In this document: positions 1-64,000 of the stretch, in pieces
Numbering within the stretch: position 1 is the stretch's first letter
How the letters are laid out: each line of letters opens with the position of its first letter
Source of the DNA: Candidatus Altiarchaeota archaeon
GTDB lineage: Archaea; Altiarchaeota; Altiarchaeia; IMC4; SCGC-AAA252-I15
Length of the DNA stretch: 64,000 nt
Assembly (NCBI GenBank): GCA_043800255.1
Contig: JAZDNF010000009.1
Location: forward strand, 293,847-357,846
Reading direction: 5' to 3'
Made by a program: the position numbers and the translations under genes
Notes under the pieces: generated by a model
What the model was told of the DNA's origin: nothing
Seen by the model: only the letters and a program-made list of their open reading frames with translations
Database searches by the model: none

Positions 1-12
1 AATCTGGTGCGT

Positions 13-294
13 CTAGTTTTTGGGCCGCCATTGGTATACTTTATCGTGGTGGTCGTAGTAGTAGACGTCAACCACTTTGTTTTCGTGGTCGATTTTGAAG
101 ATTAGGACAAAGTGGGTGTCGATGTGCACTCTGTTAAACGTTTGCAGTGGTTTTCGCAGATACTTGTGTTTATGACAGGGGTTCTGCCTGATCTCCGTAA
201 TCTTCTTGTCGATTGTTCTGAGTTGTCTTGTGTTCTTCGTCGCTAGTTTCTTGAATATTCTGTCTGCCTCAGGTTTAATGTCTAGAAGATACAT
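13..294 (-). CDS. RelE/ParE-family toxin
   Basis: 93 aa basic protein with RelE-like pattern (ITEIRQNP...LRKPL...RVHIDTHFVLIFKID...YYDHHDKVY); 2 nt downstream of a small antitoxin-like ORF. Confidence 0.8.
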   Translation of the reverse strand: MYLLDIKPEADRIFKKLATKNTRQLRTIDKKITEIRQNPCHKHKYLRKPLQTFNRVHIDTHFVLIFKIDHENKVVDVYYYDHHDKVYQWRPKN

Positions 295-296
295 CC

Positions 297-530
297 TCAG
301 CTTAAACCGTATCTCTTGGCAAAGTCATCGACGCGGATGCTTTTCTGTTTACTTATCGACTTGATTTTTTCAATAAATTCAGGTTTAAGTTCAGGCTCGC
401 CCTCATACTCGATAAACTCATTCACCACAAGGTCTATAGCTTCACCTTTATTTTTCAGACTATACCTAGCCTTAACAATATTCAGCACCCTGTTTGTATT
501 TTCACCTATTTGAACCAGCGCATTAACCAT
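297..530 (-). CDS. Antitoxin (DUF2683-like)
   Basis: 77 aa, NRVLNIVKARYSLKNKGEAI..EPELKPEFIEKI pattern typical of archaeal antitoxins; TATA-like box near 561-572. Confidence 0.7.
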   Translation of the reverse strand: MVNALVQIGENTNRVLNIVKARYSLKNKGEAIDLVVNEFIEYEGEPELKPEFIEKIKSISKQKSIRVDDFAKRYGLS

Positions 531-751
531 CTTATAACACCTAAGTAATACTAAGTCAGATTAATATATAAATGTACGCTAGGCACCCTGAAATTCTCCT
601 TGACTTCGCCGAACGTTGCACTAAACCTGTTTTTTTCAGAAAAAGAGCATAATCGCAATTAAGAGGGTCTTGTTACCTCGACAAAACGTCTTTCAATCGT
701 TATGCATTATGCTCCACAGAGTCACAGTCCTAAGAATTAGCGGTGGATTTT

Positions 752-2101
752 TCACCTCTTCTTGAGATATTCGTCTATGTTTTTTGCTGCTTTTTTGCCT
801 TGACCCATGGCAGATATCACTGTCGCCGCGCCTGAGACGATGTCGCCGCCTGCGAATACGCCTGGAATGGAGGTCATAAGGTTGTCGTCTACAACTACTC
901 TGCCCCTTGCGTCCACCTTCAAATCCCTTGCAGTCTGAGGCAGTAAGGGGTTGGGACTCTGGCCTATGGCGACGATGACCTCGTTAACGTTGAGGGTGAA
1001 CTCCGAGCCTTTGACCGGGACAGGTCGCCTCCTGCCGCTCTCATCAGGCTCCCCCAATTCCATGCGAAGGCATTTCATGCCGGTAACTTTTCCCTCGCTG
1101 CCGAGTATCTCAATCGGGTTAGTCAGCAGCCTGAATTCGATGCCCTCCTCCTCAGCATGATGCACTTCCTCCGCTCTGGCAGGCATCTCCTCCCTGGAAC
1201 GCCGGTACACTATGTAGACTTTCTCGGCTCCGAGGCGCAAAGCGCTCCGGGCGGAGTCCATCGCAACGTTGCCGGCGCCGACGACAGCGACCCTTTTGCC
1301 GACCTTCACAGGCGTGTCATGCTCCGGGAAATCGTGAGCTTTCATCAGGTTCACCCTGATCAGGAACTCGTTCGCGCTGTAGACTCCCATCAGGTTCTCG
1401 CCCGGAACGTTCAAGAAGTTCGGAAGCCCCGCCCCGACTCCGACGAAGACAGCATCATAATCCCCCAGAAACTGCTTCAAAGATAAAGTCCTGCCGACCA
1501 GGATGTTAGTCTTCACTTCAACGCCTATGTCCTTCAGGAAGTTGACCTCCTCTTTCACTATCTTCTTAGGGAGCCTGAACTCAGGTATGCCGTAGACGAG
1601 CACTCCCCCAGGCTCGTGCAAAGCCTCGAAGACTGTGACCTTGTAGCCTAACCTAGCCAGCTCGCCGGCGCACGCGAGGCCTGCAGGCCCTGAACCCACA
1701 ACAGCGACCTTCCCCTTGGCTGCCCTGACACTTCCGCTTCTCCCCTTAGCATACTCTGAGGCGAACCTCTCCAGCCTGCCGATTGCGACAGGCTCGTCCT
1801 TTATGCCCAGAACGCAGAGCTCCTCGCACTGGGTCTCCTGCGGGCACACCCTCCCGCAGACCGCGGGCAGGCAGTTATCCTCCTTTATCCTGCCGCAGGC
1901 TTCCTCGAACTTTTTCTCCTTGATGAATTTTATGAAGCCGGGAATGTCTATGCCAACGGGACAGCCTGGAACGCACTTCCCGCACTGTATGCACCTCTTA
2001 GCCTCGAGCACAGCCTCCTCAGGAGTGTACCCTAACGCGACCTCTTTGAAGTTCTTTGCCCTCTTCTCAGGCTCCTGCTCTCTCATCCAGGTCTTAGGCA
2101 T
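752..2101 (-). CDS. nfnB: NfnB/SudA (GltD-like) NADPH-dependent flavo-FeS subunit
   Basis: RCIQC..CV.GCP, CGRVCPQE.QCE, two GxGxxG motifs, GVFAGGD; start moved to ATG 2101 (MPKTWMREQ), overlapping the nfnA stop. Confidence 0.88.
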   Translation of the reverse strand: MPKTWMREQEPEKRAKNFKEVALGYTPEEAVLEAKRCIQCGKCVPGCPVGIDIPGFIKFIKEKKFEEACGRIKEDNCLPAVCGRVCPQETQCEELCVLGIKDEPVAIGRLERFASEYAKGRSGSVRAAKGKVAVVGSGPAGLACAGELARLGYKVTVFEALHEPGGVLVYGIPEFRLPKKIVKEEVNFLKDIGVEVKTNILVGRTLSLKQFLGDYDAVFVGVGAGLPNFLNVPGENLMGVYSANEFLIRVNLMKAHDFPEHDTPVKVGKRVAVVGAGNVAMDSARSALRLGAEKVYIVYRRSREEMPARAEEVHHAEEEGIEFRLLTNPIEILGSEGKVTGMKCLRMELGEPDESGRRRPVPVKGSEFTLNVNEVIVAIGQSPNPLLPQTARDLKVDARGRVVVDDNLMTSIPGVFAGGDIVSGAATVISAMGQGKKAAKNIDEYLKKR

Positions 2102-2915
2102 TTTTGAGTCCGATCCTGCATGTATGGGATTCCTGCTCCTCGTCAACGTAAGTGCGATTCCTCTCCATCAGCTCCCTGAAGTCCACCATGTGGGCGTCGA
2201 AGTCTGGGCCGTCAACGCATGTGAACTTCGTCTTCCCGTCCACTGTGACCCTGCAGCCGCCGCACATGCCGGTGCCGTCAACCATTATCGGGTTCAAGGA
2301 GACTATGGTCTTAACCTTATCCCTCGTGAGGTCTGCCACCGCCTTCATCATCGGCAGCGGGCCGACTGCGACAACAAAGTCCAAGCTGGAGAGCTTCTTC
2401 TCGAGGACGGTTGTGACGAAACCTTTCACTCCCTTGGAGCCGTCATCGGTTGCGACCAACACTTCGTCGGAAACCTCCATCATCTCGTTCTCAAGTATGA
2501 GAAGGTCCTTTGACCTGGCTCCGATGATCGTAGTGACGTGATTGCCAGCCTCCTTCAGTGCCTTCGCTATCGTGTATATTGCAGGAGTCCCGACGCCGCC
2601 GCCGACACACGCAACATTGCCGTATTCTTTCACGTCGAACGGATGGCCGAGAGGCCCGAGGAAATCCCTGACAGATTCTCCGGCCCTGAGAGCTCCCAGC
2701 TTCTTTGTTGAGGTTCCAACCTCCAGGAAAACCATCGAGATGCTACCCTCCTTTCTGTCGAAGTCGTAGATGGTCAGAGGGAATCTCTCGCCCTTCTCGT
2801 CCACCCTCAGGATGACGAACTGGCCTGCCCTCGCCGACGTGGCGACCTCAGGAGCATATAATTTTATGAACTTTATGCTCGGAGCCAGCTCCCTGGCCTC
2901 AAGTATCTCATACAT
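2094..2915 (-). CDS. nfnA: NfnA/SudB (PyrK-like) FAD/[2Fe-2S] subunit
   Basis: GQFVILR..GERFPLT, GGGVG, MVDGTGMCGGCRV...CVDGPDF; coupled to nfnB. Confidence 0.9.
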   Translation of the reverse strand: MYEILEARELAPSIKFIKLYAPEVATSARAGQFVILRVDEKGERFPLTIYDFDRKEGSISMVFLEVGTSTKKLGALRAGESVRDFLGPLGHPFDVKEYGNVACVGGGVGTPAIYTIAKALKEAGNHVTTIIGARSKDLLILENEMMEVSDEVLVATDDGSKGVKGFVTTVLEKKLSSLDFVVAVGPLPMMKAVADLTRDKVKTIVSLNPIMVDGTGMCGGCRVTVDGKTKFTCVDGPDFDAHMVDFRELMERNRTYVDEEQESHTCRIGLKNA

Positions 2916-2977
2916 TTTCTGGAATGGAGTAAATGTTATAGGCAGCAGAGTTGATAAACGTTCACAATAGGTCGGCC

Positions 2978-3166
2978 TTATTCAGGGTTATATGTCTTGT
3001 AGAATGCGCACTCCCAGCAGTGTTTGAACCCCCGTTCTCTGACGCAGTTTACGGGGGCGAAAGTCCAGCATACTTTTCCAGCGTCCAGAAGAGTCACGGC
3101 GCATTTCTCTTTCTTGTCTTGGGGGCAGTCCCAGAACTCCCAGCAGTTATCTTTTTTGCCGTCTAT
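2978..3166 (-). CDS. Small Cys-rich two-CW-domain protein (not in ORF track; ATA start)
   Basis: Manual translation IDGKKDNCWEFWDCPQDKKEKCAVTLLDAGKVCWTFAPVNCVRERGFKHCWECAFYKTYNPE*; RBS-like GGAAGGTGGG 5 nt upstream. Confidence 0.7.
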   Translation of the reverse strand: MDGKKDNCWEFWDCPQDKKEKCAVTLLDAGKVCWTFAPVNCVRERGFKHCWECAFYKTYNPE

Positions 3167-3422
3167 TTTAACCCACCTTCCGTTCAGATAATGTAGATAT
3201 TGTAGGCTAGATTATTATACTTTGTTCAATAAAAACATGCAATAGAACACACTATCTGGAAAACAGGCAGAAAACAACAGACTAACCAGATGTCAAGAAC
3301 CGCCAATCATAGACCGGCAGCATGAAATCAAAGGGGAGATATTCTTGACAGAAGATTTCCACCCACTAGCAAATAGCCTGGTGGAAATCTTAGATTTATA
3401 CCACAAACACCATAATCAACAC

Positions 3423-3704
3423 ATGGTAAAAGAGGTAACTGCAGCGCACATACTGGTCAAAGGACAGGGAAAGGCAACAGAGCTCCTTGAGAGGATAAAA
3501 AAAGGGGAGAGTTTCGAACAGCTGGCAAAAGATTGCTCAGAATGCCCCTCACGCAAGAGAGGCGGCAACCTAGGCTGGTTCGGGAGAGGCAGGATGGTCA
3601 GGGAGTTCGAGAAGGCAGCCTTCGAGGGAGAGAAAGGCTCTGTAGTCGGGCCTGTCAAGACCGACTTCGGCTGGCATCTGATAAAAATAATAGACAAGAG
3701 ATAG
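3423..3704 (+). CDS. ppiC: Parvulin-type peptidyl-prolyl isomerase
   Basis: AAHILVK, FEQLAK..S.CPS...GGNLGWF, GPVKTDFGWHLIK; start set at ATG 3423. Confidence 0.92.
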   Translation: MVKEVTAAHILVKGQGKATELLERIKKGESFEQLAKDCSECPSRKRGGNLGWFGRGRMVREFEKAAFEGEKGSVVGPVKTDFGWHLIKIIDKR

Positions 3705-3710
3705 GCTGGA

Positions 3711-4208
3711 ATGTTCGACAGGATAACGCTCGACAGGGAAACCCTGAAGGTTTTGGCTGCAGACACGAGAGTGGACATCCTGAAGATGCTCGGCGAGCGC
3801 AAGCAGACTCTGACAGACATCTCGGAAAAGCTGGAGATGTCTCCATCAACCATCAAGGAACACCTGGACAGGCTCCTGGAGGCAGGACTGATAGAGCAGA
3901 TACCTGCGGAAACGAAGTGGAAGTACTACAACCTCACCAGGAAGGGGAAGAACATCGTAAGCCCGTCCGAGACCAGCATCCTCATACTGCTAGTAACTTC
4001 AGTACTCGTTTTAGTGGGCTCGCTTGCAAGCCTGGCCAAGAGATTCCTGACATTTCCAGAGGAGCCGACAATGCTCATGGCCGTTGAATCAGCAAGGGAT
4101 TTCGCTGAAAAGGCCCCGGCAGCAGGCTTGCCCTACCTGGAGATAGCCCTGATCGTGATATCATCTGTCACAGCAGGGTTCCTGATAGGAAAGACGCTGA
4201 AAAGGTAG
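3711..4208 (+). CDS. ArsR-type winged-helix regulator with two C-terminal TM helices
   Basis: LKVLAADTRVDILKML...STIKEHLDRLLEAGLI followed by two hydrophobic segments. Confidence 0.8.
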   Translation: MFDRITLDRETLKVLAADTRVDILKMLGERKQTLTDISEKLEMSPSTIKEHLDRLLEAGLIEQIPAETKWKYYNLTRKGKNIVSPSETSILILLVTSVLVLVGSLASLAKRFLTFPEEPTMLMAVESARDFAEKAPAAGLPYLEIALIVISSVTAGFLIGKTLKR

Positions 4209-4260
4209 AGCATAAACCGGACTTATATAAGGACTCAGTAGAATACTCTAAAGATAGAAG

Positions 4261-5157
4261 ATGAAGGTTGGGGTGCTTGAATACAAGGATGACGAGTTCA
4301 CGAAAGACGTTATCAATGCTCTGAGCGACCTGCAGCCGGAACACATGAGGATAGGTGAGCAGAAACTGCTCGGCGGGTCAGAATACAAGGTCATAATCGA
4401 CCGCATCAGCTTCCACCAGAAGTACCTGAGAGAATACCTGAAGCTGCTGTCACTGGGAGGGTGCTACATAATAAACAACCCATTCTCATCAGAGGTGAAC
4501 AACAAGCTGGTCGAGATGAAAGTCTGCGAGCAGCTTAGGATACCATTTCCCAACACCGTCATGCTCCCAATGGTAACAGAAGGCGACGACATATCAGACA
4601 ACATACTGAAGCCGAACTGGAGCGCGCTCAATGAAGCTTTCTCGTTCCCAGCCATAATGAAACCCTACAACGGCTTCGGCTGGGAGAACGTCTACGAGGT
4701 CGAGTCCATAAAGGACGCGAAGAACGTCTACGAAGCACTGAAGGACAGGCACATACTCATGCTGCAGGAGAAGATATACTACAGAGAATACTACAGGGCA
4801 TACTGCGTCGGGAAAAAGGACGTCCTGTTCGTGAAATACCAGCCTGCCCCAGAGGGTATGGGAAGATACGTGCACGACGACCTTAAGCCGATAGACGGCA
4901 TCATAAGGCAGCTCGAAAAGTGGACCGTAGACTTTAACTCAATGATCGATTTTGACTTTAACTCGGTCGAATGGAGCATAGACGCCAACGGCAACCCATC
5001 CGTAATAGACGCCTTCAACGAGGTCCCTGACATTGACAAGAGGATATTCCCCCAGGAGGAGTACAATTGGCTTGTAGACCGGTTTTCAGCCACAGTAAGG
5101 GACAGATTCAAAGGCCCGGAAACCAATAAAACGTTCATAGCAGACGTTTTAGGCTGA
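4261..5157 (+). CDS. ATP-grasp (RimK/GshB-like) ligase
   Basis: IDRIS, IINNPF, FPAIMKPYNGFGWENVY, MLQEKI, DFNSVE...IDAFN. Confidence 0.7.
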   Translation: MKVGVLEYKDDEFTKDVINALSDLQPEHMRIGEQKLLGGSEYKVIIDRISFHQKYLREYLKLLSLGGCYIINNPFSSEVNNKLVEMKVCEQLRIPFPNTVMLPMVTEGDDISDNILKPNWSALNEAFSFPAIMKPYNGFGWENVYEVESIKDAKNVYEALKDRHILMLQEKIYYREYYRAYCVGKKDVLFVKYQPAPEGMGRYVHDDLKPIDGIIRQLEKWTVDFNSMIDFDFNSVEWSIDANGNPSVIDAFNEVPDIDKRIFPQEEYNWLVDRFSATVRDRFKGPETNKTFIADVLG

Positions 5158-5377
5158 AACGCACCATTCCACCAGTCTCGCGGGGAACCGCACAGCGGTT
5201 CCTGCGCACAAGAAACCAAAGGTTCTTAGTGCTGACGGGTGGTTCTTCACAAGCTACCGCTCCCATAAGGTTTAAATATTCGTCCTACAAACATAGTATA
5301 CAGGAGGTTTCTACACAGACCAAAAGGGGTATTGGGTGTCTGACACCATTTTTTGGCGTTTTCTATGGGGTGACTCA

Positions 5378-5902
5378 ATGTACGATAACATTTTGCTTGA
5401 CAGGAACATTTGCATAAGAGGAATTAACCTGGATGACATGCAGCAGATCAGAGAATCAGTAACAGGATCTGCCGTATTCACAGAGTCCGAGATACATGAC
5501 GTTCTGAACATGATAGAACATTATGTAAGGTTCCCTGAGAAGGACGAACTAGAAACCTACGCGTACACGATAGGGGAGAAGATCGCCGGGTTCGTATCAT
5601 TCGGCCTCGGCCTCGGCAACAGGACATACGAATTGTACTGGATATGCGTTTCGTCAGAGTATCAGGGCCATGGAATCGGTGCGAAACTTCTGAAGTTCGC
5701 CGAGAACCACATCATCGGCTGCGGCGGCAGAATCCTCTTCATAGAAACGTCGACGTCAGACAAGTATGAGAAGGCGAGAGCATTCTACGAGAGGAGAGGA
5801 TACACGGTATCGGCCATCGTCAGGGACTACTTCGACGAAGGCGATGACAAGCTCATCTACTCGAAGAAGCTGCTGTCACCGAAGCCGTCCACATGCGCAT
5901 GA
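5378..5902 (+). CDS. GNAT acetyltransferase
   Basis: LYWICVSSEYQGHGIG, ARAFYERRGY; GGGGTGA RBS before ATG 5378. Confidence 0.88.
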   Translation: MYDNILLDRNICIRGINLDDMQQIRESVTGSAVFTESEIHDVLNMIEHYVRFPEKDELETYAYTIGEKIAGFVSFGLGLGNRTYELYWICVSSEYQGHGIGAKLLKFAENHIIGCGGRILFIETSTSDKYEKARAFYERRGYTVSAIVRDYFDEGDDKLIYSKKLLSPKPSTCA

Positions 5903-5985
5903 GAGGAGAACAGTGCATTTTTATTCTAAGAATAACCTAGTATTTATCCTAAACGTTATGATGAGGGACATCTCAAAAATATAGG

Positions 5986-6540
5986 ATGAACTCGGTTGTT
6001 CCAAAGAGGGTCTTTTTCGTGAAGGGTGTGGGAATCCACAAGGACAGATTAGGCTCCTTCGAGCTCGCTCTCAGAGACGCCGGGATCGAGAAATGCAATC
6101 TGGTCTACGTGTCCAGCATATTCCCGCCGGGCTGCGAGATAATAACCTCAAAAAAAGGCCTGGAATTTCTAAGGCCGGGACAGATAGTCTACTGCGTTAT
6201 GGCAAGGTCAGAGACCAACGAACCTAACAGGCTGGTGTCAGCCGCCATCGGGCTGGCTGTGCCAAACGACAAGGAACAGTACGGTTACCTGTCAGAACAC
6301 CACTCCTTCGGAGATAAGGCCGAAATAGCGGGAGACTATGCAGAAGACCTGGCTGCCACGATGCTTGCCACAACATTGGGCGTACCCTTCGACCCTGACC
6401 AAGCGTGGGACGAGAGGAAGATGATGTACAAGGCCAGCGGCAACATCATCAGAACCAGCCACACATGCCAGTCTGCGGAAGGCAACAAGAACGGACTCTG
6501 GACGACCGTAATAGCGGCGGCAGTCTTCATACTGGATTAG
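5986..6540 (+). CDS. pdaD: Pyruvoyl-dependent arginine decarboxylase
   Basis: [25 protein letters not shown] (Ser-Ser self-cleavage site), YGYLSEHH. Confidence 0.9.
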
Positions 6541-6559
6541 AGTCTGGTCTTACAGTAGA

Positions 6560-7564
6560 ATGAAAACGGTGAAAAATTCTGGGGAAGATTTTAAGGCTGT
6601 GAGAAAGTTCGTAAGCCACAATTTCAGGCACTTCAACGCCTACGTAGTCAGAGCAGCCTCAGAAGGATACGTGAAGCACATCAAAGAGGGCAACAAGATG
6701 CTCGTTGCCTTGGGAGGGTCGATGAGCACCGCCGAACTGGGCATCACCCTTGCCGAGATGATAAGAGAGGGTAAGGTGCACGCCATATCATCCACAGGTG
6801 CCAACCTGGAGGAGGACATTTTCAACCTCGTCGCACACGACTACTATGAGCACGTTCCACATTACAGGAACCTGTCCGTAGAGGAGGAAACGGACCTCCT
6901 TAACAGGGGCAGGAACAGGGTCACAGACACGTGCATACCTGAGGAGGAAGCCATGAGGAAAATTGGCGGACACCTGCTCAGGATATGGCAGAACGCCGAC
7001 AAAAACAAGGAGCGCTATTTCATCTATGAATATTTTTACCAGCTGCTGAGGAGCGGGGTACTGAAGAAAGAGTATCAGATAGACCCTAAGGACTCGTGGG
7101 TTGCCGCAGCCTGCGAGAAGAACATACCCCTATTCGTCCCAGGATGGGAGGACTCGACCCTCGGCAACTTCTTCGTCTCATACGTGAGGAGCGGGAAGAT
7201 AAGCAGACCCGACATAATAAAATCAGGCTTGGAAACCATGAGCTTCCTGGTTGACTGGTACAGGCAGAACTCGAAGGAGAAATCGATAGGGTTCTTCCAG
7301 ATTGGAGGGGGCATATCAGGCGACTTCCCGATATGCGTCGTGCCGCTCATAAGGCAAGACCTGAAAGAGGACTGCAGGCTGTGGGGCTACTTCTGCCAGA
7401 TATCAGACAGCACCACATCATATGGCTCTTACAGCGGCGCAGTCCCGAATGAGAAGATAACATGGGGGAAGCTGGCGGTAGAGACCCCAAAGTTCCTGAT
7501 AGAAAGCGACGCCACAATCGTCGCGCCCCTGATGTTCGCGTACGTTCTCGCAGATGATGACTGA
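6560..7564 (+). CDS. Deoxyhypusine synthase-like protein (bacterial-type; possible homospermidine synthase)
   Basis: STGANLEED, NRVTD, PGWEDSTLG, GGGISGDF, YSGAVPNEKITWGK, SDATI. Confidence 0.85.
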   Translation: MKTVKNSGEDFKAVRKFVSHNFRHFNAYVVRAASEGYVKHIKEGNKMLVALGGSMSTAELGITLAEMIREGKVHAISSTGANLEEDIFNLVAHDYYEHVPHYRNLSVEEETDLLNRGRNRVTDTCIPEEEAMRKIGGHLLRIWQNADKNKERYFIYEYFYQLLRSGVLKKEYQIDPKDSWVAAACEKNIPLFVPGWEDSTLGNFFVSYVRSGKISRPDIIKSGLETMSFLVDWYRQNSKEKSIGFFQIGGGISGDFPICVVPLIRQDLKEDCRLWGYFCQISDSTTSYGSYSGAVPNEKITWGKLAVETPKFLIESDATIVAPLMFAYVLADDD

Positions 7565-8414
7565 AGAATCGAGGCCGCAATTTGGAGGCCTCTACGGAGA
7601 ATTCTCAGACTACGATAACTCCCGCATCGTTATCCTGCCGGTGCCGTTCGAGAAGACGAGCACCTGGATCAAGGGCTCTGCGATGGGGCCTGCGGCAATA
7701 ATAGAGGCCTCAGAGAACATGGAACTCTACGACATCGAGACGGAGTCCGAAGTCTATAAGATGGGCATCCACACCGACAGCGAGATAACTGCTGACGATT
7801 CCGAATCCATGCTGGATGCAGTATCTGCCAGGGTCAGAAGCCTGATGGAGGACAAGAAGTTTGTCGTCACACTCGGAGGCGAGCACACGGTCTCCATCGG
7901 ACCTATCAGAGCGTGCTCGGAATCGTATGATAACCTGTCCATACTGCAATTGGATGCTCACTCCGACCTCAGGGACTCCTACGAGGACAGCGGATACAAT
8001 CATGCGTGCACGATGAGGAGGGTGAGGGAGGTAGTCAACGACGTCGTATCGGTCGGCGTCAGGAGCATGGACTCGTCCGAGCTTGACATGGTCGACGAGG
8101 ACAGGATGTTCTACGCGAAGGACATCCGAGGATCGGACGACTGGATGGACAGGGTCGTGGACAGGCTGTCAGCGAACGTCTACATTACCCTAGACTTGGA
8201 CGTCTTCGACCCGGGCATAATGCCGTCAACAGGCACCCCCGAACCTGGAGGGCTCGGCTGGTATGATGTGACCAGCCTGCTGAAGAAAGTTGCTGCTGAG
8301 AGGAATCTTGTCGGATGCGATGTTGTGGAATTATGCCCCACAGAGAACAAGGCCCCGAACTTTTTGGCTGCGAAATTGATTTACACGCTCCTGAGCTACA
8401 GGTTCAATGTTTAG
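7554..8414 (+). CDS. speB: Agmatinase
   Basis: GGEHTVS, DAHSD, DLDVFDP, GTPEPGG ureohydrolase motifs. Confidence 0.93.
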   Translation: MMTEESRPQFGGLYGEFSDYDNSRIVILPVPFEKTSTWIKGSAMGPAAIIEASENMELYDIETESEVYKMGIHTDSEITADDSESMLDAVSARVRSLMEDKKFVVTLGGEHTVSIGPIRACSESYDNLSILQLDAHSDLRDSYEDSGYNHACTMRRVREVVNDVVSVGVRSMDSSELDMVDEDRMFYAKDIRGSDDWMDRVVDRLSANVYITLDLDVFDPGIMPSTGTPEPGGLGWYDVTSLLKKVAAERNLVGCDVVELCPTENKAPNFLAAKLIYTLLSYRFNV

Positions 8415-8664
8415 GCGCGTTTGAGTGATTGTTCCTGCATCTGAACTCCAGAAGCGCGCCCAGCGTGTAGGAGACCAGTATGAGCAGGATTACGATCTTT
8501 AGGTTATAGAACGTCTCGACCATCTGCAGCACAGCCTTCGACGTTGAACCCTCGGTTCCGAATGCTGCGAAGAAACCCAGCAGGAACATGAGGAGGTAGA
8601 CTAGGAACGTGAATGCTACCCCGCAAAAGCCCCCCTTAAAGTTCCTGACGAGAAACCCCACCAT
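8404..8664 (-). CDS. Small membrane protein, unknown function
   Basis: Two hydrophobic helices; TATA-like box about 25 nt upstream. Confidence 0.5.
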   Translation of the reverse strand: MVGFLVRNFKGGFCGVAFTFLVYLLMFLLGFFAAFGTEGSTSKAVLQMVETFYNLKIVILLILVSYTLGALLEFRCRNNHSNAPKH

Positions 8665-8709
8665 ATATTGAACAATTTATAACAATGGTTTAAAAATCGC
8701 ACGTATGGC

Positions 8710-9360
8710 TTAGGGACCCCTTTTAGCTTCTTTCTGGTAGCTGAAATAGGAGTATGCCATAAGATAGAATGAGGATATTATTACCGGGCCGACCGCAAGA
8801 ACGATTGCATAGTCCTGGAAAAAGGCCCCTAGGACAGCTACCAGCCCAGATGCCTTGAAAAGTTTAGCGCCTTTCTCATGGGTCTGCCGCCAAACGACGT
8901 CACTGCTCAGCGTCCACGGGGTTCTGATGCCAATGAACCAGTTGCGCTGCGCATGCCCCATGACGATGCCGACACAGTAGTAGAGCAGGCCTAGCGCTGG
9001 AACGAGGGCTAGTGTCATGTTAAACCTGTGCCCGAAATTCCAGAAGACCGTCAGCAGGTAGATGTAAAGCAGGAATGCTGCCACTATAAGGATGAATCCC
9101 TGATAGTATCCCCTGAATTTATCGATGTTAGCCTTCAGAGGGTCGATGCGAGGAATCAGCAGGAAGAGGGTGGACACCAATGCCATTATCACTGGCATGA
9201 GGAAGACGCCCCAGAATTTGGGCATGTAGCCGTCAACCTTGCCCTGTGCATTCCAGTGCGATGCGACCCTGTCAGGCATCTGCTGGTAGGCATACAAGCC
9301 GACAGCAAAAGACACCATCATTATCAGCGAAAGCGCCAGTATAGTGTTCCCGGATTTCAT
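8710..9360 (-). CDS. SdpI/DUF1648 family membrane protein
   Basis: MPDRVASHWNAQGKVDG, RNWFIGIRTPWTLSSDVVWRQTH. Confidence 0.9.
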   Translation of the reverse strand: MKSGNTILALSLIMMVSFAVGLYAYQQMPDRVASHWNAQGKVDGYMPKFWGVFLMPVIMALVSTLFLLIPRIDPLKANIDKFRGYYQGFILIVAAFLLYIYLLTVFWNFGHRFNMTLALVPALGLLYYCVGIVMGHAQRNWFIGIRTPWTLSSDVVWRQTHEKGAKLFKASGLVAVLGAFFQDYAIVLAVGPVIISSFYLMAYSYFSYQKEAKRGP

Positions 9361-9416
9361 CGCCAGCGTAGTATAATAGTCTTAAATGAGAATGTAATTT
9401 TAAATAGGCTTCCAGT

Positions 9417-9707
9417 ATGATGGCAAGCACTTACACGAGAAAGATTTCAAAAGAGGAGGCGACGTGCGGGTTTATTCTAGTGGAAAAATCAAGGAGGAAG
9501 ATATTCCCAGAGTCTGGCAGGAGGTTTGACATCTACCATAATAGGAACAAGCTGGAAGTGGTCATCGACGAGATACCCTGCGAGTGCGTCGGCCCCCAGA
9601 AACCTCATGTCCACTACCACCTCCACCTCCCGGTAGAGCTTAAAGCAGGAGATAAAGCGGTTATAGAGAAGGTAGGGGATAAGTACCGGCTAGAATTCGA
9701 AAGATGA
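9417..9707 (+). CDS. Hypothetical protein with possible metal-binding CxC...HxHxH
   Basis: PCECVGPQKPHVHYHL; small beta-barrel-like size. Confidence 0.6.
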   Translation: MMASTYTRKISKEEATCGFILVEKSRRKIFPESGRRFDIYHNRNKLEVVIDEIPCECVGPQKPHVHYHLHLPVELKAGDKAVIEKVGDKYRLEFER

Positions 9708-9735
9708 TAGGAAAAACTTAGCTCCAGGTTCGTAT

Positions 9736-10035
9736 TCAGAGCGTCACTGGGAGAGAGATTAGATTCCATCCCAGGGTTAAGGGGATTATCACATCCTGAG
9801 TCGAACTTTCTAGGAGCGTCCTAGTGTCTGCGGTGTAATTGCCGCCTCCGCTGTTTGAGTCCCCGCCAGGTTGGGCGGTTAGTATGAAACGGGCGGTATA
9901 GTTCCCGCCTTGCACTGTTCCGCCCTGCAGCCCGCTGACTTGGTTGAACGTGAAATTCTCGCCGGAAGCGATTGCCGCCCCAGTGATTAGGACTAACAGC
10001 ACAGCCCAGAGGTATGAGATTACTGTAGGGCGCAT
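9736..10035 (-). CDS. Small secreted protein ending in GWNLISLP motif
   Basis: Signal peptide; two GGNYTA repeats; ATG overlaps the stop of the upstream adhesin (TAATG). Confidence 0.65.
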   Translation of the reverse strand: MRPTVISYLWAVLLVLITGAAIASGENFTFNQVSGLQGGTVQGGNYTARFILTAQPGGDSNSGGGNYTADTRTLLESSTQDVIIPLTLGWNLISLPVTL

Positions 10036-12749
10036 TACGTGCATGCTCCACCACCGTCAACTTGATTCCAACTCGAAGCATTGCAGAAGCATATCTCGTT
10101 CATTGATGTATCATGGTATATGCCACCTTGGGTAGTCCCATCGCATGTGGTCGGCGTGTCCGTAGATGTTAGCAGGACAGTAACAAATCTTACAACATTT
10201 GTAGTCTGCACATTCTGATCCATATCATACAGCTCATTAGCACCTTGACCAGTATCAACAGTTGCCGCGCTCAGCGCAGAGGAGGACGCGATTGTAATGT
10301 CATTATCGACTTCGGCGTCTGCAATACAAGACGTCCCGCACTGCACATTCTCAACACTGGCGACACCGCTAGACCATGCGACATCACCATGATCAGCATC
10401 AGCCATCTCAGCAGCAGCCACCACATCAGCATCCAAAGTACACGAACCAGCAGAACAACTGAAATCAACAAAATCAGCAGTAGCCAACTCAGCAGCAGCA
10501 ACACAACCAGTACATTGCAAATTCTGAACAGTCGCAGTACCAGTAGTCCAAGCGACATCACCATGATCAGCATCAGCCATATGAGCCGCGGCAACAGAAG
10601 CACAACTCAACGTATCAGCAAGACCAGTAACAAACTGATTAGTACAAGCCGTCGGATAACTATTAATGTCTGTCCAAGTTGAAGTTCTCACATAATTCGA
10701 TGCGGTTATTGTGTCAGACACATTAGCATCCCCCAGAACATCAGCATATGTGAGAACAACCTGCCCGTTCTTATAAATGCTAGTACTGTTCACGTCCCCA
10801 GAAGCAACTAGATTTGTCTTACTTATTGTTGCAGGCAACGCAGCATTATTCACGCTCCCGCTTGAACCAACTGTGATAGTGTCATCAACTTCTGCGTCCG
10901 AAATGCAAGAGCCACTGCATTGCACATTCTCGACTGATGCAACACCAGTAGTCCAAGCAACATCACCGTGGTCGGCATCAGCCATCTCAGCAGCAGCCAC
11001 CACATCAGCATCCAAAGTACACGCCCCGTTCAAACAAGTGAAATCAGTATAATCCGTATCAGCCAACTCCGTGTTCGTAACACACTCAGAACACTGCAAA
11101 TTCTGAACAGTCGCAACACCGGTAGTCCAAGCAACATCACCATGATCAGCATCAGCCATATGAGCCGCAGCAACAGAAGCACAACTCAACGTATCAGCAA
11201 GACCAGTAACAAACTGATTAGTACAAGCAGTCGGATAACTATCAATATCAGTCCACGCGTCCCTGCTCACATACAGGGAATCCAAAGCGGTACCGCCCTG
11301 ATAGAAGGCGGACGCATTGACGTTGTTGGACGAGACAACACCCGCAAAGGTGACGGTATTCGTAGTCTGAACGTTCTGGTCCATGTCATACAGCTCATTG
11401 GCGCCTTGGCCGGTGTTGACTGTGGCGAATGTGACCGCGGAGCCTGTAGAGACTGCCTGGTCGATGCCGTCCAAGTTAGCCCACTCAGCAGTCGTGAGGG
11501 AGTTGGCGCCGATAACGAATTCCGTTGCAGTGACCTTAACAGTCGCCGTAATGTTATGGAATGTGACCTGGTTTGTGGTGGCGAGATTCTGATCGGTGAA
11601 GCTTACATTCGACAGGGGAATGCCACCGGAAGTTGTCCAATCGTTTGTAGAATCGGTGTCCAGATTCCCGGTGCTGGTTATGTTAGCCAGATTGTGCTGA
11701 TGAGAATCATCATCCACTGTCGGGCTTGCGCCTGACCCCCCTAAATCGCCGCCCCATGATGTTCCGTCAGATATTACGCTCAACCACGACAGCCCGTCAT
11801 ATATCCTCAGAACGTTTAGCGTAGTGTCATAGTATATGAATCCCTCGCTCGGTGAGCTGGGCGCAGAACTTCGAGGTTCGATCATCATATAATCGCTCAC
11901 ATGTAACGGCGCCAACGGGGCTAGAGTGTCTATCCCCACCTTGCCGCCCATGATTGCCATGGTGCTCGACTGGGTCAGGTTAGACCCCGTTTGATCGTTC
12001 AATGCTATTCCAACAGAATATGAGCCGCTAGCCTCTATGCCCTTGCCTGTGGCAATGGAATACCAGCCAGACGAGGCCGTACTGTGACCTAAAGCGGTGG
12101 ACCACTTGCCGGATGCAGTCGTATTATACCCGGTTGCCATCGCATATAATGCTGATGAGGTCGTCCAACCTCCAAACGCTGTGGAATAGTCGGCTGATGC
12201 GTTTGTATTCCGCCCCATTGCAGTCGAATACCAGCCTGTTGAGGATGTTCCTTCACCCAATGCCGTGGAGGAGACGCCTGATGAAACCGTGTTAACCCCG
12301 CAGACGCCATCTGAACCGACGATTTCAGAACAATTCAGCTGTGATTCGTTGACGACGTTGCCGCCTAGGCTGTCATTCCTAACGTCCTCCCCTGAGACAT
12401 CACCCAAAGAGCTATACCATATCAGCCTCTCCTCACCGTTGAAGTCCAGGTCAACGCCGTTGATTTGATAATCCTTATAGTAGACTCTCCCATACTCGAG
12501 CGATAGGTTCAACAGGATATTCCAGCTTCCGTTAGATATTGCGTTGGCGAATGTCACATTGTAGAGGTTCGTTCCTCCTGAGAGATTGTCCCATAATTGG
12601 ACCGTCAGGTTGCCGGACTGCAATAATACGCCTGATTCTCTGACGTCCGTGCCCTGATCAGAAACCGAAACATTAAGGCTGCCGCTAACCTGCGCCCCAC
12701 TGAATACTGCGAAAAGTATTAGTGAGAATAGGACCCTTCTCACTTGCAT
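10035..12749 (-). CDS. Large secreted adhesin/fibre-like protein
   Basis: Signal peptide; about 7 YadA-head-like 14-aa repeats (xSGxxSTAxGxxTx); tail-fibre-like IYYDTTLNVLRIYDG and IYHDTSMNEICFCN motifs; internal Cys-rich repeats. Confidence 0.75.
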   Translation of the reverse strand: MQVRRVLFSLILFAVFSGAQVSGSLNVSVSDQGTDVRESGVLLQSGNLTVQLWDNLSGGTNLYNVTFANAISNGSWNILLNLSLEYGRVYYKDYQINGVDLDFNGEERLIWYSSLGDVSGEDVRNDSLGGNVVNESQLNCSEIVGSDGVCGVNTVSSGVSSTALGEGTSSTGWYSTAMGRNTNASADYSTAFGGWTTSSALYAMATGYNTTASGKWSTALGHSTASSGWYSIATGKGIEASGSYSVGIALNDQTGSNLTQSSTMAIMGGKVGIDTLAPLAPLHVSDYMMIEPRSSAPSSPSEGFIYYDTTLNVLRIYDGLSWLSVISDGTSWGGDLGGSGASPTVDDDSHQHNLANITSTGNLDTDSTNDWTTSGGIPLSNVSFTDQNLATTNQVTFHNITATVKVTATEFVIGANSLTTAEWANLDGIDQAVSTGSAVTFATVNTGQGANELYDMDQNVQTTNTVTFAGVVSSNNVNASAFYQGGTALDSLYVSRDAWTDIDSYPTACTNQFVTGLADTLSCASVAAAHMADADHGDVAWTTGVATVQNLQCSECVTNTELADTDYTDFTCLNGACTLDADVVAAAEMADADHGDVAWTTGVASVENVQCSGSCISDAEVDDTITVGSSGSVNNAALPATISKTNLVASGDVNSTSIYKNGQVVLTYADVLGDANVSDTITASNYVRTSTWTDINSYPTACTNQFVTGLADTLSCASVAAAHMADADHGDVAWTTGTATVQNLQCTGCVAAAELATADFVDFSCSAGSCTLDADVVAAAEMADADHGDVAWSSGVASVENVQCGTSCIADAEVDNDITIASSSALSAATVDTGQGANELYDMDQNVQTTNVVRFVTVLLTSTDTPTTCDGTTQGGIYHDTSMNEICFCNASSWNQVDGGGACT
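10300..11260. repeat. Internal direct repeat in the adhesin, about 380 bp units offset by 579 nt
   Basis: acatcacc..gccatctcagcagcagccaccacatcagcatccaaagtacacg at 10381 and 10960; near-identical gcaacagaagcacaactcaacgtatcagcaagaccagtaacaaactgattagtacaagc in both copies. Confidence 0.9.
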
Positions 12750-13068
12750 ACACCTCTGCTCAGTTAAGTATGGTTGTTGGCTTAAAAATACGATTATCTG
12801 ATGATTTTATGCCATAAAACGGCAGTTAAGGTTTTCAGGAGAATATCAACTTTTCTCCCGCACACACCCCCCCCCCCACTCTGCCCTCTGCTGTCCTGAA
12901 GAGCGGGTGCGCGTCTATTTCGTCGACCTCAAGCAGGCGACAGTATGCAGCATGGTCTCTCGTTTTCAGCTTTCTCTTGATAATGTTGGAGGCGTTATGG
13001 ATATCTGGTTCTTCATTTTTCCAGAACTCTCAGGTTATTATTTTGTTACACTAATCTGATTTCAATCT

Positions 13069-14190
13069 GTGAACACACTCGAGAAACTCCGCATACTGGG
13101 CCCATCATCGGCATATGACAGGTGCGGCTGCGAGTGCACTCCAAGAGAGGCGAAAAAGCGCAAGCGCATACTGCCGTCAGATGGCATCTATCCTGCGTCA
13201 ACCGGCGACGGAAGGCGCACGCTCCTGCTGAAGGTGTTGCAGTCCAACGAGTGCGCCAACGACTGCAATTATTGTGTGAACAGGTGCGGAAGAAGCGTTA
13301 AGAGAGCCAGCTTCGAGCCTGCGGAACTTGCCAGCCTCTTTCAGGAGTACCTTAGGAGAGGATATGTTGAGGGATTGTTCCTCAGCTCAGGCATCAACCA
13401 TTCTGAAGACAGCATGGAGAGGGTGCTTGAGACTGTGAGCAGGATCCGGAAGGCTGGCTTCAGAGGATACGTGCACACGAAGATACTGCCAGGAGCAACG
13501 AGGGAGCAGGTAAGAGAGGCGGCCGAACTTTCCACGAGACTCTCGATAAACATCGAAGCCCCCAGCAGGGCCAGGCTGTCAGAGCTGTCCACCCAGAAGG
13601 ACTACAAGGAGGATATCCTGAGGAGGATGAAGTGGATTCACGATGAATGGAAGAAGGGCAGAGTCCAGGCAGGCCAGACGACGCAGTTCATCGTCGGGGC
13701 TTCGGACGAAACCGACTATGAGATACTGGATACGACAAACTGGCTCATAGGGGAGATGCGCTTAAGCCGCACCTACTACAGTGCATTCAATCCGGTGCCG
13801 GACACGCCATTGGAAGGCTATGAGAAGACGCCAGCTATAAGAGAGCACAGGCTCTATCAGGCCGAATTCCTGATCAGAGAGTACGGATTCAAGTTCAAGA
13901 ACATCATCTTTCAAGAGGAGGGGAACATGCCATACGCTATGGACCCTAAGATGGCCTACGCAGTCCATAACCTGGACCTATTTCCGATAGATGCGGAAGA
14001 CGCCGCCTTCGAGGAGCTGCTCCTGGTGCCTGGGATAGGGCCCAAGACCGCGCGTAGGATATTAAACCTGAGAGGGGAAGGCTCTGGCATCTGGAAAATC
14101 CTGCCAAAGAAGGCGATACCATTCCTGGAGATGAAAGGGAAAAAGCAGGCGAGGCTCGGCGATTTTTTAGCGGAAAAACACATTAGTTGA
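13069..14190 (+). CDS. Putative DNA modification/repair radical SAM protein with C-terminal HhH
   Basis: CANDCNYC, GLFLSSG, REHRLYQAEFL, LLLVPGIGPKTA. Confidence 0.85.
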   Translation: MNTLEKLRILGPSSAYDRCGCECTPREAKKRKRILPSDGIYPASTGDGRRTLLLKVLQSNECANDCNYCVNRCGRSVKRASFEPAELASLFQEYLRRGYVEGLFLSSGINHSEDSMERVLETVSRIRKAGFRGYVHTKILPGATREQVREAAELSTRLSINIEAPSRARLSELSTQKDYKEDILRRMKWIHDEWKKGRVQAGQTTQFIVGASDETDYEILDTTNWLIGEMRLSRTYYSAFNPVPDTPLEGYEKTPAIREHRLYQAEFLIREYGFKFKNIIFQEEGNMPYAMDPKMAYAVHNLDLFPIDAEDAAFEELLLVPGIGPKTARRILNLRGEGSGIWKILPKKAIPFLEMKGKKQARLGDFLAEKHIS

Positions 14191-14203
14191 GCGGGTGATG
14201 AAT

Positions 14204-14674
14204 ATGAAGACTCTTGTAGCATACTATTCTAGGACTGGGAACACAAGGAGAGTCGGGCAAGAGATTGCGAAAAAACTCGAAGCCGACATCGAGGAGATAA
14301 AGCCGGTGAGGAACCGCTCAACGATTTCCACATACATAGTGGGCAGCTTCAAGAGCTTTCTCAAGAAGCCAGAGGAGATAAAAGCGACTGCAAAGGACGC
14401 CAGAACCTATGATCTCGTGATTATCGGCTCGCCTATCTGGGGAGGCTATATGACAGGCATGATGAGGTCATACATCCAGCAGAACAGTGAGAAATTCAAG
14501 AAGGTCGCATTCTACGTGACATGCGGTGGAGCGAGTTCCCAAAAGTCCCTCGATGATATGGGAGAGGCTATCGGGGGAAAACCTGAGGCAACCCTTGCTG
14601 TGAGAGAGAAGGATTTAGCGAAAGGAGAGCACATCAAGCTGATAAAGGAGTTCACAGACAAGCTGAAGGAATGA
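14204..14674 (+). CDS. Flavodoxin-like protein
   Basis: YYSRTGNT, IGSPIWGG, FYVTCGG; GGTGA RBS. Confidence 0.88.
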   Translation: MKTLVAYYSRTGNTRRVGQEIAKKLEADIEEIKPVRNRSTISTYIVGSFKSFLKKPEEIKATAKDARTYDLVIIGSPIWGGYMTGMMRSYIQQNSEKFKKVAFYVTCGGASSQKSLDDMGEAIGGKPEATLAVREKDLAKGEHIKLIKEFTDKLKE

Positions 14675-15375
14675 CTCGGATTAAGAAGGTTCTGAGAAAG
14701 CTGAAGTCGTTGGGGAACGAGCGGGACAGGAGTGGAATGGGCCGCTTCGGCATCGACGTCGAGAACGCCTACGGGGTGTCGATTTACAGGATAAGGCCGA
14801 TAGCCAAAGAGTTGGGGAAGGACCACAAGCTTGCGCTTGAACTGTGGAAGTCCGGAGTCCACGAGGCTCGGATACTGGCAGGGATAGTAGACGACCCGGG
14901 GAAGGTCACTGACGCGCAGATGGAAAAATGGGTGAATGATTTCGACTCCTGGGACGTAGTCGACCAGGTCTGCAGCAACCTCTTCGACAAGACAGAGTTC
15001 GCGTACAAGAAGGCGGTCGAGTGGAGTTCCAGGAACGAGGAGTTCGTCAAGAGAGCCGGTTTCACGCTGATGGCCTGCCTGTCAGTCCACGACAAAAACG
15101 CAGAAGATAAAAAATTCGAAAGATTTCTCCCGATCATTGTCAGAGAGGCTACAGACGAGCGGAATTTCGTGAGAAAAGCCGTGAACTGGGCGCTGCGGCA
15201 GATAGGTAAGAGAGACAGGAAATTGAACAGGAAGGCGATTGCCACAGCGAGGAAGATTCAGAGAATCGACTCCAAGGCCGCCAGATGGATAGCTGCTGAC
15301 GCCCTCAGGGAGCTGGAAGGCGAGAAAGTGCAAAAGCGCATTAGAGAGAGGCATTATTTAAAACTCAAATTGTAA
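14671..15375 (+). CDS. AlkD-like DNA alkylation repair protein
   Basis: DFDSWDVVDQVC, EEFVKRAG, DERNFVRKAVNWALRQIGKR. Confidence 0.88.
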   Translation: MTRIKKVLRKLKSLGNERDRSGMGRFGIDVENAYGVSIYRIRPIAKELGKDHKLALELWKSGVHEARILAGIVDDPGKVTDAQMEKWVNDFDSWDVVDQVCSNLFDKTEFAYKKAVEWSSRNEEFVKRAGFTLMACLSVHDKNAEDKKFERFLPIIVREATDERNFVRKAVNWALRQIGKRDRKLNRKAIATARKIQRIDSKAARWIAADALRELEGEKVQKRIRERHYLKLKL

Positions 15376-15385
15376 GGGATACCGT

Positions 15386-15634
15386 ATGGAGATTAAAAGA
15401 TTGCTGACTGAGGAGAATGTTGGAGGGTTTGACCTGGCGTTGAGGGCGCTGGTAGGCAGCCTAGCGGTTATTGCGCTGGCGATGGACCTCGTTCCGCAGA
15501 AGTGGGAGTGGTTTGCCGCTTTGGCTGCATTGGGCGGATTGTACACTGCCATGACACGCCACTGCTCACCGTATGTGCCCTTCAATTTCAGCACCAGAAA
15601 GGATGGTTGCAGGACAGATAATAAAAAGCCCTGA
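15386..15634 (+). CDS. DUF2892/YgaP-like membrane protein
   Basis: NVGGFDLALR...two TM...HCSPY. Confidence 0.75.
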   Translation: MEIKRLLTEENVGGFDLALRALVGSLAVIALAMDLVPQKWEWFAALAALGGLYTAMTRHCSPYVPFNFSTRKDGCRTDNKKP

Positions 15635-16202
15635 CACTCTGAGAGGGAATAGAATCCCGCCAGGACAGAGGGTCACCGACCAGTGGCCTGTGCTGCACAG
15701 CGGGAGCGTCCAGAAGATTGACTCGGATAAGTGGGTCTTCCGCATAGAGGGGCTCGTGGACAAAGAGAGGGAACTGGATTACAAAGAGTTCATGGCATTG
15801 CCGAAAGTTAAAGTCCTTTCGGACATACACTGTGTCACAACCTGGTCGAAACTTGACAACCTGTGGGAGGGTGTGAGCTCGAGGACATTAAAAGACCTGG
15901 TAACGATAGAACCAGAGGCGGGATACGTAATCGCAAAAGCTGCGGGAGACTTCACAACAAACCTGTCCATGGATGACTTCTTCCAGGAGGATGTCCTCTT
16001 CGCGACAAAATACGATGGAAAAGACCTGACGCCGGAGCACGGCGGCCCGGCGAGGCTGGTAGTGCCCAGGCTTTACTTCTGGAAGAGCGCCAAATGGGTT
16101 ACCGGCGTCGAATTCACGGCAGAAGACAAGCCGGGCTTCTGGGAATCCAGAGGATACCACAACAGAGGCGACCCATGGAAAGAGGAACGATACAGCGACT
16201 AA
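15603..16202 (+). CDS. Sulfite-oxidase-like molybdopterin oxidoreductase (cytoplasmic)
   Basis: RIPPGQ, DIHCVTTWS, EHGGPARLVVP.LYFWKSAKW, GFWE..GYH. Confidence 0.9.
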   Translation: MVAGQIIKSPDTLRGNRIPPGQRVTDQWPVLHSGSVQKIDSDKWVFRIEGLVDKERELDYKEFMALPKVKVLSDIHCVTTWSKLDNLWEGVSSRTLKDLVTIEPEAGYVIAKAAGDFTTNLSMDDFFQEDVLFATKYDGKDLTPEHGGPARLVVPRLYFWKSAKWVTGVEFTAEDKPGFWESRGYHNRGDPWKEERYSD

Positions 16203-16229
16203 TAAATGAGGGTAACTATTTGTAACCGT

Positions 16230-16874
16230 ATGAAAAGTGCACTCGTCCTCATCATCATCCTGTTGATTTCAGGCTGCGTGACACGGCAACAGCCTGTCCA
16301 GCTGCAGAGCGTTGAAGTCAGAGAATATCAAGGAGAGAAACTGTCTTCTGTGGATGATCTCAGGGAGAACTCCATCAGGGGCCCGCAGTACGTTGACATG
16401 CGCAACTACGGTCTGAAGATTAACGGCCTCGTCGAGAATCCGTTGGAGCTGAAGTACGATGAAGTCTTAGAGGACTACCGGAGCTATAGTAAGGTCGTCA
16501 GACTGGACTGCGTTGAAGGATGGAGCGTTAACATACTCTGGGAGGGTGCGCTGGTAAGAGACCTCCTGGAAGATGCTAAGCCGCTGCCAGAGGCTAACAC
16601 GGTAATATTCTACGCCTACGACGGCTATTCCACCTCATTCCCATTGGAGTACTTCCACGACAATGAAATAATAATGGCTTACAGGATGAACAACATCACG
16701 ATCCCGCCTGAGAGGGGACACCCGTTCATGCTGGTCGCGGAGAGCAAGTGGGGCTATAAGTGGATAAAGTGGATAACCAGGATAGAGCTCTCAGACAACC
16801 CAGACTATGAGGGATATTGGGAGAGCAGAGGCTACTCCGACAGCGGAGACCGAGATAAAAGCTTTTTAGACTGA
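16230..16874 (+). CDS. Sulfite-oxidase-like molybdopterin oxidoreductase, lipoprotein
   Basis: Lipobox LISGC; LDCVEGWS, ERGHPF, WGYKWIKW, GYWESRGY. Confidence 0.88.
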   Translation: MKSALVLIIILLISGCVTRQQPVQLQSVEVREYQGEKLSSVDDLRENSIRGPQYVDMRNYGLKINGLVENPLELKYDEVLEDYRSYSKVVRLDCVEGWSVNILWEGALVRDLLEDAKPLPEANTVIFYAYDGYSTSFPLEYFHDNEIIMAYRMNNITIPPERGHPFMLVAESKWGYKWIKWITRIELSDNPDYEGYWESRGYSDSGDRDKSFLD

Positions 16875-16880
16875 CGTAAA

Positions 16881-17117
16881 ATGAGCCTGAAAACGTTCAA
16901 AAAGACTGTGCACTGGTCGCTTGCAGCCTTAGTAGTAATTTACATCGTAACAGGTTTCGGGATAACGCAATACAGGACTGTGGAGAGGCTCACCGGGGGA
17001 CTCTTGACAAAGAGCATATCATTCACACTGCACAATAACATCGAGATACCGTTCATCATACTCTTAGTTTTGCACATTTATTTCACGGTATTCGAAAGAG
17101 GAAAGGATAGAGTATGA
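16881..17117 (+). CDS. Small two-TM, His-containing membrane protein (possible heme b partner)
   Basis: HWSL..ITG..LH...LLVLHI pattern; directly after the Mo enzyme. Confidence 0.6.
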   Translation: MSLKTFKKTVHWSLAALVVIYIVTGFGITQYRTVERLTGGLLTKSISFTLHNNIEIPFIILLVLHIYFTVFERGKDRV

Positions 17118-17225
17118 GAATGGACTGGAAACTGAAGCTGAGGTGCCTTTGATAATGGCAGCGGCTACAGTGTACTATCTGCACTACCGGATTTTCCGCG
17201 ACCTCACTCACATATTCATAGTGAA

Positions 17226-20099
17226 ATGAACACGACAAGACACCTCATTGTTACCCTAATCCTGCTGACTGCGCTCACAGGAGGCTGCCTAGATCAGAAG
17301 GCATCCTGCGATGACGGGAAATGCGGACTTGGAGATTGCCAAAATTGCAATGAGACAATAGACTTCGGAGTCGATATCGGAACCGCTACTGTGTACGAGT
17401 ATTATGCGAAAACTGCAGGCAAACAGTTCATGCCGCGCATAAGGGACTTAGGCATTAACGTTTCGAGGGTAGAAATCCTGTGGGGGAAAATCGAAAGGCT
17501 CCCACCCAAGAATGGCAGACACGACTATGATTGGACAATGATAGACGGATTGTTGGGCCAGATGCAAGAAGGCGACACGATGCTGCTGACAGTGGCAACC
17601 TCTTCTCCGTGGGCCACAGAGGAGTATGTTCAGGGTATAGGAGTGGGGAGTCCGATAAAGGAGGACTCACGATGCGCGCAAGACATACGAGAAAAAGGTC
17701 TGCCGCCGATGGGAATGACATGCTACCAAGCGTACGAAGAGTTCATGAAAGAGCTTGTAACACACACAAATGGAAGGATAGAGCACTGGAATCGTGATAC
17801 CGAACCAGGAACTGCAAGGCACTGGCCGGCTGACAAATTTGTCGAATATGTTGAAACTCAAAAGATATTCTACAGGTCGATTAAATCAATACAGCCGGAT
17901 GCTGTTGTTATTGGCGGGGGTCACACCGGCGTTTTTAACGATGGCCAGCCGGCCCAGAAGGCTTTTTTCGATTATTTTTTGAAAAATGCAGAGGATTATT
18001 TTGACATGTTTGACGTGAGGCTTTACTGGGACAAGTATGCCCAAGACGCGTCCATCAGCTATAGGATCAATTGGTTCAGAGACCGGATGCGAGATTTCGG
18101 TTATACAAAGCCGATTGCAAGCACGGAATACGGGGGGCCCACGCCCCAGGAATTCCCTCAAGAAGCCGATTTCGTGGAAAAATGGTGCGTCTCAAACAGG
18201 TATGTGACTGCAAGGGAAAGCTGGGATGAGCTGTACGAATGCACAGAAGCGATGAAATCGCTTGGAATCCTGCCGCCACAAATCGAAATGTTCCTTGACG
18301 ATGCTCCAGCAGAGCTTGACGCAAAAAGGGACAGGATACAATGCAGGGACAACGTGCAGAGGACGGTTTTAATTGCCGCTGAAGGCGTCAGATACATGGG
18401 GCTTTGGAACCTCTTCGAACCCAACACAGTCCAAGGTGGACCAGTGAACCCGATTTTCGGCAAAATGCGTTTAATGGACATGAGGAATGACTCTAAAAGG
18501 CAAGCGTACTATTGCTACCAGCGGATGGCAGAAAAGCTTGAGAGTATGACATCAGCTTATAGGCTGGATGCTGGAGACGAGAACATCCACTTCTACAGGA
18601 TAGCCAAACAAGACGGTACAATTCTTTACGTAGTCTGGCATAGGAGGGATATGTTCAGGGGCGAGGACGAGCCAGCGGTCGCATTCAGGTATGACATCGG
18701 CTTTAACGGCGCAAAAATAACAGACGTTTTCGGAAATGAGAGGGAAAAATCAAACGCAGACGGCATCATCAACTTGGACATAACGGATACGCCGATGTTC
18801 ATCGAAGACCTTGGATTAGGCCAGGGGCAGCCTGCTGATTCGGGAATAATAAACAGAACACAGATAATTGTTGAAGAGATGATTCCAAAGGACAGCAGGT
18901 TTGGGACTATCAATTTTGCCAGTAATTTCCCGCAGTTCAGCGGCAAAGTTGTTGAGTCATTCGACGAAATCGGAGTCAGCTTAATAAGGTGGAACGTCAG
19001 GTGGGAGGACCTGGAACCGGAGAGAGGAGTCTACGACTTCGACTCGTTTGATGAGGCGATAAAACCTTACCTTGACAGCGGGATTGAGATTCTGGTGATG
19101 ATCACCACGAGGAATCCGGACAACTGCAATCCAATGTATTGTAAGGGAAAAATCAGCGACCAGAGTCTGCAGCATGCTGGATTCCCGCCAGCAGATTATG
19201 ACGACTACTACGACTTCATATACAATTTCACAAGACATTTCTCAGGCAAAATCAGCATGATACAGGTTGACAACGAGGTGAACGACTATGGCGTGTACTG
19301 GCAGGCCCCATACTATGAGTACAAGAACGTCGTCAACACTGCCTACAGGGCTGTGAAAGACGCAGACCCTGACATGCCAGTCGTCCTCGCAGGATTCGCC
19401 TCCCCTGAGTGGATTATGCAAAAGAACGAAACAATTTTCAGGATGGCTGAGGACGTGCTTGCCAATACATCATATGACGTGGTAGACATCCACTTCTATC
19501 ACGACTACAGAACCATGCCTGAAAAGATTAAGTGGTTCAGAGACAGAGGCGTGAAAAATCTCATCTCGACGGAATGCAGCGGCCCAGACCCGAGCAGCAA
19601 CACGCCCGAAGGCCGGGCTGAGCAGCCGAGTGAGATGGTCAAGAGATTCACCCTCGGCTTCAGCGAGGGCCTGCAGAGGATAAACTGGTTCAGCTTCGTT
19701 GACCTGTTAGGCGAGGCCCCGAAGTTCAAGTACATGGGATTGGTTCATGTGCCCTACGATGAACTGAAGAGGGGGAACCTGAGAATCGTGAAGAAACCCG
19801 CTTACTACACGTATAAGATGATGACCGAGAAACTGGCTGGCTTCGAATCCGTTGATAGGCTGTATTTGGGCGAGGGAGTGTTCGGTTTCAGGTTCATAGT
19901 AGGAGATAAAACTGTGATGGTTGCATGGACTGACAGAGGGGAGAAAAATGTTGACATTTCGTCGCATATGCCGACTTCGGAGATTAAAATTACTAGGATA
20001 ATAACTGCAGAGGGGCAGACCGAGCCTGAGATCCATATCGCTCCTGCCGGCAATGTAACTGTGAGCGAATCTCCCGTATTTCTGGAACAGTTAGGCTAG
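17226..20099 (+). CDS. Lipoprotein with two tandem clan GH-A (GH39/GH5-like) TIM-barrel domains
   Basis: Lipobox GGC; domain 1 RDTEP/STEYG, domain 2 DNEV/STECS; each followed by a beta-sandwich ending PxFxE. Confidence 0.72.
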   Translation: MNTTRHLIVTLILLTALTGGCLDQKASCDDGKCGLGDCQNCNETIDFGVDIGTATVYEYYAKTAGKQFMPRIRDLGINVSRVEILWGKIERLPPKNGRHDYDWTMIDGLLGQMQEGDTMLLTVATSSPWATEEYVQGIGVGSPIKEDSRCAQDIREKGLPPMGMTCYQAYEEFMKELVTHTNGRIEHWNRDTEPGTARHWPADKFVEYVETQKIFYRSIKSIQPDAVVIGGGHTGVFNDGQPAQKAFFDYFLKNAEDYFDMFDVRLYWDKYAQDASISYRINWFRDRMRDFGYTKPIASTEYGGPTPQEFPQEADFVEKWCVSNRYVTARESWDELYECTEAMKSLGILPPQIEMFLDDAPAELDAKRDRIQCRDNVQRTVLIAAEGVRYMGLWNLFEPNTVQGGPVNPIFGKMRLMDMRNDSKRQAYYCYQRMAEKLESMTSAYRLDAGDENIHFYRIAKQDGTILYVVWHRRDMFRGEDEPAVAFRYDIGFNGAKITDVFGNEREKSNADGIINLDITDTPMFIEDLGLGQGQPADSGIINRTQIIVEEMIPKDSRFGTINFASNFPQFSGKVVESFDEIGVSLIRWNVRWEDLEPERGVYDFDSFDEAIKPYLDSGIEILVMITTRNPDNCNPMYCKGKISDQSLQHAGFPPADYDDYYDFIYNFTRHFSGKISMIQVDNEVNDYGVYWQAPYYEYKNVVNTAYRAVKDADPDMPVVLAGFASPEWIMQKNETIFRMAEDVLANTSYDVVDIHFYHDYRTMPEKIKWFRDRGVKNLISTECSGPDPSSNTPEGRAEQPSEMVKRFTLGFSEGLQRINWFSFVDLLGEAPKFKYMGLVHVPYDELKRGNLRIVKKPAYYTYKMMTEKLAGFESVDRLYLGEGVFGFRFIVGDKTVMVAWTDRGEKNVDISSHMPTSEIKITRIITAEGQTEPEIHIAPAGNVTVSESPVFLEQLG

Positions 20100-20143
20100 G
20101 TTCTGGCGTTCTTTATTCCGGGATGCCATAATATTATTGTACA

Positions 20144-21565
20144 ATGTCTGAGAGGATTAAGCACTGGGTAGAGAAGGTAAGAAAGGGCGAAACAGAGAAT
20201 CCCTTGCTGGATATCCTGCCGAAGACAATCCAAAAGATCAGAGAAAGAGCCAGAGAGATGGTCCCAGAAGTGCCGCCTGAAGTCAGGGAGATGCAGGCCA
20301 GGATAGCGCAAAAGTTCGACTATACCGCGGAGATGCCGCTGAACCTGGACGTGAAAAGCTTTGAAAAATTCGACCCAGAGCACAGGTTCCCGGCATATTA
20401 TCAGAATAACAGGGTCGGAAGATTCTATCACATGACCTTCGACTCGCACGACGCTGAGGGGAATACATTAAAAGTCCCTGCGCTTCTCGTGATTCCGAAG
20501 AATATTCCAGAAGGCGTGAAAAACGAGAGAGGAGAAATTCCCGCTATCATCTACTCCCACGGAATGAGAGACGACAAGGACGGCACCTACCAGCGCGAGA
20601 TAGACAAGATGACAGCTGCGAAGACAGGAACGCCGGTGGAAGAGGGAATACACCAGAGGATCATCGAGGGAATAGTCGGCAGCGGATATGCTTTCATAGC
20701 CTGCGACCACCCCTACCACGGCGAACTCTCCAACAGGTGGAAACAGAGTTCCTTGGGGAACAGCATCGGCTCCATGAAAGCGTACATGGGGGCGCTGGGA
20801 TATTATGAAGCCTGGAAGGCCAAGAAAGACGGTAGAGAATACCAGTACGAGAACCTCTTCATAGGCAGACCCGAACTGGCTAACAACAAAAAAGAGGGGC
20901 TCATTGTAGGCATGGTCGACACAATCGTTGGGGTTACAAGGAAGATAAAGTCACTTGGGGATAGGACCGTGTTAGCCAAGGATGGCATATACCGTGCAGT
21001 CACGAGCATAAGACGCGAGTTAGATCTCATAGATGTTGGCCTGGATAAGGCAAGCCGCGGCGGGCCTGACGTCAGGATAGACCTTAACAGGGTGGGACTG
21101 CTCGGCATCAGCTTCGGCGGCATTGTGGGAGCCATAGCCTCGGGAATCGATGACAGGATAAAAGCAAGAGTCCTCATCAATACCGGAGGCGTACCAGATG
21201 ACAGGTGCGACGAAATCGTTGAAGACATAGAAAAGGGAGTCAGAGAGGGAAAACTCTCAAGAAATGACGCCAACAGGAGGATAGAGGTTCTGGAGATGAT
21301 AAACCCGGCGAACCTCATCGGGCCGGTGGCGGAACACAACCCAATACCCACTCTCCTTCTGATATCAGGCAGGGACGAAGTATTCTCAAGGAGGAGGTCA
21401 ATGCTACTTGCTGACTCAGCAAGAGGTGACGTCAGGACTAAAACGTATGGAAACGCGGACCACAGGATCATGCCCATGGACGACGTCGTCAGAGACGTCA
21501 GAGGATTCTTCGAGGAGAAATTCAGGATCGAGAAGCCAAAACGGTGGAAAAGGTATTTCAGGTGA
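20144..21565 (+). CDS. Alpha/beta hydrolase
   Basis: YSHG, GISFG nucleophile elbow, GRDE acid, ADH base. Confidence 0.75.
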   Translation: MSERIKHWVEKVRKGETENPLLDILPKTIQKIRERAREMVPEVPPEVREMQARIAQKFDYTAEMPLNLDVKSFEKFDPEHRFPAYYQNNRVGRFYHMTFDSHDAEGNTLKVPALLVIPKNIPEGVKNERGEIPAIIYSHGMRDDKDGTYQREIDKMTAAKTGTPVEEGIHQRIIEGIVGSGYAFIACDHPYHGELSNRWKQSSLGNSIGSMKAYMGALGYYEAWKAKKDGREYQYENLFIGRPELANNKKEGLIVGMVDTIVGVTRKIKSLGDRTVLAKDGIYRAVTSIRRELDLIDVGLDKASRGGPDVRIDLNRVGLLGISFGGIVGAIASGIDDRIKARVLINTGGVPDDRCDEIVEDIEKGVREGKLSRNDANRRIEVLEMINPANLIGPVAEHNPIPTLLLISGRDEVFSRRRSMLLADSARGDVRTKTYGNADHRIMPMDDVVRDVRGFFEEKFRIEKPKRWKRYFR

Positions 21566-21607
21566 ATGCGCTTTTTAAAGTTAATTCACATAATACTTGT
21601 CGTTAAG

Positions 21608-22252
21608 ATGTCACTGATGGGGATGGGCGGTGATAAGCCCTCAGAAAGCCACAAGATGTGGTTGATTCCGGCTGCGATAGCGGTTGTTATGCTCTTTGTT
21701 ATCGGGACAATAGGCATCTTAGGAGTTTATTACATACTCTCCCGCGGATCAGAACCTGATGCAGAGCTTACGACAAGCACGACAACAACAAGCACGACGT
21801 CAACATCCAGCATCCTGACAACCTCAAGCGCGCCGTCCACGACTTCGCTGGCAAGCACGAGCAGCGTCCCCACGACGACTGCCCCCACATGCGATGACGG
21901 GGTGATAAACCAGGATGAGGAGGACGTTGACTGCGGGGGACCGTGCGACCCGTGCATGAAGTCAGCCGAGAAGGTAGCCCTCTGCCTGTCCATGAAGGGC
22001 GTCACATTATACATGAGGAATGACGACGTCTGCCTCCAGTGCAAATCCATAAGAGAATACTTCGGCAACTCATTAAGCTTGATAAATGTGATAGACTGCG
22101 ACGAAAGCGACAACGAGGACAGCTGCGACGACATGCTGGACACTGCAAAAGAGCAGGAAAAACGGCAGGGTTATCCCACATGGAACATCCTGGGCGAACT
22201 GTACCCAGGCGCTGGAGTGGAAAGGATTAAAGCTGTTACGAACTGCAAGTGA
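21608..22252 (+). CDS. Membrane-anchored protein: Thr/Ser linker, Cys-rich repeat, glutaredoxin-like domain
   Basis: TM, T-rich linker, CDDGVINQDEEDVDCGGPCDPC, CLQC, GYPTW. Confidence 0.7.
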   Translation: MSLMGMGGDKPSESHKMWLIPAAIAVVMLFVIGTIGILGVYYILSRGSEPDAELTTSTTTTSTTSTSSILTTSSAPSTTSLASTSSVPTTTAPTCDDGVINQDEEDVDCGGPCDPCMKSAEKVALCLSMKGVTLYMRNDDVCLQCKSIREYFGNSLSLINVIDCDESDNEDSCDDMLDTAKEQEKRQGYPTWNILGELYPGAGVERIKAVTNCK

Positions 22253-22269
22253 CTTCAGAAGCTATAACC

Positions 22270-22674
22270 TTATTCGACCTCGTATCCTGCAGATTTCCAG
22301 GCTCTCACACCGCCCTTCAGGTTGTAGACGTTAGTGTAGCCCAGTTCCACTAGATCCTCCGAGGCCTTCGTGCTCATACTCCCGCTCCTGCAGTAGACTG
22401 CAATAGGTGTGCTCCTGTTCTTAGGGAGTAGATCAGCGTTTTCCTTGATGTCGGTGTAGGGTATGAACGCATCGGTCCCATTGATGTGACTCTGCTCTGG
22501 AATGTGAACGTCCAACACGAAGGTGTTCGAGTCGTCCACCAGAACCTTGAACTCCTGAGCAGATAGGTCAGAGTAGCCCTTAGTCCCTGAGGAGCCTCCC
22601 AGGCAACCGCTCAATGAGACAAAAACGCCCAGCAACATCAGAGAACACACCCTGTTGGGGATATTAGACCTCAT
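22270..22674 (-). CDS. Rhodanese-domain lipoprotein
   Basis: LSGC lipobox; LDVH, YCRSGSMS active loop, NLKGGVRAW. Confidence 0.85.
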   Translation of the reverse strand: MRSNIPNRVCSLMLLGVFVSLSGCLGGSSGTKGYSDLSAQEFKVLVDDSNTFVLDVHIPEQSHINGTDAFIPYTDIKENADLLPKNRSTPIAVYCRSGSMSTKASEDLVELGYTNVYNLKGGVRAWKSAGYEVE

Positions 22675-22723
22675 TTCTTGTGTTATTGGGAAGCAGACCA
22701 TAATAAATTCAATCCTAGCGGGA

Positions 22724-23155
22724 CTATAGGCACGAGCCGCGGCTGCACGTGCCGACCCTGTAGACATAATGCAGGGTCACGTTCTCCCTGCCAACGGCGT
22801 CCTCGCCGAAGCAGCAGCAGGTGTCATATTTCATGTCCGCACAGTAACGGCTGCCTGCCCTGCTCTTGACCTCACTGTTCAATCGGCACTCCATCAGGTT
22901 GCGCCTGCAGTAGCCTCCAACGAAGCCGTCAGACTGGCACACGCCCCCGCAGCTCTCCAAGTTTATCGTTGAAGTCGAAGTGGAAGACGATGTCGAAGTT
23001 GAAGACGTCGTCGAAGTTGAGGTGGTAGTAGTTAGCACGACAGTGGACGTGACAGTAGTCCCAGACAGGGTACTTGTGACCGGCGCCTGCCTCTCGCTGC
23101 CAATGCAGCCTGACAATAAGACGACAGCCATCACGACAACAGTGCATAGTCTCAT
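22724..23155 (-). CDS. Cys-rich lipoprotein with Thr/Ser linker
   Basis: LSGC lipobox, long T/S tract, Cys-rich C-terminal domain (DTCCC). Confidence 0.7.
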   Translation of the reverse strand: MRLCTVVVMAVVLLSGCIGSERQAPVTSTLSGTTVTSTVVLTTTTSTSTTSSTSTSSSTSTSTINLESCGGVCQSDGFVGGYCRRNLMECRLNSEVKSRAGSRYCADMKYDTCCCFGEDAVGRENVTLHYVYRVGTCSRGSCL

Positions 23156-23215
23156 AGGCTATACCCCTTTGGTAGGTAGCATAGAAAAAGCATGCAGTAA
23201 CCAGAAGGAAAGCAG

Positions 23216-24154
23216 CTATACTGAAAGTTGGGAGTCTATCACCTGCTCGAACACCTCATAAGGCTGCGCCCCTATTATCGCGATGCCGTTCACGAAGAAT
23301 GTCGGGGTTGCGGAAACCATCCCAAGCTCATTGCCGTCGTTCACGTCCGCCATGACCTCCTCGGCGTACTTGCCTGAGTCCAGGCACTCGTCAAATTTTT
23401 TGGAATCGAACCCGAGTTCGACTGCATGCCGCTTAAGGTCTGATATGTTCAGTTCGCTGGGACTGTCATAGAGCCTGTCATGGTACGCCCAGAACCTACC
23501 CTGCTCGTTCGCGCATTGTGCTGCCTCGGCAGCCTTTGGAGCGTAGTCGTGGATCGTCAGAGGAAAGTCCCTGTAAACCAGTTTCACTTTGCCGGTGTGT
23601 ATGTAATCCTTTTCCAGGAGAGGGAGCGTCTCCCTGTAGAATTTCGCGCAGAACGGGCACTCGAAGTCAGAAAACTCGACTATCGTGACGGTTGCGTTCT
23701 CGCTGCCCTTCACAGGGTCGTCATCAGCGCCGGGCGGGTTCAGGAACTTTCCGCCTCCGAGGGACGCAGGATTTATTACGTAAGAGCCCCCCTTCTCCAC
23801 GAGGGATTCATTCACTGCCTTGAAGTTCTCCTGCCGTTCCACGCTCTTGTCGAAGATGTAAGCCGGCAGGACTGTTATGCCAAGCTCGCCTATAAGTTCT
23901 CCCGCCTCCTTTGAGGAGCCGTCAATCTCCCTGACCTGAACGTTCGGGAAAACCTTGTTCCGCGTGTAGGCTATAATCTGGGAAGTATCGCATATTCCGC
24001 AGCCAGGAGCGGATATCACCGTCAGCTCCACAGCAGGCCCTGAGATTGATGTCGTAGGAGCAAATGGGGCGCTTATGGTCGATGTCTCATTCGATTGTCC
24101 GATGCAGCCGCTCACCAGAACAATCCCAACCATCAAAAGATAAGCAAACCTCAT
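23216..24154 (-). CDS. DsbA-family thiol-disulfide oxidoreductase lipoprotein
   Basis: VSGC lipobox; extra CGIC domain; EFSDFECPFC, RDFPL, ATPTFFVNG, GAQP. Confidence 0.9.
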   Translation of the reverse strand: MRFAYLLMVGIVLVSGCIGQSNETSTISAPFAPTTSISGPAVELTVISAPGCGICDTSQIIAYTRNKVFPNVQVREIDGSSKEAGELIGELGITVLPAYIFDKSVERQENFKAVNESLVEKGGSYVINPASLGGGKFLNPPGADDDPVKGSENATVTIVEFSDFECPFCAKFYRETLPLLEKDYIHTGKVKLVYRDFPLTIHDYAPKAAEAAQCANEQGRFWAYHDRLYDSPSELNISDLKRHAVELGFDSKKFDECLDSGKYAEEVMADVNDGNELGMVSATPTFFVNGIAIIGAQPYEVFEQVIDSQLSV

Positions 24155-24217
24155 AATCGTACCTTCAGCTATAGTATTCTGGCATATAAATAGGTGGACG
24201 AACAAACCGTGAAACTC

Positions 24218-25591
24218 TCAGAAGTACAGGTCCCGCTCACCCGCTTCTATCCGCTTAAGGCGTGCAAGAGTCTCTCCTCTTACGTTCTGGTCGGATATCT
24301 GCCCAATACACTTATTCAAGGCTGCTGCACCCAGCTCCCTAACGTCCTCTGAAGCGTAGTCCTCCAAGTACTCCTTGAACGTGAGGATGGCATTCGGCCT
24401 GCATAGCAGGTTTATGTTGCCTGGCTTCGCCAAGTCCATGAACGTCCTGCCGGTCCTAGCCTTCCTGTAGCAGGCGGTGCAGAAGCTCGGCAGCAGGTTC
24501 TGTCCTAGGACGCCCTTCAGGACCTCGTCAAGGGTGCGAGAATCTGAAAGAGAAAACTGAGTCAGCTCTCCATCGCCTCCATAGCCTCCAGGTGAGGTCC
24601 TAGACGCTGCCGAAGTCTGGGATATGCCTATCTCAAAAGCCTTCGCCCTCACCTCAGGCCGCTCCCTTGTGGAGATTATCATCCCAGTATAGGGCACGGC
24701 CAGCCTCAGTATGGCGATAACTTTGAGGAGTTCATCCTCTGACACTGGATAGGGGGGTTGCTCCCATCCCGTGGAGTCCGCAGGCTGCCATCTGGGAACA
24801 GAGAATGTGTGAGGACCCACCCCGAACACGTTATCCAGATACTGCGCATGCGAGATTAATCCCATAACCTCAGACTTATAATCGTACAGTCCGAATAAAA
24901 CGCCAAGCCCGACATCGTCGATTCCTGCCTTGAATGCCCTGTCGTGGGCGAAAAGCTGCCTCTCGTAGTCTGCCTTAGGACCATCGTGCAACTTCTCATA
25001 GGTTTTCTGGTGGTAGGTCTCCTGGAACAGCTGGTAGGTGCCGATGCCAGCCTCCTTCAACCGCTTGTAGTCTTCGACCGTTGAGGCTGCCACGTTAACG
25101 TTCACCCTCCTGATTTCGCCTCTCCCATGTTTTGTGCTGTAGATCGTGTTGATTACGTCAACTGCGTAGTCTATTGTGTTAAGAGGGTGTTCGCCGAACT
25201 CCAGCAGGAGCCTCTTGTGGCCCATGCCCTCCAGGATTCTGACCTGTTCTTCGACCTCTTTCAATGTGAGCCTTTTCCTGGGCGCGGGGTTGCTGCGGTG
25301 GAAGCCGCAGTATTCGCAGTCGTTAACGCAGTAGCTCGATACGTACAGTGGCGCGAAGAAGACCAGGCGTTCGCCATAGATTTCTCTCTTGATTCTTCCA
25401 GCAGCTTCGAATACTTCTGACAGCAGCTGGGGATCTTCCACGTTCAACAGACAGGCCACGTCCTTCAGAGATAATCCCTTCTTCTTGAGAGCCCTCTCCA
25501 GGATGAACCTGACGTCATCAGGGGAAGGTTTCGCTCCCTCTGAGAGCAGGCTGCTGATTTCTCCCCAGTCCACGATCTTTCCCACGTCCAT
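24218..25591 (-). CDS. hydG: [FeFe]-hydrogenase maturase HydG
   Basis: FAPLY.SSYCVNDCEYCGF, GEIRRVNVN, GIGTYQLFQETY, PHTFSVPR, and C-terminal FCTACYR...CRPNA auxiliary-cluster motif (absent in ThiH). Confidence 0.9.
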   Translation of the reverse strand: MDVGKIVDWGEISSLLSEGAKPSPDDVRFILERALKKKGLSLKDVACLLNVEDPQLLSEVFEAAGRIKREIYGERLVFFAPLYVSSYCVNDCEYCGFHRSNPAPRKRLTLKEVEEQVRILEGMGHKRLLLEFGEHPLNTIDYAVDVINTIYSTKHGRGEIRRVNVNVAASTVEDYKRLKEAGIGTYQLFQETYHQKTYEKLHDGPKADYERQLFAHDRAFKAGIDDVGLGVLFGLYDYKSEVMGLISHAQYLDNVFGVGPHTFSVPRWQPADSTGWEQPPYPVSEDELLKVIAILRLAVPYTGMIISTRERPEVRAKAFEIGISQTSAASRTSPGGYGGDGELTQFSLSDSRTLDEVLKGVLGQNLLPSFCTACYRKARTGRTFMDLAKPGNINLLCRPNAILTFKEYLEDYASEDVRELGAAALNKCIGQISDQNVRGETLARLKRIEAGERDLYF

Positions 25592-25592
25592 C

Positions 25593-26879
25593 CTATATTC
25601 CCAAGTCTGTCGGAGCCCTTCCTAGAGAATAAAGAAGCTCCAGAGTCTCCGTTATTCTGTCCTCGGTCGTCTTATTACTCTGGATTCCAGGATAAAGAGC
25701 ATAATTCTTTCCGTATTCTCCCGGAGTCAACTTTATCATCAGGGAGTTCGCGCCGGCCAGCAATCCCATCCGGGCAGCATCAGGGTCGAGGGTCTCCAGA
25801 GCTGTGGTCACGAGTATTTTGGCATCTGGGCTCAGCAGCCTGCTGACTGCCAGGACCTTGAGGACGGAGTCAACCTCACTAGGAACTGCTCCAGCCAGCG
25901 GAGTATCAGGGTTCGGGATGAACGGCCCGAAAGAGTGCATCTCAGCGCCCAACTCTTTTGTTAGGAGGATGTCGTTCATAAGGTCCTCCGTTGTCTGGCC
26001 TGGCAGACCTATCAATGAGCCGGTAGCTACCAGATACCCTAAATCTGCAGCGTGTCTTATCAGTTTCAGCCTGTCAGAGAGCTTCCCGCCAGGATGGAAT
26101 CTCCCATAGAGCTCCCTGTTCGAAGTCTCAAACCTGAGGAGGACTCCCCTGGCACCTGCCTCGTACATCCTCCGGTAGCATTCCCTGCCACGCTCGCCCA
26201 CGCTCATGAAGATGAGAACGCCACACTCCTCTTTTATTCTTCTGATTGTCTCGGTCAGTCTCTCGATTGAATACCATGAGTCCTCCCCAGACTGGAGGAC
26301 GAGAGCCTTGAAGCCGTGGACGTTGACAGCCTCCCCTGCGGCATCAACTATCTCGTCAACCGTCATCCTGTAGCGCGGCAGGCTGCCGTTCCCCTGCCGT
26401 ATTCCGCAGTAGGCGCAGTCCCTCCTGCAGTGGTTTGAGAACTCTATTATGCCGTGCACGCAGCAGGAGTTCTTAAGGTTCCTCTTCCGCATTAGGTTTG
26501 CAGTAGTGTACAACAACTTAAGTTCGCCATCATCTTCAGAGCCCAGAAGCCTCAGGATTTCATCGCTAGAGAGAGGCCTGCCAAGCGAGGCCTTGTCCAT
26601 CAGCTCAAGGAAGTCTTTGCCTGCAGTTGGAGGATTAACATTTGATAGCTTTTCATCCACCTTCTGAAGCTCGAAGAACGCCTCCCGCCAGGTTTCCAGC
26701 GTCTCCTCAGCCGCCTCCCTGGAGACCCTCTGGACCACGAAGCCCCCCTGCGCGTACACGTAATCTCCGACAGCCAAGTTATCGAACTCGTTCACGACTT
26801 TTCTATGCTCCCCGAAGTAGTCGACGACAGCTACCCTGTCGTTGAGCTCCACAACCCTGCCGGGAATCGCATAACACAT
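25593..26879 (-). CDS. HypC-domain::HydE-like radical SAM fusion
   Basis: N-term MCYAIPGRVVEL..AVVDYFG...VGDYVYAQGGFVVQRVS.EAAEETL (HypC fold); then CRRDCAYCG, YRM, LQSGED, LLRFETSN..LY..HP, GPFIPNPDTPL, GANSLM..LTP..YALYPG (HydE). Confidence 0.85.
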   Translation of the reverse strand: MCYAIPGRVVELNDRVAVVDYFGEHRKVVNEFDNLAVGDYVYAQGGFVVQRVSREAAEETLETWREAFFELQKVDEKLSNVNPPTAGKDFLELMDKASLGRPLSSDEILRLLGSEDDGELKLLYTTANLMRKRNLKNSCCVHGIIEFSNHCRRDCAYCGIRQGNGSLPRYRMTVDEIVDAAGEAVNVHGFKALVLQSGEDSWYSIERLTETIRRIKEECGVLIFMSVGERGRECYRRMYEAGARGVLLRFETSNRELYGRFHPGGKLSDRLKLIRHAADLGYLVATGSLIGLPGQTTEDLMNDILLTKELGAEMHSFGPFIPNPDTPLAGAVPSEVDSVLKVLAVSRLLSPDAKILVTTALETLDPDAARMGLLAGANSLMIKLTPGEYGKNYALYPGIQSNKTTEDRITETLELLYSLGRAPTDLGI

Positions 26880-26894
26880 GTAATAGAATCGGAT

Positions 26895-27509
26895 TCATGC
26901 TATTTTACTTAGCGATTCCTCGACCAGCCTGCTGATGTCAAGAGCTTCTTCCATGGACTTTATGAAAGCGCTGTCGGCTTTCGTCGCAGGCTTATTTGGG
27001 ACAAGGCCGCAGCACAGGCCGGGCCGTATTGATATCTCATAGGTTCCAATCTCTTTCGCGACTTCTATGATGTCCTCCTTGTCGAATCCTATGAGAGGGC
27101 GTACGACGGGGATGGACACTGCCGCCTCTATGGCCTTCAGATTGCTCAGGGTCTGTGAGGCCACCTGTCCAAGCGACTCGCCGGTGAGTATGCCCTCCAG
27201 CCCTTTGTCCTTTGCTATCCTCTCGGCAAGCCTTAGCATCATCCTCTTGCACAGGACGCACTGGAACTTCCGGTTCTTCCTGAGGAAGGCCGAGTAGCTG
27301 GCACCGAATGGTATGACAAGCTTAAGTATGGTTCGCGAGGTCTTGCGTTCGAGCTGCCTTACGAGCTCGTGAAAGTTGTTCAGAGTGCGTGAGTCGGTGT
27401 ATGCGCTGTTGTCGAAGTGTATTGCAACAATATCATGGCCTTTCGCCAGCATCAGGTACGCTGCGACAGGCGAGTCAATCCCGCCCGAAATCAGAGCCGC
27501 GAGTTTCAT
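26895..27509 (-). CDS. ThiI-like PP-loop sulfurtransferase, catalytic domain only (no THUMP)
   Basis: SGGIDS, CVLC, TGESLGQVASQTL, PLIGFDKEDI, LCC; only 204 aa. Confidence 0.85.
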   Translation of the reverse strand: MKLAALISGGIDSPVAAYLMLAKGHDIVAIHFDNSAYTDSRTLNNFHELVRQLERKTSRTILKLVIPFGASYSAFLRKNRKFQCVLCKRMMLRLAERIAKDKGLEGILTGESLGQVASQTLSNLKAIEAAVSIPVVRPLIGFDKEDIIEVAKEIGTYEISIRPGLCCGLVPNKPATKADSAFIKSMEEALDISRLVEESLSKIA

Positions 27510-27682
27510 CCTCCGTAGGTTGCCTTGATGAACTCGACACAGTCTGCGGCGGAGATGGGCTCGTCTTTAGGGCACAAGGTCCCGTTCTTCACGGCAAGGT
27601 AGCTGCTCGAATCCACTTCAAGCTTGTCCATCAGCTCCTTGACCGTTTTGCAGTCCCTGTGCAAGCTGCAGTCTATCTCCAT
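27506..27682 (-). CDS. Ubiquitin-like sulfur carrier (ThiS/MoaD/SAMP-like)
   Basis: 58 aa from ATG 27682: TVKELMDKL...AVKNG...VEFIKATYGG* (C-terminal GG); 4 Cys. Confidence 0.85.
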   Translation of the reverse strand: MEIDCSLHRDCKTVKELMDKLEVDSSSYLAVKNGTLCPKDEPISAADCVEFIKATYGG

Positions 27683-27684
27683 CT

Positions 27685-28848
27685 TCAAGCAACCTCCATG
27701 CCGTTCTCCCTCGCAATCTCCTTGAACGACTCTGACAGGTGTTTTATCTGATCCCAGTTGAGACCGTATGTGTTCAGCTTCCACTCCATTGTGGCCCCAG
27801 GGAACGGCCCAAGGATTCCGCGGCCTTCAAGCGCGCTCGACAGGAAGTAGCCGCGCTTCCTGTGGCCTTCAGCCACCTTGTTGAAGCTGTCACTAGTGTC
27901 GACTTTCGTCAGGGTGTGCTTCCGCGGCATCTCGCTCAGGACCCTGCTGCCCTTCACCTTCAGGAACTCGTCCATGAAATAGTTCACCTTCTTGACTTCA
28001 TCATCCCAGTGTTTGACCCTCTCTTTGACCTTCGGGAAAGACGCTATCATCGAAATAAGAGGGGCGCCCATCACAGTGCAACCCAGGAGCTCCGTCTCCT
28101 TGATGCCGAACTTCCTCCCCGTTATGTCACCTTTCAACGAGGTTGTCCTGAAGACCTTCTGAGCATACTCTTCGGTTGTTGCCAGAACGCCTGACGGCGC
28201 AGCGGATGCCATCGACTTGTGCCCTGAGCCTACTATGAAGTCGGCGTTCAGTTTCTTCCCGTCAACCGGCATAGTGCCGACAGTGTATGCGCCGTTGTAC
28301 AGAAATGGGACGTCATGCTCATGGCATACTTTGCCGATTTCGGCGACAGGGTGCAGGTTACCGTACAGGTAGTCGACATGGTGTATCGCCACCAGCTTAG
28401 GCTTGAGTTCCTCTATTTTTCTCTCGACAGCGTCTGCTGTTATGATATGATTCTCGTCCAACGGCACTTCCTTCCAGACGGCGCCTGCGGACTCGATGGC
28501 AAGGCACAGCGAATAGTGGGCGAGGGAGCTGACCAGTGCAACATCCCCTTTATCGAGTAGGCTGTTCGCGACGATCTGGAACGCGTTTCTCGCGCCCCTC
28601 ACCACCCTGGCCTGGTCCATGTTCACGAACTTGGCAAGCTCCTCATAGAACGCCCCGATGGGCGGCTTCTGTATCTTGTCCAGCCTGAACGGCTTGAAGC
28701 AGAAGTCGCATGTCGAGTAGCCGTCGCCGTAGGATATGATGGCCTTCCTCGCCTCCAACGTAAGCCTCCCGGCTGCCTGTATGGGCTGGATGTTTATGTA
28801 ATCCTCCTCCCTGCTGCGTATCGGGAGGGCATCTGTTATGTTTGTCAT
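27685..28848 (-). CDS. pscS: Sep-tRNA:Cys-tRNA synthase (SepCysS)
   Basis: INIQPIQAAGRLT, DGYSTCDFC, GAR, AHYS, YNGAY, SGHKSMA (PLP Lys), ELLGCT. Confidence 0.93.
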   Translation of the reverse strand: MTNITDALPIRSREEDYINIQPIQAAGRLTLEARKAIISYGDGYSTCDFCFKPFRLDKIQKPPIGAFYEELAKFVNMDQARVVRGARNAFQIVANSLLDKGDVALVSSLAHYSLCLAIESAGAVWKEVPLDENHIITADAVERKIEELKPKLVAIHHVDYLYGNLHPVAEIGKVCHEHDVPFLYNGAYTVGTMPVDGKKLNADFIVGSGHKSMASAAPSGVLATTEEYAQKVFRTTSLKGDITGRKFGIKETELLGCTVMGAPLISMIASFPKVKERVKHWDDEVKKVNYFMDEFLKVKGSRVLSEMPRKHTLTKVDTSDSFNKVAEGHRKRGYFLSSALEGRGILGPFPGATMEWKLNTYGLNWDQIKHLSESFKEIARENGMEVA

Positions 28849-29018
28849 AATTTCGCCTCTAAGTTGTCCAGCGCCTTCCTCGCCTTCTTCAGAGCCTTCT
28901 CAAGGCGCGTCTTCTGCTCAACGTTGAGCTTATGCCCTGGCGCAGTCTCCCTCAGGAGTTCCCTGATGTCTTCCAGCGCGAACAGGCCGTTAAACAATGC
29001 TTCCGTTTCCTCGGTCAT
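28845..29018 (-). CDS. SepCysSn-like small helical partner (SepCysE N-terminal homolog); not in ORF track
   Basis: 57 aa MTEETEALFNGLFALEDIRELLRETAPGHKLNVEQKTRLEKALKKARKALDNLEAKL*; ATGA overlaps with both thiF and pscS. Confidence 0.8.
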   Translation of the reverse strand: MTEETEALFNGLFALEDIRELLRETAPGHKLNVEQKTRLEKALKKARKALDNLEAKL

Positions 29019-29794
29019 CTTGTTCCTCTAATATAATTTTTTTGACCTTTATTAATGTCATTTTGGGAGCATGCCCTGCATTCCGGATTCTTTCTCAGTT
29101 TTATCTCCCTGAACGTCATGCTGCCGCCGTCGTATACTAGGAGGCGGTCGTATAAGGGCTGTCCTAAACCTGTCAGGATTTTGATGACTTCCGTGGCCTG
29201 TATTGTTCCGACAACGCCTGGCGTGCTCCCCAGGACAGGGAACTTTTTAACAGGCGGCGCTGTAGGGTAAACGCACGCGAAGCAGGCGGTCTTGGGAGGG
29301 TTGAATACTGTCACTCTGCCCTCCAGGCCGGAAACGCTGCCGTGGACGAGGGGGATTCCGCTGTCCACTGAGACCTTGTTCAGGACATGCCGGGTGTCAA
29401 TGTTATCCAGGCAGTCCACGATCACATCAGAGTTAGCCACCAGCCGTCTGGCATTCATCTCATCGATCTTATTCATCACACCCTCTAAGCTCACATTCGA
29501 ATTCAGCTTAGAGAGCTTTTCGACGGCAGACTCGACCTTCATCCTGCCGACGTCATCCTCGTTGTGCAGAACCTGCCGGTTCAGGTTGCTCAGCTCGACT
29601 CTGTCCTTGTCCGCTATTATGAGCTTCCCGACGCCGGCAACTGTGAGGTATGTCAGGACAGGGCTGCCCAGGCCTCCGACGCCGGCCACGAAAACGGTAG
29701 AATTGCTGAGCCTTTTCTGACCTCGCTCTCCGAATCCGTCTATCATCAGCTGCCGGTCATACCTCTCAAATTCTTTTTTATCAGTCCTTCCCAT
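29015..29794 (-). CDS. ThiF/MoeB/UbaA E1-like adenylyltransferase
   Basis: RYDRQ, GVGGLG, DRVELSNLNRQ, DCLDN, CFAC, CRAC. Confidence 0.92.
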   Translation of the reverse strand: MGRTDKKEFERYDRQLMIDGFGERGQKRLSNSTVFVAGVGGLGSPVLTYLTVAGVGKLIIADKDRVELSNLNRQVLHNEDDVGRMKVESAVEKLSKLNSNVSLEGVMNKIDEMNARRLVANSDVIVDCLDNIDTRHVLNKVSVDSGIPLVHGSVSGLEGRVTVFNPPKTACFACVYPTAPPVKKFPVLGSTPGVVGTIQATEVIKILTGLGQPLYDRLLVYDGGSMTFREIKLRKNPECRACSQNDINKGQKNYIRGTR

Positions 29795-29873
29795 GGTTCT
29801 CGCCAAGTCTATCTTCAATATTATCTGGGAACGCGTTTAATAACTCGCAGACAGTTGCAACCAAATGTTGGAA

Positions 29874-31286
29874 TTAATCGTCAACTGCTTTGACTCTCTC
29901 AGCAAGCGTGGAACCATCCGGCTGGTCTGTAAGAGCCAAGCCGCCTCTCAGGAGCTCGTCTCTGATTCTGTCAGCCTCAGCCCACTTTTTGTTCAACCTC
30001 AAGAGCCGTCTCTTTTCGACCAGAGCGCTCTCCTCCTCCGTTAATTCTACAGCCTCAGAGGGCAGCGTGATGCCCAGGGCATTCAGAAGCCGGCCTAGGA
30101 TGTCCAACGCGCCTTTGATAGACTCGGCAGACTCGTTTCCGCCGTCTAGCAGAGGGTTTATGCGCTTTACAGCATCGAAGAGCGAGGCAACAGCCTGGGA
30201 CGTGTTGAAGTCGTTGTTCATGTGCCCTATGAAGTCAGACTCCGCCCCCTCCATCACATCAAGTGCAATATGATCTCCGGAGTCTGTGGACTTAGCTATG
30301 GCATCCCCCAGAGCCCGCCTGAAGTTGCCCAACCTTTTGAGCGCGCTCTCGGCTTTCGCCACGTTCTCGCTGCTGTAATCTATGGGGCTCCTGTAGTTTG
30401 TCTGGAGCACAAAAAGTCTCAGAGCGCTTGCACTGTGCCCTTTTAGGAAATCTCTCACGGATATTATGTTCCCAAGCGACTTGCTCATCTTCTCGCCTGT
30501 CGAGTTGAGGAAGCCGGTGTGAAGCCAGTATCTTACAAAAGGCTTTTTCCCGCTTAACGACTCGCTCTGCGCTATCTCGTTCTCATGGTGGGGGAATATC
30601 AGATCCAACGCTCCGCCGTGGATGTCAAACCTGTCCCCAAGATATTTTTGTGACATCACGGAGCATTCGATATGCCACCCAGGCCTGCCGCGACCCCAGA
30701 GACTGTCGAATCCCAGCTCATCTTCTGAGGATTCCTTCCACAGGGAGAAATCGAGCGGAGACCTCTTGCCAGAATCGTGTTCGACCCTGTGCCTGTCCAG
30801 CTCCTCCGTCTTCTGGTTCGAGAGTCTGCCATAGTCTGGAAAGGTTGAAACGTCAAAGTATACGCTGCCTCCAACAGAGTAGGCGTGCCCTGAGTCTATC
30901 AGCTTCCTGACCGCATCTATTATGTCAGGAATATGCTCCGAAACCTTCGGGTATACGTCTGGTTCAAGCAGTCCAAGGTTTTTCCTGTCCTCTGACGCCC
31001 TCTCAGAGAATTCCTTCGAAAGTTCGAGCGGCGGAACACCCCTCTCAAGAGCCCTGTTGATTATCTTGTCGTCAACGTCTGTTATGTTCTGGACGTACGT
31101 CACCCTGTAACCGAGGGACTTCAGGTGCCTGAGGATGACGTCGAATGCGATGTATGTTCTAGCGTGTCCGATGTGCATGTAATCGTAGACTGTCAGGCCG
31201 CAGACGTAGACGCTGACCTCGCCCTCCCTGAGCGGTCTGAACTCCTCAATCTGCCTTGACAGCGTGTTATAAACTCTCAATGCCAT
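29874..31286 (-). CDS. cysS: Cysteinyl-tRNA synthetase
   Basis: YVCGLTVYD..HIGH, GRPGWHIECS, DLIFPHHENE, KMSKS. Confidence 0.97.
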   Translation of the reverse strand: MALRVYNTLSRQIEEFRPLREGEVSVYVCGLTVYDYMHIGHARTYIAFDVILRHLKSLGYRVTYVQNITDVDDKIINRALERGVPPLELSKEFSERASEDRKNLGLLEPDVYPKVSEHIPDIIDAVRKLIDSGHAYSVGGSVYFDVSTFPDYGRLSNQKTEELDRHRVEHDSGKRSPLDFSLWKESSEDELGFDSLWGRGRPGWHIECSVMSQKYLGDRFDIHGGALDLIFPHHENEIAQSESLSGKKPFVRYWLHTGFLNSTGEKMSKSLGNIISVRDFLKGHSASALRLFVLQTNYRSPIDYSSENVAKAESALKRLGNFRRALGDAIAKSTDSGDHIALDVMEGAESDFIGHMNNDFNTSQAVASLFDAVKRINPLLDGGNESAESIKGALDILGRLLNALGITLPSEAVELTEEESALVEKRRLLRLNKKWAEADRIRDELLRGGLALTDQPDGSTLAERVKAVDD

Positions 31287-31403
31287 TGTTGTGCGTTCTG
31301 AGGGGCTGAAAGCCCCTCATTACTCGCGGTTTGATTAAACTCCCAATCGACCTCTGGTCGATGGGCGCAAGTTGCCGGAGGCAACTTCGCGTTCTTAAAG
31401 TTT

Positions 31404-31474
31404 AGCGGAGAGGGGGAATTGAACCCCCATACACGGGGTTGCAGCCCGCTACATAGCCACTCTGTCATCTCCGC
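31404..31474 (-). tRNA. tRNA-Cys(GCA), A37, U73, CCA not encoded
   Basis: GCGGAGA TG ACAGAGTGGCTATGT A GCGGG CT GCA AC CCCGT GTAT GGGGG TTCAATT CCCCC TCTCCGC T folds as a cloverleaf. Confidence 0.95.
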
Positions 31475-31526
31475 GGATTAGTATGAGCGAGAGTGGGCGA
31501 CCTTAAGTCGCACCATCTCCGCACTC

Positions 31527-32111
31527 TCAGATGGTCCACTCTATCTCTTTCGCGCAAACCTCGCAGGGGTCTTTGAATCTGACGTATGCGCCTTCCATTA
31601 CCCTGAGCCTGCCTTTGGGGCAGACTACGGTTGAATTCTCAGGTATGTCGTCGACTATGACTGACAGGGCGCCTATTTTCGAGTTCTTTTTTATGGTGAC
31701 CGGCCCGAGTACTGCGGCTCCGACGCCTATGGTGACATTGTCCTCTAGGGTTGGGTGCCTCTTCTCTCCTTTTTTGTCTCTCCACCATCCGTGGCCGCCG
31801 AGGGTGACGCCCTGATAGAGCATCACATTGTCGCCGATTTCGGCTGTCTCGCCGATTACAACGCCGGTAGCGTGGTCTATGAAAAAGTTCTTACCTATTT
31901 TCGCGCCAGGATGTATTTCAGCCCCTGCGAGGAATCTCCCAAAGTAGGATATTGCCCGCGGTATTATCGGTATGCCCAGCGTGTGGAGGAAATGCGACAC
32001 CCTGTAAAGTATTATCGCCTGGACTCCAGGGTAGAATATAACCTCCAGGTAGTTTATGCCGCCCCTCAGCGCAGGATCCTTCCGGTATGCTGTCCTGAAC
32101 ACTTCAAACAC
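31527..32111 (-). CDS. cysE: Serine O-acetyltransferase
   Basis: [38 protein letters not shown]; GTG start overlapping the cysK end. Confidence 0.93.
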
Positions 32112-33033
32112 TTTGCTCCCTCTTTTCGTATAACTGTGTTGACAGGTATCTCTCGCCTGTGTCAGGTATAACAACAACGACGCGCTTGCCCTTGCCAAGC
32201 CTATTAGCGACTTGCAACGCGGCCCACGTGTTGGCTCCAGCTGATATGCCTGCGAGTATGCCCTCCTCCAAAGCCAGCCGCTCAGATGTCTTGAATGCAT
32301 CCTCGTTTGTCACCTGTATGGTCTCGTCTATGAGGCCGACATCGAGTATGTCTGGGATGAAGCCAGCTCCGATGCCCTGTATCTTATGGGGCCCCGGCTT
32401 CCCGCCGGAGATGACAGGAGATGCTGTCGGCTCGACGGCGATGAACTTCGCCTTCGGCAGTTTCTTTTTAAGTACTGACGCGACGCCGGTTATGGTCCCG
32501 CCTGTGCCCACGCCGACTACGAATGCGTCGAACGTCTTAACCTCCTTCAGCAGTTCCTGCGCCGTGGTCTCCATATGCGCCTTCACGTTCGCCCTGTTCT
32601 TGAATTGCTGGGGTATGAAAACGTGCGAGTCTTCCTTGGCAAGCTCCTCCGCCTTCTCTACGGCGCCTTTCATCCCCTTAGCGCCTTCCGTCAGGACCAG
32701 CTCGGCTCCGAACGCTTTCAGTATTTTCCTCCGCTCCAGGCTCATTGTCTCGGGCATGGTGAGTTTCAGCTTGTAGCCTTTGACCGCGCTGACCATGGCC
32801 AGGCCTATGCCGGTGTTACCAGATGTCGGTTCGACTATGATGCTGTCCTTGCCTATTATGCCCTCCTTCTCAGCCTCTTCTATCATGTACAGCGCTATCC
32901 TGTCCTTTACGGACGAACCTGGGTTGAAGAACTCCAGCTTTGCTATGACTTCCGCGTCATCCGGGCCCGTAAGTTTGTTCAGCCTTACGTGTGGCGTCCC
33001 GCCTATCGTTTCCAAAATGTTTTTGTGTATCAT
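32104..33033 (-). CDS. cysK: Cysteine synthase A
   Basis: [45 protein letters not shown]; GAGGTGA RBS at 33038-33044. Confidence 0.96.
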
Positions 33034-33063
33034 GTTATCACCTCGATCGTGTTTGAGTAAATG

Positions 33064-33078
33064 AAAAAAAACAAAAAA
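33064..33078 (-). terminator. U-tract (U6-G-U8), putative archaeal terminator/attenuator in the cysK leader
   Basis: Plus strand aaaaaaaacaaaaaa between the leader-peptide stop and the cysK RBS. Confidence 0.6.
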
Positions 33079-33119
33079 GATTGTACAAGTCCGGTTATAG
33101 AGTAGTCTGTGCGAGGCCT

Positions 33120-33197
33120 TCAGAGCCTACACTGACAGCAACAGCAGCAGAATCCAGTCGGAGTTCCCCTCCCCTGATGCACTTTCTGCGGGTTCAT
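33120..33197 (-). CDS. Poly-cysteine leader peptide (25 aa) upstream of cysK; not in ORF track
   Basis: [25 protein letters not shown]; Cys codons TGC TGC TGT TGC TGT (CAG) TGT. Confidence 0.8.
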
Positions 33198-33208
33198 TTT
33201 TTAACAGC

Positions 33209-33238
33209 TGTTAGTATTGTAACAAACGCATATAAATA
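33209..33238. promoter_or_regulatory. Bidirectional TATA box plus palindromic operator between the cys leader and a divergent regulator
   Basis: catataaata at 33229-33238 (TTTATATG on minus, TATAAATA on plus, about 24 nt before ATG 33262); TGTTA-N6-TAACA at 33209-33224. Confidence 0.6.
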
Positions 33239-33261
33239 CTTAACTATTGTTAATATTACAC

Positions 33262-33552
33262 ATGAAACTTCCGTGCGAGTATGCGATATGGTACGTTCTC
33301 CCGGATATAAGGGCCGAGATAGCGAGGGAGCTCATTGCACTGGGCCTGGACCAGAAGGAGGCGGCACAGAGACTCGGGGTGACTCCGGCAGCAGTGTCAC
33401 AATACATTCACAAGAAGAGAGGGGGCAAGAGCAGGCTGCCGAAGACCGCGAAGGGCAAGATAAAGAAGGCTGCCAAGAGGATAAAGGACAGCAGAAAGGA
33501 GAGGGACATCCTAAAGGTCATATGCGAAACCTGCATGAGCATACGAACATAA
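33262..33552 (+). CDS. Archaeal HTH transcriptional regulator with Cys motifs
   Basis: PCE..VLPDIRAEIAREL, QKEAAQRLGVTPAAVSQY..KRG, C-terminal CETC; probably leaderless. Confidence 0.85.
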   Translation: MKLPCEYAIWYVLPDIRAEIARELIALGLDQKEAAQRLGVTPAAVSQYIHKKRGGKSRLPKTAKGKIKKAAKRIKDSRKERDILKVICETCMSIRT

Positions 33553-33566
33553 TCCCGCAGCCGCCC

Positions 33567-33893
33567 TTACTTCAGGAAGTCGGGTTTCGCAGGCTTCAGT
33601 TTGTCGGCTACCTCGAGAACAACGGGTGACTTCGATGTCGCATGGATCCACATGGACACCAAGAACGTGGCTGAAAACAGCAGGCAGAACACATCATAGT
33701 CCAAGCCAAGATATTCTACAATCTCAAGCAGCAAGTAGAAAATAAGCGATAAAACCAACAGCGTTAAGGACTTTTGCATTGTGAAGCGAGCCTCAAATAC
33801 CCCTAGGGATTTCCTCCGGAGAAAGACAGAGAGTAGGATAAGGACAGAGATTACGGCAATCGCGATTTCTATTACGTCTAAACTTGACGTCAA
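33567..33893 (-). CDS. Small 3-TM membrane protein
   Basis: Three hydrophobic segments; 4-nt overlap with the neighbour. Confidence 0.55.
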   Translation of the reverse strand: MTSSLDVIEIAIAVISVLILLSVFLRRKSLGVFEARFTMQKSLTLLVLSLIFYLLLEIVEYLGLDYDVFCLLFSATFLVSMWIHATSKSPVVLEVADKLKPAKPDFLK

Positions 33894-34159
33894 GCTCCCA
33901 CCCCCCGCACAAAACGAGTTAGCATTATAGAGGAGTAGAGTACAGACACTATAGCAAGAAATTCGGAGGGTTCTACAATCCAGTCCACCTCGTGAAAGGC
34001 GAAATGAGGCAGCAAAAGAAGGTTGAAAAGCAGTAGGCCGAGCAGAATCTTCCCATAGTTACTTTCCTTGAAGCGAGTGTAGGATAGCAAAGTGAGCGGA
34101 AACGCCATAGACAGCAGAATGAGGGAGATTTGTATGAACACGTTCATCCTGATTAACAA
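33890..34159 (-). CDS. Small 3-TM membrane protein
   Basis: Three hydrophobic segments; TATA-like box upstream. Confidence 0.55.
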   Translation of the reverse strand: MLIRMNVFIQISLILLSMAFPLTLLSYTRFKESNYGKILLGLLLFNLLLLPHFAFHEVDWIVEPSEFLAIVSVLYSSIMLTRFVRGVGA

Positions 34160-34262
34160 TCATATTACAGATATAAATGCTCAACCGAAATCGGATTGCG
34201 GTCTTTGATTCTGAGAGTACGCTGACATCTGCATGAGCATCAGGGGTCAGCATCCTAGTGAG

Positions 34263-35393
34263 CTAGCCGAGATACGTTTTCGCCTCGCCATTGAGGAAGT
34301 CGAGCAATAGGTTGCCCAGGGTGTTGTTGTAGATTAGGAACGTGTCGTGGCCGTAGGGGAGGTCCAGCTCCCTGTAGACTGTCGGCACACCAGCCTCCGC
34401 CAGCCCGGCTGCTATTTCTCCCACCTGCTCCGGCGGGTAAAGCCAGTCGGATGCAAACGACACCAGCAGGAACTTGGCCTTCACGTTCTTGAAAACGTCC
34501 CTGAGCTTCTTCCTCCCGCCTTCAGTAAGGTCGAACTGGTCGATGGCGTAGGTTATGTAAAGGTAGCTGTTCGCGTCGAAACGCCTGGCGAAGCTCTGAC
34601 CCTTGTAGTTGAAATAGCTCTGTATTTCGAACTCGACTCCGAATTTTGTATGAGCCTTGCCCCTCTTCCTCTTCCTGCCGAACTTCCGCTCCAGCGTGTC
34701 CTGGCTCAGGTATGTGATGTGGCCTATCTGCCTTGCTAGGGACAGGCCGTTTTTAGGCTGCTTCCTGTAGTTTCCGCCCTGCCAGGCGGGGTCGCTTAGT
34801 ATGATCTTCCTGCCTATGTCGTGGAATACTATCCCTAGTGAGTACTGTTTTGCCGACGTCGCTATCGGAATCGCAATGTGGACCGCTTCAGGGTAGTCTA
34901 CAGTCCACTGCAACGCCTGCATGCCGCCGAGGCTGCCGCCTGTGACGCAGAACAGCTTCTTTATTCCCAGATGGTCTATGAGCTTCTTCTGAGCCCTCAC
35001 CATGTCAGCCACGGTTATTATCGGGAAGTCGAGACGGTAGGGTCTTCCGGTTTTGGGATTGACAGACGACGGGCCTGTGGAGCCCTTGCAGCCGCCGATG
35101 ATGTTGCTGCATATCACGAAATACTTCTTCGTGTCGAAGGTTTTTCCAGGCCCTATTGCGACGTCATACCATCCGTTTTTTCTGCTGCTCTTCCTGTGCT
35201 TGCCAGCCGCATTGGCGTCGCCGCTCAGGGCGTGACATATCAGAACCGCGTTGGTTTTGTCTTTGTTCAGTTTCCCGTACGTCTCATAGGCTATTCTGAC
35301 AGGCTTCAGCTTTTCTCCGCTGTCCAGTCCGAGCTCGTCGAATTCAACATGTTTGGTCTTCACGACCCCGACTGAACCCGGTCTTTTTGTCAT
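34263..35393 (-). CDS. metX: Homoserine O-acetyltransferase
   Basis: CHALSG, GGCKGSTGP, GGSLGGMQ, RFDANSY, SDWLYP, YGHDTFL. Confidence 0.93.
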   Translation of the reverse strand: MTKRPGSVGVVKTKHVEFDELGLDSGEKLKPVRIAYETYGKLNKDKTNAVLICHALSGDANAAGKHRKSSRKNGWYDVAIGPGKTFDTKKYFVICSNIIGGCKGSTGPSSVNPKTGRPYRLDFPIITVADMVRAQKKLIDHLGIKKLFCVTGGSLGGMQALQWTVDYPEAVHIAIPIATSAKQYSLGIVFHDIGRKIILSDPAWQGGNYRKQPKNGLSLARQIGHITYLSQDTLERKFGRKRKRGKAHTKFGVEFEIQSYFNYKGQSFARRFDANSYLYITYAIDQFDLTEGGRKKLRDVFKNVKAKFLLVSFASDWLYPPEQVGEIAAGLAEAGVPTVYRELDLPYGHDTFLIYNNTLGNLLLDFLNGEAKTYLG

Positions 35394-36688
35394 TTTGTCT
35401 CTGTCTTCTCCAATGCCTGCTCTATGTCTTCGATGATGTCGTCAACATTCTCCAAACCGATTGACAGCCTGACCAAGTCGGGAGATATTCCCCCGTCCAG
35501 CAGTTGTTTCTCCGTCAGCTGGCTGTGGGACGTGCTTGCAGGATGCAATGCCAGGCTTTTGGCGTCGCCGACGTTCGCAAGGTGGGAGAACAGTTTGAGG
35601 TTTTCGATGAATTTCTCGCCTGCCTTTCTGCCTCCTTTTATGCCGAACACTACCATCCCGCCGTATCCTTTTTTCAGGTACTTTTTGGCATTCTTGTGTG
35701 TTGGGTGAGTGTCCAGTCCGGGATACTTGACCCATGTCACCTTCTCGTGCGACGTGAGATACTCGGCGACCTTGGCTGCGTTTTCGCAGTGCCGTTCCAT
35801 CCTCAATGGGAGGGTCTCCAATCCTTGCAGGAAGATCCAGGAGTTGTCTGGCGAGATGCAGCCGCCGAGGTTCCTCAAAGGCACAAGCCGCATCCTCAGG
35901 ATGTAAGCCAGCGGCGTCAGCGGGCCTAGGTCGTGCGCGTAGCGTATCCCATGATAGCTTGCGTCAGGCTCTGTCAGCAATGGGTGCTTTTTAGACTTTG
36001 ACCAGTCGAATTTTCCTGAATCAACCACCGCCCCACCGATTGCAGTCCCGTGGCCGCCTATCCACTTGGTCAGCGAGTGCGCCACTATGTCAATGCCATG
36101 TTCTATCGGCCTGAGCAGATAGGGCGGCGTGAAGGTGCTGTCTATTATGAAGGGTATTCCGTTGTCGTGGGCTATCTGGGCGATAGCTTTGAAATCGGGG
36201 ACGTTCAATGCAGGGTTCCCCAGGGTTTCAGCGTACAATGCCTTTGTCTTTCCCGTTATCGCCTTCTTGAAGTTGTCCGGGTCTGTCGGGTCGACAAACT
36301 TTACTTTGATTCCCAAATCCGGGAGTATGTTGTTGAACTGTGTGTAGGTCCCGCCATATAAGTCGTTGGCGGAGACTATCTCGTCTCCTACTCGTGCGAG
36401 GTTTATTATGCTGTAGAATATCGCCGTCGTCCCTGATGACAGCGCCAGACCGCCTACCCCGCCCTCAAGGTCTGCAAGCCTTTTCTCGAGCACGTCTGTT
36501 GTCGGGTTCATCAGCCTCGTGTAGATGTTCCCCAACTCCTTCAGGCCGAAGAGGTTGGCTGCGTGAGTCGTGTCCTTGAAGACGTAGCTTGATGTCCTGT
36601 AGACTGGCACTGCTCTTGAGAGTGTGGTCGGGTCCGGTTCCTGTCCTGAGTGCAGCGTCTTCGTCTCTATCTTGTAGTCTTTTGCCAT
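35390..36688 (-). CDS. metY: O-acetylhomoserine sulfhydrylase
   Basis: [45 protein letters not shown]. Confidence 0.95.
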
Positions 36689-36714
36689 GTTATTTCTCCT
36701 CCGTTTGTTGTGTC

Positions 36715-36800
36715 AATAACATACGTTATTCATATATAAATACTTTTCTATATTTTTATGCATATTAGAATATTACATGCAATATGTAATAAAAGTTACA
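36715..36800 (-). promoter_or_regulatory. metY promoter with palindromic operators
   Basis: TATA at 36733-36740; AATAAC-N4-GTTATT 36715-36730; ATTACAT-N5-ATGTAAT 36772-36790; TGTAA-N6-TTACA 36785-36800. Confidence 0.55.
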
Positions 36801-36810
36801 CGTCAGGGGA

Positions 36811-37551
36811 CTAGTGCGGCAATAGAGTACCTGCGAAGAATATCACAAATACTCCAGATAGCAAGGCAGTTGTCTGCATTATCAGCCTCCTGAAATCACT
36901 GCCAGGGACTATTTCAGGCATCAGGTCTGCCGTCGCAATGTATATGAAACCGCCCGCAGCCAAAGCTATCACATTCGGTATCCAAGAGCCGATGCTGTTC
37001 AGGAAATAGTACCCCAGAACGGCACCGACTATTGAAGATGAAGCCGAGAGGAAATTGTAAAACAGCGCCTTCTTTCTCGAAAGCCCGAAATGCAACAACA
37101 CCGCGAAGTCCCCGAACTCCTGCGGAATCTCGTGGAGGGCGATGGCGATGGTCGTTATTATGCCTGTCGGAATGCTGGACAGGTAGGCTGCTGCAACAAC
37201 GATTCCGTCAATGAAATTGTGGACGCCGTCGCCTATCAGGTTAAGGTATGCGACGGGCCTGACGTGGCATTCGCTTTTACCGCAGTGGTGCCAGTGTATG
37301 AACTTCTCCATGATGAAAAAGCCCAGTATGCCCCACAATACAAAACTGAGAATGCTATTCCCGCCTTCTTCAACGGCTTCCGGGATGAGATCAAGGAATG
37401 CAGCCCCGATAAGAGATCCGGATGCGAACGCTAGCAGCATCTGGATGACCGTCTCAAGCGACTTCTTTCTGAAAGCCAGGCTCACTACACCAACAAGGGA
37501 TATTAGACTTATCAGGAGCACGCTCAAGAGTATGCTCACGAGGACTGCCAT
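36811..37551 (-). CDS. ZIP-family metal transporter
   Basis: HWHHC loop, GDGVHNFIDG, LHEIPQEFGDF. Confidence 0.92.
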   Translation of the reverse strand: MAVLVSILLSVLLISLISLVGVVSLAFRKKSLETVIQMLLAFASGSLIGAAFLDLIPEAVEEGGNSILSFVLWGILGFFIMEKFIHWHHCGKSECHVRPVAYLNLIGDGVHNFIDGIVVAAAYLSSIPTGIITTIAIALHEIPQEFGDFAVLLHFGLSRKKALFYNFLSASSSIVGAVLGYYFLNSIGSWIPNVIALAAGGFIYIATADLMPEIVPGSDFRRLIMQTTALLSGVFVIFFAGTLLPH

Positions 37552-37583
37552 AATAGATGTATGTCATACATCAAATAAAAGAG

Positions 37584-38210
37584 TTATATTCCCATGACCC
37601 ATACGAATACACCGGTGAACGCGATTACCGCGCCAGCCATGGCATGCGAGTACCTTTCAATACTGTGAGGCCAGAATAATTTCGCCCCGGAATATGCGAG
37701 GACACTCTGGACTTCCATCATGGAGATGGTTATCGCCGAGAAAACCATGCCCACACTCAGTATGCCATACCATCCGAACTGCACCGCGAGGAACATCAGG
37801 GGTATGAGAGGCTCGCAGGGGCCGAACACGAATATCGTGAACAGAGCCCAGAATGTGACCGTCTTCCTGTTGTCGACTTCCATGTGATGGTGTTCTCTGG
37901 CATGCTTCAGGCCCCACAGCGCATAGGCTGCTCCGAACCCTATCAGCAGGAGAAGCGCGACCTCCCCTCTTGATGATTCGGTTCCATGAACCTGCGTCAG
38001 AGAGAATCCGAGCATGAGTCCGACAGCGCCTATCAGTATTGAGGAGCCCACGTGTCCCAGACCGCACAAGAAAGTCACGATGCTCAGCTTCCGGTTAGAC
38101 CACCTCTGCGCTTTGGCTATCATCGCGAACGGCATCCAGTGGTCTGGCGCGAGCGCATGAAGGAACGCTATCGTCGCCGTTGAGAGCAGCAGCACAGAGT
38201 AGGATTCCAT
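37584..38210 (-). CDS. Nickel/cobalt transporter (UreH/NiCoT-like)
   Basis: HALAPDHW, GLGHVGSS, HHH loop, PCEPL; divergent from nikR. Confidence 0.75.
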   Translation of the reverse strand: MESYSVLLLSTATIAFLHALAPDHWMPFAMIAKAQRWSNRKLSIVTFLCGLGHVGSSILIGAVGLMLGFSLTQVHGTESSRGEVALLLLIGFGAAYALWGLKHAREHHHMEVDNRKTVTFWALFTIFVFGPCEPLIPLMFLAVQFGWYGILSVGMVFSAITISMMEVQSVLAYSGAKLFWPHSIERYSHAMAGAVIAFTGVFVWVMGI

Positions 38211-38213
38211 TTT

Positions 38214-38266
38214 GTGTTACTTTTTTTAAGATTGTGTTACCATAGTATAAAAGGTGGGTAACACAA
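38214..38266. promoter_or_regulatory. Putative NikR operator
   Basis: TTGTGTTACC-N15-GGTAACACAA perfect inverted repeat (38232-38266) enclosing a TATA box, plus a second GTGTTAC half-site at 38214. Confidence 0.7.
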
Positions 38267-38284
38267 AACAACCAGAGAAGTAAC

Positions 38285-38701
38285 ATGGACAGGGCAGCAA
38301 GGTTCGGAGTCTCGATGCCCAGCAAGCAGCTGGAAAAGTTTGACAAGATTGTTGGAGAGTTAGACTACCCCAACAGGTCTAAGGCGTTGAATGATGCGGT
38401 CACAGACTTTATAAAAAATAAGAGATGGGACCTGGAGGAAGGCGTCTTCGTCGGGAGCATCTCCTACCTGTACGACCACCATAAAGGCGACGTCACGCGC
38501 ACGCTCACCGAAGTGCAGCACAAACACAACAACCTGATAAAATCGACGATGCACTCGCACATTTCACACGACGACTGCATTGAGGTGCTGATAGTCTCGG
38601 GGCCGGCAGACGGGCTGAGACGACTATATAACAGGATCAGCGCGGTAAGAGGGGTCGAAAACTGCAAGATAGCGATATTAGGGACGAACGCAGACAGATA
38701 A
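38285..38701 (+). CDS. nikR: Nickel-responsive regulator
   Basis: RHH RFGVSM..NRSKA, YDHH, QH, HSHISHDDCIEV. Confidence 0.92.
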   Translation: MDRAARFGVSMPSKQLEKFDKIVGELDYPNRSKALNDAVTDFIKNKRWDLEEGVFVGSISYLYDHHKGDVTRTLTEVQHKHNNLIKSTMHSHISHDDCIEVLIVSGPADGLRRLYNRISAVRGVENCKIAILGTNADR

Positions 38702-38703
38702 TC

Positions 38704-39828
38704 CTAAGGTTCTAGTATCACCGGAGCGTAGCCTAGGGGTTTCTTCCCCTCAAGTCTTGCATAGGTGTACATTAACTCGAGCATCAGCTTGATTTCGTCC
38801 CTGCTCACCCTAACGTTCTCGCCGTCAGACTTGCACTTCTCCTGGAGAGACGCGACCATCTTCTGATGCCTGCCCGCGTCGTCGATGGCACCAGCATATA
38901 CTGGATACTGCATCTCCTCCTTTTCAGTTGGCTTAGGCGCAACCTTAGCTTCCGCCTTCTTCTCCGCAGGCTCTTCCGTGGGAACTCCTCCAGCCTCTGC
39001 TTTCTCAGGAGGCTCCTCTTTTTTCTCTGGCTCCTTTGGCTTTAGAATCTGCAAGACTCGTTCCTTGTTCTTAGGGTCTCTGAGAGTGTTGACAGCCTTT
39101 ATCAGATTGTTGACGTTGCCTGGTACGTTCATCGCCCCCTTGAACGCCTCAGACAGTGAGATGCTGTCAGAGTAGACGTCCACTTTGCTCTGGTCTTTGG
39201 GGTTCTCTTTCGCAGTCAGCTGCCAGCCCAAGCTTCTGGGCTTTTCTTCGGAAGTCTGTATCATGAACCTGCTGCCGTCACGTTTCAGGTTGAGCGTCTG
39301 CCTTCCGGGAGTAGTCATTGTCCAACTCTCAGGAGACTCTCTTTTTATGCCGAATGTGCTGTCGATAATGTTCAGCTGCTTTTCAGCGTCTTGGATATAA
39401 TACAGTTCGCCGCCTTTGCCTCTGACAGCCCATGTCTTCGGGTTTACCATCTTGACCATCGAACTGGGAGCCATCTGCAGGCCCTTCGCCTCAAAAGTGT
39501 TGCGAAGCCTATCATCGAGTTCGCCGGTTCCCTGTTTGAGCAGCTTCCTGTAATCCGGCCCGATACTGAATATGCCCTTCGGCTTGAAGTCGAGGCCCGC
39601 CGCCTTCAAGCCAGTCAGCAACCCCTTGATGTCAGTCTGGTCGCCTAAGGTGAGGAGATACTTTCCCTCAAACGTCAGCGCGCTTTCCAGTGCATTCAGC
39701 GTCTGGCTGAAAGGTGAGATGAAGTCGGCTCTTACCCCTGGAAGCTCCTTAAATGTCGGCTTAGGAGCCTCAGCAGGCTTAGGCTGCTCTTGGGGCTTGC
39801 CACCTTGGACAGCCTTCGTGTCTGCCAT
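38704..39828 (-). CDS. Hypothetical protein (K/E/P-rich linkers)
   Basis: 374-aa ORF with host-like codon usage; no recognised motif. Confidence 0.65.
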   Translation of the reverse strand: MADTKAVQGGKPQEQPKPAEAPKPTFKELPGVRADFISPFSQTLNALESALTFEGKYLLTLGDQTDIKGLLTGLKAAGLDFKPKGIFSIGPDYRKLLKQGTGELDDRLRNTFEAKGLQMAPSSMVKMVNPKTWAVRGKGGELYYIQDAEKQLNIIDSTFGIKRESPESWTMTTPGRQTLNLKRDGSRFMIQTSEEKPRSLGWQLTAKENPKDQSKVDVYSDSISLSEAFKGAMNVPGNVNNLIKAVNTLRDPKNKERVLQILKPKEPEKKEEPPEKAEAGGVPTEEPAEKKAEAKVAPKPTEKEEMQYPVYAGAIDDAGRHQKMVASLQEKCKSDGENVRVSRDEIKLMLELMYTYARLEGKKPLGYAPVILEP

Positions 39829-39907
39829 AGATTAGATTAAACACTACAAACAATTAAATGCGCCGTTCTTACACAGGATTATATATTGTGAAACGTAATT
39901 TCTTCTT

Positions 39908-40477
39908 ATGGTTGGGGCGTCTCCGAGTTTTTCGGGCATTCATCTTACTAGGGTATTATTGATTCTGCACGAGAAGCCCATCGGGAGGAAGAGGCTCGTG
40001 CTGGAGCTTGGAGTCGGCGAGGGCAGTGTCAGAACAATACTGAAAAAGATGTGGGCTGAGGGCCTGGTCGAATCACACAGGAACAGCCAGAAGCTGTCGG
40101 AGAGGGGAGAGAGGAAGGCTAGGAAACTTTTGAAGAGGGTCAACATACGGAGAGGCTTCCACTCCTCTGATGTGAGCAGCCTGGAGAAAAGGCAGGCATT
40201 GGTAATAATCAGAGATGCCAACCTGCGGGGAAAGTCGATACTCGACCTGAGAGACCTGTCTGTGAAGGAGGGAGCATACGGGGCGATAATACTCCTCAAG
40301 AAGGAGAAGGGTTTCATGTTCCCAGAGCAGGGGATAATATTGAAAGACTACGGCGACCTCAACGCCAAACTGAAAGAGGAGGACATAAGCGTCGGAGACG
40401 CTGCAGTAATATGCTGGGCTGACGACAAAAACCGGGCGGAGGACGCGGCGCTGGCGATAGCGTTGAGGATGTTTTAG
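39908..40477 (+). CDS. Archaeal winged-helix protein (DUF4443-like)
   Basis: PIGRKRL..ELGVGEGSVRTIL, LRD..VK.GA.GA. Confidence 0.7.
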   Translation: MVGASPSFSGIHLTRVLLILHEKPIGRKRLVLELGVGEGSVRTILKKMWAEGLVESHRNSQKLSERGERKARKLLKRVNIRRGFHSSDVSSLEKRQALVIIRDANLRGKSILDLRDLSVKEGAYGAIILLKKEKGFMFPEQGIILKDYGDLNAKLKEEDISVGDAAVICWADDKNRAEDAALAIALRMF

Positions 40478-40483
40478 CTGGCG

Positions 40484-40756
40484 TTAGAAGATGAATGTAA
40501 AGTAGATACCGTAATGTGAAATCCCATTAAGTCGCAAGGAATCAATAATGTCCTCGGCGGTGTTGTCAAGGTCAATTATCTCCTCCCGAGGTGTTACCAC
40601 CATGAACTGCCGCTTCCGCGTGTAGTCCTGAGCGGCCAGCCATTGTTTTACTTCAGTCCTCTGCTTGCTAGATGAAATTTCATTAATGTTTCGAGACCGT
40701 TTGGGTAGGTAGTTACATCTATGGAAGTTATCTTTGGCATTAGCAGGTTTAGTCAT
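40484..40756 (-). CDS. Hypothetical protein
   Basis: 90-aa ORF at the edge of the AT-richer islet; no motif. Confidence 0.35.
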   Translation of the reverse strand: MTKPANAKDNFHRCNYLPKRSRNINEISSSKQRTEVKQWLAAQDYTRKRQFMVVTPREEIIDLDNTAEDIIDSLRLNGISHYGIYFTFIF

Positions 40757-40808
40757 CGTAATTTCTTTGCCAATTATGTGGACTACCCGCCCTGAAGGGG
40801 CAGGTAGT

Positions 40809-40988
40809 TCACGCTTTTGGTTTTCCGTTGCTCCCCCAGTTCTCGTGGGATATTTCGTTGATGATTATCCATATTTTTTCTGGTTCTACGCCAGTGGCTT
40901 CGTTTATGGCTTTGGTTATTCCTTCTATCATCTTCTTTTTTTGTTCTTTAGTTTTTCCCGATAGTATTTCTATTTTTACTACTGGCAT
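40809..40988 (-). CDS. 4-oxalocrotonate tautomerase family protein
   Basis: (M)PVVKIEILSGKTKEQK...IINEISHENWGSNG; N-terminal catalytic Pro. Confidence 0.9.
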   Translation of the reverse strand: MPVVKIEILSGKTKEQKKKMIEGITKAINEATGVEPEKIWIIINEISHENWGSNGKPKA

Positions 40989-40998
40989 CTTTCGCACC

Positions 40999-42435
40999 TC
41001 ACATTTTCCATTTTATCGTTTTTGTTTCTGAGAAGGCTTTGAGCGCTTCTTGAGGATTCCCAAGTCTGAATCCATTGCCGCTGTTTTTCCACCCTCCAAA
41101 TGGTGTGTGCGGTTCTGAGCCACCGGTATGACTGTTAATGTTTATCATCCCAGCATGTATCTCTTGGATGAAATTCCAAACTTTTTTGGAATCATTTGTA
41201 AATATAGAGGACGCTAGGGCATAGTCTTGGCTGTTAATTATACCTACCGCCTCGTTAAATGTTTTTATCGCCACCACCTTTAGTATGGGGGCAAAGAGTT
41301 CTTCGTACAGTATCAATTGGTCTTTTTTGACTATTATTATTGTCGGTTGATAGAATGAACCTTTTTGGCCCTCTAGGTTGGCTCGTCGGCCGCCATAGAT
41401 TATTTGTGCTCCGTCTTTGATGGCTTTTTGTATCTTTTTCTCCAGTTCTTCTATTTTTTCTTTGTCTATCAGTGGACCTATGTCTGCTCCTCTGCGTGTA
41501 TCACCCACTCTTAGTTTAGCCATAGACTCTTTTGCTTGTTTTAGAAATTCTTGGAGTATCTCTTCTTCTACGAGTGCGCCACCCGTGGTGACACATTTCT
41601 GACCTGAGTATTGACTGAGGCCTTCGACGGTTTTTTCTGCTGCCTTTTTTATATCAGCGTCTTTGAGTATTATTGTGAAGTTATTTCCCCCACCTTCGAA
41701 CATATATCGTCTGCCTCGTCTTTTTTTGCCTATTTCTTTGGCGGTTTTGTTTGAACCTGTTAAGGAGACCATATCCACCCTTGGATCTGTTATAAGGTTT
41801 GGGAGTTTTTCTCCTTGACCATGTATGAGAGATATCATCTCTTTGGGCAAGCCGCATGCAGATATAATTTCGACAAGTTTAGTTGAGGATATAGGGGCTT
41901 TTGGGCTACATTTGAGTATAACAGCGTTTTTTGCCATTATAGCCGGGGCTATGTGTTGTGCGCAGATGTAAAGGGGGAAATTCCAGGGGGTTATTGAGAC
42001 TACTATGCCAACAGGGTGGCGTATCGTAAACATGTGAACTCCGTCTTTGCTTGGGAGGACTTCCCCTAACGGAGCATATTTCATATTTTGTATAGTTTCG
42101 AACGTCTGTACCGTCTTTGTTATCTCAGCATCGGCTTCCTTGCAATTTTTTCCTGTTTCTCTCATCAAGGTTTCGACTAGTTCAGTTCTTCGTTCTTGTA
42201 GTTCTCCTTGGATGTTAGTGAAGGCCTTGTCTAAGGTTTCTTGGCTGAGACTTAACCAGAGCTTACTTTTGAATTTTGTTGCTACGTCTAGTGCCATATA
42301 AGCATCTTCTTCAGTGGAGTCGGGGAGTGTGGCAATCGTTTCACCAGTCGTAGGATCTTCTTTGGTAAGGGTATTTCCCGTGTATGCATCAGTCCATCTA
42401 CCATCTATGAGGTTTTGCAATTTTGAGGGAATCAT
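40999..42435 (-). CDS. Aldehyde dehydrogenase
   Basis: ITPWNFP, LTGS, FEGGGN, SGQKC, EELFAP, PFGGWKNSG; ATGA overlap with the radical SAM gene. Confidence 0.92.
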   Translation of the reverse strand: MIPSKLQNLIDGRWTDAYTGNTLTKEDPTTGETIATLPDSTEEDAYMALDVATKFKSKLWLSLSQETLDKAFTNIQGELQERRTELVETLMRETGKNCKEADAEITKTVQTFETIQNMKYAPLGEVLPSKDGVHMFTIRHPVGIVVSITPWNFPLYICAQHIAPAIMAKNAVILKCSPKAPISSTKLVEIISACGLPKEMISLIHGQGEKLPNLITDPRVDMVSLTGSNKTAKEIGKKRRGRRYMFEGGGNNFTIILKDADIKKAAEKTVEGLSQYSGQKCVTTGGALVEEEILQEFLKQAKESMAKLRVGDTRRGADIGPLIDKEKIEELEKKIQKAIKDGAQIIYGGRRANLEGQKGSFYQPTIIIVKKDQLILYEELFAPILKVVAIKTFNEAVGIINSQDYALASSIFTNDSKKVWNFIQEIHAGMININSHTGGSEPHTPFGGWKNSGNGFRLGNPQEALKAFSETKTIKWKM

Positions 42436-43463
42436 TTTTCCGGGTTCCACGGGTAGGTGTCTAAATAGTATGGAGATCGAGATATGGTCTGGACATATTT
42501 TTGAGTTTCTGTCAGTTTTTCTCTTATTTCTTTTTTTGTCGATTTGTCGGTTATTATTGCTGTAGTGACATGAAGGCACGGTTTGATTTCGCCGTTATAT
42601 ACTAGGCGTGGATAACGTATTCCTTCACCACATTGACCAGTTTTGTATCTGTCACAACATCCTCCACCGTATATCATATTCAAAACATGTACAAGTGCGC
42701 CATTTAGGGTATATTGATCATATCCATAATTGTTTTCTCTGCCTTCGCTTGTCCTAACGTGTTTTGCCCCGTTCTTAACTATCATCTCTGCCACCTCTCG
42801 TTGACTCATAGACTTGAAGGTGTTAACGTCATGGACACCAAGCAACTTGACTATAAGTTTTTTTTCGGCTGCGTAATCTATTACTTTTGCTACACGCGAC
42901 CAGTCGTCTTCGGAGGACACTACTGTGTTGAGTTTCACTGGGATTTTGCTATCCAAGAGATAAGCTACTGCTTGTAGGACATTGGCTACCATGTCCTCAC
43001 CACATATGTCCTGAAATTCCTGTGCATCGATCGTGTTTACTGAAACGTGGAATTCATGGCTTTTTAGTTTCTTCCACGTATTCCAATCTATGCCAGTCAT
43101 GACCGTCGCATTTGTGGTAACATAAGATTTCATACCCAACTGTTCTACTTCGTGGGCAATCTTGGCGAGATCTGGGTACAGGAGTGGTTCGCCACCTGTG
43201 AAATTTACTTTAGTAAAGCCAGTATCGTGTGCTACTCGGATTGCCTTAACGTATGTGTTTGTAGATAACTGAGATGTATTTTTTTCGTGGTCAATGCCTT
43301 CCTTGTAACACCATTTGCATCTTAGTGTGCATTCTTTGTTTATCACGATGCGCAGGGTTGAACATGCGTTTTCAGTTATATGGTCAATTATCTTTTTTGG
43401 CATGCATAGGCGTCCTGCGCCGGTTTTGGGATCGATGCAGATCTTTTCTAGGTCTAGGGTCAT
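42432..43463 (-). CDS. MoaA-like radical SAM enzyme (divergent)
   Basis: CTLRCKWC.EG, FTGGEP, TTNA, KLNTV, CCD..C.EG..RL...G.IKPCL; lacks the C-terminal GG of MoaA. Confidence 0.75.
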   Translation of the reverse strand: MTLDLEKICIDPKTGAGRLCMPKKIIDHITENACSTLRIVINKECTLRCKWCYKEGIDHEKNTSQLSTNTYVKAIRVAHDTGFTKVNFTGGEPLLYPDLAKIAHEVEQLGMKSYVTTNATVMTGIDWNTWKKLKSHEFHVSVNTIDAQEFQDICGEDMVANVLQAVAYLLDSKIPVKLNTVVSSEDDWSRVAKVIDYAAEKKLIVKLLGVHDVNTFKSMSQREVAEMIVKNGAKHVRTSEGRENNYGYDQYTLNGALVHVLNMIYGGGCCDRYKTGQCGEGIRYPRLVYNGEIKPCLHVTTAIITDKSTKKEIREKLTETQKYVQTISRSPYYLDTYPWNPEK

Positions 43464-43803
43464 ATTGTGGTGTTTGTGTGGTGGCAGTGTAGGTTGCTGC
43501 GGCGCATATAGTTGGGAGAATAAGCCCTGTCTTTTGTCGAAATTAAAGCCCAATCACACCCCGGACACGGTTTGTCCATTTTTGTATACTTTTGGAATGT
43601 TTTTGTTTATAAAGGAGGGCCCAGAAACGTCCTAGTACTATTTATACCCCAACACCCTATTTTGTGTTGGCTGATAAAACCAAATAAATCGATTATTGAA
43701 ATGGAGTACGTCTGTTAGCACCTTATTCGTAATGCTGAGGAATCTGTTTTCAATAAGAAACACTATAAAACCGCTCCGAAGACGCGGCGCTGTCCATAGC
43801 TGT

Positions 43804-44487
43804 TCAGCTTCTCTGAGTTATCTGGGTTTGGAATCTTTTTCTGAACCTCAACAGCACTTTTATGAGAGGCGGCCCGAGAGCTATTAAGAAGATTACGTTA
43901 CCTACCGCCCGGCCGGAGTCCATCGGAAGGCCTGCTGAGGCTATCCCCAGATAGGTTGTGAGAGTATGCTCTGACGTGAAAGTGAGCCACCAGAATATGT
44001 CCGTTACTAGGCCGTAAAGGTAGGCTGCGAATACGCTGTAAGCTAACAGCATCGTAAGAGTATGCTTCTTCCCAGCGGGTTTCGGCATGGCAGCTGCGAA
44101 GAAGCCGACCAATCCTGCGGCGAACATCTGATAGGGCGTCCAGGGGCCGTGCCCTCCGACGAAGAAGTTGGACAGGAACATGCTTATGGAACCGACTATG
44201 AAGCCGTTCACCGCGCCGAAGACGTAGCCTGCTATTATTATCAGCGGGAATATTGGGCTCACGCCCAGGCCGTGGAATATCTGGCGGGATACTATGACGA
44301 TGCCTGTGTAGACGCCGAGCAGCGCAACCACTCTGGAGTTCGCGAACCTGCTCTCAAACTCCTGGAAAAAAAAGTAGGAGACTAGGATGCAGAATAGCGC
44401 GGTCGACAGCGTCCATGAGACTCTCATGTATGTTATCGCAGCAAGCAGCAGCGTTGACGCCGCAAACAGTAGTATGTTCTTTTTCAT
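43804..44487 (-). CDS. ECF transporter S component (CbrT-like)
   Basis: Multi-TM; G..NGF.VG, SNFFVGGHGPWTPYQM. Confidence 0.82.
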   Translation of the reverse strand: MKKNILLFAASTLLLAAITYMRVSWTLSTALFCILVSYFFFQEFESRFANSRVVALLGVYTGIVIVSRQIFHGLGVSPIFPLIIIAGYVFGAVNGFIVGSISMFLSNFFVGGHGPWTPYQMFAAGLVGFFAAAMPKPAGKKHTLTMLLAYSVFAAYLYGLVTDIFWWLTFTSEHTLTTYLGIASAGLPMDSGRAVGNVIFLIALGPPLIKVLLRFRKRFQTQITQRS

Positions 44488-46079
44488 TGTCTTATCGAGG
44501 ACATCGCGTCCTCCACGGTCAGAAGACCTTTTCCTGGGAACAGCTCCGATACTTGCGTTCTGAAATCCCTGCTCGAAGTTAGCACCTCATGCGGCGGACC
44601 GTCTGCTGCTACAGACCCGCCTTCCAGGATTATTACCCTGTCGGCGTAGCCTGCGATTGTCTCAACATCGTGTGTTAACACTATCACAGTATGGCCTTCG
44701 TCCCTGAGATTTTTCAGCAGCTCCATCAGGCCCATCTTTGACGCGTGGTCCACGCCCCTCGTCGGCTCGTCCAACAGTATGACGTCAGGCTTCGCCACAA
44801 GCACAGACGCCAATGCGACCCTCTGTCTCTCGCCGCCGGAAAGGTCCCGGGGATAGTGACCGCTCAGGTGGCTGATCCCAACTCTCTCCAGTATCTCCTC
44901 AGGATCATAGTCCAAGTTGAAGTTTCTGAGGGTGAATTTCAACTCCTCCAAAACGGTGTCAGAGAAGAGGTAGTCGTTGGGATTCTGGGTGACGAATCCG
45001 ATATGCCTTGCGATTACGTCAATGTCATACTTTAGTGTGTCCTTGCCGCAGACTATTACGGAACCCTTTAAAGGCTTCAACAGGCCCATGAGGTTTTTTG
45101 CGAGCGTGGTCTTGCCTGAGCCGTTGTATCCCATGACAGCAACGAACTCGCCCTCACTTACCCTGAGATTGACGTCACTGAGGGCCTCCACGCCATTGTA
45201 AGAGTAGGATAATCCGTCAACCTCTATGACACTGCTGCCTTTTTTTGTAGAGCCTCTCGCAACAGGATCGAACTTCAGGCGCATCTTTCCCAGTAAGCTC
45301 CTTGCGCCTTCCAATGAGACTGAAGTCTTGGTCCCGCGGGTAAGCCTGCTTATTAGCTCAGTCGCTGGGGGCCTGTACTTCAACTCAGGAATCATCTCAT
45401 TGAGCGTGCCAATCGCTTTTCTGTCTAGGTCGAGTATCCTGTCAGCGTGCTCTATGACCCTCTCAAGCCTGTGCTCTGCCAGCACGATCGTGAGGTTATA
45501 CTCTTCCCGTATGCGCATTATGTAGGAGAGCAGGTCTGCGGCGCTTTTGGGGTCGAGCTGCGATGTCGGCTCGTCCAATACAAGGACTTTCGGCCGCATG
45601 GAAAGCAGAGACGCCAGTATGACCTTCTGCTTCTCGCCGCCTGAGAGGGTGTTGACAGCCCTACGCCTGAGATGCCCTATGCCCAGTGATTCCGTTACGC
45701 TCTCAAGATTCTCTCTCATAGCCTCCTTCCGGAATTTCAGGTTCTCCATGCCGAAGACGACTTCGTTCTCGACAGAGTTCATGATGAACTGGGACTCCGG
45801 GTCCTGGAAGAGCACTCCTGCCTTTCGGGATATCATACTGGTCGGGTGTTCGAGAGTGTCCATGCCGTCGACAGTGACCCTCCCGGAGAAGATGCCGCCT
45901 GTGAAGTGTGGTACGAGTCCGTTCATGCACCTGCAGACTGTGGTTTTCCCGCATCCTGACGAGCCTACCAGCAGCAGAAGCTCGCCCCTCCTGACGTCGA
46001 ATGTCAGATCTTCTATAGCAGGCTTCGCGCCATCAGGGTAGGTGTGCGACACACCGTCAAAGTTTATTATCTTTTCCAT
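44484..46079 (-). CDS. ECF transporter fused double ATPase
   Basis: GSSGCGKT/LSGGEKQ/LDEPT and GYNGSGKT/LSGGERQ/LDEPT. Confidence 0.93.
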   Translation of the reverse strand: MEKIINFDGVSHTYPDGAKPAIEDLTFDVRRGELLLLVGSSGCGKTTVCRCMNGLVPHFTGGIFSGRVTVDGMDTLEHPTSMISRKAGVLFQDPESQFIMNSVENEVVFGMENLKFRKEAMRENLESVTESLGIGHLRRRAVNTLSGGEKQKVILASLLSMRPKVLVLDEPTSQLDPKSAADLLSYIMRIREEYNLTIVLAEHRLERVIEHADRILDLDRKAIGTLNEMIPELKYRPPATELISRLTRGTKTSVSLEGARSLLGKMRLKFDPVARGSTKKGSSVIEVDGLSYSYNGVEALSDVNLRVSEGEFVAVMGYNGSGKTTLAKNLMGLLKPLKGSVIVCGKDTLKYDIDVIARHIGFVTQNPNDYLFSDTVLEELKFTLRNFNLDYDPEEILERVGISHLSGHYPRDLSGGERQRVALASVLVAKPDVILLDEPTRGVDHASKMGLMELLKNLRDEGHTVIVLTHDVETIAGYADRVIILEGGSVAADGPPHEVLTSSRDFRTQVSELFPGKGLLTVEDAMSSIRQ

Positions 46080-46941
46080 CTTCCAGTGAGGGAACTGCAA
46101 GCAGCAGCAGCGAGATTACAACGGATTTTTTGATTTCTGGCATTATTGTGACTGCGGACATCGCGTTCCAGTACTCAAGCGATCCGGTCAGCTTAAGCGC
46201 CAGAAGGTAGAGCAGCGGGACTGCGAACAGTAGAGTATAGAGTACATCCCTCCTGCTCCAATTCTCATGCACATATTTGGTACGGTCGCCGGTGTAGCAT
46301 CTGGCTTCCATTGCCTCAGCCAGATTGTAGGATTTTTCCAGCGAGTTCACCACGGTGGGTATGATGATGCTGACTCTCTTTTTGAGATTTTGGAGCTTTC
46401 CAGCCTTGTTGAGCATGAGGCCTCTGCTTTTTTGCACGTCGGTTATAGATTTGAAGTCTTCTGCGATCATGGGGGCGAAGCGGACTGCTATGCTTGCAAC
46501 CAGTGAGGAGTGTACGAGGCTTTTCGGGAACACCCTTATGAGGGCGTCTGATGTCACAATCCTGTTGAAGACAGAGAATACCAGGAACAATGTTATGAGG
46601 AGGAGCGCGAATATGAAAGCTGCCGCAAGGGATTCCAAGGTTATTGGCCCTGAGATTCCAACTATCGGGACTTTGACTCCAAGGACTATAAGGCTGGCAG
46701 GTATCCTGTACAATACTGTCTCGCCGTGGTGTACCAGCAGTATGTTTATGAGCATCACAGGTATGCTGAAGAGCGCTCCCATGAGTATCGGGTGGGCAAC
46801 GCCTACTTTGTTCCTTTTCAGGATCAGCACTGCAGATAGGCAGATGACTCCCAGGTAGGCTGGATTGTAGGTGAGAACGCTGCATATCACTGCCGTTGCC
46901 AGCCACATCACCCAGACGTACGTGTTGAATTTTTTGTCCAC
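46057..46941 (-). CDS. ECF transporter T component
   Basis: TM helices, QKSRG and AMEARC coupling motifs; GTG start assumed. Confidence 0.88.
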   Translation of the reverse strand: MDKKFNTYVWVMWLATAVICSVLTYNPAYLGVICLSAVLILKRNKVGVAHPILMGALFSIPVMLINILLVHHGETVLYRIPASLIVLGVKVPIVGISGPITLESLAAAFIFALLLITLFLVFSVFNRIVTSDALIRVFPKSLVHSSLVASIAVRFAPMIAEDFKSITDVQKSRGLMLNKAGKLQNLKKRVSIIIPTVVNSLEKSYNLAEAMEARCYTGDRTKYVHENWSRRDVLYTLLFAVPLLYLLALKLTGSLEYWNAMSAVTIMPEIKKSVVISLLLLAVPSLEDGKDNKL

Positions 46942-47003
46942 CCTTTTTATATTGGAATGTGCATATATAAATGTTGGATAAATTATCCAAGTGGGTGATG
47001 TGA

Positions 47004-48797
47004 ATGAACGGAAAAACAACCGCACTGGCAATACTCCTGTTGATAGGCTCAGCCTCTGCCGAAAACCTGACGAGAGAGCAGGCAGCGCAGGCAGCTGTCG
47101 GATGGCTCATCAGCAACCAGAACCAGAGCACAGGAGAGATCAGAGGAGGATGGATTTGGGACACCTGCTTCGGGGCAGTGGCACTCTCAAGCTTCGGCGA
47201 GCTAGAGTACGCGCGCCTCGCAGCCTCCTACATCCTAGGGGAACAATCTGCCGGCGGGAACTGGGCAGGCCCGGATGAAACGGCAGTCTGCATGTATGGT
47301 ATCATGTCAACCGGCCTCACGATGGCCAATATGACCCAAGGCAACCTGACTCCAATATCCTACTTGGAGGACAACATGGGCTCGAACGGAGGGATAACAA
47401 GCTGGGGCGTCGAGAACATACAATCGACCTCCTGGGTTGCATTAGGATTAAACGGAGCAGGCCAGCCGATCATTGAGAATGCCAACAAGACTCCCATCGA
47501 TTTCATCGTCTCAGACCAGGATACCACAACCGGCGGCTGGACTTACTTCTCGACAACCTATGACAGTGCCGTCGCATTGCTCGCGCTTTCAGCGTGGAAC
47601 GTTTCAAAGGAGAACGCGACAGTCGCCAGCGGGATAAGCTATCTGAAGCAGCGGCAGTATTCTAACGGCAGCTTCGGCAGCCAGTATGTTACCGCGCTGG
47701 CTGTGCTGGCTTTGGAGTCCTACAACGAGAGTCTGGAGAACGCAACAGACTATCTTATTGAGACGATGGTGAACGGCAGTTGCGCTGGCAGCACCACGCC
47801 GACCGCGAGCGCGACCGCATTGTGCGCCCTAGCGTTGGGCGGGAAGAGTTTTGGAGTCCCACTGCAGTATCATACTGTCGGCATGGTCGTCGAATACAAC
47901 GATACCTTGCTGACATCCTGCGACAGGGTCCCTGCCGGCGTGAGCGGGAAATCCATTGTGAATTCGTCAGGTATAAGCTCAGCCTGGATTTACTTCGACT
48001 CGTTCGGGTACTCGCTGGACTGCCTGAACGGAGTGTGCGCCGAGCAGTGGCCTGGCAGCTACTGGCATATCAGCAACCTTGACAGTTCTGGTTGGCAGGC
48101 TCTGCCAGTGGGTTTGGGACACACTAACGCCTGCTGGAACGGCAACTACAGCGACTACATAGGGCATTACTGCGCAGCAGACAATAACATCCTAGGCTTC
48201 ATATACCATGAGCCTAACGAGGATTATTCGATAAGCACGCCAGAGCACAATTACACGATATCATCTGACGGGGTTTCCTGCACGGTGGGCAGGATATCCC
48301 TCTACAGCCTTAATCTGACCTCCGGGCAGGCAGTAACGATAAGGTCTTCGGAGAGGAACGCGAGCATAGACGTGCAGGTGAACGAGAGCCTTGCGAACGT
48401 CAACATCAACGTGACATCCTATGACAGTAATCCTACCAACAGCAGCCTCTCAGCCAGCGGACTCAACAAGTATGTGAGAGTGGACCACGACAGCAGCTTA
48501 GGAAACAAGATTGAGAGCGTTATCCTCAGGGTCCACTATACTGACATTGAAATTTCCACTGAAGGCATGTCAGAGCAGCAACTGAGGATGTGGTGGTATA
48601 ATCAGTCAGATGATGATTGGCAGATGCTTGACAGCAGCAACATGAGCTGGGTCTACAGTACGGGAGTCAACATTTCGGACAATTTCGTGTGGGCAAACGT
48701 CAGCCACTTCAGCCTCTACACTATAGGCCAGGAGACTGAGACGAATCTCTTACAGCTAGCATCAGGTTGGAATCTTATAAGCATCCCTTTAGCGTAA
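47004..48797 (+). CDS. Secreted prenyltransferase/squalene-cyclase-repeat protein with transcobalamin-like domain
   Basis: Signal peptide; WL..NQ, QD..GGW, YL..Q.SNGSFG repeats; CLNGVC..YW..VG domain; C-terminal GWNLISIP. Confidence 0.7.
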   Translation: MNGKTTALAILLLIGSASAENLTREQAAQAAVGWLISNQNQSTGEIRGGWIWDTCFGAVALSSFGELEYARLAASYILGEQSAGGNWAGPDETAVCMYGIMSTGLTMANMTQGNLTPISYLEDNMGSNGGITSWGVENIQSTSWVALGLNGAGQPIIENANKTPIDFIVSDQDTTTGGWTYFSTTYDSAVALLALSAWNVSKENATVASGISYLKQRQYSNGSFGSQYVTALAVLALESYNESLENATDYLIETMVNGSCAGSTTPTASATALCALALGGKSFGVPLQYHTVGMVVEYNDTLLTSCDRVPAGVSGKSIVNSSGISSAWIYFDSFGYSLDCLNGVCAEQWPGSYWHISNLDSSGWQALPVGLGHTNACWNGNYSDYIGHYCAADNNILGFIYHEPNEDYSISTPEHNYTISSDGVSCTVGRISLYSLNLTSGQAVTIRSSERNASIDVQVNESLANVNINVTSYDSNPTNSSLSASGLNKYVRVDHDSSLGNKIESVILRVHYTDIEISTEGMSEQQLRMWWYNQSDDDWQMLDSSNMSWVYSTGVNISDNFVWANVSHFSLYTIGQETETNLLQLASGWNLISIPLA

Positions 48798-48798
48798 G

Positions 48799-49764
48799 AT
48801 GGACTGGAGATACTTTATTGTTGCGTTGTTGGTTTTGGGAACCGCGGGAGCGGCGAAGGTCGCCGTGCTGGTGGACTTCCCAGACAGGGAGACTTTCACC
48901 AAATGCTTGGAAGCTGATGAGGGCGCGAACGGTTACGAGGTTCTGGAGCTGACAGGGTTGGACATAGACTGGAGCTCGCAGGGCGAGTGGGGCCACGGCC
49001 TGTGCGGGATTGAGGATGTTGGCTGCCAGTCGTCGAATTGTTTCTGCGGCAGCGAAACCTACTGGGGCTTCTACCTTGCAGAAGACGATAACGATTGGAG
49101 TTACTCTGCGGTCGGCTTTGACGGGATGAGCGGCTGCTGGAACAGGGACAGCAGCTCTTACGTGGGACACTATTGCGCCAGGGATGAGGACGTCTTGGGC
49201 TTCAGGTGGGGCGAGTTCGGAACGCTGCCAGAGTACAAGGAGTTTGACGAAATCTGCTCTGACGATGATTTGGAAGCAGATGATGATGAGGATGAAGAGC
49301 TTGAGTGGGAGGTTGAGCCTGAGCACCCGCTGGCCGGAGAGCTGATAAAGCTGGATTTGGACGTCAGAGGCGTCACAGTGAAAGTCTACTCAGGCAACTA
49401 CAGGACAAAATATTATGAGGGCGTGTCCAACGGCGAGGGCGAAGTCCACTTTTCCTTGGACGAGCCAGGCACATACACAGTTCTCTTGGATTCTGAGAAG
49501 TACTCGGACGAGCAGTTCGAGCTTGTCATAGGAGCGCAGCCGGTTACGACATCAACCGTCGAGGACATGACAACGTCTGTTATCCTGACATCGGTGTCAA
49601 CTTCGATTCCAACAACCTCAACAGTCTCAACTGTAACGCCAACCTCTACATCGTCAATCGCGGAGACGTCAACAACTGTCGAAGCCCCAGTCCAGAAGCA
49701 GGCTGACAGTTTCATTTCCAGAATATTCAAACGAATCAACAACCTACTGGCAACACTATTATAA
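48799..49764 (+). CDS. Secreted protein with transcobalamin/DUF4430-like domain, Ig-like domain and Thr-rich tail
   Basis: LCGIEDVGC...YWGFY..WSYSAVG..CWN...GHYCA..DVLGF shared with the upstream protein. Confidence 0.65.
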   Translation: MDWRYFIVALLVLGTAGAAKVAVLVDFPDRETFTKCLEADEGANGYEVLELTGLDIDWSSQGEWGHGLCGIEDVGCQSSNCFCGSETYWGFYLAEDDNDWSYSAVGFDGMSGCWNRDSSSYVGHYCARDEDVLGFRWGEFGTLPEYKEFDEICSDDDLEADDDEDEELEWEVEPEHPLAGELIKLDLDVRGVTVKVYSGNYRTKYYEGVSNGEGEVHFSLDEPGTYTVLLDSEKYSDEQFELVIGAQPVTTSTVEDMTTSVILTSVSTSIPTTSTVSTVTPTSTSSIAETSTTVEAPVQKQADSFISRIFKRINNLLATLL

Positions 49765-49797
49765 AATTTCAGTCAGATCACCAGAGGGCGTAGTAAT

Positions 49798-50142
49798 TCA
49801 ACCGTCTGCGTTCTCAAGAACCGCACTTATTTGGTCTTTCAATCGTGGTAGTTCGTTCTCCAAGACGTTCCATATTCTCTTTATGTTGACTCCGAAGTAG
49901 GCGTGTGCGATTATGTCTCTCATCCCGGCGATGTCCTTCCACGGCACCTCCGAATTTTCAGATTTCAAATCATCGCTTATGTTCTTCACAGCCTCCCCGA
50001 TTATTTCAATACGCCTTGCAACAGCATCCTGAACCTTCATGTCCTTTTTGAAATCACCCTCAGACAGGTCTTTTGTGTAATCGTCAATCGCCTTGATGCT
50101 TTCCAGTATATCCTGCAGGTAAAGTCGGTTATCCCTTTTCAA
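49798..50142 (-). CDS. hepT: HepT (DUF86/HEPN) toxin
   Basis: YLQDILE, IIGEA, RDIIAHAY (RX4HXY). Confidence 0.92.
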   Translation of the reverse strand: MKRDNRLYLQDILESIKAIDDYTKDLSEGDFKKDMKVQDAVARRIEIIGEAVKNISDDLKSENSEVPWKDIAGMRDIIAHAYFGVNIKRIWNVLENELPRLKDQISAVLENADG

Positions 50143-50420
50143 AGTATGACCACCTGCTCTTTGAGAATCCTGTCCCTGAGCAAGGGTTTTATCGTTCCGT
50201 ACTCTACCAAGTCAACACTTCGACCTAGGCGCTCTTCCAGCTCATTTTTCAACTTTGCAAGACCAAGAAGGCTTACACTATCATCGACTTCAACCAGAAC
50301 ATCCACATCACTATCCTGTCTGTCATCTCCCCTAACAGTTGACCCAAATAGACCAGCCCTCCTCACACCCCCGTTCTTCAAGACAGGGATCATGGTTTCC
50401 TTAAACTCATCGACTCTCAT
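50139..50420 (-). CDS. mntA: MNT nucleotidyltransferase antitoxin
   Basis: LFGSTVRGDDRQDSDVDVLV, VDLV. Confidence 0.92.
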   Translation of the reverse strand: MRVDEFKETMIPVLKNGGVRRAGLFGSTVRGDDRQDSDVDVLVEVDDSVSLLGLAKLKNELEERLGRSVDLVEYGTIKPLLRDRILKEQVVIL

Positions 50421-50503
50421 CTTATTTACTTATTAGAGCTCGAATTTAATAAAAAGAACACGTAAAATCATACATCTCAGAATAGATTGTGGGAGCATAT
50501 CAG

Positions 50504-51133
50504 ATGGATGATTTTATGAGAGACCATTGGGAGGGAGTGTACGGATCATATGAGCTTGATCAGTTAGGCTGGTATGAGGAAACCCCGACGCAATCGTTGA
50601 ATCTGGTCAGCCGGTGCGGCCTAAGAAGAGAGGATGCGATACTTGATGTCGGCTGCGGCACCTCAACATTCATCGACCATCTGATCCAGCTAGGGTATAC
50701 TAACTTAATTGCGGCGGACATAAGCCAGGCAGCATTAGAGAAGCTCAGGAAACGGTTAGGCCCGGCGAAGGCTTCACATGTTAGATGGATTGTGGACGAT
50801 ATCTCCCAGCCTGCTCAGATCCAGGAGCTGCATGACATCGCATTGTGGCATGACAGGGCAGTGTTGCACTTCCTGCTGGAAGAGAAGCGGATTGAAACCT
50901 ACTTCACCACCCTGAAGAAGGTTGTGAGAAGAGGAGGTTACGTCATCATCGCCGCCTTCTCGTTGGAGGGAGCGAAAAAATGCAGCGGCTTGGACGTACG
51001 AAATTACGACCAGAACATGCTGTCCGAACGCCTGGGAAACGAATTCAAACTCCTCCAATCATTCAACCACACCCACCACACCCCCTCCGGCAAACCCAGA
51101 CCCTACGTTTACACCCTATTCCAAAGACGATAA
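50504..51133 (+). CDS. Class I SAM-dependent methyltransferase
   Basis: HWE.VY, LDVGCG, WHDRAVLHFL, CSGL. Confidence 0.88.
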   Translation: MDDFMRDHWEGVYGSYELDQLGWYEETPTQSLNLVSRCGLRREDAILDVGCGTSTFIDHLIQLGYTNLIAADISQAALEKLRKRLGPAKASHVRWIVDDISQPAQIQELHDIALWHDRAVLHFLLEEKRIETYFTTLKKVVRRGGYVIIAAFSLEGAKKCSGLDVRNYDQNMLSERLGNEFKLLQSFNHTHHTPSGKPRPYVYTLFQRR

Positions 51134-51242
51134 AACAGGGGATAGGTTGGGCTAGGTGGGACAATTTCTGGGGGGAACTAGGATAACGCTAGTATAATGG
51201 TTTTTTGCCATTGTCTATAACGGTTATCTTTGGTATTTATAT

Positions 51243-51267
51243 TATGGTTACTATAATAGTAACCATA
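51243..51267. promoter_or_regulatory. Perfect 12-bp palindromic operator overlapping the start codon
   Basis: TATGGTTACTAT-A-ATAGTAACCATA. Confidence 0.75.
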
Positions 51268-51893
51268 TGAATATGTATTTGAAGTTGTACGGCTGGTTGT
51301 GGGAAGCCTTCGGAAACAACAAGTTCAGTTTAAGGGACTTCAACTCGGTGTTCCCAAGCCCCCAGGGGAAAAAGGTCGTACACGATTTGGTCGGCGGCGG
51401 CTATTTGGAGAGGGTTGAGAGGGGAGAGTACAAGGTTAAAGAGCCGGGGTTGTTCATATCAGGTATCGTGAAGGAAAGCTTGGGCAAAGAGGGCATATTA
51501 TCCAAAGCTGAGAGATCTTATGCTTTCTGCTGCAATGACGCTGTGGCCATATGGACTGACGGCTACTACTTCACCGGATTCACCAGGGGCTTTAAGCCGA
51601 TGCACATAGAGGTCTTGGAGAAAGACTTGAGGTACTGGATGGAGTTCTTCAGAAGAAACGATGCAGAATATGTGGTTGACGGGGGCAGCAGAACCTTGTT
51701 CGGGTTAACCTACGTATTGCATCCCGTAGAGATAATCAACTCGGAGGAAAAAGACGGCTCACCAGTAGTCTCCATGGAGGATACTATAAGATTCTGCAAG
51801 GAAAATGAGTTGACCTACCGGCCGGCTTTGGAGTACTTGGACCGGAAGTTTCATTTGAATTTATTCAAAAAGTACCAACACATAAACACCTGA
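51267..51893 (+). CDS. AbiEi-like antitoxin/regulator (N-terminal wHTH)
   Basis: VVHDLVGGGYLERVERGEY winged-helix motif; paired with a nucleotidyltransferase. Confidence 0.6.
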   Translation: MNMYLKLYGWLWEAFGNNKFSLRDFNSVFPSPQGKKVVHDLVGGGYLERVERGEYKVKEPGLFISGIVKESLGKEGILSKAERSYAFCCNDAVAIWTDGYYFTGFTRGFKPMHIEVLEKDLRYWMEFFRRNDAEYVVDGGSRTLFGLTYVLHPVEIINSEEKDGSPVVSMEDTIRFCKENELTYRPALEYLDRKFHLNLFKKYQHINT

Positions 51894-51902
51894 GGGTTTG
51901 AC

Positions 51903-52634
51903 GTGAATGTGAGGGAGAAATTGCTGGCGAGGGAGAGGGAGTGCTTTGATTTCCTTAATGCCATCCTCCAGAAGACGAAGTATGTCCTCGTCGGAGGGTA
52001 TGCTGTGAGCTCGTTCGGTTTCCCTAGGTTCTCTGTCGACCTTGACATAGTGATGCCTGATAGCGAGCTGAAGTTCTTCGAAGGGCTTCTCAGGAAGCGG
52101 GATTTCATCCTCGTCTCAGAGCGTAAAGGCCTTGATGAGGTCTACTCAGGGGAGTTCAGAAGCTATGGTAAGAAGACTGAGATGCCGGTTAGCGTTGACT
52201 TGCTGATAAACTCGATAAAATCCAGGCAGACCGGAGCATCATACGCATTCCAGTACCTCCTCAAGAATTCTGAAATCCAGACCGTACGCGGATGGCATCC
52301 GGACTCAAAGGCTGATGTGAGGGTGGCGGACAGGGAAATGCTTATAGCGCTTAAAATCAACTCAATGAGGCTGACAGACATGAGGGATGTGATAATGCTC
52401 TGCTATGGGAAACACGACACAGAAAAGATAATAGAGCACCTAAAAAGATGCCCGCAAGAGATAATCAAAAAACACCTCCAAGAGATGGCCGCCCTGATAG
52501 ACGACCCGAAATACGTCGACTCCATAAAAGGGGAGTTCAGCATAACGGACAAAGTATTCCAGGCCGCCGCCAGAAACGCCAAAAAAACCGTTACTGGAAT
52601 ACAAGCAGGCATGGAAAAGAAGATGGCGAATTAG
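51903..52634 (+). CDS. AbiEii-like nucleotidyltransferase
   Basis: LVGGYAV, RFSVDLD, LIALK...R.TD.RD. Confidence 0.75.
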   Translation: MNVREKLLARERECFDFLNAILQKTKYVLVGGYAVSSFGFPRFSVDLDIVMPDSELKFFEGLLRKRDFILVSERKGLDEVYSGEFRSYGKKTEMPVSVDLLINSIKSRQTGASYAFQYLLKNSEIQTVRGWHPDSKADVRVADREMLIALKINSMRLTDMRDVIMLCYGKHDTEKIIEHLKRCPQEIIKKHLQEMAALIDDPKYVDSIKGEFSITDKVFQAAARNAKKTVTGIQAGMEKKMAN

Positions 52635-52655
52635 TGTTCGAACCTCCACACTTGA

Positions 52656-52700
52656 TGGAGGCGGTTCTATTAATTGCTTTTGTTTGTAATAGGTAATCAT
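52656..52700 (+). repeat. Scaffold repeat A, copy 1 (lipoprotein promoter)
   Basis: tggaggcggttctattaattgcttttgt identical to 60668-60695. Confidence 0.9.
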
Positions 52701-53799
52701 GCGCTTGGTGGCTGCAGTCCTCATAGGGATCGTGCTGTTTAGCGGTTGCGCCCAGGAGGAGGAAGTGACTGTCAGCTCAACAATCCCGGAGAATGCTTTA
52801 GAGCCTGTAACCGTTCCACAAAAAGAGGAAGCTACTGTCAGCTCGACCCTCCCTGAGGAAACTACCATCGAGCCGACAATCCTGCGAGGAACTCCGGACT
52901 CCGACTTTTCAGTAGAAGTCTACAAACCTGACAAAGCCTATGCCGGCACCACGCTGCTGCCAGACAATCACAACCCCGGCAAACCGAGGGTGATAGAGGT
53001 GAACATGCTGGGGGAAATCGTCTGGGAGTATGTGCTTCCCTCAAATTTGAGGCAGTACACCAATCCCGGCTTCGATGTCGAACTACTATCAGATGATAAC
53101 ATCATGTTCGTCTTGCCTCGCAAGGGCGTGTACGAAATCAACAGGGAGGGCGGAGTCGTCTGGTCTTACTTGGACGAAAAAGTGTCCCACGATGCGGACA
53201 GGCTGTCGAACGGCAACACCCTTGTCGTATTCGGCAACAACGACAAGATGGCCGACGCCCAAGTGAAGGAAGTAAGTCCTGATGGAACAATCGTCTGGTC
53301 TTGGCATGCGAAAGACCATTTTTCCGAGGAGTATAAGGACATCAGCAACCAAGGCTGGACTCACACCAACGCGGTAACAAGGCTCGAAAACGGCAACACC
53401 CTGATCAGCCCGAGAAACTTTGACATGCTTGTGGAAGTCGACTCGCAGGGCTCGGTTGTCCGGACAATTGGCAGGGACTATCTGAAGAAACAGCACGATC
53501 CTGAGATTCTCGGGAACGGCAATATACTGCTGGCAAACCACGGCACGCCTCATGAGGTGTTGGAGATCAACCCGGAAACGGATGAAATAGTCTGGCGTTT
53601 CCCGATGTCCAGCCGAAAAACACAGCCTGTCCGAGACGCTAACCGCCTCCCCAACGGCAACACACTAATCACCGGCTCGACGGTGATACTCGAAGTCACA
53701 CCCGACAAGGAGATAGTCTGGAAGCTCAACTTGAAGGAGGGCATGTTCAAACCCGAAGAATCAGCAGAGCGAGGCTTCTACAAAGCAGAAAGAATCTGA
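52699..53799 (+). CDS. Arylsulfotransferase-like beta-propeller lipoprotein
   Basis: FSGC lipobox; repeated HDADRL.NGNTL, WTHTNA, QHDP motifs. Confidence 0.75.
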   Translation: MRLVAAVLIGIVLFSGCAQEEEVTVSSTIPENALEPVTVPQKEEATVSSTLPEETTIEPTILRGTPDSDFSVEVYKPDKAYAGTTLLPDNHNPGKPRVIEVNMLGEIVWEYVLPSNLRQYTNPGFDVELLSDDNIMFVLPRKGVYEINREGGVVWSYLDEKVSHDADRLSNGNTLVVFGNNDKMADAQVKEVSPDGTIVWSWHAKDHFSEEYKDISNQGWTHTNAVTRLENGNTLISPRNFDMLVEVDSQGSVVRTIGRDYLKKQHDPEILGNGNILLANHGTPHEVLEINPETDEIVWRFPMSSRKTQPVRDANRLPNGNTLITGSTVILEVTPDKEIVWKLNLKEGMFKPEESAERGFYKAERI

Positions 53800-53885
53800 T
53801 TAACCGCTTTTCAACTTCGATATTTGCATTTTTAAATGGGTTTTCTTTGATGATTAAGGGGAAACAAAATAGCGAGGTTGTCATA

Positions 53886-54080
53886 ATGAATAAGAGTTAT
53901 AACTTCTACATGGGGGCTGACTTGAGTTCCCATATTGGCGAATGGATTGCCATTTGTGAGGATAAGATCGTTTCACACGGCGATAACGCAAAAAAGGTAT
54001 TTGAGAAGGCAGAAAGGTTGTGCGATAATAAGAGGATTTTACTCACTAAAGTTCCTGAAAAGGAAACTATGATTTTCTGA
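53886..54080 (+). CDS. DUF5678-like small protein
   Basis: GEWIAI...IVSHG.NAKKV..KA; typical partner of retropepsin-like proteases. Confidence 0.75.
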   Translation: MNKSYNFYMGADLSSHIGEWIAICEDKIVSHGDNAKKVFEKAERLCDNKRILLTKVPEKETMIF

Positions 54081-54085
54081 TTGGG

Positions 54086-54511
54086 ATGGTTCTGATCTTT
54101 AAGTACAAAGCATTTAAGAGACCTGATGGAACCCTTGCGAAGATTCCTTGTATCCCCGTATGCTTACAGCATAAAACGTCTTTTGATACGGTAGCCTTAT
54201 TAGACTCTGGTGCGGAGGTATCGACAATCCCGAAGGAGATAGGCGAGGTACTCGGTCTCGACCTATCAGGCAAAACCAGGATATCTTAGGGTATTGGAGG
54301 GGCCGTAAATTCAATCGATAGAACGGTTGTGGTTACCCTACAGGATCATCATGAGAAATACTCCTTCAAAATACCATTCAAAATAGTTCTGGACAAGTAT
54401 GATTTTCCAGTAATAATGGGGAGAGCAGGCTTCTTTGATAAGTTCCTAATCACAATTGACGAAGGCGAAGAAAAAGTAAAGTTGAAAAGAAAGACGAGAC
54501 ATAGTTACTAA
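54086..54511 (+). pseudogene. Retropepsin-like aspartyl protease interrupted by an in-frame TAG (54287-54289)
   Basis: ALLDSGA...RIS*GIGG...VIMGRAGFF; the two track ORFs are in the same frame. Confidence 0.8.
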
Positions 54512-54697
54512 AAATCCAATTTTTAGGCAGATTCTAATGAGGCCACCGAACGAACACAAGCCCAAAAACTAACCCGTAAACTTGCCCTTGCTGAAACCCA
54601 ACGCACCAGAATCTCCTGTTTTAGAATTCCTCTGCCCCGAGGATTTTTTAGGTCTTTATCCTAAAGGGGGATGATTTGTTCAAATTCCGCTAAGCGT

Positions 54698-55612
54698 CTA
54701 TCTCTTTTTTGTTTTTGTGTATTTTTCGATTGCCTCTTTTTTTATGAGCCAGTTTCTGCCGATTTTTAATGCTTCGATTCTCCCTTTTCTCGCAAGCAGG
54801 CTCAGGTATTCCTGCGAGTACTGCGTTCCTTTCGAGGCTTCGGCCAAGCTTATGTATTCAGACCCGCTTTTGAACGTGTCCAAGTACAAGTCCAGGCTTC
54901 TTTCAACGTTTCGTCCTATGAAGTCTATGAACGGTTTTATGCTTCCCTTGTCTGCTTTCTTCAGCCTGTCGTAGTATTTTTTCCTGTCCACTCTAAGCAC
55001 CATTGTTACCGGGTAACCGTGCCTCATGAGATACATGTTCATGAGCAATCTTGAGCATCTGCCGTTTCCGTCCGAGAACGGGTGTATCTCGACGAGGCGG
55101 TAGTGGGCCACGGAAGCGAGCTCTATGATGTTGAGTTTGTCCGGGTTTTTGTTTAGGTAGTCCACGTATTCTCTCATCTTCTGCCGGACCTTCTCAAATC
55201 TGGGCGGGCTTTTGACCGCTCCGAGAATCCGCACGTTTATGTCTCTGTACCTGCCGGCGTATTTGTCGTCAATGCCCGCTAAAACAACCCCGTGTATGCC
55301 CCGTATCATGTCCTCTGTCACCGGCATCTTTTTCTTGACTAAACCCTCCAGCAGCTCAAACGCCTTCTGGTGGTTCAACGCCTCGAAATGCTCTCTCAAC
55401 GGCTTGCCTTTTATGGTAATCCCTTCTTCGATAACGAGCCTTGTTTCGTTTAACGTTAGAGAATTGCCCTCTATCGCGTTCGAATTGTAGGCAAGTTCTA
55501 TTGCAAACTGCTTCCTGAGCCTCTCAAGAGCAGTTTTCGGCAGAGGCCTTAAAGCGTTCAACTCCTTCTTTTTCGAGATTATCCTCTCGTAGAGGTTCTT
55601 GTCCAATATCAT
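54698..55612 (-). CDS. Fic protein with C-terminal HTH
   Basis: SNAIEGN inhibitory helix, HPFSDGNGRCSR, C-terminal YISLAEA..YSQEYLSLLARKG..KIGRNW. Confidence 0.93.
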   Translation of the reverse strand: MILDKNLYERIISKKKELNALRPLPKTALERLRKQFAIELAYNSNAIEGNSLTLNETRLVIEEGITIKGKPLREHFEALNHQKAFELLEGLVKKKMPVTEDMIRGIHGVVLAGIDDKYAGRYRDINVRILGAVKSPPRFEKVRQKMREYVDYLNKNPDKLNIIELASVAHYRLVEIHPFSDGNGRCSRLLMNMYLMRHGYPVTMVLRVDRKKYYDRLKKADKGSIKPFIDFIGRNVERSLDLYLDTFKSGSEYISLAEASKGTQYSQEYLSLLARKGRIEALKIGRNWLIKKEAIEKYTKTKKR

Positions 55613-55623
55613 TGTAAGTTATT

Positions 55624-55658
55624 GTATCGGATAGCTTATAAATACGTCTATCCGATAC
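55624..55658. promoter_or_regulatory. Perfect 11-bp inverted repeat around the TATA box of the fic gene
   Basis: GTATCGGATAG-cttataaatacgt-CTATCCGATAC. Confidence 0.75.
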
Positions 55659-55772
55659 TTTAACCCCCGGATCAACTAGATGTGAGAAAAAGATACGCTC
55701 AGTTCTCAGACTCTAACAAAAAAAAGTCTGAAACCCCGATAGGACATTTAACAGTTTGTTAACTTTTTCGCG

Positions 55773-55849
55773 TGGGGGAAGAGGTTAAGCGGTATCCGGT
55801 TTCATTGGACAAATTCTTTTTTGTCCACACAATTCTTACACCTGGCCGC
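55773..55849 (+). repeat. Scaffold repeats C+D contiguous (empty site)
   Basis: C resembles 61921-61952; D (55800-55849) resembles 62731-62780. Confidence 0.8.
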
Positions 55850-55917
55850 CTGCCGCTCCCGCAAAAAGCAGCAGGGCAGCGAACCAGACAAAAACCGTGT
55901 TTTTCATGATTTTCTCC

Positions 55918-56250
55918 CTATTTTCTGACCTTTATCTTTTCAGCGAACTTGCGAGCGTCAGCCAACTGTTCCATGAGGACTTCTCGCATGATGTCGCATG
56001 CTTTCACCACCTTCGGGTTCGCTATCTTGTAGTATATTTTCAGTCCGTCCCTTCTGGTTTCGACGATTTTTTTGGCCCGCATTACAGCCAGGTGCTGCGA
56101 GAGGTTGGCTTTGCGTATCCTCATCTCGGTGGCCAGCTCGTCAACCGACTTTTCCCCGTTCCTCAAGAGGTTTATTACCTCCAGCCTCTTCGGATTGGAC
56201 ATGGTCTTACAGACGTCCGCATGCAGTTCATAAACTTGTTTATCTGTCAT
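55918..56250 (-). CDS. ArsR/SmtB family regulator
   Basis: HADVCKTMSNPKRLEVI, NLSQHLAVMR, KACD. Confidence 0.9.
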   Translation of the reverse strand: MTDKQVYELHADVCKTMSNPKRLEVINLLRNGEKSVDELATEMRIRKANLSQHLAVMRAKKIVETRRDGLKIYYKIANPKVVKACDIMREVLMEQLADARKFAEKIKVRK

Positions 56251-56262
56251 TCTATCCTCCCC

Positions 56263-56673
56263 TCATATGTTTTTCCACACTTTCGCCAGCGACTGTCCGC
56301 CGACGTGGATCTTGAACTCCAGGAAATACCCGAACGGCGTTGTGTCTGCCTCAAAGCCTTTTTCGGTCAGCTTCGCCTTGAGCGCTTCAATGATCTCCCC
56401 TGCGAACCCTATGCTCGACTTGCTGTCGGACAGGTGTGCGAAAGAATGCAGGACAACCCTGCTCCTCCCTACTTTCCGGGCAAGCCAGCTTATGTTCCCG
56501 ACCGCATCCTTCAGGACGGAATCCCTGCGCCCCTCATCCTCCTTCTCGGACTGGAGGAAAACGACGACGGCGTTGTCTATTCTGTGCTCCTTGTCCACGG
56601 CCTCCACGCTTTCCAATGTCTTGCTGTGCGTCCTGTACCAGAACTCCGGCGAGTCGAACATTAATAATTTCAT
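56263..56673 (-). CDS. Free-standing threonyl-tRNA synthetase editing-domain-like protein
   Basis: MKLLMF, LHSFAHLSDSKS, TPFGYF..F.IHV.G. Confidence 0.82.
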   Translation of the reverse strand: MKLLMFDSPEFWYRTHSKTLESVEAVDKEHRIDNAVVVFLQSEKEDEGRRDSVLKDAVGNISWLARKVGRSRVVLHSFAHLSDSKSSIGFAGEIIEALKAKLTEKGFEADTTPFGYFLEFKIHVGGQSLAKVWKNI

Positions 56674-56696
56674 ATGTTCAAATAATTGAATATATG
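56671..56696. promoter_or_regulatory. ArsR-type operator
   Basis: CATATGTTCAA-ataa-TTGAATATATG inverted repeat (1 mismatch) over the start codon. Confidence 0.6.
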
Positions 56697-56788
56697 GATA
56701 TAGATGCTTGAGTATAAAAACGCGACAGTAACCGAAAAGAAACGGAACCCGGCTAATGCACCGCATAGCAGATTAGTTTGGACTCTGA

Positions 56789-56808
56789 AGCCCCGATTGG
56801 GATTTGAA
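56789..56808 (-). other. Isolated tRNA 3' fragment (att-like remnant)
   Basis: Minus strand TTCAAAT CCCAA TCGGGGC T = T-loop, T-stem 3' strand, acceptor 3' strand, discriminator; no 5' half. Confidence 0.5.
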
Positions 56809-56866
56809 GAATCTGTTCGGATTAGGCGGGGGAGACCCTATATGACTACACTCTGCGGCCATGTAG

Positions 56867-57808
56867 TCATATACCATTTAGGGTATTCCTAAGCCTATCA
56901 TATGACTTCAGCATTAGTTCTATGCTAGGCCTGAGGTTACCTTCTTTTTCATATACCTGGAGCGTAGAATAGTACTCCATACTAGATTTTAACTCTATAT
57001 TCGCTGGTGGAAGGCCGTGTTTCAAGAGTATGTTGTTCATCAATAGTCTCCCCACTCTGCCATTTCCATCCTCAAAGGGGTGGATGTTCTCGAACTGGTT
57101 GTGAACAACAGCGGCAAGGACAATAGGATGATAATGTTTCTTGTTTTCTGCGTACCATTCCACGAGTTCCTTTAGAAGGCTCAAGACCTGCTTTTGTGGT
57201 GCACCTCTATGGAGGACCTCACCGTATCGGGTTTTAACGACTACTTCAACTCCATGGGAGCGTAGCCTACCTGCAAACCCTTTAGAGTTCTTGAAGACCA
57301 TCTTGTGCAGCCCCCTCATCAATTCGATTGACAAGTGTTCCTTAGTTTTCCTAATCAACTTGATTGCGTCAGCAACACCATATGTTTCAGCAATCTCATC
57401 CTTCGCCTTGTCTGGCCACTTGTCGTTCTCCAATATGTTTTTCACTTCCGCAAGATTGACGGTCGAGCCTTCTATGGCGTTCGTGTTATATGTAAAAAGC
57501 TCCGTAAACCTAACCCACTGCTCCTCAGAGAGATGGCTAATCTTGATGTCGTGCTTTCCTATCAGGGATTTTATAGATGCCATCTCCGAAGGAGACAAAA
57601 CAGTCTTTAATGGGTCACTGATGTTCTTATCCGCCTCAGCCCGCCACATCAGCGCCTTCTCAGCGGCAGGCCGCAACGAAGCGACCTCCTTCTCAGCAAG
57701 GTTGACGCCTAGATACTTCCTCAGCTTCTTAACTTTGCCTTCGTGACGGAAAGAATGGGCCACATAATAGAACTTCTTCCCACCGCGCTCCTGAACCTCA
57801 ATATGCAT
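56867..57808 (-). CDS. Fic protein with N-terminal beta-sheet DNA-binding-like domain
   Basis: KKFYYVAHSFRHEGKVKKLRKYLG; TNAIEGS; HPFEDGNGRVGR. Confidence 0.92.
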   Translation of the reverse strand: MHIEVQERGGKKFYYVAHSFRHEGKVKKLRKYLGVNLAEKEVASLRPAAEKALMWRAEADKNISDPLKTVLSPSEMASIKSLIGKHDIKISHLSEEQWVRFTELFTYNTNAIEGSTVNLAEVKNILENDKWPDKAKDEIAETYGVADAIKLIRKTKEHLSIELMRGLHKMVFKNSKGFAGRLRSHGVEVVVKTRYGEVLHRGAPQKQVLSLLKELVEWYAENKKHYHPIVLAAVVHNQFENIHPFEDGNGRVGRLLMNNILLKHGLPPANIELKSSMEYYSTLQVYEKEGNLRPSIELMLKSYDRLRNTLNGI

Positions 57809-57818
57809 CAGATAGTAT

Positions 57819-57862
57819 ATATGACTACAAGTTTAAATATGACTACAAGGATATGACTACAA
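57819..57862 (+). repeat. Three direct copies of ATATGACTACAA
   Basis: 57819, 57837, 57851; the same motif forms an inverted pair at 56839-56873. Confidence 0.9.
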
Positions 57863-58082
57863 ACAGAACTAAGTGTTCGAATCCCTCAAGAGGTTTCGAC
57901 AACACAAGCTACAGACGCTAAAAGGCCAGTATACTGCTTAAACGGCGAGTATCGCCCCGATCGGAACTAGAACTTTTTGCCACATTTTCCGGGGGAAACT
58001 CGTTATAAAGGCTGTATGGGGGCATTTTGACATGTTCCCATAAACGATGTTTTTAGTACAATGTATAGTCTAGGTCGTCCGC

Positions 58083-59045
58083 TTAGTCCATGTACTTGTA
58101 GTACACTTTGAAGAATTTACGGTAGGTGTCCTTGTATTTCTCCAGGAAGAATCTCTCAAGGGTGGATGTGTAGCCCCGGTCAAAATCTCCCAAGGACTTT
58201 ACGTATGATGTCCTTTGAGTTTTTCGTATGATTAGAGGCGGATACCCGTTACGCATCAAAATGATATTCGAGAGGAATCTGCCTACCCGCCCATTACCGT
58301 CTGCGAATGGGTGGATTTTCTCGAATCTCGCGTGGAAATGCGCTGAAACCCTAAGCGGGTGGGTCTTCTCCAGTGCCTCGTCATGCCATCTGATAAGATT
58401 CGTCAGTTCTTCCTGGGCTTTCTCTGGGGGAGTCAGCTGCACCTGGCTGCCGACAAGGAAGTTAGGATATTTTTTGTAGCCAATCCTGGAGTCAATGTCC
58501 TTCAAAAGGATTTTATGCATCCGCAAGATGTCTTTCTCCGCGACCTTGAACTTGTTTTTCAATACGAGGTCCATGACATGCCTGGAGTTCTTCGTCTCGT
58601 AGACTTCCCGCAGGTCCTTCCCCTCCGGAGACCTGCCGTCGAACATGACTACGGCGACATCCTTCAGCGTGAGACTATTTCCCTCAATGGCGTTGGATTC
58701 GTATGTGAAGTTGGCCGTGAACCTGTCGAACACGTCCCTATACTGTTCCCTGCTGAAGCTTTTCAGCATCCGATTATATTCGACCTTCATTTCCTCTACT
58801 TTGGAAATCTGTTGTTTTGTGAAGATACTGTCGGCAGCATACTTGGAGAGAGCATATTCTAGATTAACTCTCTTCTCCTCCCCCTCCATATACTCCGCAT
58901 ATTTCTTGGTCGCGGCCTCAAGACCCGGATTCTTTTTATCATTGACCAGCCGCTGCAAGGTCTTGACTGAGCCATCTGGCAACCTAACCGACTTAGTAAG
59001 GTATCTGTACTTTCTGCCGCGGATAACCTTGTCCTTAAAGTACAT
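58083..59045 (-). CDS. Fic protein with N-terminal beta-sheet domain
   Basis: RGRKYRYLTKSVRLPDG; SNAIEGN; HPFADGNGRVGR. Confidence 0.92.
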   Translation of the reverse strand: MYFKDKVIRGRKYRYLTKSVRLPDGSVKTLQRLVNDKKNPGLEAATKKYAEYMEGEEKRVNLEYALSKYAADSIFTKQQISKVEEMKVEYNRMLKSFSREQYRDVFDRFTANFTYESNAIEGNSLTLKDVAVVMFDGRSPEGKDLREVYETKNSRHVMDLVLKNKFKVAEKDILRMHKILLKDIDSRIGYKKYPNFLVGSQVQLTPPEKAQEELTNLIRWHDEALEKTHPLRVSAHFHARFEKIHPFADGNGRVGRFLSNIILMRNGYPPLIIRKTQRTSYVKSLGDFDRGYTSTLERFFLEKYKDTYRKFFKVYYKYMD

Positions 59046-59275
59046 GGGGTACTATTAGACCTACAATTATATAAATATAAAAAAATGTAGGGGTAACAGA
59101 TAATTTGGGCCTATTTAGGCCTTCAAGGATTCAAACCCCCACATACTCCACAAACCCGCACTAAACTGGCTAAAGATGGAGCATATCACGTAAACTTTGG
59201 GTCACCCCGATCGGGCTTACGACAGTTTGAGCAAAAACTGTTATACACAGATGGTGCTGAAGGTGGGGGAACTAA

Positions 59276-60565
59276 CTACCTTTGGTCTTCCAGAAGCCAT
59301 TTCCAGAGTGGTGTATAGGTTATGTTGTTTTCTTTTTTCTCTGTGTCCGCGGTTAATATCAGCATTTCCTTGATTTTCGGGTGTTTTTTCTTGAATTCCT
59401 GCAGCGATTTCACTTCTCTTTCGTCTATTTTGTCGGTGTAGGAAACGTTTATCGCCGTTAGCGTCTGGTCCTTGTTTTTCACTATGAAGTCGACTTCATC
59501 CTTCTCCTTCCAGTAGTAGACGTCGCTGTCCGCCCTCCTCAGCTGGAGGTAGACGAGGTTTTCGGCGAGTTTTCCTTCGTCCTCGGAGAACCTGAAGCTG
59601 GCTGCGTTCCTAAGGCCGTTGTCTATGCAGTATATTTTAGAGGGGTTTGTCTTCTGCTCCTTCAGCGAGTAGGAGAAATGGTCTATCGTGAAGAACAGGA
59701 ACGCCTCCTTGTAGTAGGACATGTAGTCTTTTATGGACTCGTAGGACAGACCAAGAGAGTTCCGAAGGTTCCGCAGCGACACCAGCCCAGTAAAGTTCGT
59801 TATGATGTATAGTGCGAGGTCTTTAGTCTTCTGGCTGTTCAGGTTGTGTCTGTCTATTATGTCTTTGTAGAGTATGTCCTCGAAATACTGGGCGAGCACC
59901 TTCGTTTTGAACTCCTTGTCCTTGAAGAACACGTCAGGGAATCCGCCGTGCTCGAAATACTCCTTCAGAGCGTTTATTATGGAATGTTTTGTCTTGTCGA
60001 GGATTATGCCCTTTCTCAGCTTGGCGGAGTCAACCTCTAACTTCTTGAAGGATAGGAATTCCTTGAAACTAAGGGGGAAGACTTCGAACGTCAGGTTCCT
60101 GCCGGTAAGCAGAGTCGAATACTCCCTCTTCAACAGGTAGGAGCATGACCCGGATATGATGAACTTGCAGTTGGAACTAAGGTCGTAGTGCTTCCTAACC
60201 CACGACTCCCAGCCGTCCCTCCTATGCACTTCATCCAAAAATACGTACGCCTTCTTGTCGGGGTTCAAGTTCCCCCGATAGGTAGTGTAAATGTCGTCCA
60301 ATGAATCCTTTGCCAGCTTATTGTCCTCCAAGTTCACGAAAAGAACCTGCTCCGGCGTAACACCATCCTTCAGGAGATTATCCACCATCTGATACATCAA
60401 AGTGCTCTTCCCCGACCTCCTGACACCGGTGATGATTATAACTTCCTTTATGGACACGGACTTCAGGAGCAAAGCATAATCTTTCCTCTCCTTACCCCTT
60501 AGTACTTTAGGAACCTTGCCGTTCTGCCACCAGGGATTAGCCTCCGAAAGCTTACCTAGTTCCAT
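59276..60565 (-). CDS. AAA+ ATPase with DUF4143/PD-(D/E)xK C-terminus
   Basis: NPWW, GVRRSGKS, FLDEV, LTGR, GGFP, KIYCIDNG, EVDF. Confidence 0.9.
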   Translation of the reverse strand: MELGKLSEANPWWQNGKVPKVLRGKERKDYALLLKSVSIKEVIIITGVRRSGKSTLMYQMVDNLLKDGVTPEQVLFVNLEDNKLAKDSLDDIYTTYRGNLNPDKKAYVFLDEVHRRDGWESWVRKHYDLSSNCKFIISGSCSYLLKREYSTLLTGRNLTFEVFPLSFKEFLSFKKLEVDSAKLRKGIILDKTKHSIINALKEYFEHGGFPDVFFKDKEFKTKVLAQYFEDILYKDIIDRHNLNSQKTKDLALYIITNFTGLVSLRNLRNSLGLSYESIKDYMSYYKEAFLFFTIDHFSYSLKEQKTNPSKIYCIDNGLRNAASFRFSEDEGKLAENLVYLQLRRADSDVYYWKEKDEVDFIVKNKDQTLTAINVSYTDKIDEREVKSLQEFKKKHPKIKEMLILTADTEKKENNITYTPLWKWLLEDQR

Positions 60566-60667
60566 GCTACGTTATAATGTAACATACAAGCTTAAAAAGG
60601 CTACGGTAGAACGTAACACAACAAAACAGGGGACTGAACAAAATGTGCAAAACCCCGCCAACCCGGG

Positions 60668-60712
60668 TGGAGGCGGTTCTATTAATTGCTTTTGTCTGTG
60701 ATATGTAAGCTA
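60668..60712 (+). repeat. Scaffold repeat A, copy 2
   Basis: 28-nt identity with 52656-52683 and further similarity up to the ATG. Confidence 0.9.
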
Positions 60713-61830
60713 TGAGAGTGGAGCTGCTGGTCTTATTAGTGGTCCTGTTAAGCGGCTGCGTCGGCAGACCTCCTGAAACCCCGACTACTTTGGAGGTTGC
60801 ATCCACAACCATTGCTGTGACCTCTATGATGGAGGTTTTAACGACAACTTCAACTACTAGTGCATCCTCAACAACCACCATACTCACGATATCAGACGCG
60901 ATAGAGGACAACTGCATCGGCTTCCTCGTCGGCGCTCCTGAGGATATGGGAACAATCGCCGTGGTTGGTGCCGGCTGGGCTAGGCCGCATCCGGGGCCGT
61001 TCGCTTGGGGTTGGATAGAAAAGACTAGGGGAGAGTATGATTTCAGTGCGGTTGACGAGTATGTGAGGCGCGCTCAGGAGAACAATGTTGCCATACTCGC
61101 GACCGTCTGGCCTTACGCCGACTGGGATCATGAGGAGTGCCATTCTGTCGAATGCGATGTGTCGGAGGGGGACATCTTCTATCCGCGAAAAAAATTCTCC
61201 TCAGTTGAGGGAATCCCGAGGAAGCGTTGCATCCCCTGCGATTTGGATGCGTATAAGGTTTTCGTCTCAAAACTCGTTGACAGATATGATGGCGACGGCG
61301 TTGATGACATGCCTGGCCTAACGCTTCCCATCATCTATTATGAGATATTGAACGAGCCGTCGATGCAGGAGGAAGATTTGACCTTCTTCAGGGGCACTCC
61401 AGCGGAATATGTCGAAATCATCAGAGCATCATATGAGGCGGTCAAGGGAACCTGTCCTGAGTGTAGGGTTGTCCAAGCGGGAGCGTCTGGCATCCATGAC
61501 GAGCCTATCAGGTTCTGGGATGATGCTTTTGCCCTCGGCGCCGGCGACTATTTTGACGTGGCGAACATCCATTTCATAGGCTCCGGCGACCTCTCAACAT
61601 TAAACGTGGGGGACTTTAAGAAGCTGATGGGCAAGCATTCCATCGACAAACCGGTCTGGGTCACTGAGGCTGAATTCCGGGGTATTGGAGAAGTCGACGG
61701 TGCGGTGACCGGCGCATTGAACGCTGGCGCGGAGAGGATATTCTTCACGGGATTCGGCGCGGGCCACGAACCCCTGCAAAAACCCGGACAATTCGCCCAA
61801 CTGTACAAAACCCAGCGCGACAAATGCTGA
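60712..61830 (+). CDS. GH39/GH5-like glycoside hydrolase lipoprotein
   Basis: LSGC lipobox, T-rich linker, YEILNEP, NIHF, VWVTE; DGDGVDD Ca-loop. Confidence 0.75.
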   Translation: MRVELLVLLVVLLSGCVGRPPETPTTLEVASTTIAVTSMMEVLTTTSTTSASSTTTILTISDAIEDNCIGFLVGAPEDMGTIAVVGAGWARPHPGPFAWGWIEKTRGEYDFSAVDEYVRRAQENNVAILATVWPYADWDHEECHSVECDVSEGDIFYPRKKFSSVEGIPRKRCIPCDLDAYKVFVSKLVDRYDGDGVDDMPGLTLPIIYYEILNEPSMQEEDLTFFRGTPAEYVEIIRASYEAVKGTCPECRVVQAGASGIHDEPIRFWDDAFALGAGDYFDVANIHFIGSGDLSTLNVGDFKKLMGKHSIDKPVWVTEAEFRGIGEVDGAVTGALNAGAERIFFTGFGAGHEPLQKPGQFAQLYKTQRDKC

Positions 61831-62019
61831 GGATCAAATCAATGCTCTCATTCCCAACACTTAACAGAGATACACGACTAACAGAACCCGCCCCTACTGA
61901 AACCCAACACGCCCTTGCAATGGGGTGGAGAGGTTAGACGGCGTCCGGTCTCTGACTGGTTGTTTTTCACATTGAGCATTTATATATTTGAGATACATAT
62001 GTTATACAAGGTGATATAA

Positions 62020-62256
62020 ATGAGTGTGCAGTTGAATGTGAGGACAACACCTGTACTGGTTGATGAAGTAGACAAGGTAGTAGAGAAAGGCTACTTCAGG
62101 AACAGGACTGAGGCAGTGAACGAGGCCCTGAGGCTTTTGATCAGAAGGTACCAGCTGATGAGACTGGAGGAGCGGATGAACAAAGTCGGTGAAAGAACGA
62201 GAGAGCTGCCGAGCGTGACCGACGCTGTTGTCAACTCGCATAGAGAAGAAGACTAG
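62020..62256 (+). CDS. RHH antitoxin (VapB-like)
   Basis: QLNVR..LVDEVDKVVEKGYFRNRTEAVNEALR. Confidence 0.85.
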   Translation: MSVQLNVRTTPVLVDEVDKVVEKGYFRNRTEAVNEALRLLIRRYQLMRLEERMNKVGERTRELPSVTDAVVNSHREED

Positions 62257-62257
62257 A

Positions 62258-62713
62258 ATGGTTGAGTGCATTGATGCCAGTGTGGTGGTAAAGTGGTTCA
62301 AAAAGGATGAACCATACAGAAAGGAAGCTGAGAAGCTTTACCGGAGGATAAGAGATCTTGAAACAGAGTTTGTGGCAAGTGAATGGATCCTCCTCGAAGT
62401 TACTCGGGGTCTGGTGAAAGCCAATGTCAAAAGAGAAGACAGTGAGGAGGCATGCGACATACTAAATGATCTGTTCTCAGTGGGCGCTGTGAAAAGGATT
62501 CCGGTTTCGGGTGTGATGGATTCTGCCAACGGCATTGAGTTGGATTTGAATCTTTACGCTGCAGATGCAGTGCATCTTGCAACCGCAATAATCACAAACT
62601 CCAGAATACTCTGGAGCGAGGACGAGCACCTGCACAAAAAGAACGTAACAGAATACGCCAGAAAACATGGACTGAATATACAGAAGCTAAGTAAAATCAG
62701 ATCAAACGAATAA
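62258..62713 (+). CDS. vapC: PIN-domain toxin
   Basis: IDASVVVKW, E, LYAADAVHLA, SED. Confidence 0.9.
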   Translation: MVECIDASVVVKWFKKDEPYRKEAEKLYRRIRDLETEFVASEWILLEVTRGLVKANVKREDSEEACDILNDLFSVGAVKRIPVSGVMDSANGIELDLNLYAADAVHLATAIITNSRILWSEDEHLHKKNVTEYARKHGLNIQKLSKIRSNE

Positions 62714-63113
62714 TCTCAGTCAAATCTCGATTTCATTTGACAGGTTCTTTTTTCTCCACACGGTTCTTACACCTCGCCGCGAACAACTCGCCCCCATACT
62801 GGAGAACCCGGTTCCACACGCTTCTGTCAATACTCTTCAAACAATGCGATTCCACCAGTCTATTGACTGGTGGTCTGGCGGAATCGCGTGTGTAACAACC
62901 GCCGGTTCTCGGAAATGCCGCCGATCTCTGACCAGCGGTTGTTTACATACGACGCTTCCGCACCACAAACCGAACACTTCATTCCCGTTCCCTCCGTTCA
63001 ACACTAAACACTATCAACTACAAATTAAAAAACCCAACAGAAAAAAGATTAGCCCCGGGAGCGAAGTGAAGAAAAAAGATTTATTTGTAAATTTTAATTA
63101 ATATACCTAACAC

Positions 63114-63686
63114 ATGAGCGAACTTAAAACACTCTACGTCACGAACAGAAAAGACTGGTGCAAATGGCTGGAAAAGAATTTTGATAAAGAAAAAGAGATT
63201 TGGTTGGTGTATCCAAAAAAATCTTCCGGGAAAGAAAGAATTTTATACAATGACGCAGTAGAAGAAGCATTGTGTTTTGGTTGGATTGACAGCACGGTTA
63301 AATCTCTTAATGAAGATAGTAGTATCCAGCGTTTTTCTCCAAGAAACCCAAAAAGCACTTACTCTCAACAAAACAAGGAGAGAATAAAATGGCTTTTAGA
63401 ACATGATATGATTCATGCGTCAGTGCTTGAAAAGGCAAAGGAAATTGCTTCAGAAAAGTTTGTTTTCCCAAAAGATATCATTAACGCTGTAAGGAAAGAC
63501 AAAGTGGCTTGGGAAAACTACTGTAATTTTTCGGACACATACAAAAGAATTCGAATAGCATACATTGACGCTGCACGAAAACGCCCTGACGAATTCAAAA
63601 AGAGGCTTAACAATTTTATCACCAAAACTAAAGAAAACAAACAAATAGGGTTTGGTGGAATTGAGAAATATTATTATGAGATTTGA
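63114..63686 (+). CDS. YdeI/OmpD-associated family protein (AT-rich gene)
   Basis: WLEKN, AVEEALCFGWIDS, RFSPR.PKS.YS..N, AARKRP...KRL. Confidence 0.88.
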   Translation: MSELKTLYVTNRKDWCKWLEKNFDKEKEIWLVYPKKSSGKERILYNDAVEEALCFGWIDSTVKSLNEDSSIQRFSPRNPKSTYSQQNKERIKWLLEHDMIHASVLEKAKEIASEKFVFPKDIINAVRKDKVAWENYCNFSDTYKRIRIAYIDAARKRPDEFKKRLNNFITKTKENKQIGFGGIEKYYYEI

Positions 63687-64000
63687 AAAATGAAAGAGGG
63701 ATTAGGGGTGAATGTCATTTTTCAAAACGGAAAAAATCAAATTTATAAGAATTGAGGAAAGCCTATCATAAAAGTTAAGAACGAAAAATATTTTTTGAAC
63801 TCACTCCGCTACGCTTCGTGCCACGCTGCGCTCTCCTCCTTTCAGTCGTCGGGGCGTATAACAAGGGATATACGGTTCGGGGCTCGGCTCGCCCCTCACC
63901 CAAACCACCGGTTTAGCAATTAGAAGTCCCGTGTATAAATGTGATTTGTGCAAGTGAGGACAAGTAAGATAAAACATCAAAGAAACAAAAATTAGCCCCG

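Follow-up and report, generated by a model that had tools for sequence, protein, structure and literature searches.

The tightly packed seven-gene run thiF-sepCysSn-sepCysS-carrier-thiI-hypC::hydE-hydG of this Altiarchaeota archaeon probably (about 60%) represents two functional units placed side by side in a wider sulfur-amino-acid island, one for tRNA sulfur and one for maturation of the Fe-CO/CN unit of a [NiFe] hydrogenase. Unit 1 would comprise tRNA-Cys, cysS, thiF, sepCysSn, sepCysS, the carrier and short thiI, and would serve tRNA; Unit 2 would comprise hypC::hydE and hydG. The novelty is the HypC::HydE-HydG pair and its tie to [NiFe] hydrogenases. An earlier, sequence-only reading had suggested an undescribed system; something undescribed does appear to be present in this pair, but a joint seven-gene pathway is not supported.

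In the 64,000-nucleotide window (the whole stretch of DNA analyzed), all seven genes lie on the minus strand. The first, thiF (29015..29794; PF00899, 259 bits), encodes an E1-like adenylyltransferase of the ThiF/MoeB/UbaA type; its ATG at 29794 is the earliest of the ORF, which extends to 29818 if started at TTG. Its stop shares an ATGA with the start of sepCysSn (28845..29018), a gene for a 57-aa helical adapter peptide with 57-61% identical copies before SepCysS in relatives. A second ATGA overlap leads into sepCysS (27685..28848), encoding the PLP enzyme Sep-tRNA:Cys-tRNA synthase (TIGR02539, 389.6 bits against a cut-off of 365.25; NF006810, 570 bits). The gene for a 58-aa ThiS-like, ubiquitin-fold sulfur carrier (27506..27682; PF02597, 29.2 bits against 22.5) starts 2 nt later and overlaps, again by ATGA, the gene for short ThiI, a THUMP-less catalytic ThiI/TtuI subunit (26895..27509; PF02568, 209.5 bits). 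The hypC::hydE fusion (25593..26879; PF01455, PF04055, PF06968) begins 15 nt after the thiI stop, and hydG, encoding a radical SAM tyrosine lyase (24218..25591; TIGR03955, 540.4 bits against 312.15), begins 1 nt after that of hydE. Direct reading of the ORFs and junctions confirmed every ATGA overlap and both the 2-nt and 15-nt gaps that had been claimed for the run, and the gene identities originally assigned hold (sepCysS having been called pscS).

Directly upstream on the same strand are four genes absent from the sequence-only reading: cysS, for cysteinyl-tRNA synthetase (29874..31286; PF01406, 408 bits); a tRNA-Cys(GCA) gene (31404..31474; ARAGORN), the sole tRNA gene in the window; a cysE-like hexapeptide acetyltransferase gene (PF00132 Hexapep); and cysK, for a PALP-family cysteine synthase (32104..33033; PF00291, 249.6 bits). 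The cysE-like ORF as listed (31527..32300) overlaps cysK, so that the true cysE start is probably further downstream. The seven-gene run is embedded in an island of cysteine and methionine genes.

This setting, the very tight spacing of the run and the lack of any terminator-like site on the minus strand between 23000 and 34000 all favor the pathway originally proposed, in which E1, carrier, SepCysS and short ThiI would together sulfurate something other than tRNA or supply the Fe-CO/CN product of HydG/HydE with sulfur. HydG, moreover, uses free cysteine. We nevertheless consider a single pathway very improbable. Conservation of the gene neighborhood had been named beforehand as the test that could refute it, and hydE/hydG proved to be unlinked from the relay genes: none of the latter occurs near hydG in the seven loci fetched from relatives; among the best 80 of 341 HypC::HydE loci, drawn from other phyla, ThiF is nearby in one and short ThiI in none; and HydG is absent from all 80 metagenome loci around ThiI relatives. 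Two further points, a separate THUMP partner for short ThiI and the usual partners of SepCysS, also argue against it, and are described below.

The E1 encoded by thiF is the only one in the genome (a single tblastn match genome-wide) and has two CxxC pairs close to its C-terminus. The carrier ends in YGG and contains the four extra cysteines reported earlier (Cys5, Cys11, Cys37 and Cys48); we found no close relatives of this 58-aa protein besides a paralogue of 34% identity (G000:C7:260182-260358, G000 being this genome), which is encoded beside ThiM/ThiE-like ORFs named from their N-termini. Of the 11 loci fetched around relatives' short ThiI, 3 contain ThiF, always preceded closely by a gene for a 90-aa GG carrier. 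ThiF is also found in 7 of the 46 metagenome loci whose ThiI lacks THUMP. The grouping of an E1 and a GG carrier with a PP-loop sulfurtransferase bearing CXXC+C was correctly recognized from the sequence. In our model, the single E1 would adenylate and thiocarboxylate the carrier, which would then pass sulfur to the [4Fe-4S] cluster of short ThiI, much as TtuB does to TtuA. TtuA/TtuB/TtuC of Thermus and NcsA/SAMP2/UbaA likewise use an E1, a ubiquitin-like protein thiocarboxylate and a tRNA sulfurtransferase of the Fe-S PP-loop type; here the E1, the GG carrier and the cluster-type enzyme are encoded in one operon, and the E1 recurs adjoining short ThiI in relatives and metagenome loci. Unlike those systems, the enzyme here is a ThiI-type (U8) protein, not a TtuA or NcsA, and the carrier, a putative sulfur donor, is just 58 aa long with four cysteines.

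The sepCysSn peptide has no Pfam or NCBIfam match, and its name is taken from Mukai 2017 (PMC5424206). SepRS is encoded elsewhere on the same contig and scores above its cut-off. SepCysS and SepCysSn would convert the Sep-tRNA-Cys made by this SepRS to Cys-tRNA-Cys, as in SepRS/SepCysS/SepCysE(n) tRNA-dependent cysteine synthesis; here too, SepCysSn is encoded ahead of SepCysS. SepCysS need not act as the free sulfur mobilizer suggested earlier, since its usual partners SepRS, SepCysSn and an adjacent tRNA-Cys are all present. Mukai 2017 (PMC5424206) describes clade VII SepCysS loci with a tRNA-Cys gene and sulfur metabolism genes nearby, a likeness to the present locus that concerns neighborhood.

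Short ThiI matches PF02568 over residues 4-191 and aligns to residues 189-390 of B. anthracis ThiI (2C5S). It has a PP-loop (SGGIDS) and a CVLC motif (C84, C87) followed later by CC (C167), with the motif cysteines invariant in 5/5 aligned copies, and a domain search found no THUMP or NFLD region, all in accord with the original description. The suggested check for a separate full-length ThiI in the genome found none, the sole other match being a 265-aa PP-loop ORF of 25% identity. The genome does encode a separate 284-aa NFLD-THUMP protein (G000:C7:60539-61390) with a degenerate, shortened PP-loop domain, whose best PDB match is its ThiI-like homologue PH1313 of P. horikoshii (1VBK, E 4e-31); the SGGxDS site is lost in 8/8 aligned copies. 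Short ThiI and the NFLD-THUMP protein occur together in nine genomes (G000, G002, G008, G010, G012, G018, G019, G023 and G039), while most other relatives have a single ThiI of ~375-390 aa. G035 and G009 encode short ThiI plus a full-length ThiI, and G017 and G005, which are incomplete (67% and 82%, respectively), have short ThiI with no clear THUMP partner.

A predicted complex of short ThiI with the NFLD-THUMP protein scored 0.84, compared to 0.00 for the best of three controls; three runs shared at least 91% of contacts, with a partner pLDDT of at least 85. Of 80 solved complexes, 58 attain this mark, as do 2 of 110 mismatched pairs. Resemblance to solved ThiI homodimers (4KR6, 2C5S) may account for the pass. 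The NFLD-THUMP protein is thus predicted to pair with short ThiI as a heterodimer, and this prediction, together with the co-occurrence of the two proteins, makes tRNA the most likely substrate of short ThiI, rather than the non-tRNA substrate first suggested. Short ThiI would be the catalytic half of a split s4U8 synthase, and the PH1313-related protein with its dead PP-loop the other half, gripping the acceptor end of the tRNA as U8 moves into the active site of short ThiI; the tRNA geometry would be that of the cross-subunit ThiI homodimer. The archaeal [4Fe-4S] ThiI/TtuI enzymes of M. maripaludis and P. furiosus share the PP-loop and CXXC+C, whereas here the catalytic and tRNA-binding parts are split over two polypeptides in the predicted heterodimer. 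We found no description of such a split-ThiI heterodimer in the literature. Formation of s4U8 by CXXC+C ThiI enzymes requires a [4Fe-4S] cluster (PMC9825150).

Short ThiI could instead serve SepCysS rather than U8, as a cluster-bearing sulfur donor or partner within a SepCysSn-SepCysS complex converting Sep-tRNA to Cys-tRNA. Consistent with this idea, SepCysSn, SepCysS and short ThiI are contiguous in 7 of the 11 loci fetched around relatives' short ThiI, often just a few bases apart, and metagenome locus L221 has the same arrangement; to our knowledge, the physiological sulfur donor of SepCysS is unsettled. We regard the idea as improbable, however, because THUMP-less ThiI stands without SepCysS in 43 of 46 metagenome loci, and because a THUMP subunit accompanies short ThiI and is its predicted binding partner. 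Moreover, SepCysS or CysRS is also encoded directly upstream of full-length, THUMP-bearing ThiI (metagenome loci L212, L218, L226, L228 and L237), which points to co-regulation of tRNA enzymes, and the intact PP-loop of short ThiI suggests an adenylated substrate such as U8. The wording "sulfur donor" does not occur in the accessible portion of PMC8762117.

Turning to Unit 2, the 428-aa HypC::HydE product has a HupF_HypC domain (PF01455) on residues 1-64, followed by radical SAM and BATS domains. A long helix connects the HypC domain (MCYAIPG...) with the HydE-type radical SAM barrel (CRRDCAYC), and the AF2 model has a pLDDT of 92.5 and a pTM of 0.91. The fusion is similar to both T. maritima HydE (E 2.4e-69) and T. 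kodakarensis HypC (E 6.6e-10), and scores slightly under the cut-off of the HydE model TIGR03956 (252.2 against 254.6 bits). Cys2 of the HypC domain is invariant in 40/40 fusions, and a conserved CC pair precedes the radical SAM motif. HydG has an N-terminal CVNDCEYC and a C-terminal auxiliary-cluster motif, CTAC...(22)...C, and matches the HydG structure 4WCX with an E-value of 8.9e-156. The earlier statement that HydG and HydE are the kinds of enzyme that construct an Fe-CO/CN unit holds.

Across 41 genomes of this order, HypD is found in 13 and HydG in 8, with no genome encoding both. All five fusion-type genomes (G000, G004, G011, G016 and G029) encode a NiFe large subunit; HypD, HypE and HypF are absent or under cut-off in G000, G004, G016 and G029, and HypD, the sole Hyp factor covered for G011, is absent there. 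HydF exceeds its cut-off in none of the 41 genomes, including all five of the fusion type. Among seven hydG loci in relatives, hydE is adjacent in five, four of them HypC::HydE fusions, and the fusion and its neighboring HydG are kept in these four relatives in unrelated gene contexts. The hydrogenase of G000 is encoded by a group-3b-like HyhB-G-S-L operon on contig C8, apart from the contig of the fusion; its large subunit has RICGIC, DPCISCSTH and a 7-residue tail. Neither G000 nor G016 yielded a HycI-type protease.

Species genomes contain 341 confirmed HypC::HydE loci. In the 80 best, the match covers residues 1-421 or more of the 428-aa fusion; these 80 come from DPANN archaea, Omnitrophota, Margulisiibacteriota, Saganbacteria, Spirochaetota, Scalindua and Nitrospiraceae, among others, and HydG is nearby in 55 of them. 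Near the fusion in the 62 bacterial loci we found genes for a NiFe large subunit (41), HycI protease (37), HyhB (35), HyhS (30), HyhG (30) and HypA (27). These hydrogenase genes are of the group-3b-like [NiFe] type, and the usual order is Rex-HyhB-HyhG-HyhS-HyhL-HycI-HypA-HypC::HydE-HydG. Large subunits near the fusion keep RxCGxC in 43/43 cases and DPCxxC in 42/43. A NiFe large subunit is encoded near the fusion in only 2 of the 18 archaeal loci, with the pair standing alone in the other 16. In 50 fusion-carrier genomes, our own choice among the 80 and taken without completeness values, a NiFe large subunit is present in 48, HypD in none and HypF above cut-off in none; HydA and HydF (over cut-off) are each present in nine.

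On our best reading of these sequences, HypC::HydE and HydG would constitute a route to the Fe(CN)2CO unit that starts from tyrosine and does not depend on HypCDEF. Our literature search found no paper on such a route. In G000, the pair most likely makes the Fe-CO/CN unit of HyhBGSL, replacing HypC, HypD, HypE and HypF. From tyrosine, canonical HydG builds an Fe(Cys)(CO)2(CN) unit on its dangler iron. The HydE domain would remove cysteine from this unit, the invariant Cys2 of the fused HypC domain would then receive the iron fragment, and the HypC domain would hand it to the apo large subunit. Against a NiFe role, the ligand sets differ: NiFe sites contain Fe(CN)2(CO), while the canonical HydG product is Fe(CO)2(CN). 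The separate contig of the G000 hydrogenase, the missing HycI-type protease in G000 and G016 and the largely bacterial character of the adjacency to NiFe genes also weigh against it. The textbook view is that NiFe enzymes use machinery other than HydG (PMC6802093). HypC/HypD/HypE/HypF assembly of Fe(CN)2CO shares with the present system a HypC domain with an N-terminal Cys, and in bacteria the pair likewise follows the large subunit gene in the company of HypA and the HycI protease; here, however, HypD, HypE and HypF are absent, and CN would derive from tyrosine rather than carbamoyl phosphate.

It is unlikely that HypC::HydE and HydG act as conventional [FeFe]-hydrogenase maturases in the absence of HydF, with the HydA of G000 lying in the unassembled 7% or too divergent to detect. 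HydG fits its equivalog model and 4WCX very well, with both cluster motifs, and the HydE domain is close to T. maritima HydE, as in H-cluster maturation by HydE/HydF/HydG. HydA is common in the order (14 of 41 genomes) and accompanies the fusion in G011 and G016, and Greening 2024 (PMC11216029) reports an incomplete maturase set in most HydA-bearing archaea. Yet HydA is missing from G000, G004 and G029 (92-93% complete each) and from 41 of the 50 other fusion carriers, and HydF is not over cut-off in this genome. The domain fused to HydE is the [NiFe] factor HypC, and the conserved CC pair is a further difference; the pair's genomic partners belong to [NiFe] hydrogenases, with the bacterial pair placed behind HyhL, HycI and HypA; and in relatives a canonical, HypC-less HydE is found with HydF and HydA (G014).

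The solitary position of most archaeal pairs would also fit production of an iron carbonyl/cyanide or other cofactor for a third enzyme, with the [NiFe] link reflecting shared regulation (Rex, H2 metabolism) instead of maturation. Three genomes, G002 and G012 (90-92% complete) plus G007, encode a 3b-like operon together with a HypC that stands alone, yet lack HypD, HypF and HydG and carry none of the known ligand-making genes. In this group, the NiFe enzyme may therefore obtain its iron unit by some other route, and the absence of Hyp genes in the lineage is not accounted for by HydE/HydG alone. We think a third enzyme improbable even so, given the distributions of HypD (0/50 and 0/5) and the NiFe large subunit (48/50 and 5/5), the invariant Cys2 of the HypC domain, and the pair's occupation of the normal operon place of hypCDEF beside HycI and HypA. 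A caveat to the [NiFe] maturation role that we favor is that in G011, G016 and the nine of 50 fusion carriers with HydA, the pair may act in [FeFe] maturation.

The window (G000:C7:293847-357846) belongs to a 1.75-Mb genome in 17 contigs that is 93% complete (G000). Direct reading of its ORFs bore out the seven minus-strand genes of the sequence-only reading together with all of their junctions, and family searches back the gene identities. The first gene, thiF (29794..29015; PF00899, 259 bits), overlaps sepCysSn (29018..28845) by ATGA, and sepCysSn overlaps sepCysS (28848..27685; TIGR02539, 389.6 bits against a cut-off of 365.25) in the same way. Next, 2 nt after sepCysS, comes a 58-aa carrier with a C-terminal YGG (27682..27506; PF02597, 29.2 bits against 22.5), which overlaps a short, 204-aa thiI (27509..26895; PF02568, 209.5 bits) by ATGA. 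Behind these five relay genes, the fusion gene hypC::hydE (26879..25593) begins 15 nt after thiI, and hydG (25591..24218) begins 1 nt after the fusion. The locus sits inside a sulfur island: upstream of the relay genes and on the same strand lie cysS, a tRNA-Cys(GCA) gene (31404..31474, between cysE and cysS, and the sole tRNA gene within the 64-kb window), cysE, cysK, and then, upstream of cysK and within 34263-36688, genes for a MetX-like alpha/beta hydrolase and a MetY-like Cys/Met PLP enzyme. Downstream of hydG (22270-24205) are genes for a secreted DsbA-like thioredoxin and a rhodanese-domain protein. The window also holds a ZIP transporter gene (36811-37551), several small predicted secreted proteins whose long linkers are rich in Thr/Ser and whose C-terminal parts are rich in Cys (21566-23155), and, in a composition profile, stretches with a G+C content of 0.42-0.45 (40001-44000, 54001-56000 and 62001-64000) against about 0.51 elsewhere.

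The sequence-only reading had joined all seven genes in a single cofactor pathway. This is not supported, because hydE and hydG are unlinked from the relay genes in relatives, and the same separation is found in broader samples. Among the 40 related genomes of the same order, HydG is present in seven (G026 gives an eighth, but only weak and partial, match), and none of the seven loci fetched around it contains any relay gene. In four of these relatives (G004, G011, G016 and G029), HypC::HydE adjoins HydG, with identities of 53-64% and 67-72%, respectively, and the four loci share no conserved neighbor except the pair itself. Across species genomes, we confirmed 341 HypC::HydE loci by tblastn; among the best 80, which cover residues 1-421 or more of the 428-aa fusion, one has ThiF nearby and none has short ThiI, the carrier or SepCysSn. 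HydG is likewise found in none of the best 80 metagenome loci around short-ThiI relatives. SepCysSn, SepCysS and short ThiI are contiguous in seven of 11 loci fetched around short ThiI in relatives, and ThiF is present in three of the 11, each time with a 90-aa GG carrier upstream. Judging from the tight spacing, the two units may be co-transcribed in this genome. The region remains of high interest, since one of the two units points to a probable second route of [NiFe] maturation.

That unit is the pair of HydG and the HypC::HydE fusion. HydG passes the TIGR03955 equivalog (540.4 bits against 312.15) and matches 4WCX with an E-value of 8.9e-156. HydG proteins carry a radical SAM motif, CX3CX2C, and a C-terminal auxiliary cluster motif, CX2CX22C; the translation keeps both, as CVNDCEYC and CTACYR...(22)...C, and the strict CX2CX22C pattern occurs in 43 HydG-like ORFs adjoining fusions. 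The HydE part falls just under the TIGR03956 cut-off (252.2 bits against 254.6), contains CRRDCAYC, and matches T. maritima HydE over residues 86-423 (E 2.4e-69). It is preceded by a complete N-terminal HypC domain (residues 1-64, beginning MCYAIPG; PF01455, 59.6 bits against 28.5), whose Cys2 does not vary in the 40 of 40 fusions compared. Shortly ahead of the radical SAM motif, an NSCCVHG motif contributes two cysteines at fusion residues 139-140, of which C140 is invariant and C139 is kept in at least 90% of the 40; T. maritima HydE lacks the CC pair and has GDEVHIR at the aligned place. The CC pair may form an extra iron-binding site. In an AlphaFold2 model, the fusion is predicted with confidence as a single body (pLDDT 92.5, pTM 0.91).

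We rejected a thiamine (thiazole) reading, in which ThiF, a ThiS-like carrier, ThiI and a ThiH-like radical SAM protein would act together. The radical SAM protein reaches 275 against a ThiH cut-off of 380, yet scores 540 bits as HydG, and the pair travels with [NiFe] genes. The reading is further weakened by a second ThiS-like, 58-aa GG carrier outside the window (G000:C7:260182-260358; 34% identical, with Cys5 and Cys11 in common), which lies in a run with Ftr-, ThiM- and ThiE-like ORFs, named from the look of their N-termini alone.

The best 80 fusion loci come from DPANN and Altiarchaeota-labelled archaea and, among bacteria, from Omnitrophota, Margulisiibacteriota, Saganbacteria/WOR-1, Spirochaetota, Planctomycetes including Scalindua, Nitrospiraceae, Atribacterota and others; 55 of them include HydG. 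ORF clustering and Pfam scans reveal a recurring bacterial operon of Rex, HyhB, HyhG, HyhS, HyhL (the hydrogenase large subunit), HycI protease, HypA, HypC::HydE and HydG. A large subunit is encoded near the fusion in 41 of 62 bacterial loci, compared with only two of 18 archaeal ones. The metal ligands of [NiFe] large subunits lie in an N-terminal RxCGxC and a C-terminal DPCxxC motif, and the fusion-associated subunits keep the former in 43 of 43 cases and the latter in 42 of 43.

Whole-genome searches took in 50 of the best 80 carrier genomes. In these 50, whose completeness was not reported, we found no HypD and no HypF over the cut-off; a NiFe large subunit is present in 48, HydA in nine, and HydF over the cut-off in nine. 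HydF accompanies HydA in eight of the nine HydA-bearing genomes. Since some carriers also have HydA, a dual role of the pair is possible there. Several Omnitrophota loci, L084 and L099 among them, contain an additional HydG-like gene that is longer (about 498-517 aa; identity 42-47%), and in L084 a HydE lacking HypC also lies close to the fusion; the genomes of these loci tend to have HydA and HydF too.

Within the order, HypD occurs in 13 of the 41 genomes and HydG in eight, with zero overlap, and all five fusion-type genomes have a NiFe large subunit. One genome, G014, shows the canonical arrangement of HydG, HydE without HypC, HydF and HydA; HydF exceeds its cut-off in none of the 41. G000 has no HydA match and no HydF match over the cut-off, and in G000 and four relatives with HydG we found no match to HypD and none over the cut-offs to HypE or HypF. 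On contig C8, G000 carries a HyhB-HyhG-HyhS-HyhL operon for a group-3b-like [NiFe] hydrogenase, whose large subunit (C8:34997-36274) has both metal-ligand motifs, RICGIC and DPCISCSTH, and a short C-terminal tail.

With genomic evidence throughout, we put at slightly better than even (roughly 0.55) the probability that widespread microbes build the Fe(CN)2(CO) group of group-3b [NiFe] hydrogenases by means of HydG and HypC::HydE, without HypD, HypE or HypF; these microbes would include DPANN and Altiarchaeota-labelled archaea, Omnitrophota, Margulisiibacteriota, Scalindua and others. Because HydE is fused to HypC, a tyrosine-derived iron carbonyl/cyanide fragment would pass straight onto the HypC cysteine, and from there to the large subunit. 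Several observations count against such a route. The product of HydG is Fe(CO)2(CN), whereas the NiFe site is Fe(CN)2(CO), a different ligand stoichiometry. Three related genomes that are 90-92% complete, G002, G012 and G007, have the 3b-like operon with a stand-alone HypC (loci L167, G002:C15; L168, G012:C12; and L169, G007:C94), without HypD, HypF or HydG. A fourth, G020, resembles them, although it has HypF and is just 70% complete. In G000 itself, the hydrogenase operon lies on a contig other than that of the pair, and no HycI-type protease was found. Beside the stand-alone HypC we also observed genes for the glycine cleavage T and P proteins in G002, and the T gene in G020.

Every protein family involved is already known. 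HydG is regarded as specific to [FeFe] enzymes (PMC9431212, PMC6802093), and the "HydG" of PMC10284858 and PMC12008989 is the gamma subunit of sulfhydrogenase. A survey of HydE, HydF and HydG in archaea reports that most archaea with HydA lack them (Greening et al, 2024; PMC11216029). In the passages of the literature that we searched, we found nothing that ties HydG/HydE or a HypC-HydE fusion to [NiFe] maturation, and no description of HypC::HydE and HydG as a [NiFe] partner in genomes lacking HypD and HypF, although Table S3 of Greening et al may list the genes. If the HydG/HypC::HydE route is real, it would constitute a second, independent [NiFe] maturation pathway in which the CO ligand has a defined anaerobic origin, and it would form an evolutionary link from [FeFe] to [NiFe] maturation. 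The absence of Hyp genes would then cease to imply an inactive hydrogenase in many uncultured lineages, just as the presence of HydE and HydG would cease to imply [FeFe] metabolism. Where anaerobic maturation obtains its CO ligand, an open question, would become directly testable under anoxic conditions in fusion carriers; a two-gene cassette for [NiFe] maturation in heterologous hosts would also be conceivable.

The relay genes, for their part, read as a module for tRNA sulfur. SepCysS scores over the TIGR02539 cut-off and has all of its usual partners: SepRS in the same genome (488.4 bits against a cut-off of 380.65), SepCysSn, and the neighboring tRNA-Cys gene. Clade VII SepCysS genes are described as often having a tRNA-Cys gene and a few genes of sulfur metabolism as neighbors (Mukai et al, 2017; PMC5424206), and Figure S2 of Mukai et al, on SepCysS loci, may include the genes found here. 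ThiF has a ThiF-family adenylation domain, and the carrier combines its beta-grasp family match with a C-terminal GG. Since E1 genes recur beside THUMP-less ThiI (adjoining in seven of 46 metagenome loci) and this ThiF is the single E1 in G000, we infer that the E1 and carrier would supply sulfur to the short ThiI in a manner like TtuC/TtuB/TtuA. An E1-like protein, HcgE, is also encoded among the Hcg genes of [Fe]-hydrogenase. A homology search with the 58-aa carrier gave back the query alone, G000 yielded no 90-aa CysO/MoaD-like carrier such as lies upstream of ThiF in relatives, and small GG-ending ORFs near metagenomic short thiI genes were all implausible.

The sequence-only reading had described a ThiI with a PP-loop and CXXC+C but no NFLD or THUMP region, and had raised a non-tRNA substrate for it. 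The description holds: the protein has SGGIDS, CVLC and a later CC, with SGGIDS, C84xxC87 and C167 invariant in five of five aligned copies, and its 204 residues align just to residues 189-390 of 2C5S, leaving NFLD and THUMP off the chain. CXXC+C ThiI enzymes are reported to require a [4Fe-4S] cluster (PMC9825150). A search of G000 for a separate full-length thiI found none, the short ThiI being its only ThiI-type catalytic domain, and a separate THUMP protein is present. This 284-aa ORF comprises NFLD and THUMP followed by a shortened PP-loop domain without SGGxDS, and among solved structures it is closest to P. horikoshii PH1313 (1VBK; E 4e-31), described in a review as ThiI-like with a smaller PP-loop domain (PMC9957541). 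The short ThiI and the THUMP protein occur together in nine genomes, and most others have a single ThiI of about 375-390 aa; the exceptions are G017 (67% complete) and G005 (82% complete), with the short form only, and G035 and G009, with both short and full-length forms.

A predicted complex of the short ThiI and the THUMP protein scores 0.84, the best of three controls scoring 0.00; 58 of 80 solved complexes and two of 110 mismatched pairs attained this mark. Contacts agree by at least 91% between runs, with a partner pLDDT of at least 85, and the predicted interface involves the PP-loop remnant of the THUMP protein. In the ThiI dimer, the THUMP domain of one subunit presents tRNA to the active site of the other, and a heterodimer that pairs a catalytic subunit with a THUMP pseudo-subunit would agree with this cross-subunit mechanism. 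T. maritima ThiI is described as a dimer binding two RNAs (PMC9957541). Because ThiI homodimers are solved, the model's score may reflect merely a likeness to them. We found no description of a ThiI split into a catalytic and a PH1313-type THUMP subunit in the passages of the literature that we searched; such a split would assign a role to a protein whose solved structure was deposited as hypothetical. In metagenomes, genes for full-length ThiI with its THUMP domain directly follow those for SepCysS (L212, L218) or CysRS (L226, L228, L237), suggesting that tRNA-Cys and tRNA-thiolation enzymes are co-regulated rather than that ThiI has acquired a new chemistry.

Follow-up and report, generated by a model that had tools for sequence, protein, structure and literature searches.

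A recurrent cysteine-codon leader upstream of cysK in Altiarchaeia is a candidate ribosome-read regulator with a leucine parallel

In a 64,000-nt stretch of DNA from a Candidatus Altiarchaeota archaeon (GCA_043800255.1, contig JAZDNF010000009.1, positions 293,847 to 357,846; the window hereafter), cysK is preceded by a short ORF (uORF) that ends in a cluster of cysteine codons and has its stop codon inside a hairpin. Leaders of this type were found 25 times, all in Altiarchaeia-type archaea, and a leader of common design with leucine codons precedes leuA in this genome. On the evidence of sequence, a leader that is read by the ribosome and specific to an amino acid is well supported because its anatomy is conserved, its cysteine codons are confined to one frame, its hairpin (P1) covaries and a parallel leucine leader exists. 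Sensing by the leader peptide, whatever the output, is therefore likely in our judgement, and we infer that the uORF is translated, where transcription starts, that ribosomes arrest, and the whole of the output step.

Anatomy of the cysK leader and its gene train

The leader is encoded on the minus strand. Re-reading of the sequence recovered, in place, all of the leader elements that had been listed in an earlier note made from the DNA letters alone. The elements of the leader and the genes downstream of it are as follows.

33236–33229, minus strand: TATA-like octamer, leader promoter (sequence reading)
33197–33120, minus strand: uORF of 25 codons plus TGA stop (sequence reading; peptide as written in the earlier note)
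33149–33129, minus strand: cysteine codons, residues 17–21 and 23 (sequence reading)
33136–33105, minus strand: hairpin P1, spanning the uORF stop codon (folding)
33092–33089, minus strand: GGAC motif, 27 nt 3′ of the uORF stop (conservation among leaders)
33078–33064, minus strand: T6-G-T8 tract, candidate archaeal terminator (sequence reading)
33044–33038, minus strand: SD of cysK, GAGGTGA (sequence reading)
33033–32104, minus strand: cysK, O-acetylserine sulfhydrylase family (PALP domain, E 5e-74)
32150–31527, minus strand: cysE-like serine acetyltransferase gene, predicted start approximate (Hexapep domain)
31474–31404, minus strand: tRNA-Cys(GCA), within the gene train (ARAGORN and Rfam)
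31286–29874, minus strand: cysS, cysteinyl-tRNA synthetase, CysRS (tRNA-synt_1e domain, E 3e-122)

The layout runs from the TATA box through an operator palindrome, the uORF, the stop-enclosing hairpin, GGAC, the T-run and the SD to cysK. Six cysteine codons within the last nine of the uORF, three TGC and three TGT, were confirmed, and five of them stand in a row. The last one (TGT, 33131–33129) forms the foot of P1, the loop of which holds the stop codon (33122–33120); the 29-nt core of the hairpin has a folding energy of −11.1 kcal/mol. Identity of cysK to its relatives is 72–86%, and that of the cysE-like gene, which overlaps the end of cysK, is 74–82% (tblastn). The source genome comprises 1.75 Mb in 17 contigs, is 93% complete and belongs to a class represented by 61 species-representative genomes.

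Archaeal TATA boxes are centred near −26. Of 17 leaders, 16 have 37–41 nt between the TATA box and the uORF ATG and the remaining one has 45 nt, so that the predicted 5′ UTR is ~6–10 nt long. This predicted length applies to the window uORF too, which is not preceded by an SD.

Promoter palindromes and a divergent regulator

A small gene for a helix-turn-helix (HTH) regulator is transcribed divergently from the leader, and two palindromes lie between it and the uORF.

33262–33552, plus strand: small HTH regulator gene, 96 aa, divergent from the leader (Pfam HTH_3, E 3.5e-6)
33240–33253, unstranded: palindrome O1, TTAAC-N4-GTTAA, exact, upstream of the TATA box (pattern scan)
33201–33214, unstranded: palindrome O2, with one mismatch, covering the predicted start of transcription (pattern scan)

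O1 is one of only three exact sites in the 1.75-Mb genome and occupies an equivalent position in relatives, and O2 is free of mismatches in 13 of the 16 uORF-bearing leaders of relatives. The two flank the TATA box and predicted start site, and regions without the uORF still retain the operator. The regulator has three cysteines that are invariant in 8 orthologues, namely Cys5 and the pair of a C-terminal CxxC (C88, C91), and several relatives also have the HTH gene in divergent orientation to the cysK leader. In the bacterial trp operon a repressor is combined with an attenuator, and the palindromes and divergent regulator beside the leader described here resemble this repressor-plus-attenuator dual control. 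Neither the HTH gene nor the paired palindromes figured in the earlier note. The third exact operator palindrome of the genome has an iron-permease-like gene on one side and a membrane HTH gene on the other.

The cysteine leader recurs in related archaea

A search for cysK at E 1e-80 or better found the gene in 16 of the 61 genomes. Eighteen cysK upstream regions were taken from relatives (one hit, L015, with its 5′ end missing, was left out), and 16 of them bear the uORF. Together with one further genome and 8 metagenome contigs these give the total of 25 leaders, 24 of which have a complete spacer between uORF and cysK. The earlier note had proposed that homologous leaders be inspected for runs of cysteine codons with synonymous variation, followed by U-tracts, and this is the pattern that was observed: an in-frame, cysteine-rich uORF is found in the 25 leaders and T runs of at least five occur in 19 of the 24 complete spacers.

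The uORF ATG lies 1–8 nt past the palindrome in relatives, the exceptions being L017, where the distance is 38 nt, and L010, which lacks the palindrome. The 16 uORF-bearing regions repeat the order of parts seen in the window, with an A-rich stretch ahead of the SD, and one of them (L020) precedes a cysK paralogue of 42% identity. In the two regions that lack the uORF (L014 and L016), palindrome and TATA box lie directly before cysK, which suggests that the uORF module was inserted between promoter and gene.

Leaders were also sought by pattern, as a palindrome joined to an ATG and a TGT-type word. This pattern matched 14 sites in 12 of the 61 genomes, compared to 0 sites for the reversed control. 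It contributed one new genome (L028/L089) and, in G008, a truncated second copy of the leader. When species-representative genomes were scanned for the pattern, a cysteine-ending uORF with a hairpin was present in 13 of 67 matched stretches; all 13 are archaeal MAG records, several titled Altiarchaeota, Altiarchaeia or Altiarchaeales and others with broader archaeal titles. The remaining 54 stretches did not have the combination of uORF and hairpin and look like chance matches. Among metagenomes, at least 8 leaders were identified in the 80 of 105 matched stretches that were examined.

Cysteine codons are confined to the uORF frame

In the 17 genome-derived leaders, 56 TGY codons are in frame with the uORF, compared to 7 and 5 in the other two frames, which are open across the uORF span in just 6 and 2 of the 17. 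Cysteine accounts for 14.8% of uORF residues in these leaders, compared to 1.3% in a proxy proteome; as the leaders are kin, these statistics and those on P1 given below overstate their independence. Across the 25 leaders the uORF is 18–25 codons long and falls into seven length classes, each of which is in frame with a stop inside P1, and the N-terminal two thirds of the peptide cannot be aligned among leaders. Taken together, the unalignable N-termini and the length classes point to many separate changes that preserved the frame. The stop codon itself varies (TAA 11, TGA 7, TAG 7).

Between one and six cysteines are encoded per uORF, with a single cysteine codon in 5 of the 25 leaders. Counted back from the stop, cysteine occupies positions −3, −5 and −8 in 16, 11 and 10 of 17 leaders, respectively, and the single-cysteine leaders have theirs at −3. 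Of the 25 leaders, 24 have TGT at codon −3 and none has TGC, which may mean that this codon is conserved for its role in the stem and not for cysteine. Cysteine codons away from −3 use both forms (TGC 23, TGT 34). Codon −2 encodes arginine in 21 of the 25 leaders (AGG 17, CGG 3, AGA 1). A CxC spacing recurs among the peptides.

A frameshift at hungry codons into a longer frame was considered and rejected. Stops in the +1 frame are scattered 10–142 nt past the uORF stop, the −1 frame mostly stops within the uORF, and no alternative frame is conserved.

A single conserved hairpin encloses the stop codon

P1 was assessed by single-sequence folding against a shuffle control. The hairpin forms in all 25 leaders, with codons −3 and −2 in its 5′ arm, compared to 12.5 ± 2.1 of 25 when the 3′ 16 nt were shuffled (maximum 17 in 200 trials). 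Paired positions covary: C-G (13) and G-C (10) alternate at offset 6, G-C (21), C-G (2), U-A (1) and A-U (1) at offset 5, and A-U (16), C-G (2) and U-A (1) at offset 3. RNAalifold returned no pairs on MAFFT alignments of the cysteine leaders because variable loops misalign the 3′ arms. A covariance model made with two seed sequences recovered just ~9 leaders, along with coding-region and antisense matches. P1 is the sole conserved hairpin among the leaders, in which no mutually exclusive terminator and antiterminator folds were found.

Of the 25 leaders, 22 have a GGA[CT] motif, which in 18 of these is found 21–29 nt past the stop. No pairing partner for GGAC was found in the uORF or 5′ UTR (mean z −0.21, 22 leaders). 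In bacterial expressomes the polymerase stands at about this distance past a ribosome positioned at the stop codon, and we speculate that GGAC might act as a polymerase pause site. Rfam searches of the window reached the gathering score for the tRNA alone, and an E-value search of both the cysteine and the leucine leader loci returned two irrelevant weak matches only.

A parallel poly-leucine leader precedes leuA

The genome was scanned for the architecture of the leader, using as filters a TATA box 22–50 nt before an ATG-started sORF of 10–45 codons, a hairpin across the stop codon and an ORF with its own SD within 30–170 nt. Of the 24 matches, the cysteine uORF and a poly-leucine uORF ranked as the top two by single-residue enrichment. 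The latter (L107:193-288) is located on the same contig, 264 kb from the cysteine leader, and the gene that follows it has HMGL-like and LeuA_dimer domains, which identify it as leuA. Eight of the last 12 residues of this uORF are leucine and the run uses four different leucine codons; its last three sense codons and stop are contained in the 5′ half of a −17 kcal/mol hairpin. Cysteine and leucine leaders share a hairpin around the stop and an arginine at −2.

Of the 61 genomes, 59 have leuA. Poly-leucine uORFs ending Arg-x-stop were found before leuA in 9 of the best-matching 30 loci and in 10 of 20 further upstream stretches (one of them cut to 87 nt), for a total of 19 of 50. All 19 belong to families f1–f4, and the regions examined from f5, f7, f8 and f9 had no poly-leucine uORF. 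For 16 of the 19 leaders RNAalifold produced a consensus hairpin whose pairing includes the stop codon itself, with compensatory change at 6 of 10 pairs. Most of the leucine leaders are without a T-run. The existence of two operons with cognate-codon leaders is hard to explain except by a signal that the ribosome reads.

A second, coupled uORF in the leucine leaders was considered and rejected: an AUG is common in the 3′ arm, and the ORFs that follow are only 1–11 codons long and unconserved. Further cognate-codon leaders were sought in a looser list, which was noisy, and the four candidates checked with Pfam proved unrelated to the enriched residue. Leucine and cysteine were the only cognate-codon leaders in this genome that passed the architecture filter.

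A proposed mechanism

The reading that we favour, and consider reasonably probable, is a cysteine-specific leader read by the ribosome, in which an arrested ribosome holds P1 open and the closed state loses the transcript before cysK. Transcription would start a few bases upstream of the uORF AUG, from a promoter that would also be flanked by the two operators for the divergent, cysteine-containing HTH regulator, and the uORF would be translated. When Cys-tRNA(Cys) is scarce, the ribosome would arrest on cysteine codons in or just upstream of the P1 5′ arm and hold P1 open. When Cys-tRNA is plentiful, it would reach the stop in the P1 loop and be released, and P1 would close. In the closed or unoccupied state the transcript would be lost before cysK, most likely because the polymerase terminates at the U-tract of the G-poor spacer, whether intrinsically or via FttA/aCPSF1. 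In the arrested state, transcription would proceed into cysK-cysE-tRNACys-cysS and restore Cys-tRNA. Extended to the lineage as a whole, we tentatively propose a family of leader-peptide attenuators in Altiarchaeia (at least Cys/cysK and Leu/leuA), in which a ribosome arrested on cognate codons at the hairpin foot may decide whether transcription terminates in a G-poor, U-rich spacer, again intrinsically or through FttA/aCPSF1.

The output step and alternative explanations

The spacer between P1 and cysK contains 6.8% G in the cysteine leaders. The 19 of 24 complete spacers with T runs of at least five compare to 29.5% of 100-nt upstream regions in this genome (binomial P 7e-7, computed on kin and not on independent leaders), and runs of at least six are found in 13 of 24 spacers compared to 12.9% of the genome's upstream regions; just 1.6% of these 100-nt regions have a run of at least eight. 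The T-run lies 20–50 nt from P1, which places the hairpin too far away for a terminator hairpin of the bacterial type, and in 20 kb of sequence 20 hairpin-plus-T terminators of that type were counted, with 18.1 expected. Termination by other routes has precedent. Archaeal polymerases are described as terminating at oligo-T without a hairpin (PMC13675443), and U-rich RNA as the recognition element of FttA/aCPSF1 (PMC11616081). A 638-aa Beta-CASP ORF in this genome is a candidate FttA/aCPSF1.

Premature termination at the U-tract is the leading candidate for the output, one that we regard as possible and somewhat doubtful. The attenuator claimed in the earlier note held in so far as the cysteine-rich, predicted ribosome-read leader recurs and has a leucine parallel, whereas the proposed change of termination at the U-tract went unsupported: no alternative fold was found among the leaders, a T run of at least five is missing in 5 of 24 cysteine leaders and T-runs are missing in most leucine leaders, and some of the tracts resemble TATA boxes. 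In addition, simple coupling models predict the wrong sign for an arrested ribosome that suppresses termination.

The missing T-runs imply that the T-run cannot be essential to the design shared by cysteine and leucine leaders, and this favours an alternative output, unlikely as we judge it overall, in which arrest near the 5′ end blocks 5′-to-3′ mRNA decay or alters translation of cysK and the T-run has no regulatory part. Stalled ribosomes on erm leaders in Bacillus protect mRNA from 5′-to-3′ decay, the genome encodes a second Beta-CASP ORF of 423 aa (RNase J/aCPSF2-like size), and all of the evidence for a leader peptide applies equally to this explanation. Against this explanation, sequestration of the SD was not supported. 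Pairing with the cysteine-codon tract, as in mycobacteria, was no better than chance (mean z +0.31 over 24 leaders), and SD accessibility was 0.36 in native and 0.35 in shuffled leaders. The SD is the best partner of the P1 3′ arm in 23 of 24 leaders, a match that shuffled arms equal (z +0.36), the SD being the only G-rich spot in a 6.8%-G spacer. Stabilisation of the mRNA, for its part, leaves the stop-enclosing hairpin, GGAC and the enrichment of T-runs unexplained.

The position and composition of the T-runs bear on a further explanation, in which the uORF is a separate small gene, encoding a cysteine-rich micropeptide or small RNA and ending at the T-run, with cysK expressed from an internal promoter. 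T runs of at least five are common in upstream regions, as given above; in 11 of 13 leaders, 27–39 nt separate the end of the last T-run from the cysK ATG; and the T-rich tract matches the lineage TATA consensus in 4–5 leaders (L006, L008, L089 and L021 among them). Most T-runs, however, are followed by C or G and not by the ATA of a TATA box, and the GGTG of the cysK SD is nearly invariant across leaders, which requires a transcript that starts further upstream. In L014 and L016, moreover, cysK without a uORF has the operator and TATA box directly before it. While the recurrent CxC spacing would suit a micropeptide, the N-terminal two thirds are conserved neither in sequence nor in length and the cysteine count ranges from 1 to 6. 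A separate gene would also leave the cognate match (leucine before leuA, cysteine before cysK) unexplained, and we consider this explanation improbable.

Conservation at the nucleotide level was weighed as a sign that P1 and GGAC form a protein- or ligand-binding RNA element within which the open frame is incidental. The near-invariant TGT at −3, which shows no synonymous change, the fixed distance of GGAC from the stop and the five leaders with their sole cysteine codon at −3 are what such an element would predict. It would not predict that the frame is kept over seven length classes, that the distance between AUG and TATA box is fixed, or that frame-specific cysteine enrichment extends upstream of P1, where nucleotides are otherwise free. 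With no Rfam match and a leucine analogue besides, an RNA element of this kind is very improbable. Finally, intergenic DNA often contains short ORFs and T-runs, but 25 conserved instances and 0 reversed-pattern matches in 61 genomes make a chance ORF in an AT-rich intergenic region a negligible prospect.

Comparison with known leader systems

The favoured, ribosome-read leader has much in common with the enterobacterial trp, his, leu, thr and phe attenuators. In the bacterial trp leader the stop codon lies at the top of the 1:2 hairpin. Here, too, a cluster of codons for the product is found near the 3′ end of the leader ORF, followed by 2–3 codons and a stop atop the first hairpin; a U-run precedes the first structural gene, repressor and operator features are present at the promoter, and parallel leaders exist for individual amino acids (here cysteine and leucine). 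In contrast to the enterobacterial attenuators, the promoter is of the archaeal TATA type and initiation is predicted to be near-leaderless without an SD; one conserved hairpin is present, with neither terminator hairpin nor antiterminator; and the U-run lies 20–50 nt from the hairpin, across a G-poor spacer with a conserved GGAC. The Rfam leader models gave no match to the Altiarchaeia leaders. Overall, the proposed sensing logic is bacterial-like, and the machinery and anatomy are not.

Factor-dependent leader attenuators are also known, in which Rho acts with tnaC or mgtL. The Altiarchaeia leaders resemble such Rho systems and FttA systems (PMC11616081) in having a short ORF followed by an unstructured spacer richer in C than in G and then a U-rich element. 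A full-text literature search found no regulated FttA terminator in a 5′ leader.

The closest counterparts by codon content are the polycysteine leaderless sORFs of mycobacteria, for which sensing of Cys-tRNA by ribosome pausing has been proposed and in which cysteine codons pair with the SD region and control is translational (Canestrari et al., 10.1101/834739). In both systems, transcripts for cysteine metabolism begin with short ORFs rich in cysteine codons (a predicted position in Altiarchaeia). The mycobacterial sORFs are characterised by at least two consecutive cysteine codons; the window has five in a row, and 5 of 25 related leaders have a single cysteine codon. The archaeal leaders differ in that complementarity between cysteine codons and SD is no better than chance, and in having a stop-enclosing hairpin, usually a T-run, an archaeal setting and, in some cases, a single cysteine codon.

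Regulation after promoter recruitment is, to our knowledge, barely documented in Archaea, and a full-text literature search, which largely excluded subscription journals, found no archaeal leader-peptide attenuator. If the favoured reading is true, it would represent ribosome-mediated transcription attenuation in Archaea, achieved without the bacterial pair of terminator and antiterminator hairpins. In this single lineage, two amino-acid operons have cognate-codon leaders of common design. It becomes possible to test whether regulation in archaea makes use of coupling between translation and transcription, how the position of a ribosome is read by archaeal RNA polymerase or FttA, and whether attenuation originated independently in the two prokaryotic domains.

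The gene train and the feedback loop

With the tRNA and the synthetase that the predicted sensor would read contained in the operon itself, the feedback loop would be unusually tight. Such a loop, suggested in the earlier note from the genes downstream, is borne out as a layout: in this genome and at 4 of 6 loci of relatives, tRNA-Cys has cysE on one side and cysS on the other. The interval between cysE and tRNA-Cys was searched and contained no AT-rich promoter-like stretch and no T-run. Beyond cysS, a domain search identified ThiF-, SepCysS/SepSecS-like, ThiS- and ThiI-family genes.

A divergent HTH_3 regulator and operator-like palindromes

Two palindromes of the form TTAAC-N4-GTTAA, one exact and one with a single mismatch, were located on either side of the TATA box of the cysK leader, next to a small regulator gene oriented divergently from it.

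33262-33552, plus strand: small HTH_3 regulator gene
33240-33253: exact palindrome
33201-33214: palindrome with one mismatch

The regulator carries an invariant Cys5 and a CxxC motif at its C-terminal end, and probably acts as a repressor responsive to sulfur or cysteine. Exact copies of the palindrome are rare, with only 3 in the whole genome. The third (L023:1501-1514, equivalent to G000:C7:279168-279181 in the source genome) is flanked on one side by an FTR1-like permease gene and on the other by a gene for a 160-aa membrane/HTH protein, which is followed by an ORF with a heavy-metal-associated domain; this copy may be a chance occurrence or a further target. Among the relatives, one locus (L091) has the operator upstream of metY as well, and genome G024 has an additional exact palindrome at L092:2789. 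Because the latter is positioned between cysE and tRNA-Cys, tRNA-Cys and cysS of G024 may be under their own regulated promoter.

Organization of the gene train around cysS

The stretch separating tRNA-Cys from cysS (117 nt) contains three stable-looking inverted repeats, and neither a recognisable SD ahead of the cysS ATG nor a T-run was found within it. Expression of cysS may occur from the RNA remaining once tRNA-Cys has been excised.

31287-31403, minus strand: tRNA-Cys/cysS intergenic stretch
26895-29818, minus strand: ThiF-family, SepCysS/SepSecS-like aminotransferase, ThiS-family and ThiI-family genes

These last four genes are immediately 3' of cysS, and the train therefore combines both Cys-tRNA routes with sulfur-carrier genes.

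A poly-Leu leader upstream of leuA

A second leader was identified in the source genome, outside the window.

L107:140-360 (G000:C7:29239-29459): poly-Leu uORF region upstream of leuA

The uORF spans 31 codons, uses four different Leu codons and encodes a peptide ending in L-R-L-R-E, with its stop codon contained in a hairpin of -17 kcal/mol. Among 50 upstream regions of related leuA genes, 19 share this uORF, all of them from families f1-f4 of the class, and its peptide also retains an N-terminal motif, T-V ... E-D ... S-G-N-P.

Across all 25 Cys leaders and 18 of the 19 Leu leaders, the penultimate sense codon specifies Arg in 21/25 of the former (AGG, CGG or AGA) and in nearly all of the latter (CGA or CGG). 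The use of differing codons for one residue is a hint that the nascent peptide may act during termination.

The source-genome leuA itself shares 72-81% identity with leuA of family f5, compared to ~56-64% with that of its own family, f1. Yet, possibly through paralogy or transfer, it is preceded by a leader type found in f1-f4 but in none of the f5 regions examined.

Follow-up and report, generated by a model that had tools for sequence, protein, structure and literature searches.

Toxin-gene units with tRNA-Asp-like repeats beside a duplicated non-coding frame in an altiarchaeal genome

Within the window, i.e., the whole 64,000-nt stretch of a Candidatus Altiarchaeota genome analysed here, four short blocks named A, B, C and D occur twice, with a Fic gene between B and C in copy 1 and a vapBC pair between C and D in copy 2. 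How did the toxin genes come to occupy these gaps? An earlier note took the blocks for fixed landing pads, possibly those of a cassette-exchange system not yet recognised.

Block A1 (52643..52750, +) comprises a small and weak hairpin (z −1.6), the TATA-like sequence TATTAAT and the start of an arylsulfotransferase (ASST)-like lipoprotein gene, whose first 17 codons, for signal peptide and lipobox, lie in the block. Alignment and profile search pair it with A2 (60655..60760, +) at 74% over 109 nt, or 83% over 54 nt, confirming the reported identical 28-nt run (52656-52683 = 60668-60695) ahead of two different lipoproteins, whose lipoboxes read LFSGC and LLSGC. Block D1 (55797..55849, +), a T-rich terminator-like 53-mer recovered by both methods, matches D2 (62728..62780, +) at 85% over 53 nt. 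Blocks B1 (54568..54607, +) and B2 (61873..61913, +), also found by both methods, are 79% identical over 29 nt (54579-54607 vs. 61885-61913), a local-alignment score reached by 1 of 3000 dinucleotide shuffles, and the 17 of 19 matching positions claimed for them are correct. The pair C1 (55773..55803, +) and C2 (61921..61952, +) does align, at 77% over ~30 nt (55774-55803 vs. 61923-61952), but without the part that overlaps D its score is reached by 234 of 3000 shuffles, which is not significant; extended into CCGGTYTC and beyond, it becomes significant (0 of 2000 shuffles). A and D are genuine repeats; B also reaches significance, and C by itself is borderline. The order and orientation of the collinear blocks, and the filled vs. 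empty gaps, are as previously described: B and C lie 7–12 nt apart in copy 2 vs. ~1165 nt in copy 1, and C and D overlap by 7 nt (CGGTTTC) in copy 1 vs. a separation of 775 nt in copy 2.

These reciprocal gaps, the 7-nt C/D overlap, the longer imperfect repeats around vapBC and the presence of a defence or toxin module in every variable gap would suit dedicated landing pads, between which a trans-acting recombinase inserts and removes toxin modules precisely. However, BLAST and profile searches of the 1.75-Mb assembly found each block in exactly two copies, a number that the earlier note itself had listed as counting against its reading, all four are absent from the 48 other genomes of the order searched (48/48), and the patterns tried against metagenome and genome collections gave no match. 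Neither B–C (z about 0) nor D folds beyond its shuffles, and attC-type R″/R′ cores in the region are at chance level; the blocks lack an attC-like fold, and nothing marks them as recombination sites. Together with the marginal standing of C, and with the boundaries of the fic1 insert, these results make the landing-pad reading very improbable.

That insert, compared with copy 2, holds its own att-like repeats plus 20–28 nt outside them, so neither B nor C was the point of crossover when it entered; its flanking repeats fall inside the B–C gap, and its ends coincide with no repeat shared with B or C. The gene fic1 (54698..55612, −; Fic-domain Pfam match 76 bits) encodes the Fic motif HPFSDGNGR, the inhibitory motif SNAIEG and a C-terminal excisionase-type HTH (TIGR01764, 29.6 bits vs. 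a cut-off of 28.8). Its promoter/operator (55613..55658, −) has a 10-nt inverted repeat, TATCGGATAG/CTATCCGATA, flanking a TATA box, which is perfect in three of four homologues and shows two left-arm mismatches in the fourth (L007). Two further Fic genes lie nearby, fic2 (56867..57808, −; HPFEDGNGR, TNAIEG) and fic3 (58083..59045, −; HPFADGNGR, SNAIEG), and each of the three forms a single-gene unit of 1.1–1.25 kb. In PADLOC they match SoFic and PDC-S04 best. Class II Fic proteins and SoFic-type candidate defence genes carry HPFxDGNGR together with an N-terminal inhibitory (S/T)xxxE(G/N) motif. The window proteins likewise combine a predicted intact active site with an N-terminal inhibitory motif in the same chain, whereas the excisionase-type HTH and matching palindromic operator of fic1 are additions to this plan.

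The repeats that delimit the Fic units resemble the 3′ end of a tRNA gene. They align to the true tRNA-Asp gene at C11:73490-73620 over its last ~13 nt and flank, and they are short and imperfect, with a core of 10–13 nt and, for one pair compared, ~71% identity over 28 nt. Allowing at most one mismatch, the core CCCCGATCGGG occurs six times in 1.75 Mb, and three of these matches are clustered in a 2.5-kb stretch inside the window, spaced 1164 and 1250 nt, each downstream of fic2, fic3 or an ATPase gene. The first (56777..56836, −), downstream of fic2, is combined with a conserved element-end module; the second (57942..57984, −), between fic3 and fic2, is part of a ~105-nt module; the third lies downstream of the ATPase gene (59191..59235, −). 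Two further degenerate copies flank fic1 ~1094 nt apart, one downstream (54628..54650, −), identified by alignment with no independent nhmmer hit, and one upstream (55722..55763, −), with a profile E-value of 7.9e-4 for a sequence in the training set; the att profile search returned few matches other than its own training sequences. Since the stretch from 48 to 64 kb in the window has no intact tRNA gene, the repeats would be att copies of a secondary or relocated kind rather than a canonical tRNA site.

No integrase or transposase of the five families searched is present in the window, as the earlier note had stated, and the only tyrosine recombinase detected is the one PF00589 match in the genome (C7:191024-192073). 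This integrase gene lies ~155 kb upstream in a ~10.7-kb element with the same repeat type: att-like repeats at C7:189609 and C7:200299 bracket the integrase, a restriction–modification pair and a PIN–MazE pair. A fourth CCCCGATCGGG match lies 1.4 kb from the integrase gene's 3′ end, and the ~105-nt module also adjoins the PIN–MazE pair. With 94 bits, the protein stays well below the cut-off of the archaeal XerA model (220) and hence carries no family assignment. Its homologues in other genera are 89–91% identical, vs. 64–77% in DNA for ordinary genes, and they lie 37–500 nt from tRNA-Asp (G012, G015) or adjoin tRNA-Glu (G027), with the integrase gene oriented towards the tRNA. From this neighbourhood, we infer that the integrase may act on the window repeats.

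Similar units are seen in relatives. Eight loci with fic1 homologues were inspected, two of which are cut by contig ends, and in four of the five searched for repeats, tRNA-derived direct repeats of 11–17 nt lie around a cassette of 1.08–1.26 kb. The repeats are perfect in G033 (14 nt), G014 (17 nt) and G004 (11 nt, beside tRNA-Ser), and a 14-nt repeat at 86% brackets the neighbouring cassette in G036; the search around the G009 locus found none, and the repeat at the G030 locus is partial only. Four of the relatives' Fic units adjoin a tRNA gene.

A trace of such a unit boundary is also found in population data. One metagenome contig joins 56790 to 59205 in the shared core CCCCGAT, i.e., between the repeats downstream of fic2 and of the ATPase gene, passing over 2414 nt and with them fic2 and fic3; this is a single contig of depth 3 with a shorter side of 66 nt, and its two sides possibly do not abut. 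A second joint, from 60630 to 53653 (run X3), is not accounted for by integrase-type insertion.

Could the whole arrangement instead be an old local duplication of the lipoprotein locus, followed by non-specific insertions, deletions and gene replacement, with the tRNA-like repeats as functionless debris? The blocks exist in just two copies, ~80% identical across the ~220 nt that can be aligned, the DNA in between showing no alignment, and both the degeneracy of the att-like repeats and the lack of a tRNA or integrase gene in the window are consistent with such a history. It is, however, rather unlikely in view of the regular unit sizes (1.08–1.26 kb), the same repeat type at homologous Fic units in other genera, the clustering of half of the genome's core matches, and the metagenome joint exactly in the core. 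In addition, the mature parts of the two lipoproteins are unrelated, which is not a product of simple duplication.

The first lipoprotein gene (52699..53799, +) encodes a lipobox and an arylsulfotransferase-like beta-propeller (PF05935, 50.8 bits); the second (60712..61830, +) found no relative in the PDB. Integrase-type insertion gives no reason for unrelated lipoprotein genes between the conserved A and B. Copy 1 alone has a DUF5678 gene and an aspartyl-protease-like gene over two ORFs (53847..54511, +), a pair that resembles the PADLOC candidate defence pair PDC-M52. Pfam bears out the labels ASST-like, DUF5678 (46 bits), Fic and PIN, but the "glycoside hydrolase" assignment of the second lipoprotein is sub-threshold (18.2 bits, cut-off 21) and the protease match is weak and divided between the two ORFs. 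An ArsR-family regulator and a stand-alone ThrRS-editing-domain protein (55918..56766, −) are kept as a pair in relatives and are probably host genes, and the ATPase gene (59276..60565, −) encodes an AAA_14/DUF4143 protein of the PADLOC candidate defence family PDC-S01.

The genes vapB (RHH, weak antitoxin match) and vapC (PIN, 45.5 bits) at 62020..62713 (+) have their own promoter from about 61988, kept with homologues in other genera. They form a 775-nt unit between imperfect ~30-nt repeats, whose core matches at 13/15 (a score reached by 33 of 2000 shuffles). The right copy is the left part of D2, and the left copy (61941..61975, +) is a degenerate short copy of a hairpin repeat of genome-wide occurrence (E 0.17; 0 of 2000 shuffles against that repeat). 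A full two-hairpin copy of this structured repeat, which has ~20 copies, follows at 62846..62948 (+; folding z −4.9). The fic1 operator, the vapBC promoter and the population joint uphold the claim that the toxin modules are discrete, insertion-like units with their own promoters.

Related mobile elements typically share conserved non-coding islands that enclose unrelated genes, and the two A–D copies might be the backbones of two such integrated elements that arrived separately with different cargo. Their location within an island rich in att-like repeats and the ~80% divergence figure, of the order seen between genera, would fit. We nevertheless give this little credence: neither whole A–D unit is bracketed by an att-like repeat or contains replication or integration genes, and A and D are absent from the other genomes searched and from the integrase-bearing element.

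Among known systems, cis-mobilizable elements (CIMEs) are described in PMC5704250 as keeping attL/attR with integration genes absent. The window units resemble these and the tandem accretion of ICESt1-type islands of Streptococcus thermophilus in having attL/attR-like repeats and no integration genes, in being stacked in tandem, and in the presence of an integrase of matching specificity elsewhere. They differ in their archaeal host, in consisting of one ~1.1-kb toxin gene each, and in having no conjugation system, and their mobilisation is putative. Archaeal integrated elements, too, can target tRNA genes by means of tyrosine integrases, and arrays of elements at a single site are known (according to PMC6563490, elements with tyrosine recombinases form arrays); the present direct repeats likewise come from a tRNA 3′ end and the relatives' integrase gene faces the tRNA, whereas the window copies have neither an adjoining intact tRNA nor an integrase. 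Integron cassette arrays and attC clusters without integrase have been reported in archaea, Altiarchaeota appearing only as the tree root in the passages of PMC9668308 consulted. Small single-function units, short repeats between them, toxin modules in the cargo and a plausible trans-acting recombinase recall such arrays; unlike integrons, the window has no attC hairpins, and its units have their own promoters, lie on both strands and carry tRNA-derived repeats.

Taken as a whole, an island built by integrase-type insertion of integrase-free units is the explanation we favour, with guarded confidence. Directly observed are the repeats, where the units end, their homologues beside tRNA genes, the integrase with its neighbours and one joint in the population data. 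The region of 51–63 kb would be a variable defence/toxin island to which one small self-contained module after another was added by insertion, and the Fic-unit repeats would serve a mobile, tRNA-Asp-targeting family of tyrosine integrases as attachment sites. The Fic units may be moved in trans by such an integrase, or may be the ends that decayed elements left behind and that tandem accretion stacked; the same minimal unit content in four genera argues against random decay. The A–D pair is best read as a local paralogy, confined to this genome and to two copies, in which the non-coding frame around a lipoprotein transcription unit recurs, with A as promoter and signal peptide, B and C as 3′ region and D as T-rich terminator; its one use here is as an internal reference that reveals filled and empty sites, i.e., which stretches are insertions. 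Because these repeats come from the 3′ end of tRNA-Asp, at which a mobile family of tyrosine integrases is directed, the mechanism is likely a known one, and the toxin genes resemble minor cargo of an ordinary tRNA-targeting integrase system more than components of a novel machine for exchanging cassettes.

Four short non-coding blocks, A to D, each present once in copy 1 and once in copy 2 of the region, had been described in an earlier note as a duplicated scaffold. Block A (52643–52750 and 60655–60760) aligns over 109 nt at 74% identity with 28 nt identical, block B (54579–54607 and 61885–61913) over 29 nt at 79%, a score reached by 1 of 3000 shuffles, and block D (55797–55849 and 62728–62780) over 53 nt at 85%. 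Block C (55774–55803 and 61923–61952, about 30 nt at 77%) reaches significance only when extended into D (0 of 2000 shuffles), the score of the part that does not overlap D being reached by 234 of 3000 shuffles. The scaffold thus stands in its collinear order and orientation and in blocks A, B and D, but not in block C taken by itself. Such collinear similarity is a feature of segmental duplication, as are homologous genes inside the duplicated segment, and the two lipoprotein genes between A and B show no mutual similarity past the signal-peptide region (tblastx). Judged from its sequence features, A would consist of a small hairpin and a TATA-like box, then a spacer of about 24 nt before the ATG that begins a lipoprotein signal peptide, and D is a predicted plus-strand terminator, from its run of T. 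The idea that D preserves the 3′ end of a gene on the minus strand was rejected, because the 22-codon ORF that ends in copy-1 D has no counterpart in copy 2.

The blocks had further been taken for landing pads of an unrecognised exchange system, a claim that copy number, distribution and folding do not support. BLAST and a profile search of the own genome recovered exactly two copies of each block; A and C–D as DNA queries matched none of the 48 other genomes of the order, a set with no further member of the same species or genus; the A core pattern had no match in metagenome contigs, the D pattern had none in the genome contig collection, and the surroundings of lipoprotein-gene orthologues showed no similarity to A–D. 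For the B2–C2 stretch, folding does not exceed that of shuffled sequence on either strand (z = −0.21 and −0.07), and the folding of D and of A is likewise unremarkable. An integron with an attC array would have at each cassette boundary an imperfect hairpin in which an RYYYAAC core pairs with a GTTRRRY core, and this reading was rejected: the six core-pair hits between 51 and 64 kb, against 2.3 ± 2.0 hits in mononucleotide shuffles, are three distinct sites read on both strands, and B2–C2, which carries one such pair, lacks excess folding. The A–D pair is a private paralogy, and the scaffold is not to be counted as a new system.

The own assembly comprises 1.75 Mb in 17 contigs and is 93% complete, the window being the final 64 kb of contig C7. 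Between 51 and 64 kb, the gene order begins with an AbiEii-like pair and an arylsulfotransferase-like (ASST-like) lipoprotein gene, followed by a DUF5678 gene and an aspartyl-protease-like gene (53847–54511; weak match to PADLOC PDC-M52B), the latter split into two ORFs (54086–54289 and 54329–54511); the pair is possibly a disrupted defence module of two genes. Next, all on the minus strand, come fic1, an ArsR regulator with a ThrRS-editing-domain protein, fic2 and fic3, and an AAA_14/DUF4143 ATPase (PADLOC PDC-S01); a second lipoprotein gene, for which no PDB relatives were found, vapBC and an OmdA-like gene close the map. No tRNA gene was found by ARAGORN at 48–64 kb, nor on this part of the contig when introns were allowed, and no known RNA family was found there by Rfam (E up to 1). 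With introns allowed, ARAGORN called 36 tRNA genes genome-wide, mostly with long introns (19–1100 nt), and several of these calls are probably wrong. At the contig end, the last 141 nt recur without a mismatch at one end of contig C8, positions 63803–63904 are 81% identical to C11:141210–141314, and the bin 63803–64000 has a summed contig depth of 58–150-fold in three metagenome runs, compared with about 0–15 elsewhere; this stretch is a high-copy repeat at an assembly break.

A palindromic core, CCCCGATCGGG, occurs six times in the whole genome when up to one mismatch is allowed, and three of these occurrences lie in the window at 56791, 57955 and 59205, each on the downstream side of one gene (fic2, fic3 or the ATPase gene) at a distance of 70–115 nt. 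Their continuation on the other strand reads ..TTCAAATCCCRATCGGGGC.., and they align with the tRNA-Asp gene at C11:73490–73620, over its T-arm and the 3′ strand of its acceptor. Two further, degenerate copies of this att-like repeat, at about 54633 and 55727, flank fic1, giving unit lengths of 1094 nt (fic1), 1164 nt (fic2) and 1250 nt (fic3). Direct repeats derived from a tRNA end thus surround the inserts, as in tRNA-targeting elements, in the window as imperfect copies; T-loop-like words are not enriched in the island. B was also tried as a tRNA 3′ fragment and rejected, its mere 9-nt match (CTGAAACCC) to two att-like copies being too weak.

All three Fic genes match PF02661 with 72–76 bits and carry active-site motifs (HPFSDGNGR in fic1, HPFEDGNGR in fic2, HPFADGNGR in fic3) that fit the Fic/Doc consensus HxFx(D/E)GNGR. 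Because this HPFxDGNGR motif is accompanied in all three proteins by an N-terminal (S/T)xxxE(G/N) motif, we take them to be self-inhibited single-gene modules of the class II Fic type. The fic1 operator (55613–55658) is a 10-nt inverted repeat, TATCGGATAG/CTATCCGATA, around the TATA box, and is perfect in three of four inspected homologues, whereas the left arm of the fourth differs at two positions. This inverted repeat and a C-terminal excisionase-family HTH (residues 253–300 in Fic1) are common to fic1 and the homologues from four other genera. Fic1 probably represses its own promoter, and a role of its HTH in recombination directionality is conceivable. The earlier note's view that the toxin modules carry their own promoters is borne out by conserved promoters at both fic1 and vapBC.

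Homologues of fic1 occur in eight other genomes, and in each the match is confined to the stretch between operator and stop codon, with 70–74% identity. Four of the five loci put through a repeat search have 11–17-nt repeats around a cassette of 1.08–1.26 kb. In G033, where the order is tRNA-Met, tRNA-Tyr, tRNA-Asp, fic and then ordinary genes, a perfect 14-nt direct repeat (CCCGACCGGGGCGA) surrounds fic at a spacing of 1081 nt; G014 has a perfect 17-nt repeat at a spacing of 1238 nt and an additional second 23-nt block; and in G004 the unit adjoins tRNA-Ser and has two perfect 11-nt repeats. G036 shows tRNA-Asp, a 239-aa ORF, a 14-nt fragment at 86% identity and then fic. Insertion at an intact tRNA gene is therefore seen in G033, G036 and G004 and not in the window. 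The locus in G030 has a partial repeat copy only, no repeat was found at that in G009, and those in G027 and G032 are truncated by contig ends. No clean empty tRNA-Asp site was obtained from the sister species G038, because the downstream DNA there is unrelated. That a one-gene minimal unit recurs between repeats across several genera is unusual.

The observation that the window holds no integrase or transposase is upheld for integrase, Y1, TnpB, serine recombinase and DDE_Tnp_1, and the proposed search for a recombinase acting in trans located the lone PF00589 gene of the assembly outside the window, at C7:191024–192073. Apart from this gene, the assembly encodes a single DDE transposase, on C9; TnpB, Y1 and serine recombinases were not detected in it. 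A partial copy of the tRNA-Asp 3′ end lies at C7:189609, 1.4 kb from the integrase gene, and shares 30 nt of the downstream flank of the true tRNA; a second att-like copy, at C7:200299, about 10.7 kb on, has some 45 nt of homology with sequence lying downstream of fic2. These imperfect tRNA-Asp-like repeats are the ends of an integrated element of about 10.7 kb (L022, C7:189600–200330), whose tyrosine recombinase has a C-terminal zinc ribbon. Its cargo further includes a Vsr endonuclease, a C5 methylase, a wHTH gene and a PIN–MazE pair that itself lies between att-like copies. An integrase gene inside the element is found for this element only (C7:189.6–200.3 kb) and for none of the window units.

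The integrase scores 94 bits against the archaeal XerA model (cut-off 220) and 48.7 bits against the integron-integrase model (cut-off 265). It is 89–91% identical in G015, G002 and G012 and 75% identical in G027, genomes of other genera and another family, and its homologues lie 37–500 nt from tRNA-Asp in G012 and G015 and beside tRNA-Glu in G027. Because of this identity across genera and the tRNA-adjacent position, we conclude that the integrase is mobile and targets tRNA-Asp, and it may act on the repeats of the window.

Relative to copy 1, the vapBC insert spans 61953–62727. Its PIN toxin scores 45.5 bits (cut-off 23.6) and is preceded by a small gene for a putative DNA-binding antitoxin, as in type II VapBC modules, this 78-aa ORF having only sub-threshold RHH and VapB matches. 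The left flank, TGACTGGTTGTTTTT, agrees with TGACAGGTTCTTTTT in D2 at 13 of 15 positions, a score reached by 33 of 2000 shuffles, so that the junction alignment at C/D bore out a repeat beyond the 7-nt overlap, but an imperfect one. Homologues of vapBC in G013 and G012 lie just downstream of sequences resembling tRNA 3′ ends.

A hairpin repeat that recurs throughout the genome has a short form, and the left flank of vapBC matches it with a score reached by 0 of 2000 shuffles. The repeat has about 20 copies of 45–150 nt and two hairpins of the CCACCGGTC-TCT-GACCGGTGG type, with GGTTCTTSACA as a conserved tail. Copies lie in the window at 62846–62948 (plus strand, full copy), 3291–3386 (minus) and 61941–61975 (plus), and elsewhere in the genome at C1:24207, C2:4130, C5:8912 and 71908, C7:21462 and 178013, C8:120087, 128799 and 141547, C9:8634, C11:47372, 106066 and 111071, C14:158863, C15:130908, and C16:9643 and 62438. 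The short, single-hairpin form resembles the long form minus the inter-hairpin stretch, and about half of the copies directly adjoin a TATA box that lies about 30 nt from the start of a gene. Compensatory changes occur in 3 of 19 predicted pairs, a window copy folds with z = −4.9, no Rfam match was found, and the 24-nt core is 96–100% identical in 4 of the 48 other genomes. An IS200/IS605-type palindromic element was rejected on the lack of Y1 transposase and TnpB in the assembly; candidate identities for the repeat are an unknown RNA, an operator or insulator, and a recombination site. Derivation of block D from a decayed copy is unsupported, 787 and 213 of 2000 shuffles having reached the score.

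Population evidence came from three groundwater runs of one study, in which 8–13% of the sampled words of the region are present. Several window bins are uncovered in each of the three runs, and these gaps were not counted as evidence because contigs cannot show absence. A contig of run X1 (depth 3, shorter side 66 nt) joins 56790 to 59205 with seven shared letters, within the CCCCGAT core, skipping fic2 and fic3; a further joint lies inside fic3 (58325 to 58687). In run X3, a joint goes back from 60630 to 53653, on a 3074-nt contig made up of 60577–60630, six other letters, the last 149 nt of the ASST-like gene (53653–53801) and about 2.9 kb unlike the window, which may be a related strain's different arrangement or an assembly chimera.

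Among known systems, an integron differs in its array-adjacent or genomic IntI, which was not found here, and in its cassettes, which are mostly promoterless and in one orientation, whereas fic1 and vapBC have their own promoters, with Fic on the minus and vapBC on the plus strand. The window does share with cis-mobilizable elements (CIMEs) and tandem accretion the retention of att sites and the loss of integration and transfer genes. CIMEs are also excised or transferred with, or through, the integrase of a co-resident element; the observations that bear on this here, both indirect, are the one contig joint in the repeat core and the matching integrase elsewhere in the genome. Excerpts of two papers describe insertion, stacking and decay at att sites for bacterial CIMEs (PMC5704250) and arrays of tyrosine-recombinase elements in archaea (PMC6563490), and the island fits such insertion, stacking and decay. 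Our literature search found nothing specific on Altiarchaeota mobile elements. A bolder reading, which we regard as rather unlikely, is that Altiarchaeota maintain a pool of integrase-less minimal toxin cassettes on which a shared mobile tRNA-Asp integrase acts in trans at tRNA-derived att sites, with the hairpin repeat as a possible second site family (vapBC). The pool would consist of lone Fic genes, whose products include an inhibitory motif and in one case an excisionase-type DNA-binding tail, and of small toxin–antitoxin pairs, and the horizontally mobile integrase would insert, stack and remove these cassettes.

Should the Fic units be no more than relics, the locus would be an ordinary but well-resolved case in which elements accreted and decayed at an attachment site of tRNA type; on either reading, the A–D scaffold itself should not count as a new system. 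To our knowledge, the movement of toxin–antitoxin and defence genes among archaeal genomes is poorly documented. A cassette pool mobilised in trans, if true, would be an archaeal functional counterpart of the integron or CIME system on tRNA-derived sites. The 1.1-kb Fic units, if an integrase encoded elsewhere does move them, would be smaller than any site-specific mobile unit so far described in archaea, and would offer a concrete, testable route to defence-island assembly.
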